Shown: positions 1 to 64,000 of the stretch, in pieces
Layout of the letters: every line of letters starts with the position of its first letter
Numbering within the stretch: position 1 is the first letter of the stretch
Source of the DNA: Amphiscolops sp. MND2022
Taxonomy: Eukaryota
Assembly (NCBI GenBank): GCA_964187785.1
Contig: OZ076409.1
Span: forward strand, 6,636,001 to 6,700,000
DNA: 64,000 nt
Reading direction: 5' to 3'
Notes under the pieces: generated by a model
The model's input: only the letters and a program-made list of their open reading frames with translations
Told to the model about the DNA's origin: nothing
The model's database searches: none
Program-made: the position numbers and the translations under genes

Positions 1-2
1 AC

Positions 3-1725
3 CATTATGATGAGGAAAACCATGGCCCAAAAAGTAAACGATGTGTTCCCAAAAACTATGAGAAAAATTTGCGAGAAATTACCCCAGTGCACCTAACATT
101 ATGCACAACTGTTGAAGCGCGACTCTTGTCAGACCTTTATGACATAATGAAGCAATTCAAATTCGCAAAATCTCTAACCAGCATTGACAAAACCAATTTG
201 TTTGGGGACCTCATTGCTTATTTGCTGGAATTTTCTATTCCAAAGTGTAGAGATCGCAAAATTTTGAGCATTACAACTCATGCCGTTTTACAAATGGTCC
301 CTCAAATTCAGCACAATAGAAGTTCTAACTCAAGTGACTTGTTAGTCTTGCAAATTGAAGATGAAGCTGGGTACTTGGACAGCTTCAGAATTCCTCACAT
401 TGTTGGAGAAGCAATGTTAATATATTTTGAAGCTGTACGACCGTACTTCATAAAACCTGAAGGTATCGACCAGAAAAAAAGGTTCATGCAGTCACCCAGT
501 CAAGGGATACCACCATATTACGTCATGACGGAGCCATTCTTTGTCAACAGCTGGGGAAAAACACAATTCAAAGTGCGGAACATAAGAAATCGGATTGAAC
601 AGGTAACTAATCAAATACTGTTTGATAAGAATTACTTGACTCAGTTTGATTTGTATTAGTCGATAGTAACCATAAGACATAATCACAAGTTGGAATATCA
701 AAAACATCTTCCTTTTGCAGTTTTCGCTTATTTCAATAACTATCTGCGTGTTCTAGTTTTCCGACTTGACAAGAAACCCAGCCGAACGTGAAATGGACAG
801 ATTGGAAAGAACTGTCAAACTGATGACACTTTCAAAATGTTCAGCAGAAGAAGAATTTTGGTCTGAATCTTACCTGATGATGGAAGTCAAAAAACATTTG
901 AGGCCCAGCGGACATTACGATGACAGAACGGTCATGAAAGTAGTCGAAAAAAGAATTCAAGCACTTAGGCATCAAAGAGCAGATATTAGGGCGGCCGAAT
1001 ACAAGAGCCACTACCCTACATCACTAGCTGACCCTGCGAAAGAAAGAGAGAGAATAATCGATTTTGCAAACTTGGTCAACTGGCCCCACTTCACAGATGT
1101 AAAGAGAGTCATGGATGCTTCTTCTAGAATGTCTGGGGTATCAAGATCTCGACAAAGTTCGCGCAAAAAAGCATTCAATCCAAATCTAGAATGGAGACTT
1201 TGCAATACCCCTTACTTCCAAGATGACTTGAAAGATAGATGCGAAAACCAATTCTGGCCAGGCGTCTGCGATGTTGTCTATCCTACAATGGGTCGAGGAA
1301 TAATCGCGACCAAACCATTTAACAAGGATGACGTTATTTTTGACTACCACGGACATGTAGAAGAAAACACGAACAACGTCGACTACTACTGCAGTCTGGA
1401 CCCAGAGAACCGCAAGCCAGAATACTGCATCGAGGTTAAAACAAGGCCGGGAAGAATTATTGATGCAACCTCGGAAATATGCCCCATCCACAACGATGGC
1501 AGAAGGTGCCTTGCTCGATTGTGCAATTACTCAAGTACCTTTGATGGTGGAAAGACCAACCCAGCTTGTAACATGAAACTGGTCGAATTGAAATGTACAT
1601 ACTTGAAAAATAATCCGCGTTACGTGCTACTTATTGCAAAGCGGAAAATTGAACCCCTGGAGCAGCTGATGTTTGATTACATGGACCCCGAAGCCAATAG
1701 AATTTTCGGCGGTAATGCCGAGTAA
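3..1725 (+). CDS. Spliced gene, 5'-truncated by the window: degenerate tyrosine-recombinase-like domain (exon 3-602) joined to a SETD8/PR-Set7-like SET domain (exon 757-1725)
   Basis: The frame is open from base 3. A phase-0 intron CAG|GTAACT (603) to TTCTAG| (756) joins ORF 69-659 in frame to ORF 766-1725. SET motifs: GRGIIATKPF..DYHG, IDAT, LARLCNYS, LIAKRKI, QLMFDY. The YR-like call (FGDLIAYL..CR, YFEAVRP, FFVNSWG) is weaker. Confidence 0.75.
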
Positions 1726-1814
1726 AACCATTGATAAACTCGAACTTTGTTTTTAACTTATCAGTTTTTATATAATTTTTGTTGGAATATTAGTCATTGT
1801 CATCTAGTCAAATA

Positions 1815-2051
1815 CAGTGGTGATATTTTTAAAAGCAACAAAGCCGCTTCAAAGTCTGCGGCAGGTGAAAAAAAAACTTCAAAGTCATCCCAAAACATGT
1901 ATTTTCGAAAAAATCTTCAAACAAACATATTTGTAAACTAGATAAAAATCTAGAATACGTTTATTTTTATAAGGTTTCATAAACCACTGCCGTTTTAGAG
2001 ATATTCGATTTTGAGATTTGCCTTTTGATGCTCTCAATAATATCACTACTG
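1815..2051. mobile_element. Tc1/mariner-type MITE
   Basis: TA-CAGTGGTGATATT at the left and AATATCACTACTG-TA at the right: inverted termini with TA flanks. Confidence 0.65.
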
Positions 2052-2723
2052 TATATTATCTTCGGGTTTTGTTTTCTTTGTCAATTTTGAATTCAAAATA
2101 TGCCAATGGATATTCCAAAAAGCAGATATCGATTAACACTCTCAAGGAATCATATAAAAGAACTAACTGGGGCAGACGGTCGGATCGTTGAGGAGGCTGA
2201 TTTGATCCCTATCAGTCAAAATGTGCTCCTGGAGAGTGACTTGTTCATCATCGGTCTCAACTTCCTCGTTTCCTGCAGCAACGTAGTCAAACGTGAAACA
2301 TTCGGATTTAGTTTTCCTATTATTCATGTGTTCAAATAGTGGTTGATGAACTGCGGGCATTAGTCAAAACATAGACACATGTAAGATTTCAAAAAGTTCA
2401 TGTTAAAAACTAACTCTGACAGACGGTTGGCTCATCTCTGTCAGTCAAAACGCCGCGGTGTTCTTGAAGAACTGCTTCGGTACTGGCTTCTCTATCATGA
2501 TGAAGGCTTGGCCTAAATTTGGGCTGAAAAAAACAACAAATTTGCCAAATTTACATTAAAGTGGGGTAACCGACAAGGCCTTCCAAAACTCGGGAATCCA
2601 TGGGCACGTTTTGATATCCGTAACCGAATTTCTGGCAACCAAATGAGCAAAACTTTTGAGATTAGAATAACAGTGTATTTCTATATAAGCATTATATTTA
2701 ATTTTTTTTGACTAAGAAATATC

Positions 2724-3082
2724 GGTGAATTCCCAAATAACATAAGAGCAAATAACATAAAAACAAAATTAGTTTCAAATAACATTAAAATGAAATGGGT
2801 TTCACTAAACATAAAAATAAAATTGTTAATGAGAAAATATCAGTGGTCAAAAGCATACACAATTCAAAAGATTCACTGAAAAAAGTGTGGAAATTACAGA
2901 TAAAATTTTCTGAGTTCGATCGTTTTACCGGGTATTCGGTTTTATTTTTATGTTCTTTGACACTAATTTTGTTTTTATGTTATTTGCATTCATTTGTATG
3001 TTTAGTGAAACTCATTTCAATTTTGTGTTTTGAAACTAATTTTATTTTTGTTGTTTGTTCTTATGTTATTTAGGAAATCACC
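2724..3082. mobile_element. Fold-back/MITE-like element with long imperfect TIRs
   Basis: GGTGAATTCCCAAATAACATAAGAGCAAA... is the imperfect reverse complement of ...TTTGTTCTTATGTTATTTAGGAAATCACC over about 100 bp. No clear TSD. Confidence 0.65.
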
Positions 3083-3597
3083 AACGTTTATCAAGAAAAA
3101 ATATTGAAAGCAATTATTAAAACCAAAGTATTAAAAAGCCAACCCTGAAAGTTAATAAATCAACTGATTAACTCTAACCTGTTTCAAATGGTCCGGTAAG
3201 TCGTCTAGTTCAATGTCCAGCTTCCGGATCCGTAAAAGTAACGTTTTTAACATGGCAATGACAATTGAAAACAAATGACTAACTTTTACACGCACAGTAT
3301 CAATATGACCTCATCGGAATATGCGACGAAAGAATTTCGTCCAATCAGAAGCGAGTATTCGGTTTCGTTCATCAAGATTACATGTAGTTTGATCAACAGA
3401 AAAACAAATAAACTTTTGCTCCCGTATTACAACAATCTTACTGATTTACTTGTGCACTTAAATCACTAAAATGGAAGTGAAATTACTTTGAACATTTAGT
3501 AACATTCCACTTCTTGGAGCGTTGACTTTAACAACTGATAAGAACGTTCACACTTTGAAAAAATGGTGAATATCAGAACAATCATTTGATCAATTCT

Positions 3598-3995
3598 CAA
3601 TAAATAAATCAATGACGTTTCACAGGATACCAACTCAATTAATAAATATGAAAAAATCAATTGTTTTGTTATGATTGAAAAAACCTAAACTCATTTTATA
3701 TATCAACTATACTGTTCTTTTGCCCAAAACAAAGAATCCTGATTTTTGATGATTAGATTAATTGTCAATAAATAAATCAATGACGATTCACAGGATACCA
3801 ATTAAATTAATAAATATCAAACAACCATATATATCAATCAAGGTGAATAGTTGAATAAAGTTGTTTCTGTAGTAAGTGTACAACTATCAAACAATTTTTT
3901 GTTATGATTGAAAAAACTTAAACCCGTATTATATATCAACTATACTGTTCTTTTGCCCCAAAACAAAAACGATTCACAGAATACTGATTTAATAA
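3598..3995. repeat. Degenerate AT-rich tandem duplication
   Basis: CAATAAATAAATCAATGACG..TCACAGGATACCAA and TTATGATTGAAAAAAC..TATATATCAACTATACTGTTCTTTT each occur twice. Confidence 0.7.
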
Positions 3996-4789
3996 GTTCC
4001 AAAAAAATGAAATACATCAAAATTACATACTAACACATCATAATATACCTACACATCATAATACATCAAAATATTTGTAATTATCATAATTGCCCGATCA
4101 TAATTGCCATTATATACAAAAGAAAAGAATAGTTAAGTATTAAACAGTATTAAAATAAAGTAAACTAAAATTTATCACGATAATAATCTTGCAGTGATTG
4201 GCCGGAACGAAAAAATTATTAGGGTTATATTCCTGCAGATATCGGCTTCGGAACGAAGATTTTCGTCATTGCCAATTTTATTTGTCCCGCCTAAAATACT
4301 GGGAAAATAATAGTTGAGCTGATATTTCTTAGTCAAAAAAAATTAAGAATTTAATTTGATAACTAAATTAATTTTAACTGAATTAATTTGATAAACCAAA
4401 AACTGAACACTGAAAATCTGCATGTGTAGATATATATTGAGACACTTCCATGTCAAAGCAGTGTATTGAATTGGCCGAAGCGAGTGGCAGATCTATCTAA
4501 ATCTTGAAATTCTTTGAGCAAGCGATGGAATTACTTGCCCAATTTACTCTCATCAACGAGTATGCATGGGCAATTAAAGCCATCGCTCCTGCAAAGAAAC
4601 TCAATACGTAGCTTGTGCTTCCTCGGAAATCAATAGGCAACAGTTTTGGCTGCGAAACGAATGGGCATTTTTGGCCCATACATTCATTCATGTCCATCAT
4701 TTTCCGAGCCGCACAACGAGTAAAATCTGCATTTTCGTTGCCGGTTACCCCACTGTAATGTTATAACTTTGCTTTCTGATAATTTCTTG

Positions 4790-5366
4790 CACCACTCAGG
4801 CCTAGGGGTTTGCGCTAAGAGTGACAGTGGCTGAGAGCAGGAGTTCGTGAGTCCGAATCCCGGGATGGTTTTTTGATTTTCGCAAAAGTAAATGAGATCA
4901 TAACCCCTGTTTGGGTTTTCGGAGCTGTGCGACTTTTTTGGGAAACGTTTTCATTTGATCGAAAGGTACCTTCACTTTTTGAAGCGTTTCCGGTTTGGAA
5001 TAAAATTTTGCAAACCTGAAGGGTCTCCTATTGGGTATTTCGGCACCTTTTTAATGAATTTCTTTGTTTTCAGTTAGTTAAGGAACAAGTGTTTCTCGAG
5101 TTTCAAGGGTATGCTTTCGGGTAGTTTTGGGAATTTTGATATTTTTAGTCCCTTTGCAAATTTAAATAGCTATTGAACCTTGAGCGACGCGCCGACTTAC
5201 CGTATATTCCGGCGTATTTTTCCAAAATTTTGATTCTGAAAAAACAGTCTTCGTTTTATGTTCGTCGTATAAGCCCCCTCCCCAAACTTTTGACCACCAA
5301 AATTTCAAAAAAAAACGTGCTCATACGCCGGAATAAACGGTAGGCCATTACCAGCTTGACTTGTTC
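4790..5366 (+). mobile_element. Putative tRNA-derived SINE-like repeat (related copies near 28424-28630, 31513-31790, 34970-35370)
   Basis: A-box-like AGGCCTAGGGG and B-box-like GTCCGAATCC in the head. The body (CGG..CTGTGCGACTTTT, GGGTC.CC) and the end GCGCCGAC....CTTGTT are shared with the other three loci. Confidence 0.45.
5200..5340. mobile_element. Tc1/mariner superfamily (pogo-like) MITE nested in the SINE-like repeat
   Basis: TA-CCGTATATTCCGGCGTAT ... ATACGCCGGAATAAACGG-TA: 18-bp TIRs with 1 mismatch and a TA duplication. Confidence 0.8.
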
Positions 5367-7083
5367 ATTGTAAAACAGCTGATAGACATTTGAACAAATG
5401 ATTCCGATGAAACTATTTTTAAAGAAATAATGGTCATAAATTATTAATTTTTCATCACGAAAATAATCGTTTATTCTCAGGTAGGGTTTAGGGAAAAAAT
5501 TTATTTCACATACCTAAAATAATTCATTATTTTGGCGCCTAATAACTTGGGCGGTGAAGTAGGTGGAAAGCAAATGAATATCTGTGGACGTTTATTTAGC
5601 CCTTCGGAGCTCAATCTTGGGTAATCAAGGCACACCGTCACACCAATGCACTGGGAGATATCGAGTTGTTCTTATCGGTGAACTGTGAATAAAAAATACT
5701 GCGATGCCGAATTGATTTCAATTTTTGTTTTTGAAAATGCTTTGGAATCTACCATTATTTCCATTGTTCATTTAAAAAACAGGGAAATAATCATTATTGT
5801 TATGGAGTCTCTGATGGGGTTGAAAGTTGAAACAGCAGTTACCAATGTTGGTACTGGTTTTGATGGAACGCTGATTCGTTCAACTTGGAATCGAGTTTGA
5901 ACCGCTTTTTTAGGCGAATCACGATCGGAGAAAAAATCACCGAAAGAGTTTGATACAGCACGTTTCGTGATTTTTTTTAGCATTGAAATGCCGGGTTTTT
6001 GCTAGTTAGGAAAACGTTTTAGAAAAAACTCGAAAAATATTCTTGGCGCTTCAGCCACCAAGGTTTTTCGAAAGATCATGCTAAGTAATCGCGAGGAGCT
6101 AGTGTTTGCTATAAAGAGTATAAACAAAGATCTGCCCTGTTTCTTTAAGGGCATGTAAACATTTTTCAGAAAAAAAGTCGCAATAAATATTGTATAGTGC
6201 AAAAACCCAAACGGGAAACTTCTGGCTTAACAATTGTGAACAAACAGAGTGAAATTATTGACAACCCAAAACTCCAAAGAATAATTTCTGAAAAACTACG
6301 TTTTCTCGAAAAAGGCAAAGTGACCATTCAAGCTCGCAAATCGTGTTGTCCTTGTTAAAAAGAAAGACGTTAAGGGTTGTACGCTTTGGAAAAACAGTTG
6401 CATACTGTGGAAATATTGTAAAGCTGGACATCCTAGCTGGTCGGTCATGTGTGAAATATTATTTGGGTTTCAGAAGTGAGTTTTGTACGAGTCGAAATCT
6501 AACCGACAGAAAAATTGCGAAATTGCTTTGATGGACAAAGTTTTTTTGCTAACTTTTTTCTCGTCTTGAACATTTTGAGCCAAAAGTTGTAAATGGTTGA
6601 ATTTTGAGCTGATAGTGGCCATTCGTAGTTTCCACATTTATCATCATTACAGTGCACAGGCAAGCTATTTTGCTGTTTTCGTGGAATCCGGGACACGAAA
6701 ATTGAGAAAAATCGTGGAATCCAGTACAAAATTTCTCTTTGATGTTAAGCGTGTCTTGGATTCCACGACAGTGCTTGTCTTGGATTCCACGCCAATACTG
6801 CTGCTATAATGACACTTTTGCCGCTGCTCTCTGATTGGTCCGCTGATCATTTTGAATTAATATGCGAAAAGTAGTGCATAATATTATGTTTGTTCAGTCT
6901 TCCACTTGAATTTAATTCAAGAAGAGATGCCGCGTTTCGCGTCAAGCATAAATTCGTGGAATCCAGGAAATTTATGATTTCTGCAATCTGATTGGTTCAT
7001 TTCGCAAAACTTACGTTTTTGTGGAATCCGGGACACCGCTGCATGCCGACAGTTCGTACAGCTAAGCATTTGTTACTGGAATC

Positions 7084-7351
7084 TGTACTGACCTACATTA
7101 ATAACCAATAGTATTTAGATGTTTATAGAATGTTCTAGAATGTACATTTATTTGTTATTGAATGATTGTAAATCTCTACTCCTTCAGAGAGAGAAAACTA
7201 ATAATCAGTATTCAGTTGACTTCCTTTTTGTTCTACTACTAACACCTCGGAATAGTTGTAATAAAGAAAGCTAGCTAGCCTGTCTCTCAGCCGCTTTTAG
7301 TAGTTGCGTATAAGACCATCAAAACAATAACCAACCATTAAAAGCAGCACA
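7084..7351 (+). repeat. 5' LTR (268 bp)
   Basis: TGTACTGACC...GCAGCACA. It matches 25228-25495 except at 2 substitutions and contains AATAAA (7260). Confidence 0.97.
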
Positions 7352-7354
7352 ATT

Positions 7355-7368
7355 TGGTGCGACTTGTA
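7355..7368 (+). promoter_or_regulatory. Putative primer-binding site
   Basis: TGGTGCGACTTG starts 3 nt after the 5' LTR. The priming tRNA was not identified. Confidence 0.6.
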
Positions 7369-7637
7369 AAATTTTTCTTTTGCCTTTTCTCCTGGATGAT
7401 TTCTCTTCTCTCAACAATCATACAAATACCACTCTCCATATTTGAAATTCTCTGGAATTGCAGTGAAATCTTTCTAGAATTTCTTGAAAGTTTGGTCTGT
7501 GACTTTCTAAATTTCATCAATAAATACATCATCGTTCGAAACACAATTTCTCCACTACAACAATCAACTTTACTATAACAAATTTTCTTCACTACCGGTT
7601 TATCACGTTTTCCAATACGTTGAAACGGTTTCATTTC

Positions 7638-7864
7638 GGACTGATTTATCCATTGTGACACAGTTCTGTTTTTCTTCTTTTTCCAGACTGATTTATCCAA
7701 AGTGACACAGTTCTGTTCTATATACTGATTTATCACAGCTAATCCGGAAGCTTGTTGAAACAGTTCTTTGATGTTTGTCTGGTTTATCAAGGTTTTCTAA
7801 CACCTTTGACACAGCAACATTTGTCTGGTTTATCAAGGTTTTCTAACACCTTTGACACAGCAAC
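7638..7864. repeat. Tandem repeats in the retroelement leader
   Basis: Two exact 45-bp copies (7774-7818, 7820-7864), plus three related ACTGATTTATC units at 7638-7738, the first two followed by GTGACACAGTTCTGTT. Confidence 0.9.
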
Positions 7865-9102
7865 TTTCTTCAATCCTGCTATCTTGAACGTCAGGTGGAC
7901 TCCTGGTGTAATAGTTGACTGAGTGCATGTCCAACTCCGCTCACCTATAAGCACATACGTCTCAAGATCAACTTCGTGTTGGCAGAAAACCTGGATTTTC
8001 TACTTTTACGCTTCGGATCCCCTTTTTATAAAATTTCCTACCAAAAAATTTCAGAAATAGACTCTGAAAACAAAAAAAAGGCAACCAAGACTAACTACCA
8101 AAAACAACCACGCACTATTCCCTTTCATTCCCTATTGTCGACAAACAATACAAATAAATTCAAAAACTTAAATAATACAAGTAACTTCAAAAAGTTTTCA
8201 ATAACCAACAAAAATAACAATATCAAATAAACTCAAACTTACCTCGAGTACTTCCAATAATAATAATTTTAACATAATCCTACAAAACAATTATTTTAAC
8301 AAAATACCACATACAATTTTCACAACTCTTTTGCTTTAAAACTTAAAATAAGGCATGTAAATAACACAAACACAGTAAAGTTAGTTTTCTACTTTCAGGC
8401 ACCCACAATTCCTATCCCCTCCCGTAAGACTTAGCCAATCAGACAGCCTCACCAGCTTACTCTGATTCTAAGACTGACTAAAAACCTTAGTTAAGTGTAA
8501 ACGTCTTTAAGGAGAATCGAGAGGACACCGAACTACGTTCGAATCTTCAAAATTCTCTGGAAGTAAAAGTAAAAATAAAAGAAACAAAGATCAAACTTTG
8601 ATCGTGATCAGTATTGATCTGACTTTGGATGGTGGACGTTGATTGTTCAGAGTTCCACTCCCTTAGTCTTAAAACACACAACCCACTTAAAATTAAAACA
8701 ATCTTAGTTTTTTCTGGACGTGTCAGTAACCTTATGTTAGACACCTTAAAGTGATCCAGACTTGAAATAACATTTAGTTTCTGTTAGCAATCTTTTGAGG
8801 TTGAATACAGATCCTACTGCACCCGCTTATTTCTTCTCTATCCTAAACCATTAACTTCTCAAATAACTTCAAATTACAATACAACTTATATGAACCCAAA
8901 CCAAGAAATTTATCCTTTCAACTTTTACATTCCACCAATAAGCTCTTTTCAAAACCCTACACCAAACGATTTTGAAAGATTAATTGAACGATATCAACGA
9001 TATTTCTTCTTTATCATAAATCAACAAAGAAATTACCCAAGAGCTCGAACTTAGAAAATGTTTATATAAGACATTTCAACGTTATAACCTTCACATTATA
9101 AC

Positions 9103-9216
9103 ATGTGGGAAAAGGTTACCACAGTAGTACTCATGACAACATACACGTTTTGTGTCTTATTTATAGTTTGTGTTCTTTTTGAAAAAATACTTACGGTGAT
9201 AAGAGACAAACTTTAA
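9103..9216 (+). CDS. 37-aa hydrophobic upstream ORF (possible single-pass peptide)
   Basis: MWEKVTTVVLMTTYTFCVLFIVCVLFEKILTVIRDKL*. The stop lies 2 nt before the gag ATG. Confidence 0.35.
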   Translation: MWEKVTTVVLMTTYTFCVLFIVCVLFEKILTVIRDKL

Positions 9217-9218
9217 AA

Positions 9219-12200
9219 ATGACCACAACAACATTTTTACCTTTTCACACTCCCATCATTAAAAATGCAAAAGTTGTAAAATTAGAACTAAACCTATTTC
9301 TACAAAACATTATTTCACATTATACACAACCACTCCCATTTGAAAATGAACCACACACAATTGAAACAATCCCTCGTATTAGAGAACATTTGGACACATA
9401 CCTTTTCTATATTAGATACAAAGTTTTAACAATCACCGAAGAATACCCAACTTTTCAAATATCCTTTCCTCAACAAAGACTTAATTCATCTCATATATAC
9501 AGAAGAACAATAAACCCAATAAACCTTCAAGTTCCTATTAAACAAGTTTTTCATGCTTTTCTAAATAATGTAAAAGATCACAATTTAGCACACGAAATTC
9601 CAAAATATAGTCCAAATGCACTCGACGATCTTCAACGATACATAGACAATTTCGATGTAGAAATTATTGAAACATTGGTTAATCCTGAAGACAACCCTCA
9701 TCATTGGTTACAAGCTGATATATTACGAATTCAAAATTTCATCTACCATTACTTCAAAGACCTAACATTAAATGACCAAACAATTCCTCAGATCAAAGTA
9801 ACATCTTTATTTCTCAGAAAATACTTCAGATTTAATTATCAACTATTATGGTCTCAACAAGATCAATCTGCTTTTACAGCATTTCCAGATCATTTTACAT
9901 TAGAAGAATGTTTACCATTCATCATCAGTGAACAAAATGAACACCCTTACTTTCATAAACCACAATTACTTACAAAACAAACCTTAGATTACATACGTTT
10001 CGATCCTCTATTAATTACAGAAAATGATCTATTCGCAGATAATAGACCATACCACTATCAACAAAATTCTCAAGATCAACAAAATTTACATTTTAACACT
10101 AACAATTCTACTGAATATGATAACACCGATCAGGAAAACTCAACCCAACAACAAAGTCAACCTGAAAACTATAACGATAATGAGTTTACTACCCAAGAAT
10201 CTACAATCTCAACACATAATCCATCACAAACAGGGACATCAACATCAGTACATACTCACTCCTTTAGAGTTCCCACTAGAGTTGTAAATCAAAGACAAAA
10301 TATACATAGTCCTCAATCTCATTTAGATACATCTCCAAACCGTAATATAACTTTTAACCTTCCACATACAGATGACATACACGATGAAACCCATGATACA
10401 TTACAATATGATACTATCACTACATCTAGTGCTCAGAATACTTCTGCTAATGTTGCATCTCCAACAAGAACTACCTCTGATTCTACAAGATACATTACTC
10501 GACCTAGATATGATCCTCCATCAATCCCCTCCGCCTTTCGCTCAAACAGATCGACCACTTCTAGCAACAATTTTAATGATAATCCTCAAACTTCCAACCG
10601 ATATTACGATCCATTTAATTATAACTTTCATCCTCCATCAAATACAACTAACAATACAAATACCAACCAACACCACTCTCAAATTAATACAATTTCAACA
10701 ACACAAAACCCTTTCATACAATTATCAAATACCAATACGTCCCAGAATATATATTCTCAAAATCAAGGAACCTCGTATACTTCCACTTCTTATTCTAATA
10801 TTACACAGGATTTTCAAAGAAGACTTCATAATCCTCCACGTACACATATCCCAACTGATCCTCTGTATCGAACGCATCCAAATCCAAATCTTAACCCTAA
10901 TCCTAACCCATTACCACCAAATACAATCCAACATATACCTCCACCACTCACACAACAATTCACTTCTTCACCCCAATATCTACCAATGCCACAAGATACC
11001 TTTATAAACATGTCCGCTTCAATACCAGAACCTATGAAACCTTTTGATGGTTTGGACCATTCTTACACCCCCGAAGAATATCTACAACAAGTCGAAGCAA
11101 GATTAACCTTCGCCATAGGTGAAGAACCTCAAAATAATCCTATAAAATACAAATCTTGGCATAATAGACGCATGGCTTACATACAATGTTCATTAATAGG
11201 AACAGCTCTCGCATGGTACACTAACCTCCATATATCATATAAGCAACAATGGAATTCCTTTGTACAACTATTCAAAAAACAATTCTCATCTCAAAAAACT
11301 GCTTACTACGCTCAAGTAGAAGCTATGTCACTCATGAAAAAGGATAATGAAACAGTTCGCCACTTCGCCCTTAGAGTACAACAATTAGTTAAAAAGGGAT
11401 GGTGTAATGAAAATGCAGCTACCATAAATCTCAAAAATAATGAAATCTTTACAAAAGGGTTACCAAAGAAGTTAAAAGATTTTGCCCATAAACGACAAGT
11501 TAAACATGTATCAACATTACTTGAACCTTCAATACCATTTCATACACTTGTTAGACATGTCGATTCTGAAGATATTGCTAATGAAAAAATTAGAACTAAC
11601 GACTTAGCCCTAGAAATAAACAAAGTATCGCTTGAAGATGATACTAACAAAAAAGAATTTGAACATGAAGATCAGATAATGATTACTCAAACTGGAGACC
11701 CAAATAACAAAAGCAAACCAGCGTATAGAAAATATTGTTCCTATTGTCATAAAAATAATCATAGTATTTCAAATTGTTATCAAAAACAACGTGATGACGA
11801 ATACCAGAAATACAATAACCAAAGATCACGAACTCCTCAACAATCCTTTGTACAATATTTTCGCAGTAAACCTAATAATCCTCAGGAAAATCGAAATGAC
11901 AATACAAACTCTTACTCCTCAGATAATGATCGTAATAAAAATAATCAAAACTACTATAATGATAGATACAGAAACAATGATAGATATCGTAGCAATAGTA
12001 GAGAATTTTCGCAAAACAACTATAGATCAAACTCTCGACAAAGATATTATAATCGATCCCGAAGTCCGTATAGATCTCGATTTGATAATTATTATCAAAG
12101 AAGAACTCCATCTAGATCTCCATATAGATCTCCATACAGAAATAACTCAAATTACAGATATAATTCTCGCTCAAGATACAGATCTCGTTCTCAATCACAA

Positions 12201-15200
12201 GGAAACTCCTTTAAACGATATAATTATCCATATAGATCTCCATCAAGACCTAGAGATTTTAGATCAAGATCTAGAACACTCTCAAGAAACAGACAACAAA
12301 ACAGAATAAATCAAGTAGACGTTAAATCTCCAAAAGAAAATGATAGTACAAAATTTGAAATCCACACCTGTCAAATGACTGAAATAGCTAATACAATCAC
12401 CCCTTATAGTTGGTTTTATCCACTATATATTCACGCTTCTGAAACAAATGACAACATATTACCTTCAAAATTAGAAATCTTATTCCTTTTAGATACTGGA
12501 GCTTCCATATCTGTTTTGAATTTACCAACATTTCATGTAATTTCCAAACAATTAAACATCAATGTTCCAACCAACCTCCAAAACAAAAGAGCCAAAACTC
12601 TTACAGTTGCAAACCAAACTGAAGTACCAATAATACATTATATTTCGATGACCTGTTTCACTGAAGTAAATCACAAAACACGATCCTTCAATATCGATTT
12701 TGCCGTAGCAAATATCAAATACAACATTCTTGGAACACCCTTTTTCAAAAAGCACATCCAAAATATTGATTTTCAACAAAACATTATGACGTACACAGAA
12801 CAACATCCAAAGCTTTCAACAAAAACTACATTTTCCACATTTACAGAAAAAGATTACCCATATATTTCTTACATTTATACTATTAAATGTAAGGAACCAA
12901 TTCACTTTAAACCAAGGTCAGGAAAAACCATACATTTTCCAATTAAAAACTATTCAAATCTACATTTTGAACTCGAAGATAATACGAAATTCTACCCAAC
13001 AAACCCATATACATATTTCTTACAAAAATTTAAAAATATCTTTCATTTCTTAGATATGATAGTCAATGAAAAAAGCAAAGACTCATGTGCAACCATAATT
13101 CAAAACTTTACATCTTACCCAGCTACATTACCACGAGGAATTATTGGATATATAGAAATACCTATTACGCAAACAACTCCTCCTCACTACAGAGTTACCG
13201 ATGTAAATTCACTTATTCACTCTGTAATACATGCATATCACCCTGATACCACAACCCCGATTAAACAAAATCCATATACAGATATGAACTTATGTACTAG
13301 GGTAATACCACAATCCCTATTAGAAAGAAACAAGATAGAAATTAACGACAAAACACTTCAACTTCCTATACCTTCTGTTACTGGAAACCTTCGACCTTCA
13401 GATAAATTTCGAAAAGATTTCCCTCCATTACCCTATTCTACAGAAAACCAACAATTCATAAAGAAGTTCAATTTCGAATACTCAGTTTTAACCGATACAG
13501 AATATGTAAATCTCTGCAATATTCTAATTATTAACCAAAATTGTTACGCTAAACATAAAAACGACGTAGGAAAGATTTCTACTCCCTTTCGAATTAGAAT
13601 AAAAGATAATTGTAAACTTCACACACAAAGACCTTCTAAAGTACCTATCCACTATAGAGATAGACTAAATAAACTTTCACTAGAACTCGAAAAATACAAC
13701 ATCATAAAACAAATTGGTTCGACAACAGATGAAAAACATACTATTGGAACAACATTTTTAAACCCTTTAATTATTATCCCAAAAGGAGACGCAATAAAAG
13801 TTGTTTTAGACGCAAGACATTTAAACTCAAACACTAACCAAGAACTTGAATCTTGGCCTATTGAACCTTTAGCTCCTCAATTAGCTAGAGCTAATAAAAA
13901 ATACAAATCAACTATTGATCTAATGTATGCATATGCTCATACACCATTAGATGAAGAAACAATTAAACTTACAGGATTTTCATCCGGTGACAAATTATAC
14001 GCCTTTATCCGTGGATTTTACGGATTAAAAGGACTTCCAAACTTTTTCACAAAACAAATGTCAACTTTCTTTAGATCACTTATAGACAAACGTTCTGCGT
14101 TAGTTTATATAGATGATATTTTATTACTCGCGAATGAAAAACAAGAAATGTTTGAACTTATAAAAGAATTACATACAATAGCATCTCGAGAAAATCTCAA
14201 ACTTGCACCTGAAAAATCGTTCTACATGTTACTCAAAGTAAAATTCCTTGGACATGAAATTGGTAACAACACAATTAAACCAATTCCATCCAAAATTGAA
14301 GCTATTAAAAGACTACCATCCCCAGAAGAAAAGAAAGATGTTATGCAATTTCTTGGCAGTGTTAACTTTTATTCAAAATTCATTGAAAAACTTCATATAA
14401 ACCTTAAACCATTGTATACATTACTACACGATGATGTTAAATTTCAATGGACACCTGAATTAGAAAAACTATTTCAAAATGTTAAAAACGCAATGACAGC
14501 AGACATTGAATTAACAATACCCAACACCACGCATCCATTTTTCATAACAGTAGATGCTTCGTTAGTAGGTTTAGGCGCAGTCTTATTCCAAATGAACGAA
14601 GAAAATAAGATGAAAGTAATCTCTTATAACTCCAGAATTCTCAATACACAAGAACAAAAACTTTCAACTTTAGACAGAGAACTTTTTGCAATAGTTTACG
14701 CATTACAAATATATGAATTTTTGATCATTGGATCTCCTCATCCTATATATCTCTTCACAGATCACAAGCCTTTACTACATTGTTTCGCAAAGAAAGGAAA
14801 TCTTAGTCCTAGATTCTATAGAGCACAAATGCAACTAACCAAATTCTCCAAATTAAAAATCATTCATACCCCTGGAAAAAATTTAACTGTAGCAGATATG
14901 CTTTCAAGAACCTTTACAAAAGAACAGCTACAAGTACACCAATTACGACATAAACAATTACCACCTCAAATAGATTTCTCTATCATGAAAGATAATCAAC
15001 TCAAACCAGTACATTATTTAGTAAAACATGAAGAAATAAAATATAATCAAAAGAATGATTGTCATCCTATCCTTGCTGACTACGGAGACGACCAATTCTC
15101 CATCCGTATAAATAACACAGGAGAAGATATACATATAAAGCCTTTAGATTCCTTCTCTTTTCAATCTATTGTTCCATTCGAATCAAAATATAAAAAGCCT

Positions 15201-17251
15201 ACAAATAAACAAGCAAAATCTCTTTTACAACAATCGACAATTCTTATTGATACTGACAATCTTGGTGATGAAGATGAAATAACACCATCAAATAATATCC
15301 AACAACAAAACTCGAACATAGTAAAAGAATACACCCTTGCTATACAATATCCTACCAAATCTGACTATTGTAAACAACAAGTTCCATTTTTGATCCATCC
15401 TTTTTCAAATACAAAAAATATTTTAATTACTTCTTCCTACCAGAAGATACACAAATAACCATTGAAACAATAAAAGCTCAACAAAATCAAGATACTGTTT
15501 TACAAAAGGTTTACCAATGGATACTTTATAATGAAAGACCCTTACAAATAGACCCAACAATTGCAGCTAACTCTTTCTTATTAGTATATTACAAACTCTT
15601 CAACCAATTATATTTTAATCATGATACAAAAATTATCCACATAGATTATCCTAATCTTCACGATTCCAACCCGAATCAAAGAGACAAAATATGTCTACCA
15701 TTTAAACTTTTCCACACAGCTTTTAACAAACTTCATGCTCATGGACATTCAGGAATAAAAATATCCATCAAAGCTTTCAACCAATTTTACTTCATACCGT
15801 ACCTGAATAAATGGATGTCAATATTCATCCATGATTGCATTGAATGCCAACAAAATAAACATATTAACCAAAAATTACAAACTGCATCTATACAAACCTT
15901 CTCAGAAATTGCTTCATATTTTAATTACCGAATATCAATGGATACAAAAGGACCTATAAACCCACCATCAGATCAAAATTCGTACATTCACGTTATAGTA
16001 GACGCTTTTAGTCACTTTGTAGTAACAGTACCTATGAAACAAAATAATGCTCAAAACGCTGTTAACTCATTACTACATCATTGGATAACAAAATTTGGAC
16101 CTCCTGTATACCTAGTTACCGACCGTGGAACAGAATATATTAATTCAGAATTTGCAAATCTTTGTACCACAATGGGAATTAGACATTCACCAAGAACTCC
16201 TTATGCACCATGGACAAATGGTTTAGTTGAAAATCAAAACAGAAATCTTGGAACTCATCTCAGACTTTTCTTACATAACACTCCAGAAAATTGGTCAACT
16301 CAAGTCCATATGTATGCTTATGCACATAATTCACAACCACTTTCTGAATTAAACTTATCTCCATATGAAATAGTATTCCATACTATACCCAGAATTCCAA
16401 TCAACTTTGAACTCAATCTCCAAAGAGATACATATAGAAATTGTTCTTCTCAATATTGTCAAGAATTACCACTTCATACACACTATGACAAATCAAATCT
16501 AAACCCTTTCTTTCATAAAATTTTATCTAAACCAATTCCACAATGGATCTTGGCTACTGAAACTGCTTTGATACAGATATACCATACGGTATATGAAAAC
16601 ACAAAAAGAAAGATTAATTCCTATGCTTATTTTAACAAAACATATCACAATCCAAGACCCTTAGATATTGGTAAATTTGTACTAAAAAGAAATTTTCTCC
16701 ATGTTCATTTTTCCGATAAATTAAAACCTCTCAGAATTGGCCCATTCAAAATTATTAACAAACTCTCCGATATAACATATGAAATTGTTAATCAAGATGG
16801 TTATACATCGCACATACATAGAAATCATTTAATTCCTTTTCATCCAAAAGAACCAGTTATTTTCCCTTTCATACAACAATATAACCCTCATTTATTTAAT
16901 GACTGTCATTCAAATACAAACGATCAAATAATTAACTCTGATGAAGACAAATTTACAGACGAAGAACAATTTCCTTCCACAACATTTAATAAAGAAACGG
17001 ATATACCATCCACGATTGACTTACAACCAGAACCATTTAACCAATATTCTTCATTTCCATCTAAACAAAAAGAACAAATTCCTCAAAATACCTCCATGGA
17101 TAACCAATCAGATATTCATGATTATGATAATTTTATTAATCCCCGAAGGCACTCCTATAATAGATACAATTTCCGCCCACAACCAAGAAAAGACTACCGA
17201 CTCTTCCTTGGTGAAAAGGATATAATTTCACTTTCTCAAAAATCCTGCTAA
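9219..17251 (+). CDS. Gag-Pol polyprotein (about 2680 aa) with a single frameshift near 15387-15391
   Basis: Capsid-like region from PMKPFDG; zinc knuckle CSYCHKNNHSISNC (11736); protease LLDTGAS (12492) and ILG; RT YIDD (14106); RNase H TVDAS (14553); integrase HAHGH..CIEC, D-D-E (MDTKGP, TDRG, GLVE) and GPF motif. The second frame is open from 15392 to 17251. Confidence 0.95.
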
Positions 17252-17420
17252 AATACGGAATACAGAAAGAAATACACACAAAGAAAGTTTGAAAGAAAGA
17301 AAAAGTTTGAAGCTTAATGCGAAAATAAATGAAATTTATTTCACGAATGAGAATAAAAGAAAGAAATCTTAATTGATATAAAACTATAACTATTTTACAA
17401 GCTGAAACTAACTATCATAA

Positions 17421-18890
17421 CACAACGATTTCAAAATTGATAGACATATTCACTCACCATCATCAACTACAAATAATTCTTCTTCTAGTTCAACACATTC
17501 ACTCCAAAGATTACCTGAATATACAGCATATTTAAACTCAGATACAGACATACTGGATTCCTCATCCTCAAATCCCAGTCCATCCGCTCCATATACTCCT
17601 GATAGAGTACCAATAACACCCACTAATACACATATAACCCAAACTCAACCACTAATATTAACAACTCAATCACAACCTATTTCACGAAATCTAACATTTT
17701 TAGAAACAAATTCACCACTTTCTGACTCTAATGATGAAACACCTACAATACCAAATACACAAGATACTTCAGATATTTTGAATAGACCTCCTCTTCCACC
17801 GATTACTACCACTCGTTCTATTCATATCCCTGATCCTAGCTCAGTCCTACAATACATAAATTCTTGTCCACACAAAGTACCAACTGCAACAAAAACAAAA
17901 AGAAAAACTCCTTTACCTACATTACCACAAAATCTTGATTTACCATCATCAAGTAATATCCCAATAACATTTTTACCAGAACCTTTATTGAAATCACCAA
18001 CGAAAAAATCACAACAATACCCAACTCCTTCACCATCGGAACTAAGTTCCTTCACATTTTCTCAAATATATCCCAAGCTTGAATTACAACGTGTACATTC
18101 AACAACTACCTCTTCATTAACAGATTTATATCATAAAGATAAAGACTCTGACTCAACTGCTAGTACTAGAGTACCAAGACATAATTAAAACCTTCGATCT
18201 CAACAACAAAGAGATTCTCAAGAATTACAATCCTTAACTAGTTCAAGTACAAACTCAAGACTACTTCGACAACACGCCCAACCCAGATTGGACACTTCTT
18301 CTCTTTCCTCATCTCAGCCCACTATACCATCTTCTCTATCACTACCATTTCAAATCACATCAGGATTTGAAACAGCCTCTCTTCTTTCTGAAGAGCCAGC
18401 AACTATATCAGATAGCGCAGCTAATTTTTCACGAGTTTACTCACCTAGTTCAATAGCATCAAACTCTTCTATACAATTACCTGAATATTTTTTAGAAGAA
18501 TTCTCAAGACCTCCATCGCCAAATCCTCACGAATATCCTATTCGTGTTAACTCAAAAATTGTTCACACGCTTGACGAAGATCCTCGATACACGGTATTAC
18601 CTGCAAGATTTATAAACAATAGTTCACTCTCAACTCAAAGAAAACAAAGAGAACTACGAAGATTACAAGAACAACAACACACATTAAAATTTGAAGTAGA
18701 AGTCACATTCAACTCGTTAGGACCTCATCCATTCTCACTTTCAACAAGAGTAGCACATAAAACAACCCCATCACCATTCATTGTTACCTCCATTTCCTAC
18801 CTTTGTGACGCAGATTTACCTGAGATTAGAACAGGACATATAAACTTTTTTAATCCCTACTCAGGACTCAATTATGGATCAATATTTTAA
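17421..18890 (+). CDS. Accessory Ser/Thr/Pro-rich ORF between integrase and env, with one internal TAA (18186)
   Basis: ORFs 17778-18188 and 18288-18890 share a frame that is open from 17421 apart from one stop. It has no ATG and a more ordered C-terminal segment of about 100 aa. Confidence 0.6.
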
Positions 18891-18892
18891 CC

Positions 18893-21532
18893 ATGAACCA
18901 AATCACCTTTACCTTTTATTTAATATATATAATACAAGTTGTTAAATACACGTATATAATAAATATAGTTCACTCTTTAGTTCACCCTTCAACTGTTCCC
19001 AAAGTTGACACCACCAATTCCGAAAATCATATTTCAGACCAAGATCCTAACATTTTAAACTTAATGGTATCTCATTATGATTGTGCAAAACAAAATAACT
19101 TAAGACAATTCAGTTTATTAAATGTAGAACCATGTAAACAAGCACCCTCAGATATACAACACACAAAAACCCAAGCAACAGTTTATGTTAGAGCAAAAGC
19201 CAAAAGAATAAAAGCCTTTAAATGTGAAGCATATATAAAGACTGAGAATGTCTGGTGTTCACAAACATTCACATCTAGTAGACGATATGATCGTTTACAA
19301 TGGGGACAAAACACATTAGAACTTCCAAAAATATTGGACCCTATTGAATGCAAAAATATGATCAGATATTTAAACGCGACTGATAGCGAAGAATTAAACA
19401 ACTACAATATACAAAGCTCTTTCTCATTGTTCGACGATAGTAATTATCAAAACACAATTGAACGAATTCAGACACCATTTAGAGTAAAAAAATCAAATAC
19501 ATGGCATATTGGAACCTTCGTATTTGACGAAAATTATCCTGATTGGATAGTTAATGTTACACAAAATACATACTCTAGATGTCGATCAGACCGCGAACAT
19601 TTAATTACCCGACAAAGTTGGAAACTTAGAATTGTTAACACCGCAATAGATTATGACGATAAAAACAATCAATTATTACATGACGGACACATATTACCAT
19701 GTTATCATTCAGACGGATTTTGTAAACCAACGACCAAAACTCCATATACATTAACATGGTTTGATGAAAAATTTTGCCTCATATTTCAACTTCAAGAATT
19801 CATTGGTAGAATGACACGAATCAAAGATAGATATTGGATGGAAACCGATACCTTCATTGAAACTTCAAACATCACACAAAAACTTCAAACCGAAGGAATA
19901 CAAGGAACAAAATACCCTAATATAAAAACACCACAATCAAAAGTAAGCAATCCAAGCCTTTCTCGATTTGAAATATACCCAATTGCACAAACCTTCTGTG
20001 GAAAACCTGAACCATTACTTTCAACACAATATGATGACATCTTTGTTACATACTTAGATGGTTTTGATATGAATACAGGATTACCAAAACCACACTCAAT
20101 AATTGACCAAACAATTAGTGGAAATATAAAACATGATGATTCAAACAAATGGTATATATTCCCTGCATTGAATATATCAAACAATTTCGCCACTTTAGAC
20201 TATGATGCCCACATTAATACAAAGATTGATTTCACAATAAATCATGTATTTAAATCCATGACAGTACAAGAACTAAACACTCTTCATACAATATGTGAAC
20301 TAAAAAGAACTCAACTGTTAACAATACTAGCAATGTCAGTTAAAAATCCTCAATTAGCCGGTTTTCTTTTAACTGGAAATCGTAGTAACTGTCTCTACGT
20401 TGAAGGATCTACAGCATGGCTGTATGATTGCCCTCATTTTATATCACCACTATACAAGGCAGATAAAAGCTTTGATAGAATTCCTATACACTACAGAGAA
20501 ACGATAATGTATGTTGACCCAATAACAAGACAAACTTTTAACTACGCAACACCAATTGAATGTGGAAATAACCCACAAAATATAATAGAATTAGATCCAG
20601 ATTCCAACGACGGAGATTTTTATGTGTTAACACCAGAACCACTCAAACGAGAAGCACCACAAATGTTTAAACCTACCCAAATTAAAACAACAATCACTCC
20701 TAATACATTTACCGCCCAAGATGCCGGTATATACTCAAATGCAGAATTAGATCATTTCTGGAATAGAGTATTATTTGCTAAACATTCAGACACAACTCTT
20801 CAATTACTTGGAAAATCATTAAGCTATGATTTCATTTCAATGCATAATGAAAAACACTCATACTCAGGACATAATCCCTATAATCATTCAGGGATTGGAG
20901 TACATGACCACTTGTTGAATCTTTTACCACTTTTTAACCCTGACTGGTTCAGTCAAGCATTCATTAATTTCTTTGGATACCCATGTTATGTCTTAACCCA
21001 ATGTGGAGTTTATTTTTCAACATTCCTTTTCATTAGAGAAGTTTTAACATTTTTACTCAAATTCTACAGAACAATTAGCCAAAAATATAATCTCGAAAGC
21101 AACATTTCCATTTTGAGTTCAATAGCCCATGGATTTTTTAATATAGTTACATCGGAAATGGTAACCGATTTAAATAATACAGGAAAACGAAAACGGATAT
21201 ATACTAAACACAAAATTACAACAAGTGAAAATGATAATATCCTATTGCCGGAAAAAGAATTAAACAATAAACGAAGACACTCTGATACTGACTCCCCTCA
21301 CTTACCTCCTAAATATTCCAGTAAGAATTCAACATTTCAATCACCGCAAAAGACACACCCAACTAATGTAAACGATATTAATTCTCAGGACTATGACCCA
21401 ATAATGTCAAATGTAATAGTGGTACCGGAAAGTCCTGCTAAAGTCTTTATAAAATTTAATCCCTCCTTACTGAAAAGCAATAATTTAGAAAACAAATTAA
21501 CCTCAGAAAAAATTCACAAAATTATCAACTAA
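18893..21532 (+). CDS. env: Envelope glycoprotein, 879 aa, resembling chuvirus-type/class III fusion proteins
   Basis: N-terminal hydrophobic signal; Cys-rich ectodomain (HYDC..FSLLNVEPC..AFKC..VWC..ECK; ICELKRTQLLTILAM..NPQLAGFLLTG; YVDPITR..PIEC); N-glycosylation sequons (NAT, NVT, NIT, NIS); C-terminal TM segment and cytoplasmic tail. Confidence 0.88.
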   Translation: MNQITFTFYLIYIIQVVKYTYIINIVHSLVHPSTVPKVDTTNSENHISDQDPNILNLMVSHYDCAKQNNLRQFSLLNVEPCKQAPSDIQHTKTQATVYVRAKAKRIKAFKCEAYIKTENVWCSQTFTSSRRYDRLQWGQNTLELPKILDPIECKNMIRYLNATDSEELNNYNIQSSFSLFDDSNYQNTIERIQTPFRVKKSNTWHIGTFVFDENYPDWIVNVTQNTYSRCRSDREHLITRQSWKLRIVNTAIDYDDKNNQLLHDGHILPCYHSDGFCKPTTKTPYTLTWFDEKFCLIFQLQEFIGRMTRIKDRYWMETDTFIETSNITQKLQTEGIQGTKYPNIKTPQSKVSNPSLSRFEIYPIAQTFCGKPEPLLSTQYDDIFVTYLDGFDMNTGLPKPHSIIDQTISGNIKHDDSNKWYIFPALNISNNFATLDYDAHINTKIDFTINHVFKSMTVQELNTLHTICELKRTQLLTILAMSVKNPQLAGFLLTGNRSNCLYVEGSTAWLYDCPHFISPLYKADKSFDRIPIHYRETIMYVDPITRQTFNYATPIECGNNPQNIIELDPDSNDGDFYVLTPEPLKREAPQMFKPTQIKTTITPNTFTAQDAGIYSNAELDHFWNRVLFAKHSDTTLQLLGKSLSYDFISMHNEKHSYSGHNPYNHSGIGVHDHLLNLLPLFNPDWFSQAFINFFGYPCYVLTQCGVYFSTFLFIREVLTFLLKFYRTISQKYNLESNISILSSIAHGFFNIVTSEMVTDLNNTGKRKRIYTKHKITTSENDNILLPEKELNNKRRHSDTDSPHLPPKYSSKNSTFQSPQKTHPTNVNDINSQDYDPIMSNVIVVPESPAKVFIKFNPSLLKSNNLENKLTSEKIHKIIN

Positions 21533-21884
21533 ATTCTTCTCAGTTTTAACTTTCATTCACACCCAAATTCTCACTCGGACCGGTCTCTCTTTTTCAACTC
21601 AACTCAACTCTCAACCAGAAGACTTCAACTGGATTTTCAGTCCATCTAAACGACCGAAATCACAGAAATTTCTATTCCTGGAATAGATGCCACTGTGATT
21701 GTTGATGTTTTCAACCCATCATTGACCCAGTATTCCCATATTGTAAGTACAATTTAAACTTTAATTTTAACAAACAATTTAATGGATAGAAAAGACATAA
21801 CAAAATTTTTCCTTAAAATTAGAAATAATGTAATCAAATGTTATATTATTATTTTAGCTCTACAAAAACACGCAAGTTTAAATA

Positions 21885-22587
21885 ATGGAAACCTTGCCCG
21901 AAATTGATGTAGTTAACTCTAATCCCTCTGAATTGCTTGCAACCCCTTTGAATATAACTATTCAACAAAATGTTAACGAAGATAATAACTCTTCCTCCAA
22001 CTCTCAAGACCCTATAGAAAATATCCCTATTGAACAAGTAGATCATGTTAACACAAGATCTCAAAAAAAAGTACCCAGATATAACCGCAGATAAACCTTT
22101 TATGGAATCTGGCGCTTGCCCTCCTTTCATAAAACCAATCAAACAAGATGAAGATAGAGATTGTGAATTAGTTCCTATTCTCTCGTCAAAACAATTCACA
22201 TTTTAATCTCAGTTAACCTCGTTATACATGATTCCTTCAAAATACAAATTCATCATCAGAGAATTTAAAAATGATTATCATACATCAATTGATTCAAAAT
22301 TGATTACCCCATATGATTGGTAGTTAAACAATAAAGTGAAAATTTTCTCACTTCAATACAACTTCCTCGGACCATCTCCATATGATCTTCGAACAGAAGA
22401 AAATGATGCAAATTTTTTGCCTTACCAAATCAAAAAGGCCCACCATATGACTTATCAAAAGATTCTTCAATATAAAGAGCCCGATAATTATATATTCTTC
22501 AACTCCAAATATACATCGCCATTCACTTTCAACTCAGAATATTTAATAGATCATACCAAAAACAAAAGGAAAACTTCGAAACTATGA
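21885..22587 (+). pseudogene. Disrupted accessory ORF 3' of env
   Basis: ORFs 21885-22094 and 22336-22587 have the element's codon style and are linked by coding-like sequence with stops and frameshifts. Confidence 0.4.
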
Positions 22588-22629
22588 CCCGCTGAAACAA
22601 AGTTTTCTCTTCCTTCCAAATGATAACCC

Positions 22630-23176
22630 AAAAAGACCAATCATTGTACCACAAGAATACCTCATTTTAAACGACGATTCGTTACTACAAGAAGATATAC
22701 CTCAACATATATCTGATCCTCTTCCTCCACTTCAACATATAGCCTCTCAACCATTGCGAGACTGTGAAAAGTCTTATTTTCACGCAATGATCAAAAAGGG
22801 ATATTCAAATAATGAATTAATTTTCATTACTTCCCACCTGCTTTCACTTCTTACAAATAGAAATCACAAAGAATATAAAAAGGCAAAACAAGAATCGCCT
22901 AAGAAAACCAAAAATGATATTCCTCAACCACAAAGTTTTCGCCCAACAGATGAATTACAGAAATATACAGAAATCCTGAATATCATAAAACCGTATCATC
23001 ATCCAAACCGAGATATTCTTATAACAATCGCTGAAATCGTAAATACCCTTGAACAAGCTCGAAGCATAACACAAAACATCGTATTTGATACGACAAGAAT
23101 TAGCCAATCAGCTTTGTGCATTCGCACATCCTTAGACGAATTCAACTACACTATTGAAAAAATGCATCGATCTTAA
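22630..23176 (+). CDS. Accessory ORF 3' of env, function unknown
   Basis: The frame is open upstream of 22754 (KRPIIVPQEY...). The C-terminus looks helical/coiled-coil. Confidence 0.45.
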
Positions 23177-23583
23177 CTGGTAATTATGGGATAATAGCTT
23201 TAAAGTTGTTAACACTTATCACTTAATCTCTTAACAACCTGTCAAAATTAATTGAGTCTACACGCATATGCCTGCTATGCATGATTATAATACATGCTTG
23301 ATGTTAAAATACACTTTTAAAATGAAATAACATAAAAATTTCAATCACAACATAAAAATTTTTCAACGATTTTTCTCAATTGCTCCTCCTTTTAATGGAC
23401 CAATTTCGACAAATAAATACTTATATGAAAGATATTAAAATACCCTTTAAAAGACTTCCAAAATACAACAACTTAATTCTTAAAATTAAAAAGTTATAAC
23501 ATCACAAAATTCAATAAAAAAATGTCAACTACGAAATTCTATTTTCAAAGGAACTTTATTGTAAACAAACTAATCAATTTTAG

Positions 23584-24176
23584 GTGAATATCGTCACAAC
23601 TGCTTCTTCAGCATTCCTTCCTCCTCTCAGGCCACCCATTCAAGAAGAATTCCGAAGTATCTTCTACAGCTTTCAACGAAATTTTCTCATTTCTTCACTA
23701 TGACAACTATTCACTCTGGCGACATTGACTGCCCGATAGCTCCATTTCTTTCAATCTCTTCAGCTCGATTGCGATCCTTGATCCTGAAAAAGCATTTAAC
23801 GACATTAAATGCGCAGCTTCGAACAGACAAAAAGGCAGACCCACATCTTACAAGGATGATATTGCTTAATATGTTCCAAATATTCCAAATAACCAGAATA
23901 AATTTCGACCAATATCTCCATATTCATAAACATCCCGACACTTATTCAACCCAACGAGACGCCACTACCCAAACAGAACATACTACCATCAAACCCAAGC
24001 GTTTAGTACGAACTCTATCCAATAGAATGCGTTCCGAAATGGAAAAACAACGTTTAAATTCTTATTGGCCCTCAGATGACAATAATGACACTGACGAAGA
24101 CCTTCAAAAAGATCCCCCAGAAGCACTTTTAGACGATAACTATCCGCACAAAACATATACTTACGTTTCCTTCTAA
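23584..24176 (+). CDS. Accessory ORF/exon 3' of env, function unknown
   Basis: 158-aa ATG ORF at 23700. Its frame is open back to a splice-acceptor-like CTAATCAATTTTAG|G at 23583. The C-terminus is acidic. Confidence 0.5.
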
Positions 24177-25213
24177 TATCAACAGACGCCACCAACAGCA
24201 CCCGTCTACTCCCATCTTCGAATTCCACATCTTCAACGAGCAACAGATCAGCACCCATCTTCAACTTCATCGCCGCCCAACAGTTGCCCATCTTCATTCA
24301 TCTGCTGACCCTTCTTCATCCATCTTCCAATCTTCAATCGTCACCCACATGCTCAGCCAAAGATGATCAATAATTAATAATAAAGAAAACTCAAAGAAAA
24401 ACATTGTGCATGATAACATTTCGAAAAGTTTCAAACTCATCTAATATTTCATAGAATTCAAACTCTCACCTAAATTATTCATTATGTACTTAATATTTCA
24501 AATTTCATCCCCACCCACATTTATTTGCCCAAAATCTTTTATTCACACCTGTACCGATATTTATTTGCTTTATTTTTAAAGAATAATTAGTAATAATTAT
24601 TATTTTTTGGTGCTATCTTACCCAACAAAAAATTCACAAATACTATCAACAAATCTTTTCAAATTTCAACAAAACCAGCTCAAAATCAGATCAAGCATAT
24701 TTTTCAGATCACACTCGAATAATGACAGACCCAAATTCTCAAAGTTTTCAACGTTTGTTACATAACAAACCCGCCAAAGTTAATTACAACCTGAAATCTT
24801 TTCAAACGAATTTCACGTTCGATAAAAATTTTTTCTCAACAATATTATTTCTTTGACTCTTTGACCTCTAACTCGTATTATAATTGCTCACGTTTGTTCA
24901 ATGCGAAGTTCATCCAAAACTTCAACAGAAGCATAAAATTGAGCATCTACCAGTTCAAAAAACAAGCCGACGAAAGCATAGTGAAAAAGAACACTTTGAC
25001 GTTTTTGAACTGTAGTCGCACCTACGAGGTGTCAATCAAAATTTTGACAATTCGAGGTACACCAATGAGTCGAACTTACACCACTTTTCACGAGACTTAT
25101 GCCAATCATCCATCAAATGAAAAATGTTAACTAGCTGAAACGCTAAGAACATTTAAACAAAAAATTTTTCTTCATTTCAATTAATGATGCTACTTTAAAA
25201 TATTATTTTATTT

Positions 25214-25227
25214 AAAACCGGGATGGA
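25214..25227 (+). promoter_or_regulatory. Polypurine tract
   Basis: AAAACCGGGATGGA directly abuts the 3' LTR. Confidence 0.6.
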
Positions 25228-25495
25228 TGTACTGACCTACATTAATAACCAATAGTATTTAGATGTTTATAGAATGTTCTAGAATGTACATTTATTTGTT
25301 ATTGAATGATTGTAAATCTCTACTCCTTCAGAGAGAGAAAACTAATAATCAGTATTCAGTTGACTTCCTTTTTGTTCTACTACTAACACCTCGGAATAGT
25401 TGTAATAAAGAAAGCTAGCTAGCCTGTCTCTCAGCCGCTTTTAGTAGATGCGTATTAGACCATCAAAACAATAACCAACCATTAAAAGCAGCACA
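25228..25495 (+). repeat. 3' LTR (268 bp)
   Basis: Direct repeat of 7084-7351. Confidence 0.97.
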
Positions 25496-27659
25496 AAGCC
25501 ACGACTAAATCCGTGGAATCCGGGACAAATGACGTAATTTGCCAATTTTGCAAGGTTAAAGGTATGGTCGTGGAATCCGAGATATTGAAAGCACTGTTGC
25601 GCTTTGAGCAAATAAGGCTTGCCTGTGCACTCTAATGGTGGCACACTTTTGAAACAGATATGTTTGTAAACTAGATAAAAATCAAGAATTTTCAGTTTCG
25701 GGTATTTTCCAAAAATATTTGATTTTGGAATTTATCTTTTGTTGCTTCCTCTAAAATCAATACTTTCTTTTTTCAAGTTTTTCAAAGCACCCTAGTCGAG
25801 ACTGTTGGAATTTTTAACATGCTGTAAGCATGCATGCAGGGTTACATTTCATAAAATCTAGAATTTTCGGTATGAGTCTGGTGGTATATCTTGAAAGATT
25901 ACACCGTAGTTTACTCTATTGCAATTAAAATTAATATTTTTCACTATGTCGTCGACACCGCCACGTAGTGTTCATACTTTGTGCTGCCAACTACTCGTTT
26001 GAGATAATCACCGCTTCTCCATTAGCACACTCAACATATTAAATTGCAGCTCACAACATGACGGAAGTTAATTTGCATTAAAAGGGTGGTGAAACTGATA
26101 GTAACTTGGTTGCGTTCAAATTTGAACTGTTTTTCAAGGAAACGTGCAAAACTGCAAGCTCATAACTTATGACCTTGCAGTTTTGCACGTTTCCTTGAAA
26201 AACAGCACGTTTCCTTGAAAATTTGAAATTGCCGCCAAACCTAATGTTCTTGTTTGCAGCTTGACATTTGCATTTCAAGCAGCTTGATAAAAACCGAGTA
26301 CAGCAGGGAATTCTTTTTGCGTAAAAGATTCCGTAAGAGTTTTAGAAAATCATAATGAAAATTTGACAAGTTCAAAGTTCATGCGAAGCATTCAAGTAAT
26401 TGCAAGAAGGGCAGGCAAACTCATACAAGTAGATACCAAAAAGCTAAAGACAGTCGTCGGTTTAGGTAACGAAAACTTTTACAGCGCGAAATCTTTTTTA
26501 AATATAGTCGTTATACAAAAAAATCTCAGAAGCAAAAGTCACTCAAAGTTGAATGAGCAATACGAGGATATTTTTTGTTTTGAAATCAAAGAAAAAAGTT
26601 TTATCACATATCATATATTGAGGCTTTCGGTAATTTTTGCACTTTATTCAGCAATCACTCAGAAACTACTAGTCAGAATAAAAACCTCCGAATTTTTTTA
26701 TGGCTATGACACCGTTCTTTAACTTTCGTTATTAAGAGTCATTCTGAAATTGCTTCTTAAAAACTGAATAGCGAAAAACACTTGTAATTGTTTCAAATCA
26801 ATCTTTTACAGAGTGAAAATTGACGGTATCGTATTTTGTGATCATGTTGCGGTACAAAGAGACCCGAAAGTACAAAGTTTGTCTCAAACGCTTTTTGTTA
26901 AGAACAGCTGTTCTCGAGTTATTTATTGCATTATGAATTTCAAAAAGTTGGAAACTAGCGTTAAAAAAGTTGAAATACCCCTGTAGTTTCAGATGGGTTT
27001 GCTCCAAAGATTTTTGAGGCTACTGATTACGTAGGCATTTCTTGCGCTTTGAGATTTGAAATCAGGTGCCTTAAGTTTTTTGTGACCTTAGTGTAGCAAT
27101 CTACTTTTCGAGGACACAAACTTGTTCGATTCAACCAATCAAAACGGATTCATCTGAAACCAAACACAGGCACATATGCTTCACAAACATTGCTTGGCAA
27201 ATAACTATGACTCTAGGCTATATCTTCAAATCATAAAGACACAAGTTCGTTTAGTTGAGTCAACGTCGCTTCGGGTTTTGTACATTCTTCGTTCAACTCT
27301 AACTGATGTAATTCTGACATGAAACTTCTCAACAAACGCCTGAAACTCCAAAGTTTCAATGTCTGTTGAAAGCCTCGTGAAGTGTTAATTTTTGAAGAAA
27401 GTGACCGAAAAAGAAAACCTTGAAACTTTTAAAAAATGACAGGGAACAAAGTTTAGTCTCAGTTTACACAAACTTTCTAAAAGATGTAATTGAATGTAAT
27501 TCAGGGCAAGATATCTTTGATTTCTTCATTTCGAATCAATAGGTTCAATTGAGGAGGTTTCTATGGAATTCATCAGTTTTTGCACTTCTTTTAACTTTAA
27601 CAAGAACTACTTGATAGCGTGCGTAATCACTGGGGGTTGCTTAACCATCATTCCTTTAA

Positions 27660-28159
27660 CCCCAAGTGGACCAAAAAATTTCAGGATTTATCCAAAAATC
27701 TGGTGCTTCAACTTTAAACTGCAATATCTCCTAAACTATTCAAGTCCGACAAGCGATTTATAGCGCGTTCGAAAGAAGAGAATCAGGGCTTTCAGATCAA
27801 TTTTTGAACACTGGCTCCGGACTTTGCACCAAATCTTTGCACACCTTGTATCGCAGGCTGCATTTCAGCATGTTTCAAAACATGCTAGGGCCACTTTGAC
27901 CCAATCTTGATACCAGTGGGATAAAGTGGCCACAAACAAAAACTGGAAAAACGGAAAATCTGCGCTCAATTTTTTTCTGATTTTTTGGTCCCATTTTCTT
28001 GATTTCGGAGACAATTCAATATTCCGTGCTGTGTAATATGCTATGTAATACCGTCTGAAAATCTTATTCAAGAGTTTTCTTTACCATACGGTCAGCTGGT
28101 TCGTTTAGAAGTTTGTAGAAACTAACTGGTACAAAATCGTATTAATGGTCCACTTAGGG
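27660..28159. mobile_element. piggyBac-type MITE (500 bp)
   Basis: TTAA-CCCCAAGTGGACCA ... TGGTCCACTTAGGG-TTAA: CCC/GGG termini and a TTAA duplication. Confidence 0.85.
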
Positions 28160-28175
28160 TTAAAAGCTGAAAATT

Positions 28176-31100
28176 ATGACGTCACTGTTCGATATTATGC
28201 AAAAGCCTCATTATCTACAAGAGGATTTATCGAGCGCCCTGGAAAAGCTGAGAGGTCAACTTGAGAACCGTGACTTGACCCCCGATGAGGTCACTGAAAA
28301 AGTCAACGTCTTTCCTATTCTTCTGACAAGTTCGTCCACCGGCATTTCTAATGTGGAGACGCGAAGATCGGCTGCTCATATCATGCAGAAAGTTGGTCAC
28401 TTTTGTCTTTTCTCCAAAAATGAACAAGGCGGGAAAGTCTAACGTCGGCGCTATATCCAAGGGTCAAAAAGCGCAAAATTTTTAATATTGTTAAAGTTAA
28501 AGGGACCCTTTGGGCGTTTTGAAAGTCCAGTTTGCTGCAAAATATCAAAAACCTTGAAGGGGGCCCTTTGGAGACAATAAAATTCGAACAACAAGTCGCA
28601 TAGTGCCGAAAAAATAAAAGGGGACCCAATAGTCCAGTGCGATCTTGTACTAACGGAAATCAGTTTTCTTGAAACAAGAAAAATGAAAATCTAAAACATG
28701 GAGCGATATCCTTACTTCAATTCTAATTCAAATTATCTTAAATTTGATCTCCCGGGAATATAAAAGTTATCAAACGGAAAAATGTTGGCTCTTTTCTGAA
28801 GATCCACAACCCCCCGCCCCACCCACAACCATCACCACCAAAACTTTTGAAAATAATTTTTTTAAAAAAATTTCCGACCAGCCTTATCAAAACTAAAATC
28901 TTCTTTTCATAACAGGAAGTTAATTAACTTCCTGTTAAATAACTAATCGATGTTAGCATCGACTAGAATAGTTTTTTGTTTGAACAAAACATTTTTCACG
29001 CTTTTTGACTAGAATTACGTTCGAATTAACTGTTTTTTGTCACTCAAAACAGGAAGTTGTTGATTCCTTCATCAAAAATGCGTGACTACATATTGAAAAA
29101 GTGTGAACAAATTATGAATCTCAATTCTAAACTGTCACCCTGGAAACAAATATAAAATCGAACGTTTCTAGTTTGTATTCAAGTTTTTTAGTCATAGTAT
29201 TTTCACTAACTTTCCAAAATAAATTGGTGGCTACAGAAAAGAATCGTAAAATGTTTACGAAGAACGAATTTATCACGTTGGTTTTGTTTAAGCTGGTAAC
29301 AAGGAACGAAAAGAATCAAAAGCTTTGCTTCGAAAGCCAAGCCATTCCGAAAATAGTGTCGTCACTAGCAGTTGAAGAAGACTCAATGATCAAAGAACTT
29401 TTACTATCAACGCTCAGTAACACTCTGAATGTTGAACCAGCCAGAAAACAATTTGTTGACCTACATTTCTACAATGTTCTTTACGGTTTATTGAGCCAAG
29501 AACAGGAAACACCTGGTATTAAAGTCCAGGCATCTTATTCTCTCAGCAATCTTCTGAAACTACCAGACAGCATGGGTCATCTGGAACATTTGGATTTCGT
29601 TCCGCTTCTTCTGGATATTATTCGAAACGATAAATCTGATTCCACGATGGAGGAAATGGCTGTTTTCGCTTTTCTGAATTGTTCTCGTTTTCCCAATAGC
29701 TTCCCTTGTTGAAACTGCTTCAACTTTTTGCACGTACTTTAATGTACATGCCAGCATGTAAAAAAGTCCTGCAGTTTCAACTAGGGTTTCAAATAATTTT
29801 AGGCGAGGTTTCCCAGTGAGAAAACTCTTGAAATTCATGATAAGAACCTTCCATTTTTGCCAAGAAAAAACGCTATGAATATGCACGGTCTTGCAAGACC
29901 TTGTCAAGAATTCTACAAAAAAACAGACAAAAAAGAACCAAAAACCAAAAACAGACGCCAATTGCGGCTTGATCAGCGTATTTTTTCAACAGCTGTTCGC
30001 GCTACCAACCAAGCTATCACTTGATATCAATACGTTGTGTTGTCTTATGGCCAATTCTTCAGAGAATGATAGTGTAGAAGGTGTACGAACAACAGCAAAA
30101 ACTTGTAAACGAAATTGTTGTTTAATTTTACAAGTTATTTGATTTCTTGACACTCTAGATGAAATTCTTTCCAAGATTCCTATCAAGAATTTCAAGAGGT
30201 TTGTGTGAAGCGAGAAAAAACAAGATCTTATCAAGGCTTTCAAGAGTAAACGGGAATATCTAATAATATGCAAGGTCTTGGCAAGAGTTTCAAAGGTTGC
30301 ATGACATTTCGTCCTAATCACTTTCAACCTATGCAATTTCAAATGTTGCCATTTCAACCGCTCACAATTTCAACCTATTGCAATTTCAACCGTCCGCTAT
30401 TTCGACGTAAACTAATTTTGGCTAATCGATCCTATTAGTTATATAATTATTTGAGGTGGTTTTCATTTTCATACTTTGCTAAACTCAAATGTGCTAATTT
30501 TTACACCAGTTTTGATGCGTTTTGGCTTCTTCACGAATAATTACCAAAACTTAGGTCTCTTTGATTCTTTGATTCATTAGTAATTTTTGTACTGAAATAA
30601 TAGCTCGAACGAATTAAGACTAAATAGCCAAAATTAGTTTAGGTCGAAATTGCGGACGGTTGAAATTGCATAGGTTGAAAGTGTATAGGATGAAATGTCC
30701 TGACACCAGTTTCAAGATATGTTGCATAGGGTTACCAATGTTGCTGCAAAAAATGAAAGCGGAATTCAAATGGTCAAAAAATTGTTTAAAGAACCAGATT
30801 AAAGTGGAATATGCAAATTGGCCATGGTCGAAAAAATAAACCGCAGCAGAATCCAGAAACTTGAAGCCAAAACACTAAATATTTACCGCTTTTTTGGGTC
30901 ATAGGACTTTTTTTTGCACTGGTTTCTATGCCAACTGAGCAAAGGAACATTTCCGCTTTGAAAGAATTTTTAGGAAAAACTTATGTAAAAACTACGAACA
31001 TGACAAAATTAGTTAAGAACGCTGCTAGAAGTTTAATTTTTCCTATTCATATAGGACCTTTTTTGATCTTTTTGGTCAAAAATATTGGAATGATTTTTGA

Positions 31101-33957
31101 AACTTCGTTTGCCCAAGGGTTGAATATTTCCAATGAATATATATGTGATTGAATATATATGAATATATATATATATATGAATGTGATTTTAGTTATATAT
31201 ATATATATAAACAGCCCAATCCAGGCATGTTTGAGTGCATTGGGTCGTATTTGGTTGAAAAAACCAGATTCTGGACTTGATAAGTTGCCGTTATTCAACC
31301 CGAAATCTTACATGATCCGAATAATCCGAACCCGAGATCTGTCGATACTTGCACGAGCAAGAGCTGCTAAGTGTTTACAAGCACTCATGAAGAATGACGT
31401 CAACCTCGCAATTTTGTGCTACTGCTGCACTGGGTAAGAGTTGGGCTAACTGTGAAATGCAATGGTCATTGAATCCACGGAAAAACCCTGAGAATACCTT
31501 TTCCAAGCAGAAAAAAGACGGGAACGCCCAAAGTCGGCGCTGTATCTGAGGTTCAACGACGCAAAGTTTTTAAAATTGTGAAAGGGGGTCCCCTTTGGGC
31601 TTTTTCAAACTCCAGTTTGTTGCAATATAAAAAAAATTGAACGGGGAACCCCTTGGAGACATCAAAAAAAATGAGATTTCTGAACCGTGTCACAGTGTCG
31701 AAAAACAGGTTTTTTAACATCCATTCTGTTGTTGCAAACCATCAAAAAAATTGAAGGGGGACCCTTTGGTTCAAGTTGTTGAACAAATGATCAAAAAAGT
31801 GGACCTTACGCGTTAAAAACTACCCACTGTAAGAGTCGGGCACTTTTCTTCAAAAGCGCCAACTAAAACCGCGTTCACAATATCACTACCGGTGCTAAGT
31901 GTGCGAATACGCACGGCCTACTAAAAATTTAATCAAACCTTTAAGTGCATGCATAATTTAGGAAGAAAGTTCCGCAATGCCGAAATCAAAGGGAATAGTT
32001 CTTGCTTGAACAGACCCTGCTCAAAGCAAGACAGTAAGAAACTCATTGCACGAGTAGTTTCGATGATTTATGGTAGTTACGACCTGCTAAGGGTACTTGA
32101 CAACGGAGATGCTTTTGAAATTGCCATCCATTGTCCCGAATTCAACATATGGCTCTTTTCTGTTCCAGTCACCATTTTTTTTGTTTCTGGAAAATTAGTG
32201 AGAAAATTATAACAAAAAGACTTGAATACAAACCAGAAAGCTTCATTTTTAAATTTAATTCCAGGATGATAGTTTAGAATTGATACAAATTTTGTTCACA
32301 CTATTTTTGTCACGCAGTCTTGATGAAGAAATCAACAGTTTCTTGTTTCGAGTGACAAAAAAACAGTGAATAGGAACGTAATTATAGGCAAAATGTGTGA
32401 AAAATGTTTCGCTGAAACAAAAACTATTCTAGTAGAATGTTAACGGTGGCCACTACAAATAACATTTCCTGGTGGCTTCTGTTGGATAACCGATGTTTTA
32501 CGAACTGAGGTGTTCAAAGGTTTTTAGCCTTTTTCTAGTTCATCGAGCAGCTCAAAAGGCCGACGTTTTGATACTCAAGTACACAGTGCTTGTGTTTAGG
32601 GCTTTTTATGTCCCCGCCACCAGAATTTTTGATAGTGAATTTCCTTAAAAATTTCAGACTAGCCCAAATAAAATTAAACCTTCTTTCATAACAGCAAGTT
32701 ACGTCTATTGGAATAGTTTTTTGTATGAACAAAACTTTTTTCACACATTTTGACAATAATTTTGATCGTATTCACTGTTTTTTGTGACTCACAACAGGAA
32801 GCTGTCACAAACCTGGGGAACAAAAGAAATCAAATGAGAGTTTGTTGTATGAGCTCGAGAAAATGTTTCTTGTTTTTGTGAAGCGAAAATGAAGACTTTG
32901 TATCGGCCAATAAGCTATCCATAAATGAAAGTTTTAGCAGCTTCTGTGGTAGCAAATGATACGCTTTTTAGCATTGTGTAACCTCAAGCCATTTTCTAAG
33001 CAGAAATGCAGAGCAAAAAGTCAGTCATAATAAACAAAATACGGCTCTTTTCTGTTCCGCCCCCACCGCCCAAATTAGTGAAACCTTTATTTAAAAAAAG
33101 ACTTGAATCAAAAGAGAAACCTTTAATTTTAATTCATTTCTAGTGTGACAATTCGGAATTGAGACATAAAGTTTGTTCACTCTATTTTTCCTTATTCACG
33201 TAATGAATCAATTTACAATTATTGCTGTCGTAATAAAAATTTGTCTTATGAAGTCACTCATTTTTGATGAAAACCTAACCGTTAGGTTTTCATCAAAAAT
33301 GAGTGACTTCATAAGACAAATTTTTATTACGACAGCAATAATTGTAAATTGATTCATTACGTGAATAAGGAAAAATAGAGTGAACAAACTTTATGTCTCA
33401 ATTCCGAATTGTCACACTAGAAATGAATTAAAATTAAAGGTTTCTCTTTTGATTCAAGTCTTTTTTTAAATAAAGGTTTCACTAATTTGGGCGGTGGGGG
33501 CGGAACAGAAAAGAGCCGTATTTTGTTTATTATGACTGACTTTTTGCTCTGCATTTCTGCTTAGAAAATGGCTTGAGGTTACACAATGCTAAAAAGCGTA
33601 TCATTTGCTACCACAGAAGCTGCTAAAACTTTCAATTATGGATAGCTTATTGGCCGATACAAAGTCTTCATTTTCGTTTCACAAAAACAAGAAACATTTT
33701 CTCGAGCTCATACAACAAACTCTCATTTGATTTCTTTTTTCCCCAGGTTTGTCGATGATATGAGACTATTACGCAACCAGCTCACCGAATGCAATAGAAT
33801 AGATGTGACGTATTTCAAATCAGTTTGTGACGACATCTTGAAGTATGCTGAGAGTCCAACCTCGCATCCAAAATATTGCGGTCTGGATGGGCCATTGCAG
33901 GCAGTGAGAATCGATCCCCTGACACTTACCTCCTCCGCCTCCAGAACAACTTTCTAG
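28176..33957 (+). CDS. Spliced host gene, armadillo/HEAT-repeat-like protein (exons about 28176-28391, 29293-~29710, possibly 29993-30082, ~31225-31433, 33747-33957)
   Basis: Phase-compatible junctions MQK|LVTRNEKNQ and CCTG|FVDD (GG|GTAAGA, CCCCAG|G). ARM-like helices: AIPKIVSSL, ASYSLSNL, ACLSALG, AAKCLQAL. The 3' end of exon 2 is unresolved. Confidence 0.65.
28960..29170 (+). repeat. Interspersed repeat (other copies about 32210-32440 minus, 32705-32806 continuing at 33281-33450 plus)
   Basis: Shared GAATAGTTTTTTGT.TGAACAAAAC...ACAGGAAG...CATCAAAAATG.GTGAC...GTGAACAAA. Confidence 0.7.
30295..30707. mobile_element. Mutator-like MITE with long TIRs
   Basis: Imperfect TIRs (GG..CA.GACATTTC.TCCTA..CACTTTCAACCTATGCAATTTCAA...) and flanks AGTTTCAAA/AGTTTCAAG (9 bp, 1 mismatch). 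Confidence 0.8.
32807..33752. repeat. Near-perfect 946-bp palindrome, 1-nt loop at 33280
   Basis: Arms of 473 and 472 bp. I found two substitutions and one indel by eye. Confidence 0.97.
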
Positions 33958-36722
33958 TGCCATACACTGAACGCTTTTTCGCATCTTTTGCTAACTGGTG
34001 ATAGATGAGCAAAATCAGTGAATTGGGCATTTGAACGACTTTGGCTCGTATTGGAAGATCTCGGCAGTTTGAATCAAGCCCTCATCAAACCCATATGTAA
34101 ACTGTGAACGACCCATTGACTCACATTGTTTGTTGTTCAAAAAAATCAGGTTGCATATGTGACTCACATCCAGTTCATCAAACAACGCCAGAAGAAGTTT
34201 TCATTAAGAGTTAGACGTTTTTTCATTTCAGAGATAGGACATTTTCGACATGTTCCCCTTCAGTCTAATTAGGACAATTTTCCCCAAACATGTTGTCTTA
34301 TCCCACAAGGGACAAAGCTAACCGTTCTTTAACAGACTCAAACGTTAGAAAGTCAAACTTGAAACGATTTGTTACGTTGAAGACAAATTATAGAAAAAAT
34401 TGTGAACTCAGAGAGTCATGATAAAGTTGTTTCTCACCCCACAAAATCTTTCCAGTAGTTTCATCAATGTTATGACATTTGCCATTGAGTTTTTCATATG
34501 AGAGTATTTTCAGACTCCATCACAAAAAAATCAAGCCGGGAAATTGAAGGCAAAATTGTCAAAGGAGTATTAGCACTTTTTGGAAGAAACTAAAACACTT
34601 TACAAGTTGCAACCTGGTAAAAAGTTGGTTGTAAAATAAAATAATCTAGAGCTCAAAAGTTTGACAAGAGAATTCTGTGTCATTGTCACAAATATCATTT
34701 GAATAATTTACTGCATCGTACCAACTCATATTGTATGCATACAGGTAGCTGTTTTCAGAACAAACAAATTGTATTTAGAGGGAAACTTCAAAGTCTTCTT
34801 GGGTTCCACAGATAAATTCACAAATCTGAAGATATTGTTGCATGCAATTTTTGCATCATCACAGAAAATAGATGCCTGGTTTGACAAGCTTTTTAGTCGG
34901 CGGGCGCTTTATATGATAACTCGTTATTCCAGTCACTCGTTTTTTAAAACAGACTCGAATGCGACGAAATTTTAATTCAGTTTGTTCAACTAAAACGAAT
35001 ACCTGGGAAACGCATCTAAGTTTTTGCAAAGAGTCCCCCCTTTCATTTTTTATTTTACGTTTTGAACGTAACATAAAAAACCGGACGAAACTAAAGGGTC
35101 CCCCTCTCAATTTTTGCAGCGCTGTGAGACTTTTCCAATTTTTTTGTCTTCAAAGTGCCTCCCCCTTCGATTTTATTGATGTCCCCCTCGTAATATTCAA
35201 AGTAAGCCCTATATCCGAACTTTTGACGTTATATCCGAACTATATAGCGTTTGGTAGGGACGAGCTGGAGGTTCGAAAACAGGAGTTTTCATGAAAACAT
35301 CCTACGCATATTTCTAAAATTGCACTTTTTGAGCCGTAGATATAGTGCCGACAGACGTTCCCGTCTTGTTCCAAAAATACTTTCCATCGAAAAGCATCCT
35401 TATCATTTGATTTTTCATGAAATTAGGTTCTCATAATTGAACATTTTCGAATTGCTCGCCCGTTGCCCGGCGCCCACAATTCGGGACTGAAGAACGCTTG
35501 GCGGAGGAATTTGGAATTCTTTCGCTTCGGAAAACACTATCTTCGTTGCGGAGAATTCGTTGAAATCATCAACTAAAATTCTCTCTATCAAGAGCTCTGA
35601 AATGTATTTTGCCACAAACAATTTTCACAGAAGTTGTTTAACCTTTGAAATTTGTTTAGACTTGATTAGAAAAAGTGAATTTACCTCTACTAGAATAGTA
35701 TTCAACCAAACAAATTTAAAGTACTGAATATTCCAGGGACTGGCAGCCAAAACACTGGACTCAGAGAAGCCAAATTTTCTTCTTGCTTCGCGATGCTGAT
35801 CACTGAAACTATTTGGATTATGACTAAAAAAGAGTTCATGACTACTGTCACAACCCTTAGTTGTGCTGGAGCTGTTGGGCAACAGCTCTAAACGAGAACA
35901 GTTAGACATCTTCAAGAGAAGGAACAAACAACTCAATGACCTGAAACTTTCAAACATTCCCAACTTTCTTTCCTTTTGTTTTTATGTTGCTTTAATTTTC
36001 AGTTCGTAATTTGGAAATGTCATGCAAACTACTTAGTCCTATTAGTTTAATGGTTACAGTTTAACAAGTGCCTAAACATTGATACTTTCATTTTTTGTTC
36101 ACACGAATGATCATATGCAATCTTAAACTTTGGATTTAGAATGGTTTGATGCTATTTCTGAACTAATATTGTGAACAGATTGTCAATGACACGTTGCTAT
36201 GTGAGTTTAGTGCTGAGGAGTATACGTTATCATGAGGTAAGCCGGGTGACGTATATGCGTCATCTTGCGGACTGGTGCTTATAACACGTGTTTTTGGTGC
36301 TTTCAATAAGAATTGACTATACGTCACTGTGCGGGAAACTGGATGACGTATACGCAGCATCCTACAGTTTTCCAGGTACTGGTTGCTTTCGTACAGTTAG
36401 ATTATTGGAAATCATCCAATCACTATTTGTAAGTTATAAACAGAATTACGTCACTCTGACGTTAGTTCATTTATAGCTTTTTTGAATCACTGGCAACCCT
36501 AAAATTGAGTGTCATGCTTTATGATTTTTCATTTGTAAAAGTGCAGTATATTTCAGAAAACATATAACAGGTACCAGAGGCAGCTGCTTCCAAACAGTAA
36601 ACCCAAATACTGTGAAAGCAGTTTTCTTGATAACTCTTCGTTTCACCCAACTTGTTTTCACAACAATCACGAATAATTTCAAATTCTTTCTGCACTTCAA
36701 CCGAGTTTTCCTCTTGAGCAAA

Positions 36723-39700
36723 ATGGGAAACAGGAGGAATCAAAGGTCCAGAAGGTTAAAGACCCCGTCCCCACAGAGAGAAACAAGTGAAATACGTGTT
36801 GAAACTCCAAGTCAAGGTAGTGAAACTTTAACTAATGTTATTTTGCAAAGTCAAGAAAATTCAGGTGAGGTTGATTTGAGACCCAGAATAACCGAACCCA
36901 GCCAAGTCAGGAATGAAATTCAAGCTTGGACCGAGATTATCGATTAGAAAAACAACGATAGGATTACCAAGATGAGAGAAGAAATGGAGAACAAACTAGA
37001 TGCAATTCTGTTGGAGATAAAAACCAGTAAAAGCACATCTATCACAATTAATCCTAGATCAGAGAAGAACGAAATTGGAAACATGCCACCATCGGGATCC
37101 GTGGGTAAAAAATTTATGGGAGTAAACGCATCGGATAATGAACGTTTAGTCTCTGAAAACGAAGATATCCCCCTCAAAGCCTCAGAAATGAGAGAATTAA
37201 GGCATCCCGCTAAACCTATACACCAGAATGATACAACATTAGACGCAGTTTTCTTTAACGAAGAATCCGATGAGGAGGATTATCACATGGTGAGAGGAGC
37301 CAACAAACCACTCCATAGACAAAGCTCTCAAAACACCCAGCTTCTAAACGACACCTTAGGATCGCACACAGACCGCAACACTTCCACATCCACGACAAAA
37401 CCACTTGACCCGGTCAACCAAATTGCCCAAGCCATAGATGAACTAGCAAACAGAAACTGAAAAATTTGAATACTTTGAAGACCTATTCCACACAACCTTC
37501 AAAATGCAACCAAACCTCACAGAAGAAATGAAGATTAACCACTTTCACGCACATCTCAGAGGATTGGCGCTAAAAACCAGAGGATAGAAGAAATACCAAT
37601 GCCGTTACTGCAAAGATGCCAGCCACATGATGACTGACTGCCCTAAACTAGCTAAACGGCGAAAACTAGAAGAAGACCCGGATGCATCTAAATGTCCCAA
37701 TTGGAAAACCCCGGGCCATGACGAAAAAGACTGCTATTTTGGTTCCAATATGGATAATAGACCACCAAAATGGAACCTAACTGAAGCACAAAAGAAAGTT
37801 ATCGAAGAATACAAGCGAGCTAAAAGCCAATCAGATCAAGAATAGAACGAAACCAACAATCCTCGTCGAAGGATTTGAACTAGAAACGCCACGCCTTTAC
37901 ACAAAATCACCACAAAAACCAAACTCAGCCGATGACTGGCAGCATCATCTGAGCATAAAACCCACAAAATCACCAGCTTTTGACACTGACTCAACAACAC
38001 AAAAGTCTCAACAATCAACACTGAAAACTTCACCCGAAGAACTATACGAACTTTTTCAAGATGCACCAGAAAATTACTTCACAAAACAACCAACCCACCC
38101 AACAAACCACTCAAACTCAGATAGTCACCACAAAACTCTCATTAAAAACACATACAATTCGACAAAGAACGAAATTTGTCCTATCTTCCAATTTCAACCT
38201 CTTTGACATTGAAGCGAAAACGCCACATGTACTACATTCCAATGGACTTCGAAAAACTCACACTTGATGATCTTATAGATACCGGAGCCCTTACAATTGC
38301 AATCTCCGAACAAGATCTCAATAAAATTAAAATGCCAGCAAATGAAGCAGTAAAAGAAACTGGTCCTCCACCAAAATTTCAAATTATGGTGGCCAATGGA
38401 CAACTAGAAATCCCAATTGGTACAGTTCTACACGAATTTGAAGTGGCCGACTTCATGTTGAAGGAAAATTTCGTCATCATGAAAAACCTACCAAACCCGT
38501 TAATCGGATTGTGCATCCTTCGCAGGAATAACGCAATTTTTGATGTCAACCAAGGCATCCTAACATTCCCCTATATTTCAATGCAGCTCAAACATGACAC
38601 CCAAACATCAATACAACAAGCAATACCATTGTTTGCTGAAAACACATATACCTTACAACCAGACGAAACTCTCACCATTGCAAGCAGAATTCCCCATCTG
38701 ATGGATCATGATGCAACTGGAATAGTACCCCATCACAACAATTTGAAAACAACGATAGCATTTTCATCACTGCACCACTCAGTACTGTCAACAACATTGC
38801 TATCGGATACCAAATCATTAATTTTTCTGAACTACCATATACAGTAAGCCTTTATACCCGTTTAGCGGAGTTCGAGATACTGACACCAGAGCAAATCAAA
38901 CATATACAGCAGCCAGTAGATCCAGCGTTACTGTCCTTCATGATACAACATGCGGAAACACCGGAAGTCTTTATAAATGAACTCCTCAAAGTCCCAAAAC
39001 CCAACTCAGAACAGGATACATACTGGTTCCCTACCCCTGAAGAACCAGGCGATCCAGCAATATACACTCCAATTCAGCAACGTATGTACAATGAATTCCT
39101 CGAACTCAAAGAACTCGAGAAGCTAAACCCACATGATAATGAAGCTTCCAGAAAAGAATTTCAAAGTTCGACTGGACAGACACAACACTCAGCCCAGACG
39201 AACAGAAAGGAATTGAAGAAATTCTTATTGAATTTCAGTATATTTTTGCCAGACACCGGTTTGACATTGGCAAAAATTGTGAATTCAAAGTCAAACTAAT
39301 GCCAAACGATGACAGACCTGCCTACAGCCAAAGTATGCCAACTCCTGTTAACCTCAAAGATGATATCACAGTAGAACTTGCACTTCTGCACAAGTGTGGT
39401 ATCATTACAACTCTACCTTTTTCTAAATACGCCAGCCGAGTTGTTGCACAACGCAAACCCAACGGGCGCCTCAGACTCCTGGTTGACCTACGAAAAATCA
39501 ACAACCTCATCACCGAAGATTATGTCAACAACAACCACCAGGTAAGCACTTTGTCGGATGCCGCACAACACATGCAGGAAAAAAGCTTTTCTGCAAATTG
39601 GACTGCTCCCAGGCTCACCACTGCCTTCAGATGGTTGAACACCAATCCATCCAAATGCTCGCTTTCAATTCAGCAAGTAGAACATTTCCTTATCGTCGCC

Positions 39701-42268
39701 TTGCCCAGGGTCTCAGCCGATCACTTTCTGCATTTTATGAGAAAATACCTGGACAGAGCAATTAAAGCGGACCAATTTGCACAGTATGTCGATGACATTG
39801 GCATTGCAGCAAATGACACAAAACAACTGTGTACAATTATCAAAACTGTTTTTGAATGCATACGCAATGCAGGACTAAAACTCTCCAAGTCAAAATGCCA
39901 CTTCGGAGTCAAACAAGTCAACTTTCTGGGACGCACAATCACACCAGACGGAGTAGCCCCTCAAGTCGACAAAGTGAAAGATTTCCTCTCAAAATTTGGA
40001 TTTCCCAAATCAAAAAAGGCGTTACAGAGGTATGTCGGATTTTTAAACTATTAACGAAACTACATGCCACGCTTTTCGGAATGGCTCTCTCCATTCTTCA
40101 AACTCCTCAAAGAAACTTCCAAATTCTACGTACCAACAAATTTGGTAGAAGACTTCATAAACCTCAACAAAGTATTAGAAAATTCTTGCCAGTTAGCATT
40201 AAAACAACCACTGAAAAACAAGCAATTCATAGTCATGTCCGATGCAAGTTTCACAGCAGCAGGATGTGCTATCATGATCGAAGACGACCCAAACCAGAAG
40301 CTCCAATCCAAACGCAATACATATGCACCCATAGCTTTTGGTTCAAAAACTTTCAATCCAACACAGACAAAAATGGCAATTTATTCGAAGGAATTTCTCT
40401 CCATATACTTTGCATTTGTCGAATTTGGACACCTCATGTGGGGTAGTACCTTCCCAGTAATCGTGTTCACAGACAATCGTACAGTAACCCAATCTTTCAA
40501 AACAAAAATGACCCCTCCAGCACTTTGGAATGCCTGCGATTATGTCTTGCAATACAATTTCGTGATCGCCCATGTAGCTGGAACAATGAACACCGCTGCC
40601 GACTTTTTATCCAGAACGGAAGTGGATCCAACTGAAAAACTGGAAATGACTATCCGCAATGATATTTACACGGAAGCAATTGAAGATAATTTTGAATCAT
40701 CCGGCATCGTCGAAGAAGAACAAATCTATGTTCTCCCAGATGATGAAATCGATGAAAATCAGTTATGGGAAGAAAAACAAAATATTCGGAAGCAAGCACA
40801 AACCGAAACACACAATGATCCAGAGAACGTTGTTTCTGTACTACAACAACTTCACAAACCCACATCAGGACTGATCTCCCGCTCCTCAGTCTACTTTAAA
40901 GACAATGCAAGAATCCGCCTTGAGCAGAATAACGACATAGTCCTTAGAAACCTGAGAGCAAAAATAGAAGGAAACCCTTCTGATGAAAATGAACTGGCAT
41001 CAGACTACAGATACCAGCACTACTTACAAAACATCACGCGAACAGAGATAAAACAGGAAGTCCTCACACGTAAATACTACACCGACACTGGAACCATATC
41101 TCACTACCAAATCCTTCTACCAATCCAACTTCTAGATGAATTCCTTCAAGACTTACATGGTCAAAATTCAAACAACCCAAGAATCATAAAAATGATTCAA
41201 GAAGCCCTACAAAAATATTACTACCCATGTATGGCAAAATACATCAAAAAATTGGTTAGAAATTGCCAAATCTGCATCCAAACAAAACGCATAAACAATG
41301 ATCTCCTAAGGACAGAACTCCTTAATTGTCCGGAATGGGATCTTTGACCGGAAGACATTTTGCAAATGGATATTTTACCAAACCTCCCCCTAGTGGAGGC
41401 TATGACCATATCATCACAGCAAAAGATGTCTTCTCAAAATACTTGTTTGCCTACCCTGTAACTCGCATTACTGCCACAGAAGTATCAAGAGTCATGATGG
41501 ACATCCTATGCAAACACAAATACCTTCCAACAACGATAATCACAGATATAGGCACTCAATTCAATGCACAAGCAACTCATGAAGTTGCAGCAGTACTTGG
41601 AATTGAGTTGAAACACGCCGCGATGAAACATGCCCAAACAATAGGACTCCTTGAGAAACCCAGCGAAAGCAGCTTGAAACGACGGATTACTGCTACATTA
41701 TTAACTCACACACACGACAAAAAGACCCTTTCGAGAAATCAGATGGTGCGGACCATATAAAGTAGAAAAAGTACTCCCTAACAATAATTACATTGTCCGG
41801 AATCTTGGGACTAACAAAATGCAACTACTACACAGGATTCGTTTGCAGAAATTCTCCCCGCAAGCTCCATTAGCGGACATTTGTGTTCGTGAAACTGATT
41901 GGCAAACCCCTTTGACAATGGTCCTTCAGAATATTCACAAGATACCGAAGACACAGAATACATCCCAATTCAAACACCCAAAGAAAACCGCCCACCCTCC
42001 CCTGGCCCTTCAAAAAATAGTGGGGGAGCCCAATGGAATAGACCATGAAAACCATGAAAATGAAATACCACAGCAAATCATTGAACACAATCAAAGTACC
42101 CAAAAAATTCAAAAAGAATCAAATAATTCACTTGATGATGATATCCAAAAAACCCCAGAATACTCCCAAAATACCCCTGTGCAAAAAGAACCCAAAATTA
42201 CTCGTGGTGATAAATACAACTTACGTCCTAACCCCAACCCAAATTACTCTGACACATATAGATATTAA
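36723..42268 (+). pseudogene. Frameshifted gag-pol of the second Gypsy element
   Basis: Knuckle CRYCKDASHMMTDC (37600), protease LIDTGA, RT LVDLRKIN and YVDD, RNase H MSDAS, integrase H..CQIC and TDIGTQF, all broken by stops, frameshifts and deletions. Confidence 0.93.
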
Positions 42269-42503
42269 AAACAACTTTCAGACAAAACTAATCTCTCATC
42301 TTTTCCTTACTGGTTTCATATTCCAAGTATTTTGTTGCTGCGATTACCAATAAGTACAAAGATAAATAAAACGCATGAGAAAAGAGACCACTTATGAACA
42401 AACAATTGAAAAACATAAAGTTTGGAGATTGGTTTGAGATCAAGCCTTCTTTTGCTTGCCACCTTTTTTTTTCACTCTGCTTGTCATCTTTTACTCCGCC
42501 GAC

Positions 42504-45500
42504 TCAACGTGGGAATGACAATGTTGCTTTACCAGTTAAAGCTTTTAGTGCCGGAAAACTAGTGTTACTAGACGAACGACTACCTGATTGAGCATCAGAA
42601 TCAATAGCAAGCTGCACTTCTTCTCTTCTGGCAACCACACCTTTATTTGAACTCTCGAACTTTGCCTGTATTTTAGCCCTTCTGGGTCCACTGCCTTTAA
42701 AGAAGTTCCACATCGAAAATTTTTGATCATTTAGCAGATCCTTGCCTTTTCCCAGTAACCGAAAGTCGCAACTAATTGACCGAGGATCACGAAACAGGTT
42801 GGACACATTGGGCACTGTCGCGTACGACACCTGAATGCTGGTTACGCAGGACTGAAACATTTCCTCACCAGGACCGAGTTGAGGAATGGGTACCACAAAA
42901 CGAACAGGAATTTTCGCCATTAGTGGGAGGCAGACGCAAGCGTATTTGAACACCTGATGTAGTTCTTTTCGACAGTGTAATTCGTAGTGGCCAGAAAGGA
43001 ATGTAATCCAATCGACTGTCCGATCAACTTGAGAAGAACGAAACTTGGTTACCAGTGCCCTGTACTGGCTGACTGCCTTTGTTTTGTCACTTGCAGTTAT
43101 GCTTCCGTGTGATGCAAAGTAACTTGTTAGTTGCTCTACTGCAGGCACGTAACGGTCCTCTCCCCCATCGAGAATCATGGCGGAGTCGAAGCAGGACAGT
43201 CCTCGGATGAGATCTGATTAGACAATCTTGTGCTGTAACAAAATGCGGCAGAAAGCTTTATAAAAAGCAATGGATTGATCAATGAACTTGCTCGGTCTCG
43301 GCAATTTACTTGATACAGCAAGTTCATGGAAGTCAGAATTCAAGACAAAATCGTCACCACTTTTGAATGGGAGATCCGCCTGAGTAAGATCCAAATTCAA
43401 GTAACTTTCACAGTCCGAGATACTGCCAAGAAAGCTGTCTGGAAGGATGTTTTGGAGCTGACTATGAACAAATACGGAAAATTGGTTGAATAACCGGAAC
43501 CCAGCTCCAAAACTTGTGTCAGATTCAGAAAAGGATGAAGTATCTGAAACAAAAGGAAAACGGTTTTACATTATCATACAGGGAGTGTATGATGTTTATA
43601 GAAGCTAGACTATGACTATACGGCTGTATGTGAGAATAAGAACACCGCATATGCTGCATCATGCTGAAAGCATGAGAAAGGCAGCTGAACTGAACAGTGA
43701 CTATGCGGTAGTGTGCGGAAACAAGCATTACGCATTTGCGGCAATACGCGGAAATTGGAGTGACATATATACGGATCCTACGGTAATGCCAGTTTTACTC
43801 CTAAAAGAGCTAGAAAGTACAGAAGGAGAGAATGTGTGCTTATGGAAAAATGAGTTGTGAAGAAAAATGAAGAAATTCAAACAAACGGAATCTTGGAAAC
43901 GAAATTTTCTACACTAAAGAACGATCTCTTAAGAAAACAAACGGATACTAACAGTGATCCAGTACACATCGGATGACGAACAACCTGGCAAGGTACGCAG
44001 TATCTAGTCTGAAGCACTCATCTAGAGTACTGGGCTAAACCAATCCATGTCGATGAATGTATGAACTTGCAAAATAGAAGAAATGAAATTTGAGACGAGT
44101 CATTACCTCTCTCTCATGGAACCGGAAAGCTGATAGACGAAAAATCCGGTTTAGGTGTTCTAACACCTTATGCCAATTGGTAGAGAGTAGCGCAATAATT
44201 GTTGATGCCTCTTCCAGATTGTAAGATAAGTGCAACACACACTGCAAAATAAAAAGAACTGAGTATGTTGATGAAACAAAATACTTGTTTGGATACAAAA
44301 TGAGGAAAATACTACTATACCTTGTGGAGGACTGGAATCGCTTGCAACCAGTCTTGGTCAAGAGCTGACCTCAACTTCAATAATAGGAAGTCCAAAATCG
44401 TCCTGAAATCGTGTCTTTCGACAGTGCGGAAAAAGGACATTGCAAGACATTTTTCCAGCTCCATGGGACCAAATCCAGAAACTACCATGGATCGCTTTCT
44501 CCCAGGAAGTGAGGCAATTATAGTAGCCCCAAGTCGCTCATCGAAATTGATCAGGCTAAGGCAGCTAGGTGGAGACTCAAACAAGCTTAGATAGGATGAA
44601 GTCAATGTGAGAATCTTTTTGGGTAGAAGAACTCCACGTGGTCCCGATCCCAAACAGAATTGATAATAAATGTTTCCTGACCAGACGTTCAAGTAAAAGT
44701 AATTGGCAGTAGAAGAGCTTTGATACGACAGTGAGCAGATTCCAGTGATGCCAGTTGTAACCACCTTGAAAGAAAACTTTTTAAAAACAAGTTAGAAAGA
44801 ACGATGAAGCATTGGACGAAAATTGGCACTAACATAGAGTCGGTGTTTGCCACAGTTGTAAGTGGAAGTTTGGGCACTGTTTCCGGGTGTCAATCGTGAC
44901 ATGTCTTCCCAAATGCCGAGTAGAAGATCGATATGCCCGCCATGTCAGAGTCCATGTTCTAGTATGCAAATCTGGGATAAACCACTTTCACTCGGGCTCG
45001 TTGTCGAATTGAAGTCGGGCAGTCTTTCTTGACATACGAGTAGGCGACATTATCCAATTGGGGAGCAATGGGATGTGACTCCCTAGCCCTTCTCTTAGCT
45101 TCTTGCAATCCCACACCATGCCATTCATTTTTGGTCATACAATGGCAATCCGGGTGTCTCGAGGCGTATCCGATGCTCTTATAGCAGATGAGTCTCAGTT
45201 CGAAAATGCCACAATAATTCAAGTACTCCTCCCTCTGCTCATTAGTTACAGTTCAATCTTACACACACGACACCACCATTTATAAGCATTCTTACTCTTA
45301 TCGATTGGTCCTGTCCAAGTTTTGCACCACAGGATGTTTCTTGAGCATGGCCGTTGTTAATGAATACTTTGGCCTTCGCCTCTTGCCCCGTAAGACTGGT
45401 CTATTATCAGAACTTGAAATGGGCCGTGTGTCCCCTGAAGGAAATTCAGCAGAACCCCCTTGTTCGCCATCTCGTCCATCTAGTTCAACTGGATTTGTCG

Positions 45501-45965
45501 ACTTGTCAACTACAGTCAGAATAATATCGTCAGTTCTGTTTTTATTATCTTGTTGCATTGCTGTGCGGGGAATGTTGTCGAGTACATGTGTCAAGGCAAT
45601 TGCTTCTTGCCGAGTGATGGCCACTTGCTGGACCATCTCCCCATCCGTTTCTCCTCCAAGGCAACTCAAGGAATCAGTGAATAGGTCCGCTTCCAGATCA
45701 TGACTCTCAGCGTGTTCGGTAGACTCTCCTGTTCCCCCAACTTCGGGTTCTGCACCTTTTACATCAGACGTGAGAGAGATATCAACTTCCACAATTTTGG
45801 GTCTCGCAGCAGGGACGGCAGTTCCTCGGGGGTGCGCAGAAACTCAGTAAAACGTGGGGAAGTGGTAGTGTTTGTAGTTGTTTCTCGCTCCCTGTTTACT
45901 GCAAGGGGAGTTTAAGGTGATGGCGAATTGTTGGCACTCATTTCCGGAGTCTCATGGTCAGACAT
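42504..45965 (-). pseudogene. Spliced antisense gene inside the Gypsy element; C2H2/BED-like zinc finger and hAT-transposase-like C-terminal region
   Basis: Chain of minus-strand ORFs. An in-frame 79-nt intron at 44242-44320 gives LHK|CVLHL. A second acceptor lies at 43544. Degenerate finger WW(C)RVCK..ELLWHFRTETH at about 45180-45290. Confidence 0.6.
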
Positions 45966-48265
45966 TACTATTTCTTCACTGGGTATCCTCTTCCGTATCA
46001 ACGGAATCAGGGAGAAGAAGTGGTCCAAAACTGGGGAAATTTAGCTAAATTGGCCAGAGAAATAGGTTCAATCACGTCATTATTCTCTGCAGCTGGTGTC
46101 TGTTGGAGAATATCAGGGGTAGATTAACTGAACTGAGTCGGTTCAGCAACTTGAAGAGGCGTATAAATTTTTGTCGGAGATCGAGAAGGAGATTTCTGAG
46201 TAGCTCCTAGTTCAACTAAAACAAACAACTAACTGCTAAAAACGGAAGCTGAAGCAGAAAAATCACAGGAAGTAGTTTGGACTGAATCTGAACCGGACGC
46301 GGTGAAAGAAATGAAACATTCTACTTCTGCTCTAAATCAACTCAAAACGAATAAGTTTTGAGAAAAATCGAAAAGACAGCCATCACAGAATGGTTACTTT
46401 TGAGTGCGAGCCTGGCCAGCTTTGCATGATAAATCCTCCGAACAAACAAACCCTATTATAAATCAAAACGAAAAACAGATTTTGAACTAACCTGGTGAAG
46501 TCTCAGTAGGAGATTTGTATCCCCATGCAGCAGTTTGTCGCCTCGTAATTTGGTCTTTGCGTGATTTTCTTCGGCTACCTGACTCCATTTACAGGATAAG
46601 GATGATGAAGTCGGACAACAAAAATTCAATTGTTGGCAATGCAATAAGGAAGTATGGAAGTCCAGGAGGAGCAAGAGATGATGAGAAAAGACTTTGACTT
46701 TGATACTGAATACTCAAAAAATACAGAAAGACTGAAGAAAATTAGATTACAAGAAATACTCAAAAACGTAAGCATGAAAGGCGTGGCGTACAAGTACAGG
46801 CAAAAGAGCAAAATCTGACAGACATAGTACACGAATATAGAGTGGTGCTCAAATCTGATTGGACGTTTAAACGTCAATCACTTCTGCCAGAATGAAAGAT
46901 TACAAAATTGACAAAAACAAGTGACTCATTACTCATTCTCATTACAAGCAAGAGTGAATGGAGAGAGTATGCGACTTCTAGACAATATTACAAGTATACA
47001 ATATACGGCATTATGCGGAATCATGGAGTTCAGGTATAGCACTATGCGGCATCGTGCGGGATTACGAGTGCCGAGTATACGGCATCATGCGGAATTACTG
47101 GTGCCGAGTATGTGGCATCATGCGGAATTACAGATGCAGAGTATGCGGTACTATGCGGAATCACACAGAGCTGAGGACAGCGAAAAAAAATTAAGTCAAT
47201 GAAGAAATGACGTAATAGAATTCATTCTTGCCAGCTCGAAGTCATATAATACTACGTGGCGAGATGTGCAATACATGTGATTGAGACAAACTTGTTTCAG
47301 CAAAATGGTGAACTGTTAGACAACCATCATCAGTGGACGTATGAAAATATATCTTTGTGCTTGTTAATAGAACCCTAATTTACCAGAAAACATGATCACC
47401 TGATGTTCAATGATAAAAATACTTTGATCCCCTTTACGGAATTACTGTATGGGACAAATCATTGTTTACATGTCTTTAACGCACTTTTCAAGTGCAGGAC
47501 TGATGATGTCATGAACGCACCGGTTGGATAAACTTATGTTTGGATATTTAGTTTGCAAGTGTTAAACCTTTCTTCAACAAAATTTCAGTATGTTCTTTTA
47601 ACCTAGTCATGTAATATTGGATAAATCAACCCTGTTCAAATCGTCATGACTGAAAGTTATATTGTAAACCTAGTTCACCTTCCTAACTGGGAAGAAAATT
47701 GTTGATAAATCATTTGAAATATCGATTCAATGAAGTGGAGAGCAACAAGAGGGGTGATGTTACAAGATGAAACCGAGAGAAACACTGGAAATTGAATTGT
47801 TTACACCTCGTTGACGGAAGCAGATCAATCTCATCTCTTTGAAATACTTGACTGTATTGCCTTAAACTCTATATAAGGATGGGAGATGAGGTAAAAATCA
47901 TGACTCCTAATTTTTTCCGCGGGAATCATCGCAGTCAACTGGAGCAGATAAGACGACAACCATAAGGTCTCACAACAAATTCAGAAGAAGTAACTCATCT
48001 GAAGCAAATCTCAATCTGAATCGAAAAAACTCCAAACGAGTAAAACTCAATAATTCCATTCTGTTGAAACTATTTAACCATACAAAAGCCATGAATAACC
48101 TACAATTCAAACTTGATGAAGAATTAATGTTATCCTCTTTGTCCCCAGCCTTAATTGACGTCTCAAGTGACTCGAGTGATGAATTCATTGTTCATCCTGG
48201 AGATTTATCAGAGATAGAGGATCGATTCAGACCCGGTAGGAGCAATCCATAGCTCCTCGTAAAAG

Positions 48266-49006
48266 TGATGCAGTGATTATTAGTTGAATTGATTGTTGAG
48301 ATGTCAAAAATGAAATTGCAAGCGATACATACTATACACATTAAAGTGTGCAGCTCACAACAAGTGCCAGAAAAATTACAATCCAGTTCACTGTTTGGTA
48401 GGTTTCTGTCATGTCTGCTATCCAATTCGACCTGAACTTTTTTGTCGGCTGTCTGTCAGCTGGTCGACTTTCAGCCATCTAAACCTGACATCCCCGCTTG
48501 GCTAAAAGTCCTTTCGTATGTTGCATCGTCTTGAATCTGCCCAATCCTTTTGTGAATAAGTCCGCGATGTTGTCAGCCGATGAGACAAACTTCAAGTGAA
48601 GTCTGGGCTCGCAGCACTTGACTTTGTCCTCTGAGAAATGCTAGGCGGGTGGCAAAGTGTTTCGTCTTGTAGCTACCATCGTCCTTCGAGATCAGTGCCA
48701 AACACGATTAGAAGCAATCCAGAGCTCCGTTCAAATATGATGCAGTGGATAATAGTTGAAGTGATTGTTAGGACGTCATAAATGAAGTTGCAAGCGTTAT
48801 CTATATAACGCTTGAAACTTCTTTCATGACATCCCAACAATCAATTTAATATATACACTAATGTTTACAGTTCACAAGAGGTTCCAGAAAAGTACAATTC
48901 AGATCACTGCCTGACAGGTACTTGTCAAGTTTGCTATCCATTCCGACCTCAATCTTTTCGTCGGCTGTCGGTCAGCTGGTCGACTTTCAGCCATCTAAAC
49001 CTGACA
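48266..49006 (-). mobile_element. Internally deleted Ty1/Copia element (LTRs 48738-49006 and 48266-48490)
   Basis: Two diverged direct repeats reading TGTCAGG...CATCA on the minus strand; PPT AAGCGGGGA next to 48490; RNase H end KTKHFATRLAFLR..LKFVSSADNIADLFTKGL. Confidence 0.8.
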
Positions 49007-50013
49007 TCTCCAAACACTGTATCACAATGTCCAAAATAACTGTCGACATGTTTTGAGGTTTTTGAAGTTTTGATGTTTTGAAGTTTTGAATGTTTTTTTG
49101 AGGTGTTGATGCTTTTAATTGTATAATCAAGCCTATTTGTAGCAAGAAATTTATCAACATGTTCTCGAATGGTCGTCATGTTCGTTATTTTTTGTTGGAG
49201 GAGCAGTAGAAAATTTTGTTTCTGTCATTGCATTCTGTTTTATGTAACCACTGGAAAAATTTTTTTTCAAAACCATCATGTTTAGCTTCTATCAAATCTG
49301 GTTGGAAAAAGCCATGTATGATGGTAGTTCTTTGTGATATAGTTTCGACTGACAGTCGAACTATTCATAGATGGAACATTTGTCTCGAAACAATTTTATT
49401 CCTTCTGGAACGAATCTAGAGTTGTGGCTCCGCAAGTTTATCCAACAGTTTAGTTTAAAGTAACCAAGTTTCAGAGAAACGAAACAATTGGTCTTTTCCT
49501 CACTCGAGGCTCAATGTTTATTTCCGTTATAGGAATAAAGCTTAAATGAGATTGAATGAGAAGAACGGACAGTATTTAGAACTGTTGAAAAGACAAACGG
49601 GTGACTTTGATGTTTATTCATCCGAGCCTTCCCCACAGATCAAGTGAAAACTTCTCCTTTTTATTCCAAAACGCCGTCTTAATTCTGGGTGGATAATACA
49701 ACTTATTTGGTGACTCCTGGTCAGATGATTTTGCATCAGATAAAACTGTTTTTTTTTAAATCACATAAAGCTGTCGATGCATTTTCAAAACACAATAGTA
49801 AAGATTTTAGCTTTTTTCGGCTAGTTTTGTTAGTGCATCACGTCGCGTTCGTTTCGTTTTCTCATATCAGGCTCACAGAAAAAACATTTGTCGATCAGGC
49901 TGAATGATATACACACTCAAATGCATCTATGCCTGTCTATCCACGTTTTTGGAGTGTTTTCCGCTGAATTGGTATCAGTAGTAACGTGTTCAGCAGCACA
50001 GATGGATTCAGAA

Positions 50014-52928
50014 TCAAAAACTGTGAAATTGTCGAAAAGTTGGAAAATTTTAGTTGAAACGATATCGAATGGGAGACTTTTCAAACTCCGTATCTTTCGA
50101 ACAGTATGCGAAGCTACGATTTTTATTTCTAACCAAATCATCACGAACTGATTTTCTTCCTCGTGCAAGAAAATACTCGTGCACTTATCACATCGGAAAG
50201 ATTTGAAAACAATGTTTATACATAGAATGAGTCTTTTTGTGTTTTCACTTCGAGTCAAGTTGAAAAAAGAAATTAAAATTTGCTTTAGAAAAAAGTGTAT
50301 ATGCGTGGTAGGCTTGAGGTATCGTCAGTTTCTTGTCAGTTGTGTTATTAGGCATCATTGATTGACTTTTTGTGTGCGTGGTGAATTGGTCTTGTAATTG
50401 TTCGAAGTTACCTTTGTCCTCCAGTGCGTCCTTATATTTGAGACACCCTAAACGGGAACTTCACGCCCATTAGAATTAAAAGAGACAGCAACGTCTTGTA
50501 ACTGAGTTTGAATGATCGATTGCTACTTTTTACAGGGTTGATCAGCAATATAACAAGATATATCAACAAACAAAGGAGAACTAAAATACAATACTACAAA
50601 CAATGGACACACCAACTTTGTAGTAAATCGTCGCGAACGCGTCGACTAATGTTTGTTTCAACACTTTATGAGAAGTTTTAGCAGTTTGCATTTTCAAAGA
50701 ACAAAGCACCGCCGACAAGAAATAAAATGCTTTTGACCTTCTTGCTGTTTTTACGGTCGTTGGTGTTGTTGTTGTTGTTGTTTTGTATTTAGTGCTGTCT
50801 TTGAGCAGATATCTCCTCAAGAAATGATTCCAGAATATCTTCCTGTTGTTGCAACAGTTTTGACTGTCGCAAAAATTTGGCAAGTGCACAGTTGGTTTTC
50901 GATGTAAAAGTGGTGAAAAAGAAGCCCCACATGAAGTCAAGTTCTTGTTTCATACCCAAATGTTCGAAAACTTCCCTCAATTTGTTCACCAGTTGTCAAG
51001 TCCGGAAACATAACTCGGCTTGATTTTAATCATTACGCACAAATCGCGTTTGCTCTATTCGTGGCTGATGTTGTGAGCTTGAGGTCTACCCACATGAAGC
51101 TCAATTCCTGGTGTTTTTTTGATAGGAAGAAAAGACTGTTTAACTGAAAAATCAATGGCATGGGAAGAAGATTCAATTTCATCAGAAGTTCTTCTTAGGT
51201 AGAATTGCAATTTGAGCAAACACTTCTGCAGAATTTTTTCTGGAAGATTTCTTTTGTTTGAATACTAGTTCTAGAGAGACTGAAACAGCAACGTGTGAAG
51301 GATAGAAATGGTAAAATCATAGACTTGCATAAATTCAACCTAACACGCATTTGTGAGTCGGATGTAATGGAGTTGGCTTTCTGAATTCTGTTTTTGATGT
51401 GTGATGTCCACGATAAGTCAGTCTTCATTATGACGACGGTATCTTTCACAGATGCATGTCCCAGAAGTTAATTTCAAAACTGTGAAATTGTCGAAAAGTT
51501 GGAAAATTTTAGTTGAAACGATATCGAATGGGAGACTTTTCTAACTCCGTATCTTTCGAACAGTATGCGAAGCTAAGGTTTTTTGTTTCCAACCAAATCA
51601 TCACGAACTGGTTTTTTTCCTCGTGCAAGAAAATACTCGTGCACTTATCACATCGGAAGGATTTGAAAACAATGTTGATGTGAAGAATCAGTCTTTTGTG
51701 TTTTCACTTTGTGTCAAGTTAAAAAAAAAACAAAATAATAGTTTGCTTCAGAAAAAAGTCTATATGCGTGGTAGGCTTGAGGTATCGTCAGTTTCTTGTC
51801 AGTTGTGTTATTAGGCTTCATTGATTGACTTTTTGTGTGCGTGGTGAATTGGTCTTGTAATTGTTCGAAGTTACCTTTGTCCTCCAGTGCGTCCTTATAT
51901 TTGAGACACCCTAAACGGGAACTTCACGCCCATTAGAAGTAAAAGAGACAGCAACGTCTTGTAACTGAGTTTGAATGATCGATTGCTACTTTTTACAGGG
52001 TTGATCAGCAATATAACAAGATATATCAACAAACAAAGGAGAACTAAAATACAATACTACAAACAATGGACACACCAACTTTGTAGTAAATCGTCGCGAA
52101 CGCGTCGACTAATGTTTGTTTCAACACTTCATGAGAAGTTTTAGCAGTTTGCATTTTCAAAGAACAAAGCACCGCCGACAAGAAATAAAATGCTTTTGAC
52201 CTTCTTGCTGTTTTTACGGTCGTTGGTGTTGTTGTTGTTGTTTTTTATTTAGTGCTGTCTTTGAGCAGATATCTCCTCAAGAAATGATTCCAGAATATCT
52301 TCCTGTTGTTGCAACAGTTTTGACTGTCGCAAAAATTTGGCAAGTGCACAGTTGGTTTTCGATGTAAAAGTGGTGAAAAAGAAGCCCCACATGAAGTCAA
52401 GTTCTTGTTTCATACCCAAATGTTCGAAAACTTCCCTCAATTTGTTCACCAGTTGTCAAGTCCGGAAACATAACTCGGCTTGATTTTAATCATTACGCAC
52501 AAATCGCGTTTGCTCTATTCGTGGCTGATGTTGTGAGCTTGAGGTCTACCCACATGAAGCTCAATTCCTGGTGTTTTTTTGATAGGAAGAAAAGACTGTT
52601 TAACTGAAAAATCAATGGCACGGGAAGAAGATTCAATTTCATCAGAAGTTCTTCTTAGGTAGAATTGCAATTTGAGCAAACACTTCTGCAGAATTTTTTC
52701 TGGAAGATTTCTTTTGTTTGAATACTAGTTCTAGAGAGACTGAAACAGCAACGTGTGAAGGATAGAAATGGTAAAATCATAGACTTGCATAAATTCAACC
52801 TAACACGCATTTGTGAGTCGGATGTAATGGAGTTGGCTTTCTGAATTCTGTTTTTGATGTGTGATGTCCACGATAAGTCAGTCTTCATTATGACGACGGT
52901 ATCTTTCACAGATGCATGTCCCAGAAGT
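50014..52928. repeat. Tandem duplication, 2 x about 1460 bp
   Basis: 50014-51468 repeats at 51474-52928. ORF 50789 recurs unchanged at 52249, and ORF 51195 recurs as the C-terminal part of ORF 52655. Confidence 0.95.
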
Positions 52929-54680
52929 GGAAAGTCACTCGGAACATAGTAGTCCTGAATTTCACGTTCTTGTAAAACATTTGTCAATTTTCGTAGCGGG
53001 TAACACTTACCATGAAGATCGTACTGGAAAGCTGCAGCATTCTTGGTAATCGAGAGTCGATTCAAATCGTTGGCGAAAAAAGAACTCACAGTGGTTCAAG
53101 CAATCAAAAAGATCAGATACAAAGATGGAAAAAAGTAAAGCTCCTACGGAGAACCCTTGAGGTTATAGGTAGCTTCTGGGAGGTCGTAATGGCGTGACAG
53201 ACAAACTGGTATCTGTTTGTTAAGCACTCTATGAGGATTTGCTGCCGACTTCCACCTACTCCTATGTTGGACACTTTTAGCAGTAGTTCAAAATGGGGAA
53301 CTTTTTTAAAATTGTCATGTTAGCCCACACTGTTAAAGTGAACTTAATTGTAGTTTATCTCTGCACGAGTACATTTTTGTAAGAAGGAAAACAATTTCAT
53401 TCGAGAGGATTTTTTCAACAAAACCATGTTGACAGTTTGTAATTTGACAATTGAAACTATCGTAGACAGCTGAGTAAAAACATCTTTTGATACCTTCGCT
53501 GAAAAGTTGTTTAGTAACTAGTCGGTATGTTGATAGCTTTTTTGTGCTAGACTTTTTGTGTATTGGAGTGAAAGATACTTTTTTCCAGTTTCTCGAATGT
53601 TCTCGTGCAATGTTACGTTTTTGACAATTCGGCTGAGTGCTCTCTGCTCAAGAGTGCTAGAGTGCTGCTAACCTCTTGATCAAAGAAGGCGGAATACCAT
53701 GGGGTCTCTATATATAGTCTCATCTATTTTCTCCAAAATCTATTTCGTCAATTTTTGTTGAGGAAGCAGACTGAAAAAATTTGTTTGAAAAGTTTGAGGT
53801 CTGTCTGGCATTTGTGGACTCTTTGCCTTCCAAAGTAACCGTTGAAGGGAGACAGGACGCATTGCTCAACTGCTTCGAAATGATTGAACTTCACGAAATT
53901 GTCTCTTGTCTCTGCAGATTCTGTTTGATAGTCAAATAGATCTGATGCTCACTCTATTGCAAGAACCCAGCTTCCATCTTTACTTTCTGTTTACGATTCT
54001 CTGTTGGCTTAGTATTCAGTAGTTTCTTTTCGGTTTCCACTTTTTGTAACAAATGAGAAATCCCAGGTGCAAGCCAACTCGGTATCATTTGTCTATGTGC
54101 TGTTCGTCGAGGAACAAACTCATGAATCAGGTCATCAAGATTATCATAAACTTCAGATACTATGTTGTCTTTGTTTGAATAGCAAGTGGGTTCAAAAGTA
54201 GAATGCTCCTTATTTTCAAGAATGCATCATATTCGGCAGAAATGAAGCTGTAATTGGAAGCAGTGGATTACATCAGGACAGACAGTCCAAACTCTCAGGA
54301 AACAGGAACTCAGTTTTATCTCCAACTCACACAATACTAGGAAGATCTGTTGTGTGGCGATTCGATGAAACGATACGAACTTCAGCCAGTCTCAACAGTT
54401 TCTGGATTTTGAAACTCAGAGCTTCAGTGTTTCAATTATGATGACAAAGATTGGTAAAATGAAGTTCAAAGATTTACGAAAACCAATGAGAGAAAACAGT
54501 TTTATTGATACTGAATGTTCATGTTTTTTCAAGAACGTATTCTCTTGAATGTTAGAATATTGTACTTCTTTCGCTGAGCGCATACAACCTATAGAGAATC
54601 TGAGTCTCAGAACAACTGTGAAATGAGAAAACCACTACTTCGCTTCAGTAGTTCATAAGATGGAACCCAATTGCTGAGAA
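52400..54680 (-). mobile_element. Degenerate CR1/L2-like LINE ORF2
   Basis: FFANDL (YADD-like) and KDTVVIMKTDLSWTSHI..KAN motifs, with many stops. Confidence 0.65.
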
Positions 54681-54839
54681 GTGAAAACAGTTGGTGAGGT
54701 ACTTTTGGATCGAGTTTTGTGTGAGCGAAAAGCTAGATCGAAAATGGATCGAGTGTTTTGTGATCGAATTGTTCCGTTTTTGCTAGGGCATTGCTCCTGC
54801 AAAGCATTCAAAGGCGTTTTAAAGGCATTTTCTCTAGTG

Positions 54840-54990
54840 CCCCGCGGCCCCTTGGTTCTCCCATCTTGCTAGTATTCCCATCTTGACAGTGTTCCCATCT
54901 TAACAGTGTTCCCGACTTGCTAAGCGAAGTCGAACCGGAGCAAAAACCTAGTGCGATTGTAGTGGGTGCTGGTTTTTGTGACGGTAGGGG
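54840..54990. repeat. Interspersed repeat containing a 17-bp tandem unit; inverted relative at 57100-57225
   Basis: TTCCCATCTT..CAGTG repeated about 4 times. GTCGA...GGAGCAAAAAC.TAG...GTAGTGG..GCTGGT is shared in opposite orientation. Confidence 0.7.
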
Positions 54991-56529
54991 GGAGCGTTCA
55001 AACTACGTAAAAGACGCCATATTAGGTGGGAAAAGTATTGAAAATATTTCAAACGCTTTTAGACGTTATTCCTCTGTTTAGACGTTATTCCTGTTTCCCG
55101 TATTTGGTTTTGGTTTTTAGCTTCTAGAGGACATTTCGGCAATAAAGACGTTTCAGCGACAGTGTTGTCGCCGAATCGTCCGCCCCCATATTGTGGCTGA
55201 AACGTCTGTCGCCGGAACGTCCAGTATCCGATTTTGTCGAATTTACTTTTTTAACGTAGTCGGCTATGTTCTCAGACGCTAGTGCGCTGACTGCAGGATC
55301 AGAGCGGAGCGCTGTATCCTTTAGACTTGCCTGAATGTTGCTAGTTGGCGCCTTACAACAAATGTGCAAGTTTGTAGAAAACAAGTTTGTAGAGGTAAGT
55401 TTGTAGAAGAGTGATAGTAACTTTGGAAAAATTTTTTCTACAAAACGGTCATCGAGTTTTTCGAAAAACATTGATTGACTTTTGAGGCAGGCTTGAAGAA
55501 TTTTTCAATGATGCTTGGGTTACCAGATGACATAATTGTCATAAATTGAAATAGGAAACAATTAAATTTGTTTAATTTGGAAGCTGCACAGCGGCGAACT
55601 ATTTACAAAAACGTAATCAGCAATGCTCACATACACCTAGTGCTCTGTATGGAGGAGCCAAGCGAAGCGGAGCGACGTGCCATATGACCAATGCTCAAAA
55701 TACTAACCGCTTTTCTCAAGTTTGTAGAACATTTGGTCAAGTTTGTCGAATATCAGGACAAGTTTATAGAATCATATAGTACGTTTGTAGAAAAAAAGTC
55801 TACATTTTACCCACCCTTAAAAAAATTGTAGGGTCGTTCAAACTTGATTTCTACAAACTTAGTCTTATCCATGCACAACGTTTCGTAACATTTTTGTCTT
55901 GAACATTTCGTTAAAAATTCAATTCAGTTCTCGTCTTGAAAAAGTTGTTTTAACCATTGCTTGAGTTAGAATGGAGTAGACTTAAATATTTTTGTGGTCA
56001 TTTGGCGTACAGTTTTGAAGCAAAAGGACTCGGCCAAAAAATTAAGCCGAACCACATTAAGCCAAGTGACTTGTGACAGTCACTAGCACGGTAAAGAAAT
56101 CGAATATTCAAGCAGCTGTCAAGCATTCATTGATAATAATTCAAACAAATCTAGTTTTGCTACAATCTGAATGGGAAGCGACTGCCACTGTTCAAGTAAG
56201 GCTTTGGTTTTGGTTTCTAGCTTCTAGAGGACACTTCGGCAATACTTCCGCATAATAGAAATCTGGTTGACTTTCTTTTTAACCATTGAGCTTGCACAGA
56301 AACCAAAAAGCTGTTCGAGCCATCACAATGTACCGTTTCAGATTAAGAGCATATTTGATTATTCCTGAATCATTTAGCTTGAATAATTTTTTCCCAAAGT
56401 TGTACCAGAGACCCGAAGCGACGTTTATCGGTGAGACTTTTGTGTTGACTGCGGGGATTGGAAATCCATAATGGCCATAATCATATATGGCCATGAATTT
56501 ATGGAAATTGTTTATGGTACTGGTTTAAA

Positions 56530-56900
56530 AATGGACGTTATTCATAGAAAGCAATGTAATGGGTAAACATAGATAACCCTGAGTTCAGTTTTGTTGAAAA
56601 ACCTTTGATGCGTAAGAGTACCAAGTTGCAGCCCATTTGTCAAAAACGCTCCAAAGTATATCGACTTTGTTACTGTTCAAGTGGAGAAGAAAAGTGCAGA
56701 CATTCTACCAAGCAACTTTGCATTATTGTCGATGGATGGTCGCAGCAAAGTGAACACTTTATAGGATTTTTTGAATGTTTCCAAAATGAAGGCTTCAAAG
56801 AGAAACTTTTCAGCGTTTTCCGTTTCGCCGATGAAACAGGTCTTGGTTCGGATAGTTTTAGTGCTTTCATAGAAGAGTTAGGTCCAGTTAGAAGTTAGGT
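56530..56900 (+). pseudogene. hAT transposase fragment (first catalytic Asp region)
   Basis: FSFVEN and CIIVDGWSQQSEHFIGFF. Surrounded by GTTTGTAGAA/TTCTACAAAC subterminal-type repeats (55370-57000). Confidence 0.65.
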
Positions 56901-57228
56901 CCAGTTTGTAGTATAACAGCTTGCAGAATCAACTGGTCCTAGGTGGTACAGTTTGTAGATTGTTTTTCTACAAACTGGATCATTAAATTCTACAAACTGG
57001 ACATACTTCACACAAGATCCTCAGAGCTCCACCTAAGATATAAAGGAATAAGAATTGAAAACTGAAATGTGGATAAGATCCGGTGTATGCACGCTTGCCC
57101 TCATCGTCGCAAAGACCAGCTTCCACTACGATGGCTTCGCGATCTCCGTTCCCGCTAAGTTTTTGCTCCTACTCGACCTCGTTTAGGAAGATGGGAACAT
57201 AAGCGGCCCAAGGGGCAGCGGATCCCAG

Positions 57229-59530
57229 TTAGCAATAGTTTGTAGTGGTCAACTCGATCAAATGCTTTTGAGAAATCGAAATAGATAGCGTAGCCTGTTC
57301 GTTAGAATCAATCCATTCAAAGATTTTGTCATAAAACGAACGTAATTGAGTGCAACATGATCTAGACTTTCTGAATCCGAATTGATGAGGAGATAACTTG
57401 TTTTGTATATGCTTCAGAATAGTGTTGTAAACAATTCTCTCAAAAGCCAGGGATAATTTGGAGCGCAAAGCAATGGGGCGATAATTTGAGATTTCAGCTT
57501 TCCGACCATCTTTGAATATCGGGGTAATGATTGTTCGTTTCTATGGAGATTGGTAATCGCCTGATTGCATACTGAAGGAGATTAGATTTCAAAAGTGGAT
57601 TGATAGACTGTTTGAGCACTTTCGTAGACTTTAACTAGGTATGAAGTTCGGGCCAGTACCATCGCTAGATGATTTCAAGGCATATTTGACTATTTAAACT
57701 GGTACATCTAGTTCATTAACTTCGTTGTCTGTAAAATCGGTGAAAGTTTCACCTGACGCGTTAAACAGAGGCGAAAAACTGATTGAAGGCATTTCCAATA
57801 AAGTCGGAGCCACAAACCGTTTGCTTTTTTCGGTTAATCATTGTCTCTGAACCGTCAGAACTCTTTAGAATATTCAATAATCTATAGCAGTCGTTCATAT
57901 CACAATTTGAGCTACTGAAGTTATTAATAAATAAAATTGTGTCAAGTTTGAGGGATATTTTCAACTCCTTGCATAACGTGTTATATGCTAAGAAGTTTTT
58001 CAGGTCTAAGCATTTCAGTCGTTTCATTTCTGTTTGTAGGCAATTGAAGACGTGGATGCTATGAGAACTCAAATAACTCGGAAACAGCCTCCTTGTGTTA
58101 CTTTCACGATTCAAGAAACTATTTAGAATTGTTTCCAGGGACATTAGCCAGTCATCAATGAAGTTCTATGAGAATTGTAGCAGATCGAAAGAGAAAAGCG
58201 ACTTGGAAAGTTCCAAGTCTAGTGCTTGAATGTCGGAAGCTATGAGACTGAAAGGTCTGCAGTCAGTATTGATAGCCAAAGCCAACTTAGTTCTGGGAAG
58301 GCTAGGAGATACACTATAGTGATCCGAAAAAGATAGATGCTTCTCGATACAGAGAAACTCATAGTCATTGAAGTTGCTGAAAATCAGGTCAAAGACATTG
58401 CCATCCTTATGAGTTGGTTCAGTGAATAATTGGGTAAAACTGTTGGTGGTTGAAAAATCCATAGTGCTTGTGAGAGTTTCAGCATCGATGGCTGGAAAGT
58501 TCGCCCAATCTTCATCAGGCAGATTGAAATCACCCATAAACAAAACTCTGTCAATATGTTGTCTGCAAAAGAGTTCCGAGAACGAAGATAAGCAGTTAAA
58601 TACAAGTTCTTCAGGTATACGATATTCACTTGTAATTGGAGGTGATAGAGTAGAACAAGACCATACTTTTCTAGTGATATGCCGCAACAAAAATTAACAC
58701 TCGTATCCTTCTACTTTGATCGCTTGGAATCCATTCTTACCCAAGACAGCTACACAGCCATGCTGATTGGCTATTCGTTCAACGCTTGCTATGACCGAAC
58801 AAGCTGCAGTGAGGTAGGTATTGTCAGAGAGAGTTTCAACCAACCAAGTTTCAGTTAGGCAGGGAATTTCCAGAAGTCTAGATTGAAGGATGCACGATAG
58901 GTGTAGTCTTTTCTCTAGTGATATATTACTACGGCAGTTCAAAAGAAAAATATGTTAGAGATTTTTGAAGTGATTTAGTCATTTAACATCTACCGGTTCA
59001 TTGTCTTGATATAGCTTCAATTATTTAAATTTTGAGACAGCTGCGATCAATACCACTTCTGATCAATTTTAGCGCTTAGCTAGTAATTGTCTTCCCAATG
59101 CAAGGTCTTTAGGGGACAACTCAGCGGTAATCAAGATTTTTTTGGTGAGGAAGAATTTAATTTCAATGGCTTTTGCGATTACTTTTTGTGCATCCCAGAC
59201 ACATCCAAAGGTTTCAAGTATATTTCTAGTTCTGCATTTGTCCTTGTCATGTTTCCCGTTGAGTTTCAATAACATTCCCACTGCAGTTTAGATTTTTAAT
59301 AACTTCTACTTTTTTCTTACCATGTAATAGGCAATCAATAAAGAATTTGTGGTCTAATTCTGTAAGACCGGACATTCTGACTTTGTAATGATAATTTTTG
59401 TCTTCTCTATCAAAAGTATTTGAGGCAGTAGGCGTTGGTTTTTCAAGGTGGTGTTTTCGATAGGCATTTTGTAGGGAAATTTTTGCTCAAAAACATCTTC
59501 AAAATTTTTTTAAACTTCTGTTTTAACTTC
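57229..59530 (-). mobile_element. CR1-like LINE, 3'-truncated: ORF1 remnant, AP endonuclease, start of RT
   Basis: MNCRS, LTETWL, MGDFNLP, PTH..GNVFDLIF, SDH; YRPIA, HQFGFRKSRSC, DFSKAFD. Confidence 0.9.
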
Positions 59531-59547
59531 TTCCTTTGAGGATTCTC

Positions 59548-59907
59548 TCATGTTGTCAAAGACTGATCTATTGATAGTACAGGAATCACAAAAACAGGAC
59601 ACTTTTTCATAAGAGAATTCGAACCAAAGTACTTGTTTTCTTGATCAATATCTTTAAATTCACATCTAGTTTCATCAAATAAAGCTCTAACTGACAACAA
59701 ATCAATCTTTTTGTTCTGTAGGGCCTTTGTCAAATAATTCCCAATAATTGGAAAATTAGCAACCAATAATTGGGGCGGAGAATAATTAGCATTCGATGAC
59801 TGTTCGCCAATCATTGCAATGATTGTTTTTTCAATTTTTGATTGAACATCTCTGCTGGTGGTGGTATTCGGAAACACAATGAAAACCGTTCTACGGCATA
59901 CAGGCAC
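59548..59907 (-). pseudogene. hAT transposase fragment (middle region)
   Basis: LTKALQNKKIDLLSVRALFD..KYFG..PVF resembles the hAT insertion/middle domain. Confidence 0.5.
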
Positions 59908-59989
59908 TAATCCACCATCAAAGAAAGATCAACAACAACAGGATTGAACAAGTTGAATAGTGGAAGATAATAGTTCCTAGAAAAACTTC

Positions 59990-61785
59990 AGCTTCAATAG
60001 TACTTTTTGGGAAACGTGAACACCGGGGTACTCTCTGCTCGTTGCCGAGAAAACAGCAAAGCGCCTGGAAAAAAACTATTACCAAAACATCTTATGAAGG
60101 GTCCGAAATGTGAGAGTACAAAGGTGGTCGAGAGGAGCTGCGGACCTCCGTTTTATAAAGATCAGGGGTATAGATGAATCATTCAACTGGGGCCCCCAGT
60201 AATTTGATGTACAAGGAGTCTCCAAGCTAAAAGGGGTATTTCCAAACTTTCTCTTGAACGGACCGTGCGTAATGAAACCCATTTTTCATGATCGGACAAA
60301 TATGAAAGAAGCCCGTTGTTAAAAGGAGGGCGAGTAGAAAAATGTTGAAGACGGTGTCATGTACGCTGCAAGCTGCAGAGCCACCTTGCGGTGTCACTAA
60401 CGGTGCCATATAAATAAAAAAATGTAAAACCTGTATCAGATATCATGGACCTTCGTCATCAATCTGTGCCATGTGTATCATCTCGTCGGGAAAAGACACA
60501 CACCCGTGGTCTGCAACGAAAGTAGGATTTTGAGTCCCAGCGATTTTGAGTCCCAGCGATTTTGAGTCCCAGCGTTTTTTCCGCTTCGACAGTTTTTTTG
60601 AGACCTTTCAAAACGGTTCTAAATTCATCACCTAAATTTCCATCGTCAATGTACCATAAGTTTAGTTTCGACTCCAAACTGTCAATCAGATCCTGAATGG
60701 AATTCGCAAAAAAAGCCGAAGACTCAGGATCTCCTTGCTGGGCCCATTCACATGAATTGATTACTGAATCACCGTAAAAAAAGAAAACTTGGCTGACTGT
60801 ACGCCGAGTGTGAGTACTTTTAAATTTCAGGGTGTATGTTAGAAGTTGTTTCTTGCATGATTTCCCGGTTTATCGTATTGAAAGCGTTTCCAAAGTCAAT
60901 TTTCAAAATTACATTTTTTTGGGCCGGGGGTTTTCTATCAAACAACGGAAAACGTGTGAAACCAATTCAGCGCCCTTTTGGTACCTACACCTACATGTCG
61001 ACTTCCGTATCTTGTCGTACGCTTGACGTGATTCAATGACGTGATATCCGGAACATTTTGCGAACAACCGGCGGAAAGTATTGCCTAAAGCGATAGGACG
61101 AATTACTCCATCGGGTTTTTCTGGAGCAATTAGTTTCGCACCGAACGTAATACGGCCGAAGTTCGAAAGTTACTATTCTTTCGAGAATCACATTCACAAA
61201 ATTTGTTAGGGCTCTGAGAAAATGTATTCAAGTTTGCCCGTTCGACTTGGCAATCAAATCTTTCAAAACTTGGGGCGAAATGCCATCCAACCCTGCACTA
61301 TAAGCACCACAAGGCAATGTTTGACATGGATTTCACAAATATGATTAATTCTGGGTATCAAGTTTCCAGCTAAGGTCGGTAGTTTGTGGGAACTTTTTTC
61401 AAGTGAGCAACGCCTGAATGAAAAATCGTGACACTGAGGGATAGTTTTAGCTAAAAAAACCTACAACATATAAAGTCGGAAAGGCTCCGGGCCTGCGTTT
61501 TTGTCAAATTGGCGCAATTCATATGAACCCATCCGTTGCGGAGCCTACAATTTACCCAGTTTATGAACCCCGAGGGCTTCGAACACTTCAGAGCGTTATA
61601 GGTTGTGATGTTTTTCATCACAACTTAACCTCGAAACATAACCAATTGCAGGAATACCGCATTAAGGTGTGTTCCAATCTCCGCAAAAGAACAATCACCA
61701 AGAATAGTTTCTTCACAATGTTGGAAGTATGTAGGACCCAATTCAAATTATTCATCGTTCTACATGGGGAATTGCTTCAGGAGTC
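59990..61785 (-). mobile_element. Degenerate CRE-clade-like non-LTR retrotransposon with an upstream PHD finger
   Basis: RPIALGNTFRRL.AK, KGAE..SH, KIDFGNAFN, QQGDP, WYIDDGNL. PHD-like WVNCRLRNGWVHMNC..FICCR at about 61455-61600. Confidence 0.75.
60526..60573. repeat. 16-bp tandem triplication
   Basis: GATTTTGAGTCCCAGC x3. Confidence 0.95.
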
Positions 61786-64000
61786 CTTGTGTTACTTTCA
61801 CGATTCAAGAAACTATTTAGAATTGTTTCCAGGGACATTAGCCAGTCATCAATGAAGTTCTATGAGAATTGTAGCAGATCGAAAGAGAAAAGCGACTTGG
61901 AAAGTTCCAAGTCTAGTGCTTGAATGTCGGAAGCTATGAGACTGAAAGGTCTGCAGTCAGTATTGACAGACAAAGCCAACTTAGTTCTGGGAAGGCTAGG
62001 AGATACACTATAGTGATCCGAAAAAGATAGATGCTTCTCGATACAGAGAAACTCATAGTCATTGAAGTTGCTGAAAATCAGGTCAAAGACATTGCCATCC
62101 TTATGAGTTGGTTCAGTGAATAATTGGGTAAAACTGTTGGTGGTTGAAAAATCCATAGTGCTTGTGAGAGTTTCAGCATCAATGGCTGGAAAGTTCGCCC
62201 AATCTTCATCAGGCAGATTGAAATCACCCATAAACAAAACTCTGTCAATATGTTGTCTGCAAAAGAGTTCCGAGAACGAAGATAAGCAGTTAAATACAAG
62301 TTCTTCAGGTATACGATATTCACTTGTAATTGGAGGTGATAGAGTAGAACAAGACCATACTTTTCTAGTGATATGCCGCAACAAAAATGAACACTCGTAT
62401 CCTTCTACTTTGATCGCTTGGAATCCATTCTTACCCAAGACAGCTACACAGCCATGCTGATTGGCTATTCGTTCAACGCTTGCTATGACCGAACAAGCTG
62501 CAGTGAGGTAGGTATTGTCAGAGAGAGTTTCAACCAACCAAGTTTCAGTTAGGCAGGGAATATCCAGAAGTCTAGATTGAAGGATGCACGATAGGTGTAG
62601 CGTTTCCAAAGTCAATTTTCAAAATTACATTTTTTTGGGCCGGGGGTTTTCTATCAAACAACGGAAAACGTGTGAAACCAATTCAGCGCCCTTTTGGTAC
62701 CTACACCTACATGTCGACTTCCGTATCTTGTCGTACGCTTGACGTGATTCAATGACGTGATATCCGGAACATTTTGCGAACAACCGGCGGAAAGTATTGC
62801 CTACAGCGATAGGACGAATTACTCCATCGGGTTTTTCTGGAGCAATTAGTTTCGCACCGAACGTAATACGGCCGAAGTTCGAAAGTTACTATTCTTTTGA
62901 GAATCACATTCACAAAATTTGTTAGGGCTCTGAGAAAATGTATTCAAGTTTGCCCGTTCGACTTGGCAATCAAATCTTTCAAAACTTGGGGCGAAATGCC
63001 ATCCAACCCTGCACTATAAGCACCACAAGGCAATGTTTGACATGGATTTCACAAATATGATTAATTCTGGGTATCAAGTTTCCAGCTAAGGTCGGTAGTT
63101 TGTGGGAACTTTTTTCAAGTGAGCAACGCCTGAATGAAAAATCGTGACACTGAGGGATAGTTTTAGCTAAAAAAACCTACAACATATAAAGTCGGAAAGG
63201 CTCCGGGCCTGCGTTTTTGTCAAATTGGCGCAATTCATATGAACCCATCCGTTGCGGAGCCTACAATTTACCCAGTTTATGAACCCCGAGGGCTTCGAAC
63301 ACTTCAGAGCGTTATAGGTTGTGATGTTTTTCATCACAACTTAACCTCGAAACATAACCAATTGCAGGAATACCGCATTAAGGTGTGTTCCAATCTCCGC
63401 AAAAGAACAATCACCAAGAATAGTTTCTTCACAATGTTGGAAGTATGTAGGACCCAATTCAAATTATTCATCGTTCTACATGGGGAATTGCTTCAGGAGT
63501 CCTTGTGTTACTTTCACGATTCAAGAAACTATTTAGAATTGTTTCCAGGGACATTAGCCAGTCATCAATGAAGTTCTATGAGAATTGTAGCAGATCGAAA
63601 GAGAAAAGCGACTTGGAAAGTTCCAAGTCTAGTGCTTGAATGTCGGAAGCTATGAGACTGAAAGGTCTGCAGTCAGTATTGACAGACAAAGCCAACTTAG
63701 TTCTGGGAAGGCTAGGAGATACACTATAGTGATCCGAAAAAGATAGATGCTTCTCGATACAGAGAAACTCATAGTCATTGAAGTTGCTGAAAATCAGGTC
63801 AAAGACATTGCCATCCTTATGAGTTGGTTCAGTGAATAATTGGGTAAAACTGTTGGTGGTTGAAAACTCCATAGTGCTTGTGAGAGTTTCAGCATCAATG
63901 GCTGGAAAGTTCGCCCAATCTTCATCAGGCAGATTGAAATCACCCATAAACAAAACTCTGTCAATATGTTGTCTGCAAAAGAGTTCCGAGAACGAAGATA
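60883..64000. repeat. Chimeric tandem repeat, 1716-bp unit (CRE-like fragment plus CR1 endonuclease fragment), at least 1.8 copies, running off the window
   Basis: ORF 61523 recurs at 63239 and ORF 61860 at 63576. Segment 61784-62600 is a copy of 58090-58906. Confidence 0.95.

Follow-up and report, generated by a model that had tools for sequence, protein, structure and literature searches.

Positions 3-1725 of the window (the whole analysed stretch of 64,000 nucleotides from Amphiscolops sp. MND2022; GenBank: GCA_964187785.1, contig OZ076409.1, 6,636,001-6,700,000) probably belong to an active cut-and-paste transposon and represent the last two exons of one of its accessory genes, 753 codons long, whose fusion product would target a chromatin writer to the element itself. 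The protein predicted as part of this reading, and with the same confidence, consists from N- to C-terminus of a Ser/Thr/Gln-rich part, a recombinase-like fold, a helical linker and a SET domain. The catalytically dead recombinase fold would act as a DNA- or element-targeting module and would recruit the lysine methyltransferase to nucleosomes of the element or its vicinity. The element might thereby set its own chromatin state, either countering host silencing or controlling transposition. Transposons are usually viewed as targets of host chromatin silencing, and a few are known to carry anti-silencing or chromatin genes, among them VANDAL, the TET/JBP-carrying fungal elements, HarbingerS/MuDR with SET genes and the red-algal Plavaka. 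The element described here appears to come with chromatin-modifying tools of its own and unites a writer (SET), an eraser (JmjC) and a transposase candidate with a BRCT tail. Full-text literature searches revealed no combination of a SET domain with a truncated recombinase fold. If true, the reading would offer a directly testable system for the manipulation of histone marks by a mobile element, and it would be the second independent case, after DUF3504, in which a tyrosine-recombinase fold serves a non-catalytic role.

The stop-to-stop open reading frames of the window include two frames on the + strand, 3-659 (open at its 5' end) and 757-1725. Retrieval of the upstream sequence (L002), which the preliminary description of this DNA had suggested, lengthened the first of them to an open frame of 458 aa with a Met at L002:808, 691 bases before window base 1. 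Counted from this Met, exon 1 has 431 codons, of which the 3' part in the window (3-602, +) holds 200; together with the 322 codons of exon 2 the gene comprises 753 codons. The N-terminus of exon 1 is Ser/Thr/Gln-rich and contains 12-residue repeats. The two exons are separated by a GT-AG intron in phase 0 (603-756, +) with the donor GT at 603-604 (CAG/GTAACT) and the acceptor AG at 755-756 (TGTTCTAG/TTT); its length of 154 nt joins 3-602 and the frame from 757 onwards in phase. Exon 2 (757-1725, +; stop codon TAA at 1723-1725) encodes a helical linker (aa 1 to ~170) followed by the SET domain, and the linker motif VMKVVEKRIQALRHQRADIRAAEY aligns with V..AVR.RQDQQRY.RQSARA of the paralogs. Among the seven candidate acceptors listed with an open frame of at least 100 aa, the one at 756 is the sole acceptor that retains the whole exon 2 (322 aa), and the next one (intron length 403) leaves 239 aa. 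A nearer acceptor at 718-720 was rejected because of an in-frame TAG at 754-756.

Support for this gene structure came from paralogous sequences. In one paralog family (L024-L028) both domains are present in the same order in single uninterrupted open reading frames of 503-680 aa, with no intron at the position of the window's intron. A phase-0 donor GT was found at the homologous alignment position in all five split loci examined (window, L029, L030, L031 and L032). Since single-ORF paralogs and homologous donors both exist, the fusion is more than a chance juxtaposition. The splice fusion is predicted from sequence, and at this level the comparison confirmed that 3-602 and 757-1725 are exons of one gene, in agreement with the initial proposal of a 154-nt GT-AG intron joining the two frames.

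The gene is part of an element of 18,645 bp, which spans positions -13,884 to 4,760 relative to the window and of which only the right 4.8 kb fall within the window. Exon 2 is followed by the 3' part of the element, which is non-coding and has short AT-rich tandem repeats (1726-4737, +), by the right terminal inverted repeat (4738-4760, +), which is 23 bp long, perfect and ends with ...CCCCACTGTAATG, and by the right-hand TT of the 2-bp target-site duplication that flanks this insertion (4761-4762). Between copies of the element, pieces of 3.6 to 12 kb were 99.2-99.9% identical and stopped at the same bases; in the window, copy-to-copy identity reaches position 4760. The element ends CATTA...TAATG were constant in all copies, and the 2-bp target duplications matched in each of the 12 copies with both ends found (TT, CT, TA, AT, GT, AA, AA, AG, TA, AT, AA and AT). 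A Tc1-like arrangement, with a TA duplication and CAGTG ends, was rejected on account of these constant ends and of the outer 2 bp, which vary between copies and match pairwise in 12/12. The subterminal motif CTCGGRAA is present in three copies within the first 110 bp and in two within the last 140 bp; with copies at four internal sites as well, it is too weak a signal.

Within the genome, the 200-aa segment of exon 1 is encoded at 100% (rounded) identity by at least 25 loci, the 468-aa exon of the transposase candidate by 19 loci at 99-100% and the JmjC reading frame by 28 loci at 99-100%. The reading frames were intact in the copies read. The window family is the youngest and most numerous of the families seen, and this young transposon family looks active. 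The preliminary description had offered a transposon-borne or a domesticated gene and named copy number and flanking repeats as a check. The at least 25 loci, the 23-bp inverted ends and the matching duplications bear out the former; a gene inside a multi-copy element with such boundaries does not agree with the latter.

The domain encoded by 102-602 (+; model residues 34-200, about 170 residues) is predicted to fold like the first half of a tyrosine-recombinase/topoisomerase IB catalytic domain. Structure comparison was done with two independent models at about 24% identity. The best 19 matches of one model and the first seven of the second were recombinase/topoisomerase-IB-fold proteins, the matched range, of 114-131 aligned residues, takes in all of the domain that was modelled confidently, and the top matches were Xer proteins of bacteria and archaea and not QRICH1. 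The fold matches gave no sign of the recombinase's active-site half. Following the matched half there are no HxxR, His/Trp or Tyr blocks, and none of the catalytic residues, the R-H-R-Y tetrad with the beta-hairpin Lys, was recognised in the domain. The conserved pattern among paralogs (helix, beta hairpin, Y..VRP.F helix, FFVNS.GK..F) follows what we take to be the order seen in Xer recombinases. By comparison with XerD, R83 and R85 are presumably the candidate columns for the catalytic arginine (Arg-I); these columns and that of the candidate hairpin lysine vary among paralogs, and the only invariant arginine in the paralog alignment is R146 within the helix 132-149. The earlier suggestion of a recombinase-type fold lacking the HxxR and Tyr motifs therefore stands as far as the two models go, whereas the statement that the arginine is kept does not.

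Sequence searches with this domain gave no support to the Crypton type to which it had first been compared. Exon 1 showed no Pfam Phage_integrase or DUF3504 match at E<=1, and its paralogs none at E<=0.01. Neither a phmmer search of the PDB with exon 1 nor a PDB search with a profile of 16 paralogs found a recombinase; the best PDB matches, arginine decarboxylase (0.12), CoREST (0.4) and Mfa1 (1.3), were treated as chance. An hhalign comparison with one DUF3504 copy (450 bp) of this genome gave a probability of 0.1%, a weak test because the copy may cover only the half that is absent here. The 24 matches to PF12012 (DUF3504) in the genome were all located at other loci.

The SET domain is encoded by 1291-1680 (+; exon 2 aa 179-308; Pfam SET 2.5e-08), and its Pfam score of 34.7 bits exceeds the gathering cut-off of 22.4; the paralogs scored 25-43 bits. 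The best PDB sequence match of exon 2 was SETD8/KMT5A (6.3e-05), an H4K20 monomethyltransferase, with about 22-32% identity. In alignment with SETD8, exon 2 has an additional stretch of eight residues, ICPIHNDG (1477-1500, +; C-P-I-H at 1480-1491), after IIDATSE. This matches the SETD8-like SET domain with a CPIH insert after IDAT that had been noted initially. The Cys-Pro-x-His insert, which SETD8 lacks, is conserved among paralogs as EICP(L/V/I)HP..C. The window SET domain also has Phe at the position of SETD8 Tyr334, and the best-matching PDB chains bear the title SET8-Y334F. Of the SET signature, GRG, FDYHG, Asn and the F-D-Y of the C-terminal motif (1672-1680) are kept. In the cofactor motif, however, the window has N-Y (RLCNYS, 1525-1530) where SETD8 has N-H and the paralogs have N-H as well (RLANHS). 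This exchange implies that the SET domain of the window family may be weakened or inactive.

Besides the fusion gene, the element encodes a BRCT-tailed transposase candidate of about 1,000 residues, a KDM2/PHF8-like JmjC protein and gene A, which has no assigned function. The four exons of the transposase candidate are collinear with single open reading frames of 881-1,017 aa in other families, and a library of 1.84 billion proteins contained 577 relatives at E<=0.001. A BRCT tail was found in 6 of the 20 relatives scanned; besides BRCT, four full-length paralogs and 20 library relatives gave no Pfam match, and PDB searches with phmmer and with a 22-sequence profile gave none either. The candidate has the conserved blocks DIWGDG, SGDxPF, CPDxxHxxxRxxE and H..E..EKSNH, whose spacing shows no obvious fit, and a block EG.E.SN...R.F that we liken, as an assumption, to the RAG1 E962 region. 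RAG1-family clusters were among its language-model neighbours (0.89-0.92), which is a lead only. The Pfam RAG1 model PF12940 had no match in the genome, nor any in the control genomes, and this search is hence uninformative. The JmjC protein was recognised by Pfam (1.1e-09), is similar to KDM2A (3.4e-18) and PHF8 (2.1e-17) and contains HxD...H. Gene A showed no Pfam match and no PDB profile match; its Atlas scores were at most 0.78, with one Tudor/Agenet row at 0.76.

The CACTA/Mirage/Chapaev/Transib/Plavaka group is described as having mostly 5'-CA..TG-3' ends and duplications of 2-5 bp, and PlavakaB as having the ends CATCA..TGATG and duplications of 2-3 bp (PMC12730594). The element has CA..TG ends and 2-bp duplications, as this group does. 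From these ends, the duplications and the weak language-model lead to RAG1-family clusters, we infer that it is a member or a relative of this group.

Four divergent families contain the fusion gene together with gene A and the transposase candidate, in differing gene orders; the window family also carries the JmjC gene beside these three. Between the four families, identity is 24-31% for the recombinase-like (X) domain and 38-49% for the transposase. In a collection of 5.8 billion proteins, exon 1 found 10 proteins and profile A2 found 22, all of them close, and exon 2 ('longer' lengths) found no homolog.

Several other explanations have to be weighed against the proposed self-targeting of the writer. 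The domain of exon 1 might not derive from a recombinase at all and might be an unrelated alpha/beta domain, superposing by chance, that mediates protein-protein contacts and not DNA binding. We regard this as unlikely, since the best fold matches of two quite dissimilar models were all of the recombinase/topoisomerase-IB fold and covered the whole confident domain. Contact partners might be, for example, the transposase candidate, gene A or histones. Binding of DNA by the dead fold is itself putative. Far less credible is a domesticated host gene or a Crypton-like element mobilised by its recombinase-like domain, which we give hardly any weight. Cryptons are moved by their recombinase and lack the terminal inverted repeats and target duplications that mark cut-and-paste elements, and the present element has 23-bp inverted repeats and matching 2-bp duplications in 12/12 copies. 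Its at least 25 identical copies lie in units bounded in this way, the active-site half of the recombinase went undetected, and the DUF3504 matches of the genome lie elsewhere, even though inactive recombinase domains of the DUF3504 type are known in host regulators (PMC3212892).

Another alternative concerns the SET domain, which in the window family might be catalytically dead after the change from N-H to N-Y and act as a decoy, as a competitor of a host methyltransferase or as a scaffold. RLCNYS is common to the window and all seven other copies read, the other families have RLANHS, and inactive SET proteins with regulatory roles are described (PMC12886896). The retained GRG, FDYHG, Asn and F-D-Y speak for an active enzyme, and the N-Y change has not stopped the spread of what is the youngest and most numerous family; on balance, loss of catalysis appears rather improbable. 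The fusion could also be a mere passenger, acquired by the transposon from a host gene or part of one through transduplication and of no role for it. Accessory genes of transposons are often captures, and the nearest solved relative of this SET domain is a cellular enzyme, SETD8. SET genes have, in addition, been captured by several transposon lineages according to the accounts given of them (PMC12730594; bioRxiv 10.1101/2025.02.11.637652). Nevertheless, four divergent families with rearranged gene order keep the two-domain gene intact and in linkage with gene A and the transposase candidate, which argues for long co-inheritance under selection and not for recent capture. A passenger is accordingly quite unlikely. 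A capture long ago that the element later co-opted would agree with the self-targeting reading.

A wider form of the self-targeting explanation is possible, though we hold it with less than even confidence: a giant cut-and-paste superfamily would carry its own chromatin system as conserved core genes, with a SET writer, a JmjC eraser and gene A as a potential reader, and half a recombinase fold would serve as a novel DNA-targeting module that arose from a recombinase by truncation. Such an element would both write and erase histone marks, on itself or at its target sites, and thereby determine its epigenetic state. For gene A, the role of a reader is suggested by its Tudor-like look to the eye and by the one weak language-model row mentioned above. 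Such a kit would parallel, independently, the SET/2OG-oxygenase cassette of the red-algal Plavaka.

SET domains in transposons or fused to transposon-derived modules have precedents. In SETMAR/Metnase, as described, a SET domain is likewise spliced to a transposon-derived DNA-binding/nuclease module. SETMAR, however, is a host gene with a captured mariner transposase, whereas the window fusion lies whole in a mobile element and the partner of its SET domain is a recombinase fold, not the transposase of the element. HarbingerS and MuDR elements have duplications of the 3-bp and 9-bp types. In oomycetes, these DNA transposons carry, like the window element, an accessory gene for a SET histone methyltransferase (Repbase Reports 2014, cited in PMC12730594), but they belong to other superfamilies, and the account of them reports no recombinase-like domain (PMC12730594). 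DUF3504 and other Crypton-derived domains are found in KCTD1, KIAA1958, ZMYM2-4, QRICH1 and WOC (PMC3212892). These hosts are described as single-copy genes with the whole domain, whereas the fusion has only the first half, is transposon-borne and showed no sequence similarity to DUF3504 in the Pfam and hhalign comparisons.

A close likeness by description is the red-algal giant Plavaka of the EnSpm/CACTA lineage (17-19 kb), where SET and 2OG-oxygenase accessory genes adjoin tandem repeats (bioRxiv 10.1101/2025.02.11.637652). According to this source, the algal elements encode a DDE-type transposase and three accessory genes (SET, 2OG oxygenase and one unknown). Their SET domain is described as joined to an N6-adenine DNA methylase (PF01555), whereas that of the window element is joined to half a recombinase fold, and Pfam found no PF01555 match in the proteins of the window element or its paralogs. 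The algal oxygenase is described as weakly recognisable with a ParB-like N-terminus, in contrast to the clear JmjC protein close to KDM2A/PHF8, and the transposase candidate of the window element differs from the algal one in its BRCT tail. The reported sizes of 17.4-19.1 kb compare with 18.6 kb for the window element, and in both systems tandem arrays adjoin the oxygenase gene; in the window element these are a 237-bp unit repeated 8.3 times and a 298-bp unit repeated three times beside the JmjC gene.

A stop-to-stop ORF scan with the standard code revealed two open frames on the forward strand, one at 3..659, truncated by the 5' edge of the window, and a second at 757..1725. A GT donor at 603-604 (CAG/GTAACT) and an AG acceptor at 755-756 (TGTTCTAG/TTT) on the same strand delimit an intron of 154 nt; as this length is 3n+1, the segments 3..602 (exon 1) and 757.. 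(exon 2) are in phase. With a minimum of 100 aa for the frame that follows, the window has seven candidate acceptors; only that at 756 retains all 322 exon 2 codons, and the next one (intron length 403) leads to 239 codons. A nearer acceptor-like CAG at 718-720 was rejected because the reading frame would enter a TAG at 754-756. The 1.5 kb of DNA upstream of the window (L002) lengthens the exon 1 frame to 458 aa and supplies a Met at L002:808. The fusion gene totals 431 + 322 = 753 codons, and the N-terminal ~230 residues of its protein are Ser/Thr/Gln-rich and encoded with 36-bp (12-residue) repeats.

A search of the 1.07 Gb genome (window: C1:6636001-6700000) with 200 residues of exon 1 detected 155 matches, some families being only ~30% identical. 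In the paralogous loci L024-L028 an exon 1-like domain and a Pfam SET domain lie in one uninterrupted ORF of 503-680 aa, and an alignment of both exons with these paralogs mapped the window's exons onto the two parts of these ORFs. At split loci, a phase-0 GT ends the first ORF at the homologous alignment position in all five examined: CAG/GTAACT in the window, ACG/GTAAAA in L029, TCG/GTATGT in both L030 and L031, and TCG/GTGTGT in L032. Pyrimidine-rich CAG acceptors that bring the downstream ORF back into frame are present in L030, L031 and L032. Sequence, ORFs and these donors confirmed the preliminary description of two ORFs joined in phase by a 154-nt GT-AG intron, and the comparison of loci makes it very likely that the splice fusion is real.

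At least 25 loci encode exon 1 with 100% (rounded) identity, and 35 match it at 94% identity or more along almost its whole length. The window's surroundings showed 99.2-99.9% DNA identity to three other copies in pieces of 3.6 to 12 kb, and identity stopped at the same bases in every copy compared. This comparison delimits a transposon unit of 18,645 bp, from -13,884 (upstream of window base 1) to 4,760, with perfect terminal inverted repeats of 23 bp (CATTACAGTGGGGTAACCGGCAA). In all 12 scored copies with both ends found, the flanking 2 bp are equal at both sides (TT, CT, TA, AT, GT, AA, AA, AG, TA, AT, AA, AT; two further copies were unscorable and left out). The element is thus of the cut-and-paste type, duplicates 2 bp of its target and has been active recently. 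The gene had been proposed to be either transposon-borne or domesticated; its position inside a multi-copy unit with inverted repeats and target duplications bears out the former and speaks against the latter. Its ends and the duplication length agree with the description that Kojima gives of the CACTA/Mirage/Chapaev/Transib/Plavaka group (5'-CA..TG-3' ends, 2-5 bp duplications) in the available text of PMC12730594. For PlavakaB, that text gives CATCA..TGATG ends with duplications of 2-3 bp. The motif CTCGGRAA, a candidate subterminal binding site with a weak signal, is present in three copies within the element's first 110 bp and two within its last 140 bp, and at four internal sites besides.

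From left to right the element carries four genes, of which the fusion gene is the last. Gene A (L013:6800-8425, outside the window, reverse strand) consists of two ORFs of 216 and 270 aa, and its paralogs at L030:4906-6255 and L024:656-1942 are single ORFs of 429-450 aa. It had no Pfam or PDB match; by eye its N-terminal half resembles tandem Tudor/Agenet-type barrels, in agreement with one weak language-model match (0.76). The transposase candidate (forward strand) comprises four ORFs of 141, 267, 468 and 216 aa, collinear with ORFs that other families keep undivided at 881-1,017 aa (38-49% identity). The last of the four is a BRCT domain (Pfam BRCT_2, 2.9e-06), and the remainder of the candidate gave no Pfam and no PDB profile match. 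Among 1.84 billion representative proteins, a profile of the candidate detected 577 at E<=0.001, of which 179 reached at least 1e-30; six of 20 scanned relatives have the BRCT tail, and no other Pfam family was found in these 20. The sole superfamily lead comes from language-model neighbours, which include RAG1-domain clusters (0.89-0.92); by eye, the conserved block HLCEG.EKSNH...R.FQ..TMRGGG resembles what we take to be the RAG1 segment around E962. The JmjC ORF (reverse strand; Pfam 1.1e-09) is closest to KDM2A (3.4e-18), followed by PHF8 and KDM7, and retains HxD...H. Next to it lie two tandem arrays (237 bp x 8.3 and 298 bp x 3; L009:5499-8054, window -4501 to -1946); their copy number varies among element copies, with a far longer array in one, and minus-strand ORFs traverse them. 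A possible fifth gene is a 304-aa ORF that emerges from the arrays (L009:7871-8782, window -2129 to -1218, reverse strand) and is oriented divergently to the fusion gene. The tandem repeats encode an acidic part of it, its C-terminal part is rich in Cys and His, and no Pfam family matched.

Gene A adjoins the fusion gene in other families too, and paralogs of the transposase candidate lie 8-14 kb from fusion paralogs on C7, C2 and C529. In L034 and L036 a stretch of no more than 10 kb holds all three genes, arranged in two other orders and orientations. The linkage of the three genes in four families that differ by 50-75% in protein sequence argues that the fusion gene has long belonged to this transposon group under selection and is not a recent passenger. 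ORFs akin to the element's JmjC ORF (33-42% identity), of 206 aa and of about 400-620 aa, are also present as numerous identical copies in further repeat families; several mobile families of this genome thus seem to carry histone-demethylase-like genes.

No sequence method (Pfam, PDB sequence and profile searches) recognised a family in exon 1. An AlphaFold model of exon 1 (mean pLDDT 78.7, pTM 0.74) was compared with all 48,161 representative PDB chains, and the 19 best matches were all tyrosine recombinases/integrases, type IB topoisomerases or recombinase-fold regulators. Scores were 8.8 for XerH (114 aligned, rmsd 3.1), 8.6 and 8.4 for XerD, 8.4 for XerA, 7.8 for bacterial topoisomerase IB, 7.5 for human topoisomerase I, 7.3 for Cre, 6.9 for MrpR, 6.8 for the Tn1549 integrase, 6.7 for IntI, 5.5 for QRICH1 and 5.2 for SroF. 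The model thus supports the recombinase-type fold proposed for the first ORF. In both structure searches the match ended at about model residue 200, corresponding to XerD 232-237, XerH 294-303 or Cre 270-277, which presumably precedes the enzyme part bearing His-x-x-Arg, His/Trp and the nucleophilic Tyr. Beyond it, a paralog model showed long helices (201-311) without recombinase match. The resemblance to Crypton-type recombinases that had been suggested is not borne out: DUF3504 and Phage_integrase profiles did not match exon 1, and all 24 DUF3504 matches in the genome lie at other loci. An hhalign comparison of the exon 1 alignment with one genomic DUF3504 copy, a weak test, gave a probability of 0.1%. 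Alignment of exon 1 with 15 relatives from four families showed F67, H93, Q97, Y141, R146, F149, T176, F179, F180, V181, N182 and F189 to be invariant. The columns that we take, by comparison with XerD, to be those of the first catalytic Arg (R83/R85) and the hairpin Lys vary in this and the paralog alignment, so that the retained Arg described earlier is not supported.

The SET identity of the second ORF was correctly recognised. Alignment with SETD8 revealed an insertion, ICPIHNDG, after IIDATSE, in keeping with the CPIH insert already noted, and other families keep it as EICP(L/V/I)HP..C. The C-terminal F-D-Y is retained; the Phe preceding D-Y occupies what we take to be the site setting the number of methyl groups added, and the best-matching PDB chains, titled SET8-Y334F, have Phe there too. 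The cofactor motif is RLCNYS in the window's family whereas other families have RLANHS; its Tyr, a change that may affect activity, was read in the window and in all seven other copies read.

Gene structure (RNA aside), domains, mobile context and cross-family conservation are established. We consider our overall description of fusion gene and element reasonably probable; a self-targeted chromatin writer is a more tentative proposal, which we hold to be somewhat less likely than not. The matching half of recombinases contacts DNA. Together with the precedent of DUF3504, a catalytically dead recombinase domain within chromatin regulators according to the available part of PMC3212892, this suggests that the truncated fold might serve as a targeting module. 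It would recruit the SET domain to nucleosomes, either those of the element or those at its target, and the JmjC protein would remove marks; the effect could be anti-silencing, self-limitation or target choice. Enzymes of the KDM2/KDM7/PHF8 group act on H3K36me2, H3K9me2/1 and H4K20me1, the last being the mark written by SETD8, so that a writer/eraser pair is conceivable.

SET genes are cited for HarbingerS and MuDR transposons of oomycetes (PMC12730594) and for Helitrons and HarbingerS (bioRxiv 10.1101/2025.02.11.637652), as far as the available text goes. The closest parallel in these texts is the giant Plavaka elements of a red alga (17.4-19.1 kb), whose three accessory genes include one for a DNA-methylase-SET protein and one, adjoining tandem repeats, for a 2OG-oxygenase protein (bioRxiv 10.1101/2025.02.11.637652). 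Size, the SET and oxygenase pair and repeat arrays are common to both; however, SET is joined to half a recombinase fold here and to a DNA methylase there, and a clear JmjC and a BRCT tail on the transposase candidate distinguish the present element from the red-alga elements as described in that text. Pfam showed no PF01555 match in the proteins of the present element. Full-text literature searches brought up neither a recombinase-fold-SET fusion nor a transposon combining SET with JmjC; either may still be catalogued in Repbase or in supplements, both outside these searches. The element is an interesting and experimentally tractable example of transposons with chromatin-modifier accessory genes.

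The window also contains a large retrovirus-like LTR element (9183-21532, forward strand) in a region of strong negative GC skew (-0.25 to -0.40), with a 2,091-aa gag-pol ORF (Retrotrans_gag, RVT_1, RT_RNaseH) and a 625-aa integrase ORF. Its 892-aa ORF (18854-21532) matched PF24664, the fusion glycoprotein of Monjiviricetes (1.1e-22), and thus represents an env-like gene of the type found in negative-strand RNA viruses. At 38146-41347 (forward strand) and 61860-62618 (reverse strand) there are fragments of a second LTR retroelement, with aspartyl protease, RVT_1, RNase H and integrase zinc domain, and part of a LINE-type endonuclease.

What the first reader, a model, noticed from the sequence alone, without database searches (positions are those of the whole stretch)
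7084..25495. Giant, recent, env-bearing Gypsy element organised like a complex retrovirus
Seen: 18,412 bp between 268-bp LTRs with 2 mismatches; a 1.9-kb leader; gag-pol in one long frame with a single lesion; an extra ORF; an intact env; and 3.7 kb with at least three more ORFs before the 3' LTR. Known: typical Ty3/Gypsy elements and errantiviruses are roughly 5-10 kb with 2-3 ORFs. Inference: this may be an undescribed, possibly infectious lineage of invertebrate endogenous retrovirus with accessory genes.
Basis: partly seen in the sequence, partly recalled or inferred. Interest (0 to 1): 0.92.

Follow-up and report, generated by a model that had tools for sequence, protein, structure and literature searches.

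The report
Large env-bearing Gypsy provirus with extra genes
This is one defective copy of a very abundant, recently spread retrovirus-like element in an animal genome; besides gag, pol and an envelope gene, it carries three further conserved genes of unknown function.

Summary
Window 7084-25495 is an 18.4-kb LTR element with 268-bp LTRs (2 mismatches), a 4-bp target duplication, a 1.9-kb leader, a Ty3/Gypsy-type gag-pol and an env gene of Pfam family PF24664 (chuvirus-like fusion glycoprotein).

The long layout belongs to the family. Nine other copies are collinear at 95-99% identity. Junction counts indicate about 1,200 mostly full-length copies, about 2% of the 1.07-Gb genome, with almost no solo LTRs.

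Comparing copies redefines the extra ORFs:
- X: 489 codons between pol and env, with no ATG codon.
- Y: 430 codons after env.
- Z: about 159 codons.

Variants shared between copies give dN/dS of 0.17-0.29 in these frames. A sister family in the same genome (env 59% identical) keeps the same gene order; X and Y are 41-42% identical there.

The window copy is defective: pol is frameshifted, X holds a stop, and Y is broken in several places.

Env-bearing Gypsy elements with this env type are already published (Chary & Hayashi 2026). The size and the conserved extra genes make this a new variant, not a new kind. No RNA data were available, structure predictions failed, and infectivity is untested.

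The parts
7080..7083 (+). 5' copy of the 4-bp target-site duplication (AATC; the 3' copy reads AAGC, one mismatch)
   Evidence: Of the 8 other copies whose ends could be read, 6 have perfect 4-bp duplications.
7084..7351 (+). 5' LTR, 268 bp, TG...CA ends, AATAAA at 7260
   Evidence: It differs from the 3' LTR at 2 positions.
7355..7366 (+). Candidate primer-binding site TGGTGCGACTTG, 3 nt after the LTR; the primer tRNA was not identified
   Evidence: identical in 8 of 8 copies read. Searches found no matching tRNA. The LTR end plus this site (7322-7380) is one of the few non-coding stretches alignable with the sister family.
7352..9218 (+). 1.87-kb leader, poor in ATG (10 against 25.4 expected), with a 46-bp tandem duplication at 7774-7864
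   Evidence: The frame 7919-8230 is not conserved.
9219..11180 (+). N-terminal extension of Gag, about 650 codons, with no known family
   Evidence: No Pfam hit. Shared-variant dN/dS is 0.38 against 0.75 and 1.03 in the other two frames. It aligns with the sister family's gag from residue 27 (43% identity over residues 27-1244).
11181..12480 (+). Gag core: Retrotrans_gag domain (about 11181-11397), CCHC knuckle (11736-11777) and an Arg/Ser/Tyr-rich tail
   Evidence: Pfam PF03732, E 1.9e-7. Motif positions. dN/dS 0.18.
12481..15458 (+). Protease (DTGA 12492-12503), reverse transcriptase (YIDD 14106-14117) and RNase H, in one frame with gag
   Evidence: Pfam RVT_1, RT_RNaseH and RT_RNaseH_2. The best solved relative is Ty3 RT, 4OL8, E 3.2e-37. 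dN/dS 0.17.
15374..15458 (+). Overlap zone holding this copy's one-base frameshift between RNase H and integrase
   Evidence: 8 of 9 other copies differ here by one base in length, which gives a continuous gag-pol-IN frame.
15374..17251 (+). Integrase (HHCC 15713-15847, catalytic core about 15923-16211, Ty3/Tf2-type C-terminal SH3-like domain) with a low-complexity tail
   Evidence: Pfam rve, Integrase_H2C2 and Integrase_p58_C. The best solved relative is Ty3 Gag-Pol, 7Q5B, E 9.7e-18. dN/dS 0.25.
17421..18890 (+). ORF X: 489 codons, no ATG codon, Ser/Thr/Pro-rich N-terminal part and a conserved C-terminal part; split in this copy by a stop at 18186-18188
18893..21532 (+). env: 858 codons in the family (ends at 21469 in other copies; this copy reads on to 21532), with hydrophobic N-terminus, 16 Cys, 9 N-x-S/T sites, a hydrophobic segment at about residues 700-730 and a cytoplasmic tail of about 130 residues
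   Evidence: Pfam PF24664, E 1.1e-22. 60 of 67 homologs carry the same family. Features. dN/dS 0.27.
21676..21712 (+). 37-nt non-coding block, 89% identical to the sister family and containing TGGAATAG; candidate splice acceptor or start region of the Y mRNA
   Evidence: It is the only alignable stretch among the four inter-gene and tail regions compared (IN-X, env-Y, Y-Z, Z-LTR).
21743..21857 (+). Candidate 115-nt intron (GTAAGT ... TTATTTTAG) in the presumed 5' UTR of Y
   Evidence: This is the only GTAAGT on the + strand of the whole element, and the stretch is absent at the matching place in the sister family. No RNA evidence.
21886..23176 (+). ORF Y: 430 codons in the family; in this copy broken by at least two frame breaks and two in-frame stops, with only 22550-23176 still open
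23697..24176 (+). ORF Z: about 159 codons from its first ATG, basic centre and acidic C-terminus
   Evidence: dN/dS 0.17, measured over the stop-to-stop frame 23574-24173 (18 synonymous against 10 non-synonymous shared variants, p 4e-6). Open in 7 of 9 other copies. Only a faint match to the ORF at the same position in the sister family (E 0.04).
24177..25219 (+). About 1 kb of 3' untranslated region; the frame 24795-25130 is not conserved
   Evidence: dN/dS 1.39; frame broken in 8 of 9 copies.
25220..25227 (+). Short purine run GGGATGGA abutting the 3' LTR (candidate polypurine tract)
   Evidence: The 27-mer spanning this junction occurs 1,209 times in the genome against 0 for the control.
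25228..25495 (+). 3' LTR
25496..25499 (+). 3' copy of the target-site duplication (AAGC)

Best explanation
The finding is one decayed copy of a young, very abundant family of endogenous retroviruses of the Ty3/Gypsy (Metaviridae) type. The gene order is LTR - long leader - gag-pol (a single frame of about 2,690 codons, with a 650-codon N-terminal extension of Gag) - X - env - Y - Z - LTR.

Shown:
- Integrase-type insertion (4-bp duplications), with about 1,200 mostly full-length copies.
- Ty3-like RT and IN.
- An env of the chuvirus-like glycoprotein family.
- X, Y and Z are kept as open frames in the family; variants shared between copies are mostly synonymous, while variants private to one copy look neutral.
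- A sister family with 41-64% identical proteins keeps the same order.

Inferred mechanism:
- The LTR drives a full-length RNA that serves as genome and as gag-pol mRNA. Downstream genes come from spliced subgenomic RNAs, as in Drosophila gypsy.
- X has no ATG, and the whole X region is about four-fold depleted of ATG in all frames. X is therefore most likely started from an upstream exon or a non-AUG codon, and scanning ribosomes pass through it to the env AUG, which lies 2 nt after the X stop. X and env would then share one mRNA.
- Y has its own ATG behind a block conserved between families and a candidate short intron.
- Env is under selection in the spreading lineage. Spread therefore probably involves cell-to-cell passage (soma to germline), not only intracellular retrotransposition.
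- X, Y and Z most likely act as accessory or regulatory proteins. Their biochemical roles are unknown.
For: Structure:
- LTRs, ends and target duplications.
- Domain order PR-RT-RH-IN.
- Ty3 is the best solved relative of both RT (E 3.2e-37) and IN (E 9.7e-18).
- Env matches PF24664 at E 1.1e-22, and 60 of 67 env homologs carry that family.

The layout is a family trait:
- 9 of 9 fetched copies are collinear over 18.4 kb at 95.2-98.8% identity, apart from two copy-specific deletions and one copy with both a deletion and a duplication.
- The 5' LTR-PBS junction occurs 1,235 times, the PPT-3' LTR junction 1,209 times and a mid-LTR 27-mer 2,474 times; controls give 0.
- Listed junction pairs on contig C1 lie mostly 17.8-18.2 kb apart.
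- LTR pairs differ at 0-5 of 268 positions in the 8 other copies whose ends could be read.

Selection (p-values):
- dN/dS on variants shared by at least 2 copies: gagN 0.38, gagC 0.18, PR-RT-RH 0.17, IN 0.25, X 0.28 and 0.29, env 0.27, Y C-terminal half 0.17, Z 0.17.
- Off-frame controls run 0.52-3.8.
- Private variants give 0.85-1.14 in the true frames, except Z at 0.45.
- Excess of synonymous changes: X p 0.002, Y 6e-4, Z 4e-6, env 1e-5.
- No shared stop codon occurs in any true frame.

Intactness falls with ORF length, as neutral decay predicts:

| ORF | Approx. length | Open in the 9 other copies |
|---|---|---|
| gag-pol-IN | 8 kb | 0 of 9 |
| env | 2.6 kb | 3 of 9 |
| X | 1.5 kb | 5 of 9 |
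| Y | 1.3 kb | 5 of 9 |
| Z | 0.5 kb | 7 of 9 |

Among the best-scoring genome matches, env is free of stops in 39 of 53, Y in 85 of 98 and X in 71 of 87.

Depth of conservation:
- The sister copy (L054 + L050) shows IN - X (418 codons, no Met) - env (927-codon frame) - Y (449) - a 179-codon frame at Z's position.
- Identity to this family: X 41% (E 1e-63), Y 42% (E 4e-96); gag 43% including the N-terminal extension; pol 64%.
- X homologs at 35-42% identity from further lineages have no internal Met, with one exception.

ATG counts: X region 3 against 13.5 expected, none in frame; sister X region 3 against 11.3; env 58 against 37.

Gypsy env is expressed from a spliced subgenomic mRNA (PMC4276936, passages read).
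Against: - There is no RNA or protein evidence of any kind; no RNA run was listed.
- X has no start codon, so its translation is an inference from conservation alone.
- Z is barely recognisable in the sister family (E 0.04).
- None of the 10 copies examined has an open gag-pol-IN, so current activity is not shown.
- The dN/dS counts for X, Y and Z are small (16-28 shared variants each). They use the window copy as reference and only 9 copies, which were chosen as top LTR matches and not at random.
- The lists of stop-free matches are ranked by score and so favour intact copies.
- The class III fold of env was not confirmed: both AlphaFold models were unusable (pLDDT 30-31) and no solved structure matched by sequence.
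- The splice sites proposed are pattern matches only.
Confidence: 0.8

Rival explanations
1. The extra length comes from locus-specific or nested insertions and chance open frames. The real element would be an ordinary 3-ORF env-bearing Gypsy.
For: Nested insertions do occur in this genome: locus L004 shows an LTR followed by only 14 nt of internal sequence.
Against: 9 of 9 other copies carry the same leader, pol-env region and post-env region in the same order. A sister family with 41-64% protein identity keeps X, env and Y in the same order. Shared variants in X, Y and Z are biased to synonymous sites only in the proposed frames.
Confidence: 0.03
2. X is not a separate gene. It would be a part of Pol or of Env, joined by ribosomal frameshifting, read-through or splicing: a C-terminal extension of integrase or an N-terminal, cytoplasmic extension of Env.
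For: X has no ATG in any lineage seen. It starts 170 nt after the integrase stop and ends 2 nt before the env ATG. By eye, the integrase tail and the start of X are similar low-complexity Ser/Thr/Pro-rich sequence.
Against: The frame relations are not conserved. IN to X is +1 here and -1 in the sister family; X to env is -1 here and +1 in the sister, which argues against programmed frameshifting. In-frame stops separate IN and X in both families. Env begins with its own ATG and a signal-like hydrophobic segment. A spliced fusion cannot be excluded.
Confidence: 0.15
3. The family spreads purely as an intracellular retrotransposon. Env and the extra genes would be passengers that no longer serve any function.
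For: About 1,200 copies is typical of germline retrotransposon bursts. Only 3 of 9 examined copies keep env open. No particle or transmission data exist.
Against: Env variants shared between copies give dN/dS 0.27 with no shared stop (23 synonymous against 22 non-synonymous where about 22% synonymous is expected, p 1e-5). The lineages that kept copying therefore had a working env. Loss of intactness scales with ORF length, as expected for decay after insertion. The sister family's env is stop-free in 49 of 50 best matches.
Confidence: 0.15

Closest known systems
Env-carrying Ty3/gypsy elements of metazoans with HSV gB-type / chuvirus-like ENV (Chary & Hayashi, eLife 2026, PMC13524379)
   Same: GAG-POL-ENV order, Ty3/Gypsy pol, and an env related to Chuviridae glycoproteins, which the paper describes as structurally like herpesvirus gB. 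Many near-identical copies per genome.
   Different: That survey kept POL-ENV gaps of at most 1,000 nt and regions of at most 10 kb, and states that other ORF arrangements were not searched (section 14). Here the gap is 1,641 nt and holds a conserved gene, gag to env spans 12.2 kb, and two more genes follow env. The word 'accessory' does not occur in the paper's main text. Eight short strings from this family (six peptides and two strings for the tRNA end complementary to the candidate primer site) were not found in its supplementary files as held, where cells over 400 characters are cut.
Anakin and other mosquito BEL/Pao elements with a captured chuvirus glycoprotein (Dezordi et al. 2020, PMC7642597, search listing only; follow-up PMC10084718, passages read)
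   Same: An LTR retroelement that carries a Jingchuvirales-type glycoprotein as env.
   Different: Those are BEL/Pao elements. Here RT and IN are closest to Ty3 and no BEL/Pao domain was found. The 2023 follow-up found Gypsy fragments next to such glycoproteins but no clear case of capture by Gypsy.
Burro / GYPSM1 giant Gypsy-like elements of planarians, and Ogre of plants (Arkhipova & Yushenova 2019, PMC6431247, passages read)
   Same: Gypsy-type elements far above 10 kb with extra coding capacity. Burro also has an env-like region and accessory ORFs.
   Different: Burro exceeds 30 kb and has env in frame between gag and pol within a polyprotein of about 4,900 residues with recognisable host-like domains. 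Here env is a separate ORF after pol and the extra genes match no known family. Most of Ogre's size is LTR.
Bdelloid rotifer LTR retrotransposons with additional ORFs (Rodriguez et al. 2017, PMC5408684, abstract and outline read)
   Same: Retrovirus-like LTR elements that carry ORFs beyond gag, pol and env. [quoted passage not shown]
   Different: The rotifer ORF3s are mostly recognisable enzymes (GDSL lipase, DEDDy exonuclease) or F-type env. Here there are three unknown genes in addition to env, all conserved between sister families.
Complex retroviruses (foamy viruses, deltaretroviruses), including 17-kb foamy-like fish endogenous retroviruses
   Same: It works like them in layout only: genes after env, a long leader, and an ORF without its own start codon. 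From recall, not from a call: HTLV tax/rex borrow their AUG by splicing, and HIV vpu-env is read by leaky scanning.
   Different: It is not a member. RT matches Ty3 at E 3e-37 against 1e-17 for foamy virus Pol. No sequence similarity to retroviral accessory proteins was found. Splicing is untested.
Genus Errantivirus in the strict sense (Drosophila gypsy, ZAM, Idefix; PMC4276936, passages read)
   Same: Gypsy-type element with a third gene, env. In gypsy, env is expressed from a spliced subgenomic mRNA and mediates infection.
   Different: Those env proteins are baculovirus F-like (class I). This env belongs to PF24664. Those elements are about 7-8 kb (recalled) with three ORFs.

Membership tests
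Ty3/Gypsy (Metaviridae) LTR retroelement | LTRs with TG...CA ends flanked by a 4-6 bp target duplication | tested here: met
   Perfect 4-bp duplications in 6 of 8 readable other copies; one mismatch in the window copy.
Ty3/Gypsy (Metaviridae) LTR retroelement | pol domain order PR-RT-RNase H-IN | tested here: met
   DTGA 12492, YIDD 14106, RNase H about 14448-14847, HHCC 15713, rve core about 15923.
Ty3/Gypsy (Metaviridae) LTR retroelement | RT and IN closer to Ty3/Gypsy than to Retroviridae, BEL/Pao or Copia | tested here: inconclusive
   Among solved structures, Ty3 is the best match for RT (E 3.2e-37, against a chain named 'Enzymatic polyprotein' (8R0S) at 2.4e-25 and foamy virus at 9.5e-18) and for IN. 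Pfam gives Ty3/Tf2-type domains and no BEL/Pao domains. No phylogeny with reference RTs could be built here.
Ty3/Gypsy (Metaviridae) LTR retroelement | tRNA primer-binding site after the 5' LTR and polypurine tract before the 3' LTR | tested here: inconclusive
   TGG-starting 12-mer lies 3 nt after the LTR and GGGATGGA before the 3' LTR. No matching tRNA was found, and the tRNA end complementary to this site is not in the tRNA list of PMC13524379.
Env-carrying Ty3/gypsy with gB-type ENV (sense of Chary & Hayashi) | [quoted passage not shown] | tested here: met
Env-carrying Ty3/gypsy with gB-type ENV (sense of Chary & Hayashi) | ENV is a class III (gB-like) fusion glycoprotein with signal peptide and membrane anchor | tested here: inconclusive
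   Sequence family PF24664 at E 1.1e-22 over residues 447-657. Hydrophobic N-terminus and a hydrophobic segment at about residues 700-730. The fold was not confirmed: the AlphaFold model has pLDDT 30 and no PDB match was found. The link from this family to the gB fold rests on PMC13524379, section 14.
Genus Errantivirus in the strict sense | Baculovirus F-type (class I) env | tested here: not met
   The only Pfam family on env is PF24664; there is no F-protein family hit.
BEL/Pao (Belpaoviridae), e.g. Anakin | BEL/Pao-type protease, gag and RT | tested here: not met
   No BEL/Pao Pfam family at E <= 0.01. Ty3 is the best solved match.
Complex retroviruses (Retroviridae) | Retroviral RT lineage, plus accessory proteins made from multiply spliced mRNAs | tested here: not met
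   RT is nearer to Ty3 than to any retrovirus. Splicing is not testable with these tools, because no RNA run was listed.
Burro-type giant Gypsy | env-like region in frame between gag and pol within one giant polyprotein; internal region up to 25 kb | tested here: not met
   Env is a separate frame downstream of integrase. The internal region is 17.9 kb.

The most novel reading that the evidence does not exclude
This family and its sister families would form a clade of Metaviridae that has independently evolved a complex-retrovirus style of genome. It would have three accessory or regulatory proteins (X, Y, Z) made from spliced subgenomic RNAs. X would be an AUG-less gene read from a borrowed or non-AUG start on the same mRNA as env, with the X region kept free of AUG so that ribosomes can scan to env. 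The clade would still be spreading, possibly by env-mediated passage between cells. That would make it a convergent counterpart, in an invertebrate, of foamy-virus or HTLV-type gene regulation.
Probability: 0.3. Interest if true: 0.8.

Novelty: new variant of a known kind. Interest (0 to 1): 0.58.

Why it matters
Env-bearing Gypsy elements are now known to be widespread in animals, but published surveys were built to find three-gene elements under 10 kb. This family would fall outside those filters.

It shows that a successful lineage, about 2% of a 1-Gb genome, can carry three more conserved genes and a greatly extended Gag. If X, Y and Z are regulators or host-defence antagonists, they would show how retrovirus-like complexity arises outside Retroviridae. 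They would also be new proteins to study for RNA export, silencing escape or cell-to-cell transfer.

The AUG-free gene in front of env is a compact, testable case of translational control.

Tried and rejected
- RNA evidence: no RNA holder was listed.
- Structure: AlphaFold on Y (16-row alignment) gave pLDDT 31 and on env (17 rows) pLDDT 30. Both models are unusable, so no fold search was run.
- PDB by sequence: nothing for env, alone or as a profile (best E 0.23, unrelated).
- Pfam: no family for X, Z or the Gag N-terminal part. Y gave only one sub-threshold match (E 0.076).
- Protein Atlas: no usable hit for Y or for the C-terminal part of X.
- Exhaustive profile search with Y: 318 proteins at E <= 0.001, mostly short fragments without names, giving no functional lead.
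- Viral contigs: 103 pattern matches, none confirmed as an env relative.
- Rfam: no match in 7000-25600.
- Primer tRNA: a 10-mer search was uninformative (2,462 hits against 1,849 for the control). Three small loci around clustered hits held no tRNA, and the window has no tRNA gene.
- Supplement search of PMC13524379 for six peptides and two strings for the tRNA end complementary to the candidate primer site: no occurrence. This is weak, because long cells are cut.
- Earlier scan notes by place and by sequence: nothing.
- Rejected: frameshift fusions IN-X and X-env, because the frame relations differ between families.
- Rejected: nested or local insertions as the source of the extra length.
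- Rejected: paralogy among gagN, X, Y and Z; no BLASTP match at E <= 1.
- Rejected: kinship with the second Gypsy remnant in the window; best match is IN at E 0.013.
- Rejected: deleted 'spliced' proviruses among the 30 LTR-flank loci; none seen, only truncated or nested copies.

Full report
**Observation**

- The two 268/269-bp direct repeats at 7084-7352 and 25228-25496 are 99% identical.
- Aligned with their flanks, they differ at 2 positions and end in TG...CA.
- Between them the + strand is strongly C-over-G skewed, with GC skew -0.22 to -0.40 against about ±0.06 in the adjacent flanks.
- Pfam assigns Retrotrans_gag, RVT_1 and two RNase H models to the 2,091-codon frame.
- It assigns Integrase_H2C2, rve and a Ty3/Tf2-type C-terminal domain to the next frame.
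- It assigns PF24664 ('Monjiviricetes_fusion', viral fusion glycoprotein; E 1.1e-22) to the 892-codon frame.

**Family and copy number**

- The window lies in a 1.07-Gb assembly.
- The LTR has 40 of 40 scored matches at 99-100% identity, many in pairs about 18.1 kb apart.
- I fetched nine such pairs whole. All nine align with the window over the entire element at 95.2-98.8% identity.
- The exceptions are copy-specific. One copy has a 560-nt deletion and one a 182-nt deletion. A third has a 1.36-kb deletion plus a 4-kb duplication.
- The leader, the pol-env region and the post-env region are therefore family features.
- Target duplications are 4 bp. They are perfect in 6 of the 8 copies whose ends I could read, and AATC/AAGC in the window. 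LTR pairs differ at 0-5 of 268 positions in those eight copies.
- A 27-mer across the 5' LTR and the candidate primer site occurs 1,235 times. One across the purine run and the 3' LTR occurs 1,209 times. A mid-LTR 27-mer occurs 2,474 times. Reversed controls give 0.
- This implies about 1,200 copies, almost no solo LTRs, and about 22 Mb (2% of the assembly) if most are full length. The listed junction pairs on contig C1 suggest they are, being mostly 17.8-18.2 kb apart.

**What the copies say about the genes**

I built no consensus. Each copy was compared with the window base by base.

In the window copy:
- gag-pol is cut from integrase by a one-base frameshift in 15374-15458. Eight of nine other copies read through.
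- The frame between pol and env is one 489-codon ORF (X) in the family. Here it is split by a stop at 18186-18188, where all nine others have a sense codon.
- Env has lost the stop that eight of nine others have at 21467-21469.
- The 208-codon frame at 22550 is the C-terminal half of a 430-codon gene (Y). Y has its ATG as the second codon of its frame in copy L032. In the window it has at least two frame breaks and two stops.
- Z is the frame 23574-24176, read from its ATG at 23697.

The window copy is therefore a defective provirus.

Longest open frames in the nine other copies:

| ORF | Approx. length | Open in the 9 other copies |
|---|---|---|
| gag-pol-IN | 8 kb | 0 of 9 |
| env | 2.6 kb | 3 of 9 |
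| X | 1.5 kb | 5 of 9 |
| Y | 1.3 kb | 5 of 9 |
| Z | 0.5 kb | 7 of 9 |

This gradient follows ORF length, as decay after insertion predicts.

**Selection**

I split variants into those shared by two or more copies and those private to one copy. Shared variants mostly arose in lineages that went on copying. Private variants mostly arose after insertion.

- Shared variants give dN/dS 0.38 (Gag N-terminal part), 0.18 (Gag core), 0.17 (PR-RT-RH), 0.25 (IN), 0.28 and 0.29 (the two halves of X), 0.27 (env), 0.17 (Y C-terminal half) and 0.17 (Z, measured over 23574-24173).
- No shared stop occurs in any of these frames.
- The two off-frames of each region give 0.52-3.8.
- Private variants in the true frames give 0.85-1.14, except Z at 0.45.
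- The excess of synonymous changes has p 0.002 (X), 6e-4 (Y), 4e-6 (Z) and 1e-5 (env).
- Changes private to the window count as 'shared' in this scheme, which biases the estimates towards 1.
- The frames 24795-25130 and 7919-8230 show no such signal.
- Caveats: the counts are small, and the nine copies were picked as top LTR matches.

**Conservation at depth**

- Env has 67 unnamed homologs at 48-97% identity, of which 60 carry PF24664.
- Two of them represent sister families in the same genome. Each has at least 50 near-identical copies, and one is stop-free in 49 of 50 best matches.
- One sister copy (L054 + L050, at least 18 kb) has the same order:
  - an LTR, then at most about 1.2 kb before gag;
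  - gag with the same N-terminal extension (43% identity over residues 27-1244);
  - pol (64% identity);
  - X (418 codons);
  - env (59% identity);
  - Y (449 codons);
  - a 179-codon frame where Z would be.
- X is 41% identical (E 1e-63) and Y 42% (E 4e-96). Z is barely detectable (E 0.04).
- Y has 261 homologs, with full-length forms down to 69% identity. An exhaustive profile search finds 318 proteins, mostly fragments.
- X has 124 homologs, down to 35% identity.
- None of X, Y, Z or the Gag extension matches a Pfam family, and they are not paralogs of each other.

**The odd gene X**

- X has no ATG codon in this family, in the sister family, or in lineages 35-42% identical, apart from one internal Met in one sequence.
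- At the Met frequency of the other genes (1.0-1.5%), about 5 would be expected per protein.
- The whole stretch is depleted of ATG in all frames: 3 against 13.5 expected here and 3 against 11.3 in the sister. Env has 58 against 37.
- X ends 2 nt before the env ATG.
- The frame offsets IN to X and X to env differ between the two families, which argues against programmed frameshifting.
- My reading, by inference: X and env share a subgenomic mRNA. X is started from an upstream exon or a non-AUG codon, and the region is kept free of AUG so that ribosomes reach env.
- Drosophila gypsy makes env from a spliced subgenomic RNA (PMC4276936, passages read).

**Signals upstream of Y**

- Upstream of Y, a 37-nt block (21676-21712) is 89% identical between the families. 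It is the only alignable stretch among the four inter-gene and tail regions I compared.
- It contains TGGAATAG behind a pyrimidine-rich run.
- It is followed by the only GTAAGT on the + strand of the element (21743), and then by TTATTTTAG at 21849-21857. This makes a candidate 115-nt intron that the sister family lacks at that place.
- These are leads, not findings.

**Classification**

- RT-RNase H matches Ty3 best among solved structures (4OL8, E 3.2e-37). A chain named 'Enzymatic polyprotein' (8R0S) scores 2.4e-25 and foamy virus 9.5e-18. Integrase also matches Ty3 best.
- With the PR-RT-RH-IN order, TG...CA ends and 4-bp duplications, this is a Ty3/Gypsy element. I could not build an RT tree.
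- The env family is the chuvirus-like glycoprotein. Chary & Hayashi (PMC13524379) report this glycoprotein next to Gypsy pol in 114 elements of Coleoptera, Hymenoptera, Polyneoptera and Hexanauplia, and describe it as structurally like herpesvirus gB.
- I could not confirm the fold. Both AlphaFold runs failed and no solved structure matched by sequence.

**Comparison with what is in print**

- Env-carrying Gypsy elements with F-type or gB-type env are widespread in animals (PMC13524379).
- That survey's prefilters (POL-ENV gap at most 1,000 nt, region at most 10 kb, no other ORF arrangements; section 14) would probably have excluded this family.
- Larger Gypsy elements exist (Burro, over 30 kb, with env in frame between gag and pol). 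ORFs between pol and env or after env have been noted (PMC6431247, passages; PMC5408684, abstract).
- Literature searches. Among the papers I read, none describes a Gypsy family with this set of genes. Repeat libraries could not be searched, so 'undescribed' stays open.
- Two earlier notes of this scan, in other genomes, describe extra genes around env in Gypsy-type elements. They are unchecked leads and not independent support.

**Verdict**

This is a real, very abundant, recently amplified family. The copy in the window is defective. The kind is known, an env-bearing Gypsy with a class III-type env. What is new is the 18-kb genome with an extended Gag and three conserved extra genes, one of them AUG-less. 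How these genes are expressed, what they do, and whether the family is infectious all remain to be tested.

Noticed in passing
window 38146-42268 (+): A second, heavily frameshifted Gypsy-type remnant with protease, RT, RNase H and integrase pieces in several frames. It is only very distantly related to the main element; the best tblastn match is IN at E 0.013.
   Followed up: partly
window 58166-58693 and 61860-62618 (-): Two frames with the endonuclease domain of non-LTR retrotransposons (Exo_endo_phos_2, E 5e-8 and 1e-7).
   Followed up: no
window 757-1725 (+) and 29131-29712 (+): Possible host exons: a SET-domain frame (E 2.5e-8) and a weak ARM-repeat-like frame that scores below the Pfam cut-off.
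   Followed up: no
LTRs against internal regions of copies L031-L049: Between copies, the LTRs are 98-100% identical while internal regions are 95-99% identical. Three copies of a 95-96% subfamily have LTR pairs differing at 0-2 of 268 positions. This suggests recombination between subfamilies or stronger constraint on the LTR.
   Followed up: no
whole genome G000: Almost no solo LTRs: 2,474 mid-LTR matches against 1,235 + 1,209 matches joined to internal sequence. This is unusual for a family of about 1,200 copies. It fits a very young age or the short 268-bp LTR.
   Followed up: partly
genome G000, e.g. C2:101946219-101964199 (L054 + L050): Sister families with the same gene order are also abundant, and their env is mostly intact: 49 of 50 best matches to P0004 have no stop. 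First-look candidates for env-like sequence number about 11,500-12,500.
   Followed up: partly
L054:7312-7314: In the sister copy, a single in-frame TAA separates the gag-protease part from the rest of pol, at window gag-pol residue about 1245. It could be a copy-specific lesion or a read-through site.
   Followed up: no
window 7774-7864; L050:8415-8599: Short tandem repeats in non-coding parts: a 46-bp unit twice in this family's leader, and a 37-nt unit about four to five times after the Z-position frame of the sister family. They may be regulatory repeats.
   Followed up: no
window about 17150-17250 and 18150-18200; L050 about 1650-1720 and 2400-2450: By eye only: a short Tyr-Asn/Lys-Leu/Phe-Arg motif followed by basic residues recurs at the integrase C-terminus and inside X, in both families.
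   Followed up: no
L004 (C9:21351538-21354806) and C9:21357722-21360424: An LTR of this family is followed by only 14 nt of internal sequence, with a sister-family env 4.4 kb away. This is probably a nested insertion.
   Followed up: no

Follow-up and report, generated by a model that had tools for sequence, protein, structure and literature searches.

The window, a stretch of 64,000 nucleotides of contig OZ076409.1 of Amphiscolops sp. MND2022 (GCA_964187785.1), contains an 18.4-kb LTR element in which an envelope gene (env) accompanies a gag-PR-RT-RH-IN backbone of the Ty3/gypsy type. The features of the element and their positions in the window are presented in Table 1. An LTR pair with TG..CA ends, a primer-binding site after the 5' LTR and a polypurine tract before the 3' LTR are all found, and the element holds GAG, POL and ENV together and is multi-copy in the host genome. 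The flanks of the LTR element are themselves repetitive. The 12-mer of the primer-binding site has no match among the primer-binding-site entries of the eLife table (PMC13524379), as far as those entries were covered. A target-site duplication is absent, as the bases flanking the two LTRs differ; this bears on the history of the window copy and not on the assignment of its family.

Table 1. Features of the LTR element, with positions in the window
Feature	Position	Strand	Basis or remark
5' LTR, TG...CA type	7084..7352	+	direct repeat with 25228-25496, 269 nt, 2 mismatches
Putative primer-binding site	7355..7366	+	begins TGG, three bases past the LTR
46-nt tandem repeat, 2 copies	7774..7864	+	in long 5' leader, 7353-9218
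gag-PR-RT-RNase H ORF, 2079 aa	9219..15458	+	N-terminal part long, of low complexity
Overlap of two reading frames, holding the RNase H/integrase frame break	15374..15458	+	comparison of copies
Integrase: HHCC zinc finger, rve core, Tf2-type SH3	15374..17251	+	-1 frame relative to RT-RH
Purine-rich spacer; two upstream ORFs, both very short	17252..17420	+	sequence and ATG positions
ORFx, open frame without Met codon	17421..18890	+	stop at 18186-18188 in the window copy
env (ATG to stop), predicted class III (gB / chuvirus G-like)	18893..21532	+	879 aa here; 858 aa elsewhere in the family
ORFy remnant, three frames	21882..23176	+	430 aa in other copies
ORFz, 158 aa from ATG	23700..24176	+	open frame 23574-24176
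Polypurine-like tract adjoining the 3' LTR	25214..25227	+	sequence
3' LTR	25228..25496	+	pair of the 5' LTR

Concerning the backbone, the gag-pol ORF matches the Pfam families Retrotrans_gag, RVT_1, RT_RNaseH and RT_RNaseH_2, and its protease is indicated by weak aspartyl-protease matches together with a DTG motif. The best sequence matches of the RT among solved structures are those of the Ty3 RT (4ol8, E 3.5e-37; 7q5b, E 6.9e-37), which stands ahead of the caulimovirus and foamy virus RTs among the PDB sequence matches. No BEL/Pao protease family is among the Pfam matches listed for the element. The Ty3/Gypsy backbone proposed in the initial annotation is thus upheld by the PR-RT-RH-IN order, the RT_RNaseH and rve domains, the Tf2-type SH3 and the Ty3 RT as the best match.

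The env ORF is open throughout its length. Based on the base frequencies of the stretch, stop codons account for about 7.3% of random codons, and by hand calculation the chance of 879 codons without a stop is about 1e-29. The ORF list and a motif scan recover both this ORF and the four motifs that had been named for it: YDC at residue 62 with SLLNVEPC at 74, C-x9-WC spanning residues 111-122, CELKR at residue 468, and YVDPITR at residue 540 with PIEC at 554. Hydrophobic stretches are located at residues 4-27 and about 696-733 (hydropathy peak about 704-724), and the AF2 model places helices at 2-29 and 696-733. The predicted topology fits a type I membrane protein with an N-terminal signal-like helix and a single C-terminal anchor. 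The ectodomain contains 14 cysteines; nine N-x-S/T sequons are found in the protein, six of them upstream of the membrane helix, and no R-x-K/R-R site is present in the 879-aa env.

The description of env as an intact 879-aa type I protein holds for the open frame and the topology, but the length is peculiar to the window copy: all 24 other env copies of equal length have a stop at codon 859, and this stop has been lost here. The window copy also carries 14 private amino-acid substitutions. One private change removes a cysteine conserved without exception (33 of 33 aligned homologues), and in the central-helix motif a conserved residue is altered. Further breaks are found elsewhere in the element. 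Near 15386, each of the five compared copies has one base more than the window copy, and the RH/IN junction is spanned by a single frame in four of them; in family A, one of the related families of the same genome described below, RT-RH-IN is one continuous ORF. Judging from the copies compared, the RH/IN frame break is private to the window copy. A programmed -1 frameshift between RH and IN was considered and rejected on two grounds, the one-base difference of the window copy from all five copies and the read-through in one frame seen in four of these and in family A. Full-length RT and integrase in continuous ORFs, by which PMC13524379 defines an intact element, are therefore a property of the family and not of the window copy. 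ORFx contains one stop in this copy and ORFy at least two frame breaks. The window copy is a decayed insertion of a young and abundant family, and has probably ceased to function.

In the Pfam database, env is matched by PF24664 (Monjiviricetes_fusion) at E 1.1e-22; the score is 80.3 bits, where the cut-off stands at 27. This family is the sole Pfam match of env, Glycoprotein_B not being matched, and it also matches 34 of the 36 aligned env homologues. The language-model neighbours of env are the clusters of PF24664, Glycoprotein_B and rhabdovirus G. The AF2 model, which was made for the monomer only, has a mean pLDDT of 66.3, with 462 residues at 70 or above, and a pTM of 0.44; at this middling confidence the arrangement of its domains is not reliable. 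Searching the PDB with the model (Foldseek) yields 108 matches at E<=0.001, and the top rows listed are all herpes gB (best E 2.8e-12, probability 1.00). In VIA-align comparisons, the model reaches Z 11.3 over 417 residues with herpes gB, Z 8.4 with rabies G and Z 8.2 with Mokola G (rmsd 4.0 over 121 residues); the TM-scores with gB are low (0.13-0.31) and the rmsd is high. Among the viral models of BFVD, the best matches are chu-like, xinmo-like and qin-related glycoproteins (E about 8.8e-30 to 4.4e-25), and rhabdo-like G and gB rank behind the chu-like ones at about 1e-14; the identity of env to the chu-like glycoproteins is 11-16%. PDB sequence searches with env, both as a single protein and as a profile, gave no matches at E<=10, and the link to gB is therefore seen by fold alone.

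The model also contains a predicted central helix of 45 residues (437-481). Aromatic-rich loops at about 126-137 and 209-218, which are candidates for the fusion loops, lie inside the alignment to the rhabdovirus G fusion domain (model residues 103-294); their suggested positions follow from the aligned ranges, and residues 127-138 have a pLDDT below 50. Based on the model, a class III fusogen fold of env is supported, and family membership is documented by the PF24664 match. The chuvirus-type, class III character claimed for the gene is borne out by PF24664 above its cut-off, by fold matches to gB and rhabdovirus G in the PDB and by chu-like matches among the viral models; the best structural matches are class III proteins, and not class I or II fusogens or non-viral proteins. 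With herpesvirus gB, rhabdovirus G and the Jingchuvirales glycoproteins env has in common the overall fold, a long central helix and a C-terminal membrane anchor, without an N-terminal fusion peptide. The sequence identity to these proteins is 8-16%, and env is carried by a reverse-transcribing element, whereas theirs are genes of DNA viruses or negative-strand RNA viruses.

As modelled, residues 1 to about 29 of env would form the signal-like hydrophobic helix, followed by an ectodomain (about 30 to 695) with a beta-rich fusion domain and the central helix; past the ectodomain, the prediction has a membrane-proximal helix, then the transmembrane helix (about 696-733) and lastly a cytoplasmic tail that is disordered. 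By analogy with gB, rhabdovirus G and the Drosophila elements gypsy and ZAM, env would form trimers on particles made by Gag or at the cell surface, put its two internal aromatic loops into the target membrane, refold and fuse the membranes. Such fusion may allow the element to spread between cells, for instance out of the soma into the germline.

The mitochondrial COX1 of the host genome is read with the invertebrate code (ATA=M, AGR=S, AAA=K, TGA=W); given how mitochondrial codes are distributed, this speaks against a vertebrate, tunicate, echinoderm, flatworm or cnidarian host. Domain searches for arthropod cuticle (PF00379), nematode cuticle collagen (PF01484) and molluscan haemocyanin (PF14830) gave no match, but as their controls gave none either, these negatives do not establish absence. 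Full-length matches to env at 98-100% identity number at least 40 in the host genome, and an open 858-codon env is kept by 17 of 29 other copies; the compared copies were picked by full-length env match and are biased with respect to the rates of gag-pol and env breaks. The pairwise pN/pS of env is 0.49 (25 copies), and 0.45 for the 17 copies of equal length, among them the window copy, that have no stop in their first 858 codons. Values near 0.5 mix selection with neutral decay after insertion and are moderate evidence of constraint. Three more families (A, B and C), in which a Ty3/gypsy pol is followed by a PF24664 env, are found in the same genome. The identity to the window copy is 60% (A), 53% (C) and 28% (B) for env, 69%, 62% and 42% in the same order for RT-RH, and 57%, 51% and 34% for IN. 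For family A, no fewer than 50 matches lie at 98-99% identity, and 49 of these contain no stop. In all four families env is located between pol and the 3' LTR, and the gene order (pol, ORFx where present, env) recurs although the families have diverged.

Looking at the remaining ORFs, ORFx stays open over 484-489 codons in four of the five compared copies; its C-terminal half is 44% identical to that of family A and 35% to that of family C, and it is without Met in three families. Only 2 nt separate its end from the env ATG, and up to 1.1-1.7 kb 5' of the env AUG are without an ATG in all three frames. ORFx has no Pfam match, and its best PDB match has E 0.28. ORFy shares 42% identity with its counterpart in family A and has 304 homologues, none of them named. 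It gives no Pfam match above the cut-off, no match below E 0.1 in a PDB profile search and no usable match in the Atlas, and its AF2 model from 13 sequences (pLDDT 35.8) shows no confident fold. ORFz is an open frame of 200 codons in three of the five compared copies, and has no Pfam match.

Based on these results, we are confident that the gene is the env of an endogenous retrovirus-like Ty3/gypsy (Metaviridae) LTR element of the kind of the errantiviruses with HSV/gB-type ENV, that it has a class III fold and that it is present here as a decayed copy. Elements with such an env are known: Chary and Hayashi (preprint 2023, eLife 2026; PMC13524379), in the portions of the paper considered here, report gB-type env in Ty3/gypsy elements across Metazoa and list 1,512 Ty3/gypsy env elements, of which 221 are typed ENV_HSV (gB type). 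A class III gB/chuvirus-like fusogen as the env of a Ty3/gypsy element is thus a correct claim that is already published as widespread and ancient in animals. Those errantiviruses and the window element are alike in their LTRs, Ty3/gypsy pol and cysteine-rich class III env, in the GAG-POL-ENV order, in being multi-copy at 98% identity or more, and in a signal peptide with transmembrane topology, a furin site being unnecessary. There are also differences: at 18.4 kb the window element is longer than the 11.6-16.4-kb regions among the table rows listed, its IN and env are separated by a 1.64-kb coding spacer (ORFx), and two more ORFs lie past env. The published search, as described in its methods, admitted POL-ENV gaps of up to 1,000 nt, or else an extension of 3,000 nt downstream; because of this 1-kb limit from POL to ENV, families with a long spacer may have escaped the census.

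Two other groups of elements combine some of these traits. The Drosophila elements gypsy, ZAM and Idefix (Errantivirus) likewise join a Ty3/gypsy backbone to a viral fusogen in a third ORF, with presumed cell-to-cell spread, but their env is of the baculovirus or paramyxovirus F type, which is class I (PMC13524379), whereas the env of the window is class III. In mosquitoes, Anakin and its relatives (Dezordi et al. 2020; PMC7642597) are reported to have captured a chuvirus-like class III glycoprotein as the env of an LTR retroelement, as is seen here; their backbone is BEL/Pao, whereas that of the window element is Ty3/gypsy, with the Ty3 RT as the best match. According to the methods of PMC13524379, the BEL/Pao chuvirus-like glycoprotein of mosquitoes also adjoins gypsy POL genes.

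The initial annotation had gone further and read the locus as an independent capture of the fusion gene by a Ty3/Gypsy backbone. This part is not sustained: Ty3/gypsy elements with gB-type env are already published from many phyla, the env clades tracking those of pol, and an ancient env-pol association has been argued for (PMC13524379), and within the host genome the identities of env, RT-RH and IN fall in parallel over the four families. As the three diverge together, the association of env with pol is older than the split of the families. A recent, separate capture of a chuvirus (Jingchuvirales) glycoprotein gene, independent of other env acquisitions, would agree with the chu-like glycoproteins being the nearest viral structural neighbours, before gB, with Pfam giving the Monjiviricetes family alone, and with the documented capture in mosquito BEL/Pao elements (PMC7642597; cited in PMC13524379 and PMC10084718). 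We nevertheless consider it improbable, since an identity of 11-16% to the chu-like glycoproteins points to no close exogenous donor, the parallel divergence of env and pol reaches down to 28% env identity and places env in the element before the split, and gB-type env is reported from Ty3/gypsy elements of many phyla, in step with their pol clades (PMC13524379). That env is a non-retroviral EVE or a domesticated host gene trapped in an LTR element, with no role in its life cycle, is very improbable: glycoprotein EVEs of Jingchuvirales often adjoin Gypsy and Pao fragments, one study, in the portions considered, found no clear instance of Gypsy capture (PMC10084718 for both), and the other genes of the window element are broken, but env does not stand alone, lying between pol and the 3' LTR in a gene order shared by four families that have diverged and that each include tens of near-identical copies, ORFx stops just short of its ATG, and a single domesticated gene would be single-copy and syntenic, whereas the scored copies of env number at least 40-50 and its candidates at first look run to thousands.

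Returning to the retroviral env of a Ty3/gypsy element, its expression may involve the ATG-free stretch. The depletion of ATG suggests that env would be translated from a bicistronic RNA by leaky scanning past the AUG-free ORFx. A comparable arrangement is described for rice tungro bacilliform virus (RTBV), in which a long ORF without internal AUGs and with a non-AUG start lies 5' of the AUG of the next gene, as ORFx does before env, and permits leaky scanning (PMC5902531). RTBV is a plant pararetrovirus, whereas the window element is an animal Ty3/gypsy element in which ATG depletion is what suggests leaky scanning. The three conserved accessory ORFs and the ATG-free coding stretch 5' of env are possibly new; the portions of PMC13524379 considered here give no account of accessory ORFs or of an ATG-free leader before env. 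More tentatively, and with the balance somewhat against it, the lineage could be a 'complex' Ty3/gypsy endogenous retrovirus with three accessory genes that belong to no known family and a bicistronic, leaky-scanned env; elements built in this way may have been missed by the census and may account for a sizeable part of the 1.07-Gb genome.

The env locus is mainly one more example of the published pairing of gB-type env with Ty3/gypsy, and it is of value chiefly for its details. [quoted passage not shown] If confirmed by RNA, the accessory ORFs and the ATG-free leader would amount to a retrovirus-like complexity of expression in an invertebrate Ty3/gypsy lineage. As the env frames are mostly open, these families are well suited to studying, in a natural setting, whether class III env genes keep retroelements infectious outside insects.

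Sequence and structure searches of the window place the env protein among class III fusion glycoproteins. Pfam assigns it to Monjiviricetes_fusion (PF24664, 'viral fusion glycoprotein') with a score of 80.3 bits (cut-off 27; E 1.1e-22), and the same domain is matched by 34 of the 36 aligned env homologues. A word-indexed search found 63 homologous proteins, all unnamed and 48-97% identical, of which 57 already carried the PF24664 annotation; an exhaustive HMMER search found 1,948 at E<=0.001. Searched by sequence, either as a single protein or as a profile, env has no match in the PDB. The AlphaFold2 model, based on the 36-sequence alignment, has a mean pLDDT of 66.3, a pTM of 0.44 and 462 residues at pLDDT >=70; its domain arrangement is not to be trusted. 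Foldseek gave 108 PDB matches at E<=0.001 for this model, and all the top rows listed are herpesvirus gB (best 2.8e-12, probability 1.00). With VIA-align, Z is 11.3 over 417 residues for gB, 8.4 for rabies G and 8.2 for Mokola G (rmsd 4.0 over 121 residues). When Foldseek was run against viral models, glycoproteins of chu-like, xinmo-like and qin-related viruses took the first nine places (8.8e-30 to 4.4e-25), with rhabdo-like G and gB next, around 1e-14; the neighbours in the protein atlas are PF24664, Glycoprotein_B and rhabdovirus G clusters. The fold matches have low TM-scores and high rmsd, which is not surprising when a multi-domain protein with two conformations is modelled as a monomer. 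Among the structure matches, class III has no rival from class I, class II or cellular folds, and thus the 'chuvirus-type, class III' reading of the initial annotation stands at the level of the predicted model.

The open reading frame itself was also as annotated: a protein of 879 aa in which each of the listed motifs could be located (YDC at residue 62, SLLNVEPC at 74, C-x9-WC at 111-122, CELKR at 468, YVDPITR at 540 and PIEC at 554). The base composition of the stretch is biased towards A and away from G (A 39.7%, G 12.6%), and with these frequencies stops are expected at about 7.3% of random codons; by hand calculation an open run of this length would therefore arise by chance with a probability of about 1e-29. 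The protein sequence agrees with a type I membrane glycoprotein: it has hydrophobic segments at residues 4-27 and around 696-733, nine N-glycosylation sequons and 16 cysteines, 14 of which lie in the ectodomain, and it lacks an R-x-K/R-R site. On the model of gB, rhabdovirus G and the Drosophila elements gypsy and ZAM, env would trimerise, insert two internal aromatic loops into the membrane and drive membrane fusion by refolding; such fusion could then let Gag-made particles pass from cell to cell. Model residues 103-294 align with the fusion domain of rhabdovirus G, which suggests putative fusion loops at about 126-137 and 209-218.

The features of the carrier element and of the rest of the window are presented in the table. 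Judged from the pol sequence, the backbone is Ty3/gypsy: the best matches of RT-RH among solved structures are Ty3 RT (4ol8, 3.5e-37; 7q5b, 6.9e-37), which outranks the caulimovirus, foamy virus and gammaretroviral RTs. No target-site duplication is found in the bases flanking the LTRs (7074-7083 and 25497-25515). Both flanks contain copies of a short GTGGAATCCGGGAC-like repeat, which places the element within repetitive DNA. Its + strand is strongly skewed and extremely G-poor (8000-25000: G 10.9%, A 38.4%; GC skew -0.25 to -0.40). The second element is skewed in the same direction, though less strongly, at 38-42 kb; the two elements share 24% identity in RT, and the second has no env match.

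Features of the env-bearing LTR element and other features of the window
Feature	Position (nt)	Strand	Size	Description
LTR element	7084-25496	+	18.4 kb
5' LTR	7084-7352		269 nt	TG...CA ends; 2 positions differ from 3' LTR
PBS-like site	after 5' LTR			TGG-initiated
gag-pol ORF			2079 aa	Retrotrans_gag, zinc knuckle, DTG protease motif, RVT_1, RT_RNaseH
Integrase	downstream of gag-pol ORF			HHCC, rve, Tf2-type SH3
IN-env spacer	17252-18892		1.64 kb	filled by ORFx
ORFx	17421-18890		484-489 codons	ends 2 nt upstream of env ATG
env	18893-21532	+	879 codons	ATG to stop
ORFy-ORFz region	21882-24176			downstream of env
ORFy	21882-23176 (remnant)		430 aa in other copies
ORFz	23700-24176		158-200 aa
Purine tract	just before 3' LTR
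3' LTR	25228-25496		269 nt	TG...CA ends
Second Ty3/gypsy element	36500-42300	+		decayed; fragments in several frames: protease, RT, RNase H, zinc-binding, integrase C-terminal
Non-LTR retrotransposon fragments	57761-62618	-		two endonuclease fragments (Exo_endo_phos_2)
SET-domain frame	757-1725	+	322 codons	open frame near window start

The copy of the element in the window is decayed. Its integrase lies in the -1 frame relative to RT-RH, and near 15386 it is one base shorter than all five other copies compared; four of these five, and the sister family A, read through the RH/IN junction in a single frame. The frame break is therefore a lesion, and a programmed frameshift between RH and IN was rejected, as the length change is confined to this copy. 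ORFx has a stop at 18186-18188 and ORFy is split over three frames. The env frame is open but has lost its normal stop, which is codon 859 in all 24 other copies of equal length. There are also 14 private amino-acid changes in env: the one at residue 526 removes a cysteine invariant in 33 of 33 aligned homologues, that at 500 creates a new cysteine, that at 471 hits the conserved central-helix motif and that at 730 places a polar residue within the membrane helix.

The host genome comprises 1.07 Gb (1,929 contigs). Its mitochondrial COX1 follows the invertebrate code (ATA=M, AGR=S, AAA=K, TGA=W), which, given how mitochondrial codes are distributed among animals, points to a protostome and speaks against vertebrates, tunicates, echinoderms, flatworms and cnidarians. 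In this genome, env of the window family has at least 40 full-length matches at 98-100% identity among 3,742 first-look candidates; the latter figure is not a copy number. An open 858-codon env is found in 17 of the 29 other copies examined, and the mean pairwise nucleotide divergence is 1.45%. The pN/pS ratio is 0.49 for 25 copies and 0.45 for 17 copies of equal length, the window copy among them, that contain no stop in the first 858 codons; this is moderate evidence that env was under purifying selection during its spread. Family A, whose env is 60% identical, is represented by at least 50 matches at 98-99% identity; 49 of these lack a stop. Querying with a distant homologue gave 61 matches, drawn from several lineages, whose open frames span 726-952 codons; among the 59 long matches, 52 are free of stops. 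Many distinct class III env lineages are seen in this genome, each with tens of scored, mostly open copies, and the queries returned 3,700-11,900 first-look candidates each. Class III env elements may constitute a large fraction of the genome.

In families A, B and C, three further families of the same host, Ty3/gypsy pol domains are followed by a PF24664 env. Relative to the window copy, env, RT-RH and IN identities are 60, 69 and 57% for family A, 53, 62 and 51% for family C, and 28, 42 and 34% for family B. Whichever of these genes is used, the families rank in the same order, so env was already linked to the pol lineage before the families split; this comparison covers four families and is one of percent identity. 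Family B has its env ORF in frame with pol after one stop codon and without ORFx; related families within a single genome therefore differ in what lies between pol and env. Passages of Chary and Hayashi (PMC13524379) list 1,512 Ty3/gypsy elements with env in animal phyla and type 221 of these as ENV_HSV; the fold described there is gB-like with five domains, and has fusion loops and cysteine bridges that are specific to lineages. The authors also mention that the mosquito BEL/Pao chuvirus-like glycoprotein adjoins gypsy POL, and argue for co-divergence of env and pol from a very old association. A passage of PMC10084718 describes Gypsy fragments adjoining Jingchuvirales glycoprotein EVEs, yet no clear capture by Gypsy elements. 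The initial annotation had contrasted chuvirus G, confined to Bel/Pao, with the F protein of errantiviruses, a view that the passages of PMC13524379 make out of date. Its fold and Ty3/Gypsy backbone hold; its novel, independent capture is not supported, given the parallel relatedness of env, RT-RH and IN and the gB-type env already published in Ty3/gypsy. The locus is a further example of these described elements. As described in PMC13524379, the census search tolerated a POL-ENV gap of up to 1,000 nt, or a 3,000-nt downstream extension, and for this reason may have missed the families bearing ORFx.

The C-terminal half of ORFx is conserved (44% identity in family A, 35% in family C), and the ORF is absent from family B. 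In the three diverged families that have it (window family, A and C) it contains no Met codon. ATG in any frame is depleted as well: 6 observed against 16.3 expected in the window spacer, 4 against 12.5 in family A, and 1 in 1.7 kb in family C (12.3 expected over 5720-7500), where 1,665 nt up to the env ATG are free of it. Other window-family copies have no ATG in the final 1.16 kb or so upstream of env. Past the spacer, the env ATG comes first or almost first, and this, with the depletion, suggests that env may be translated through leaky scanning of an RNA encoding ORFx as well. The pattern resembles RTBV, where, according to a passage of PMC5902531, leaky scanning passes through ORFs devoid of AUG. 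Downstream of env, ORFy is intact in other copies, 42% identical in family A and has 304 unnamed homologues; its AF2 model failed (pLDDT 36). ORFx, ORFy and ORFz belong to no recognisable family: ORFy and ORFz have no Pfam, PDB or Atlas match, and ORFx has none in Pfam or the PDB. At this locus, follow-up is worthwhile for these accessory ORFs and for the ATG-free leader.
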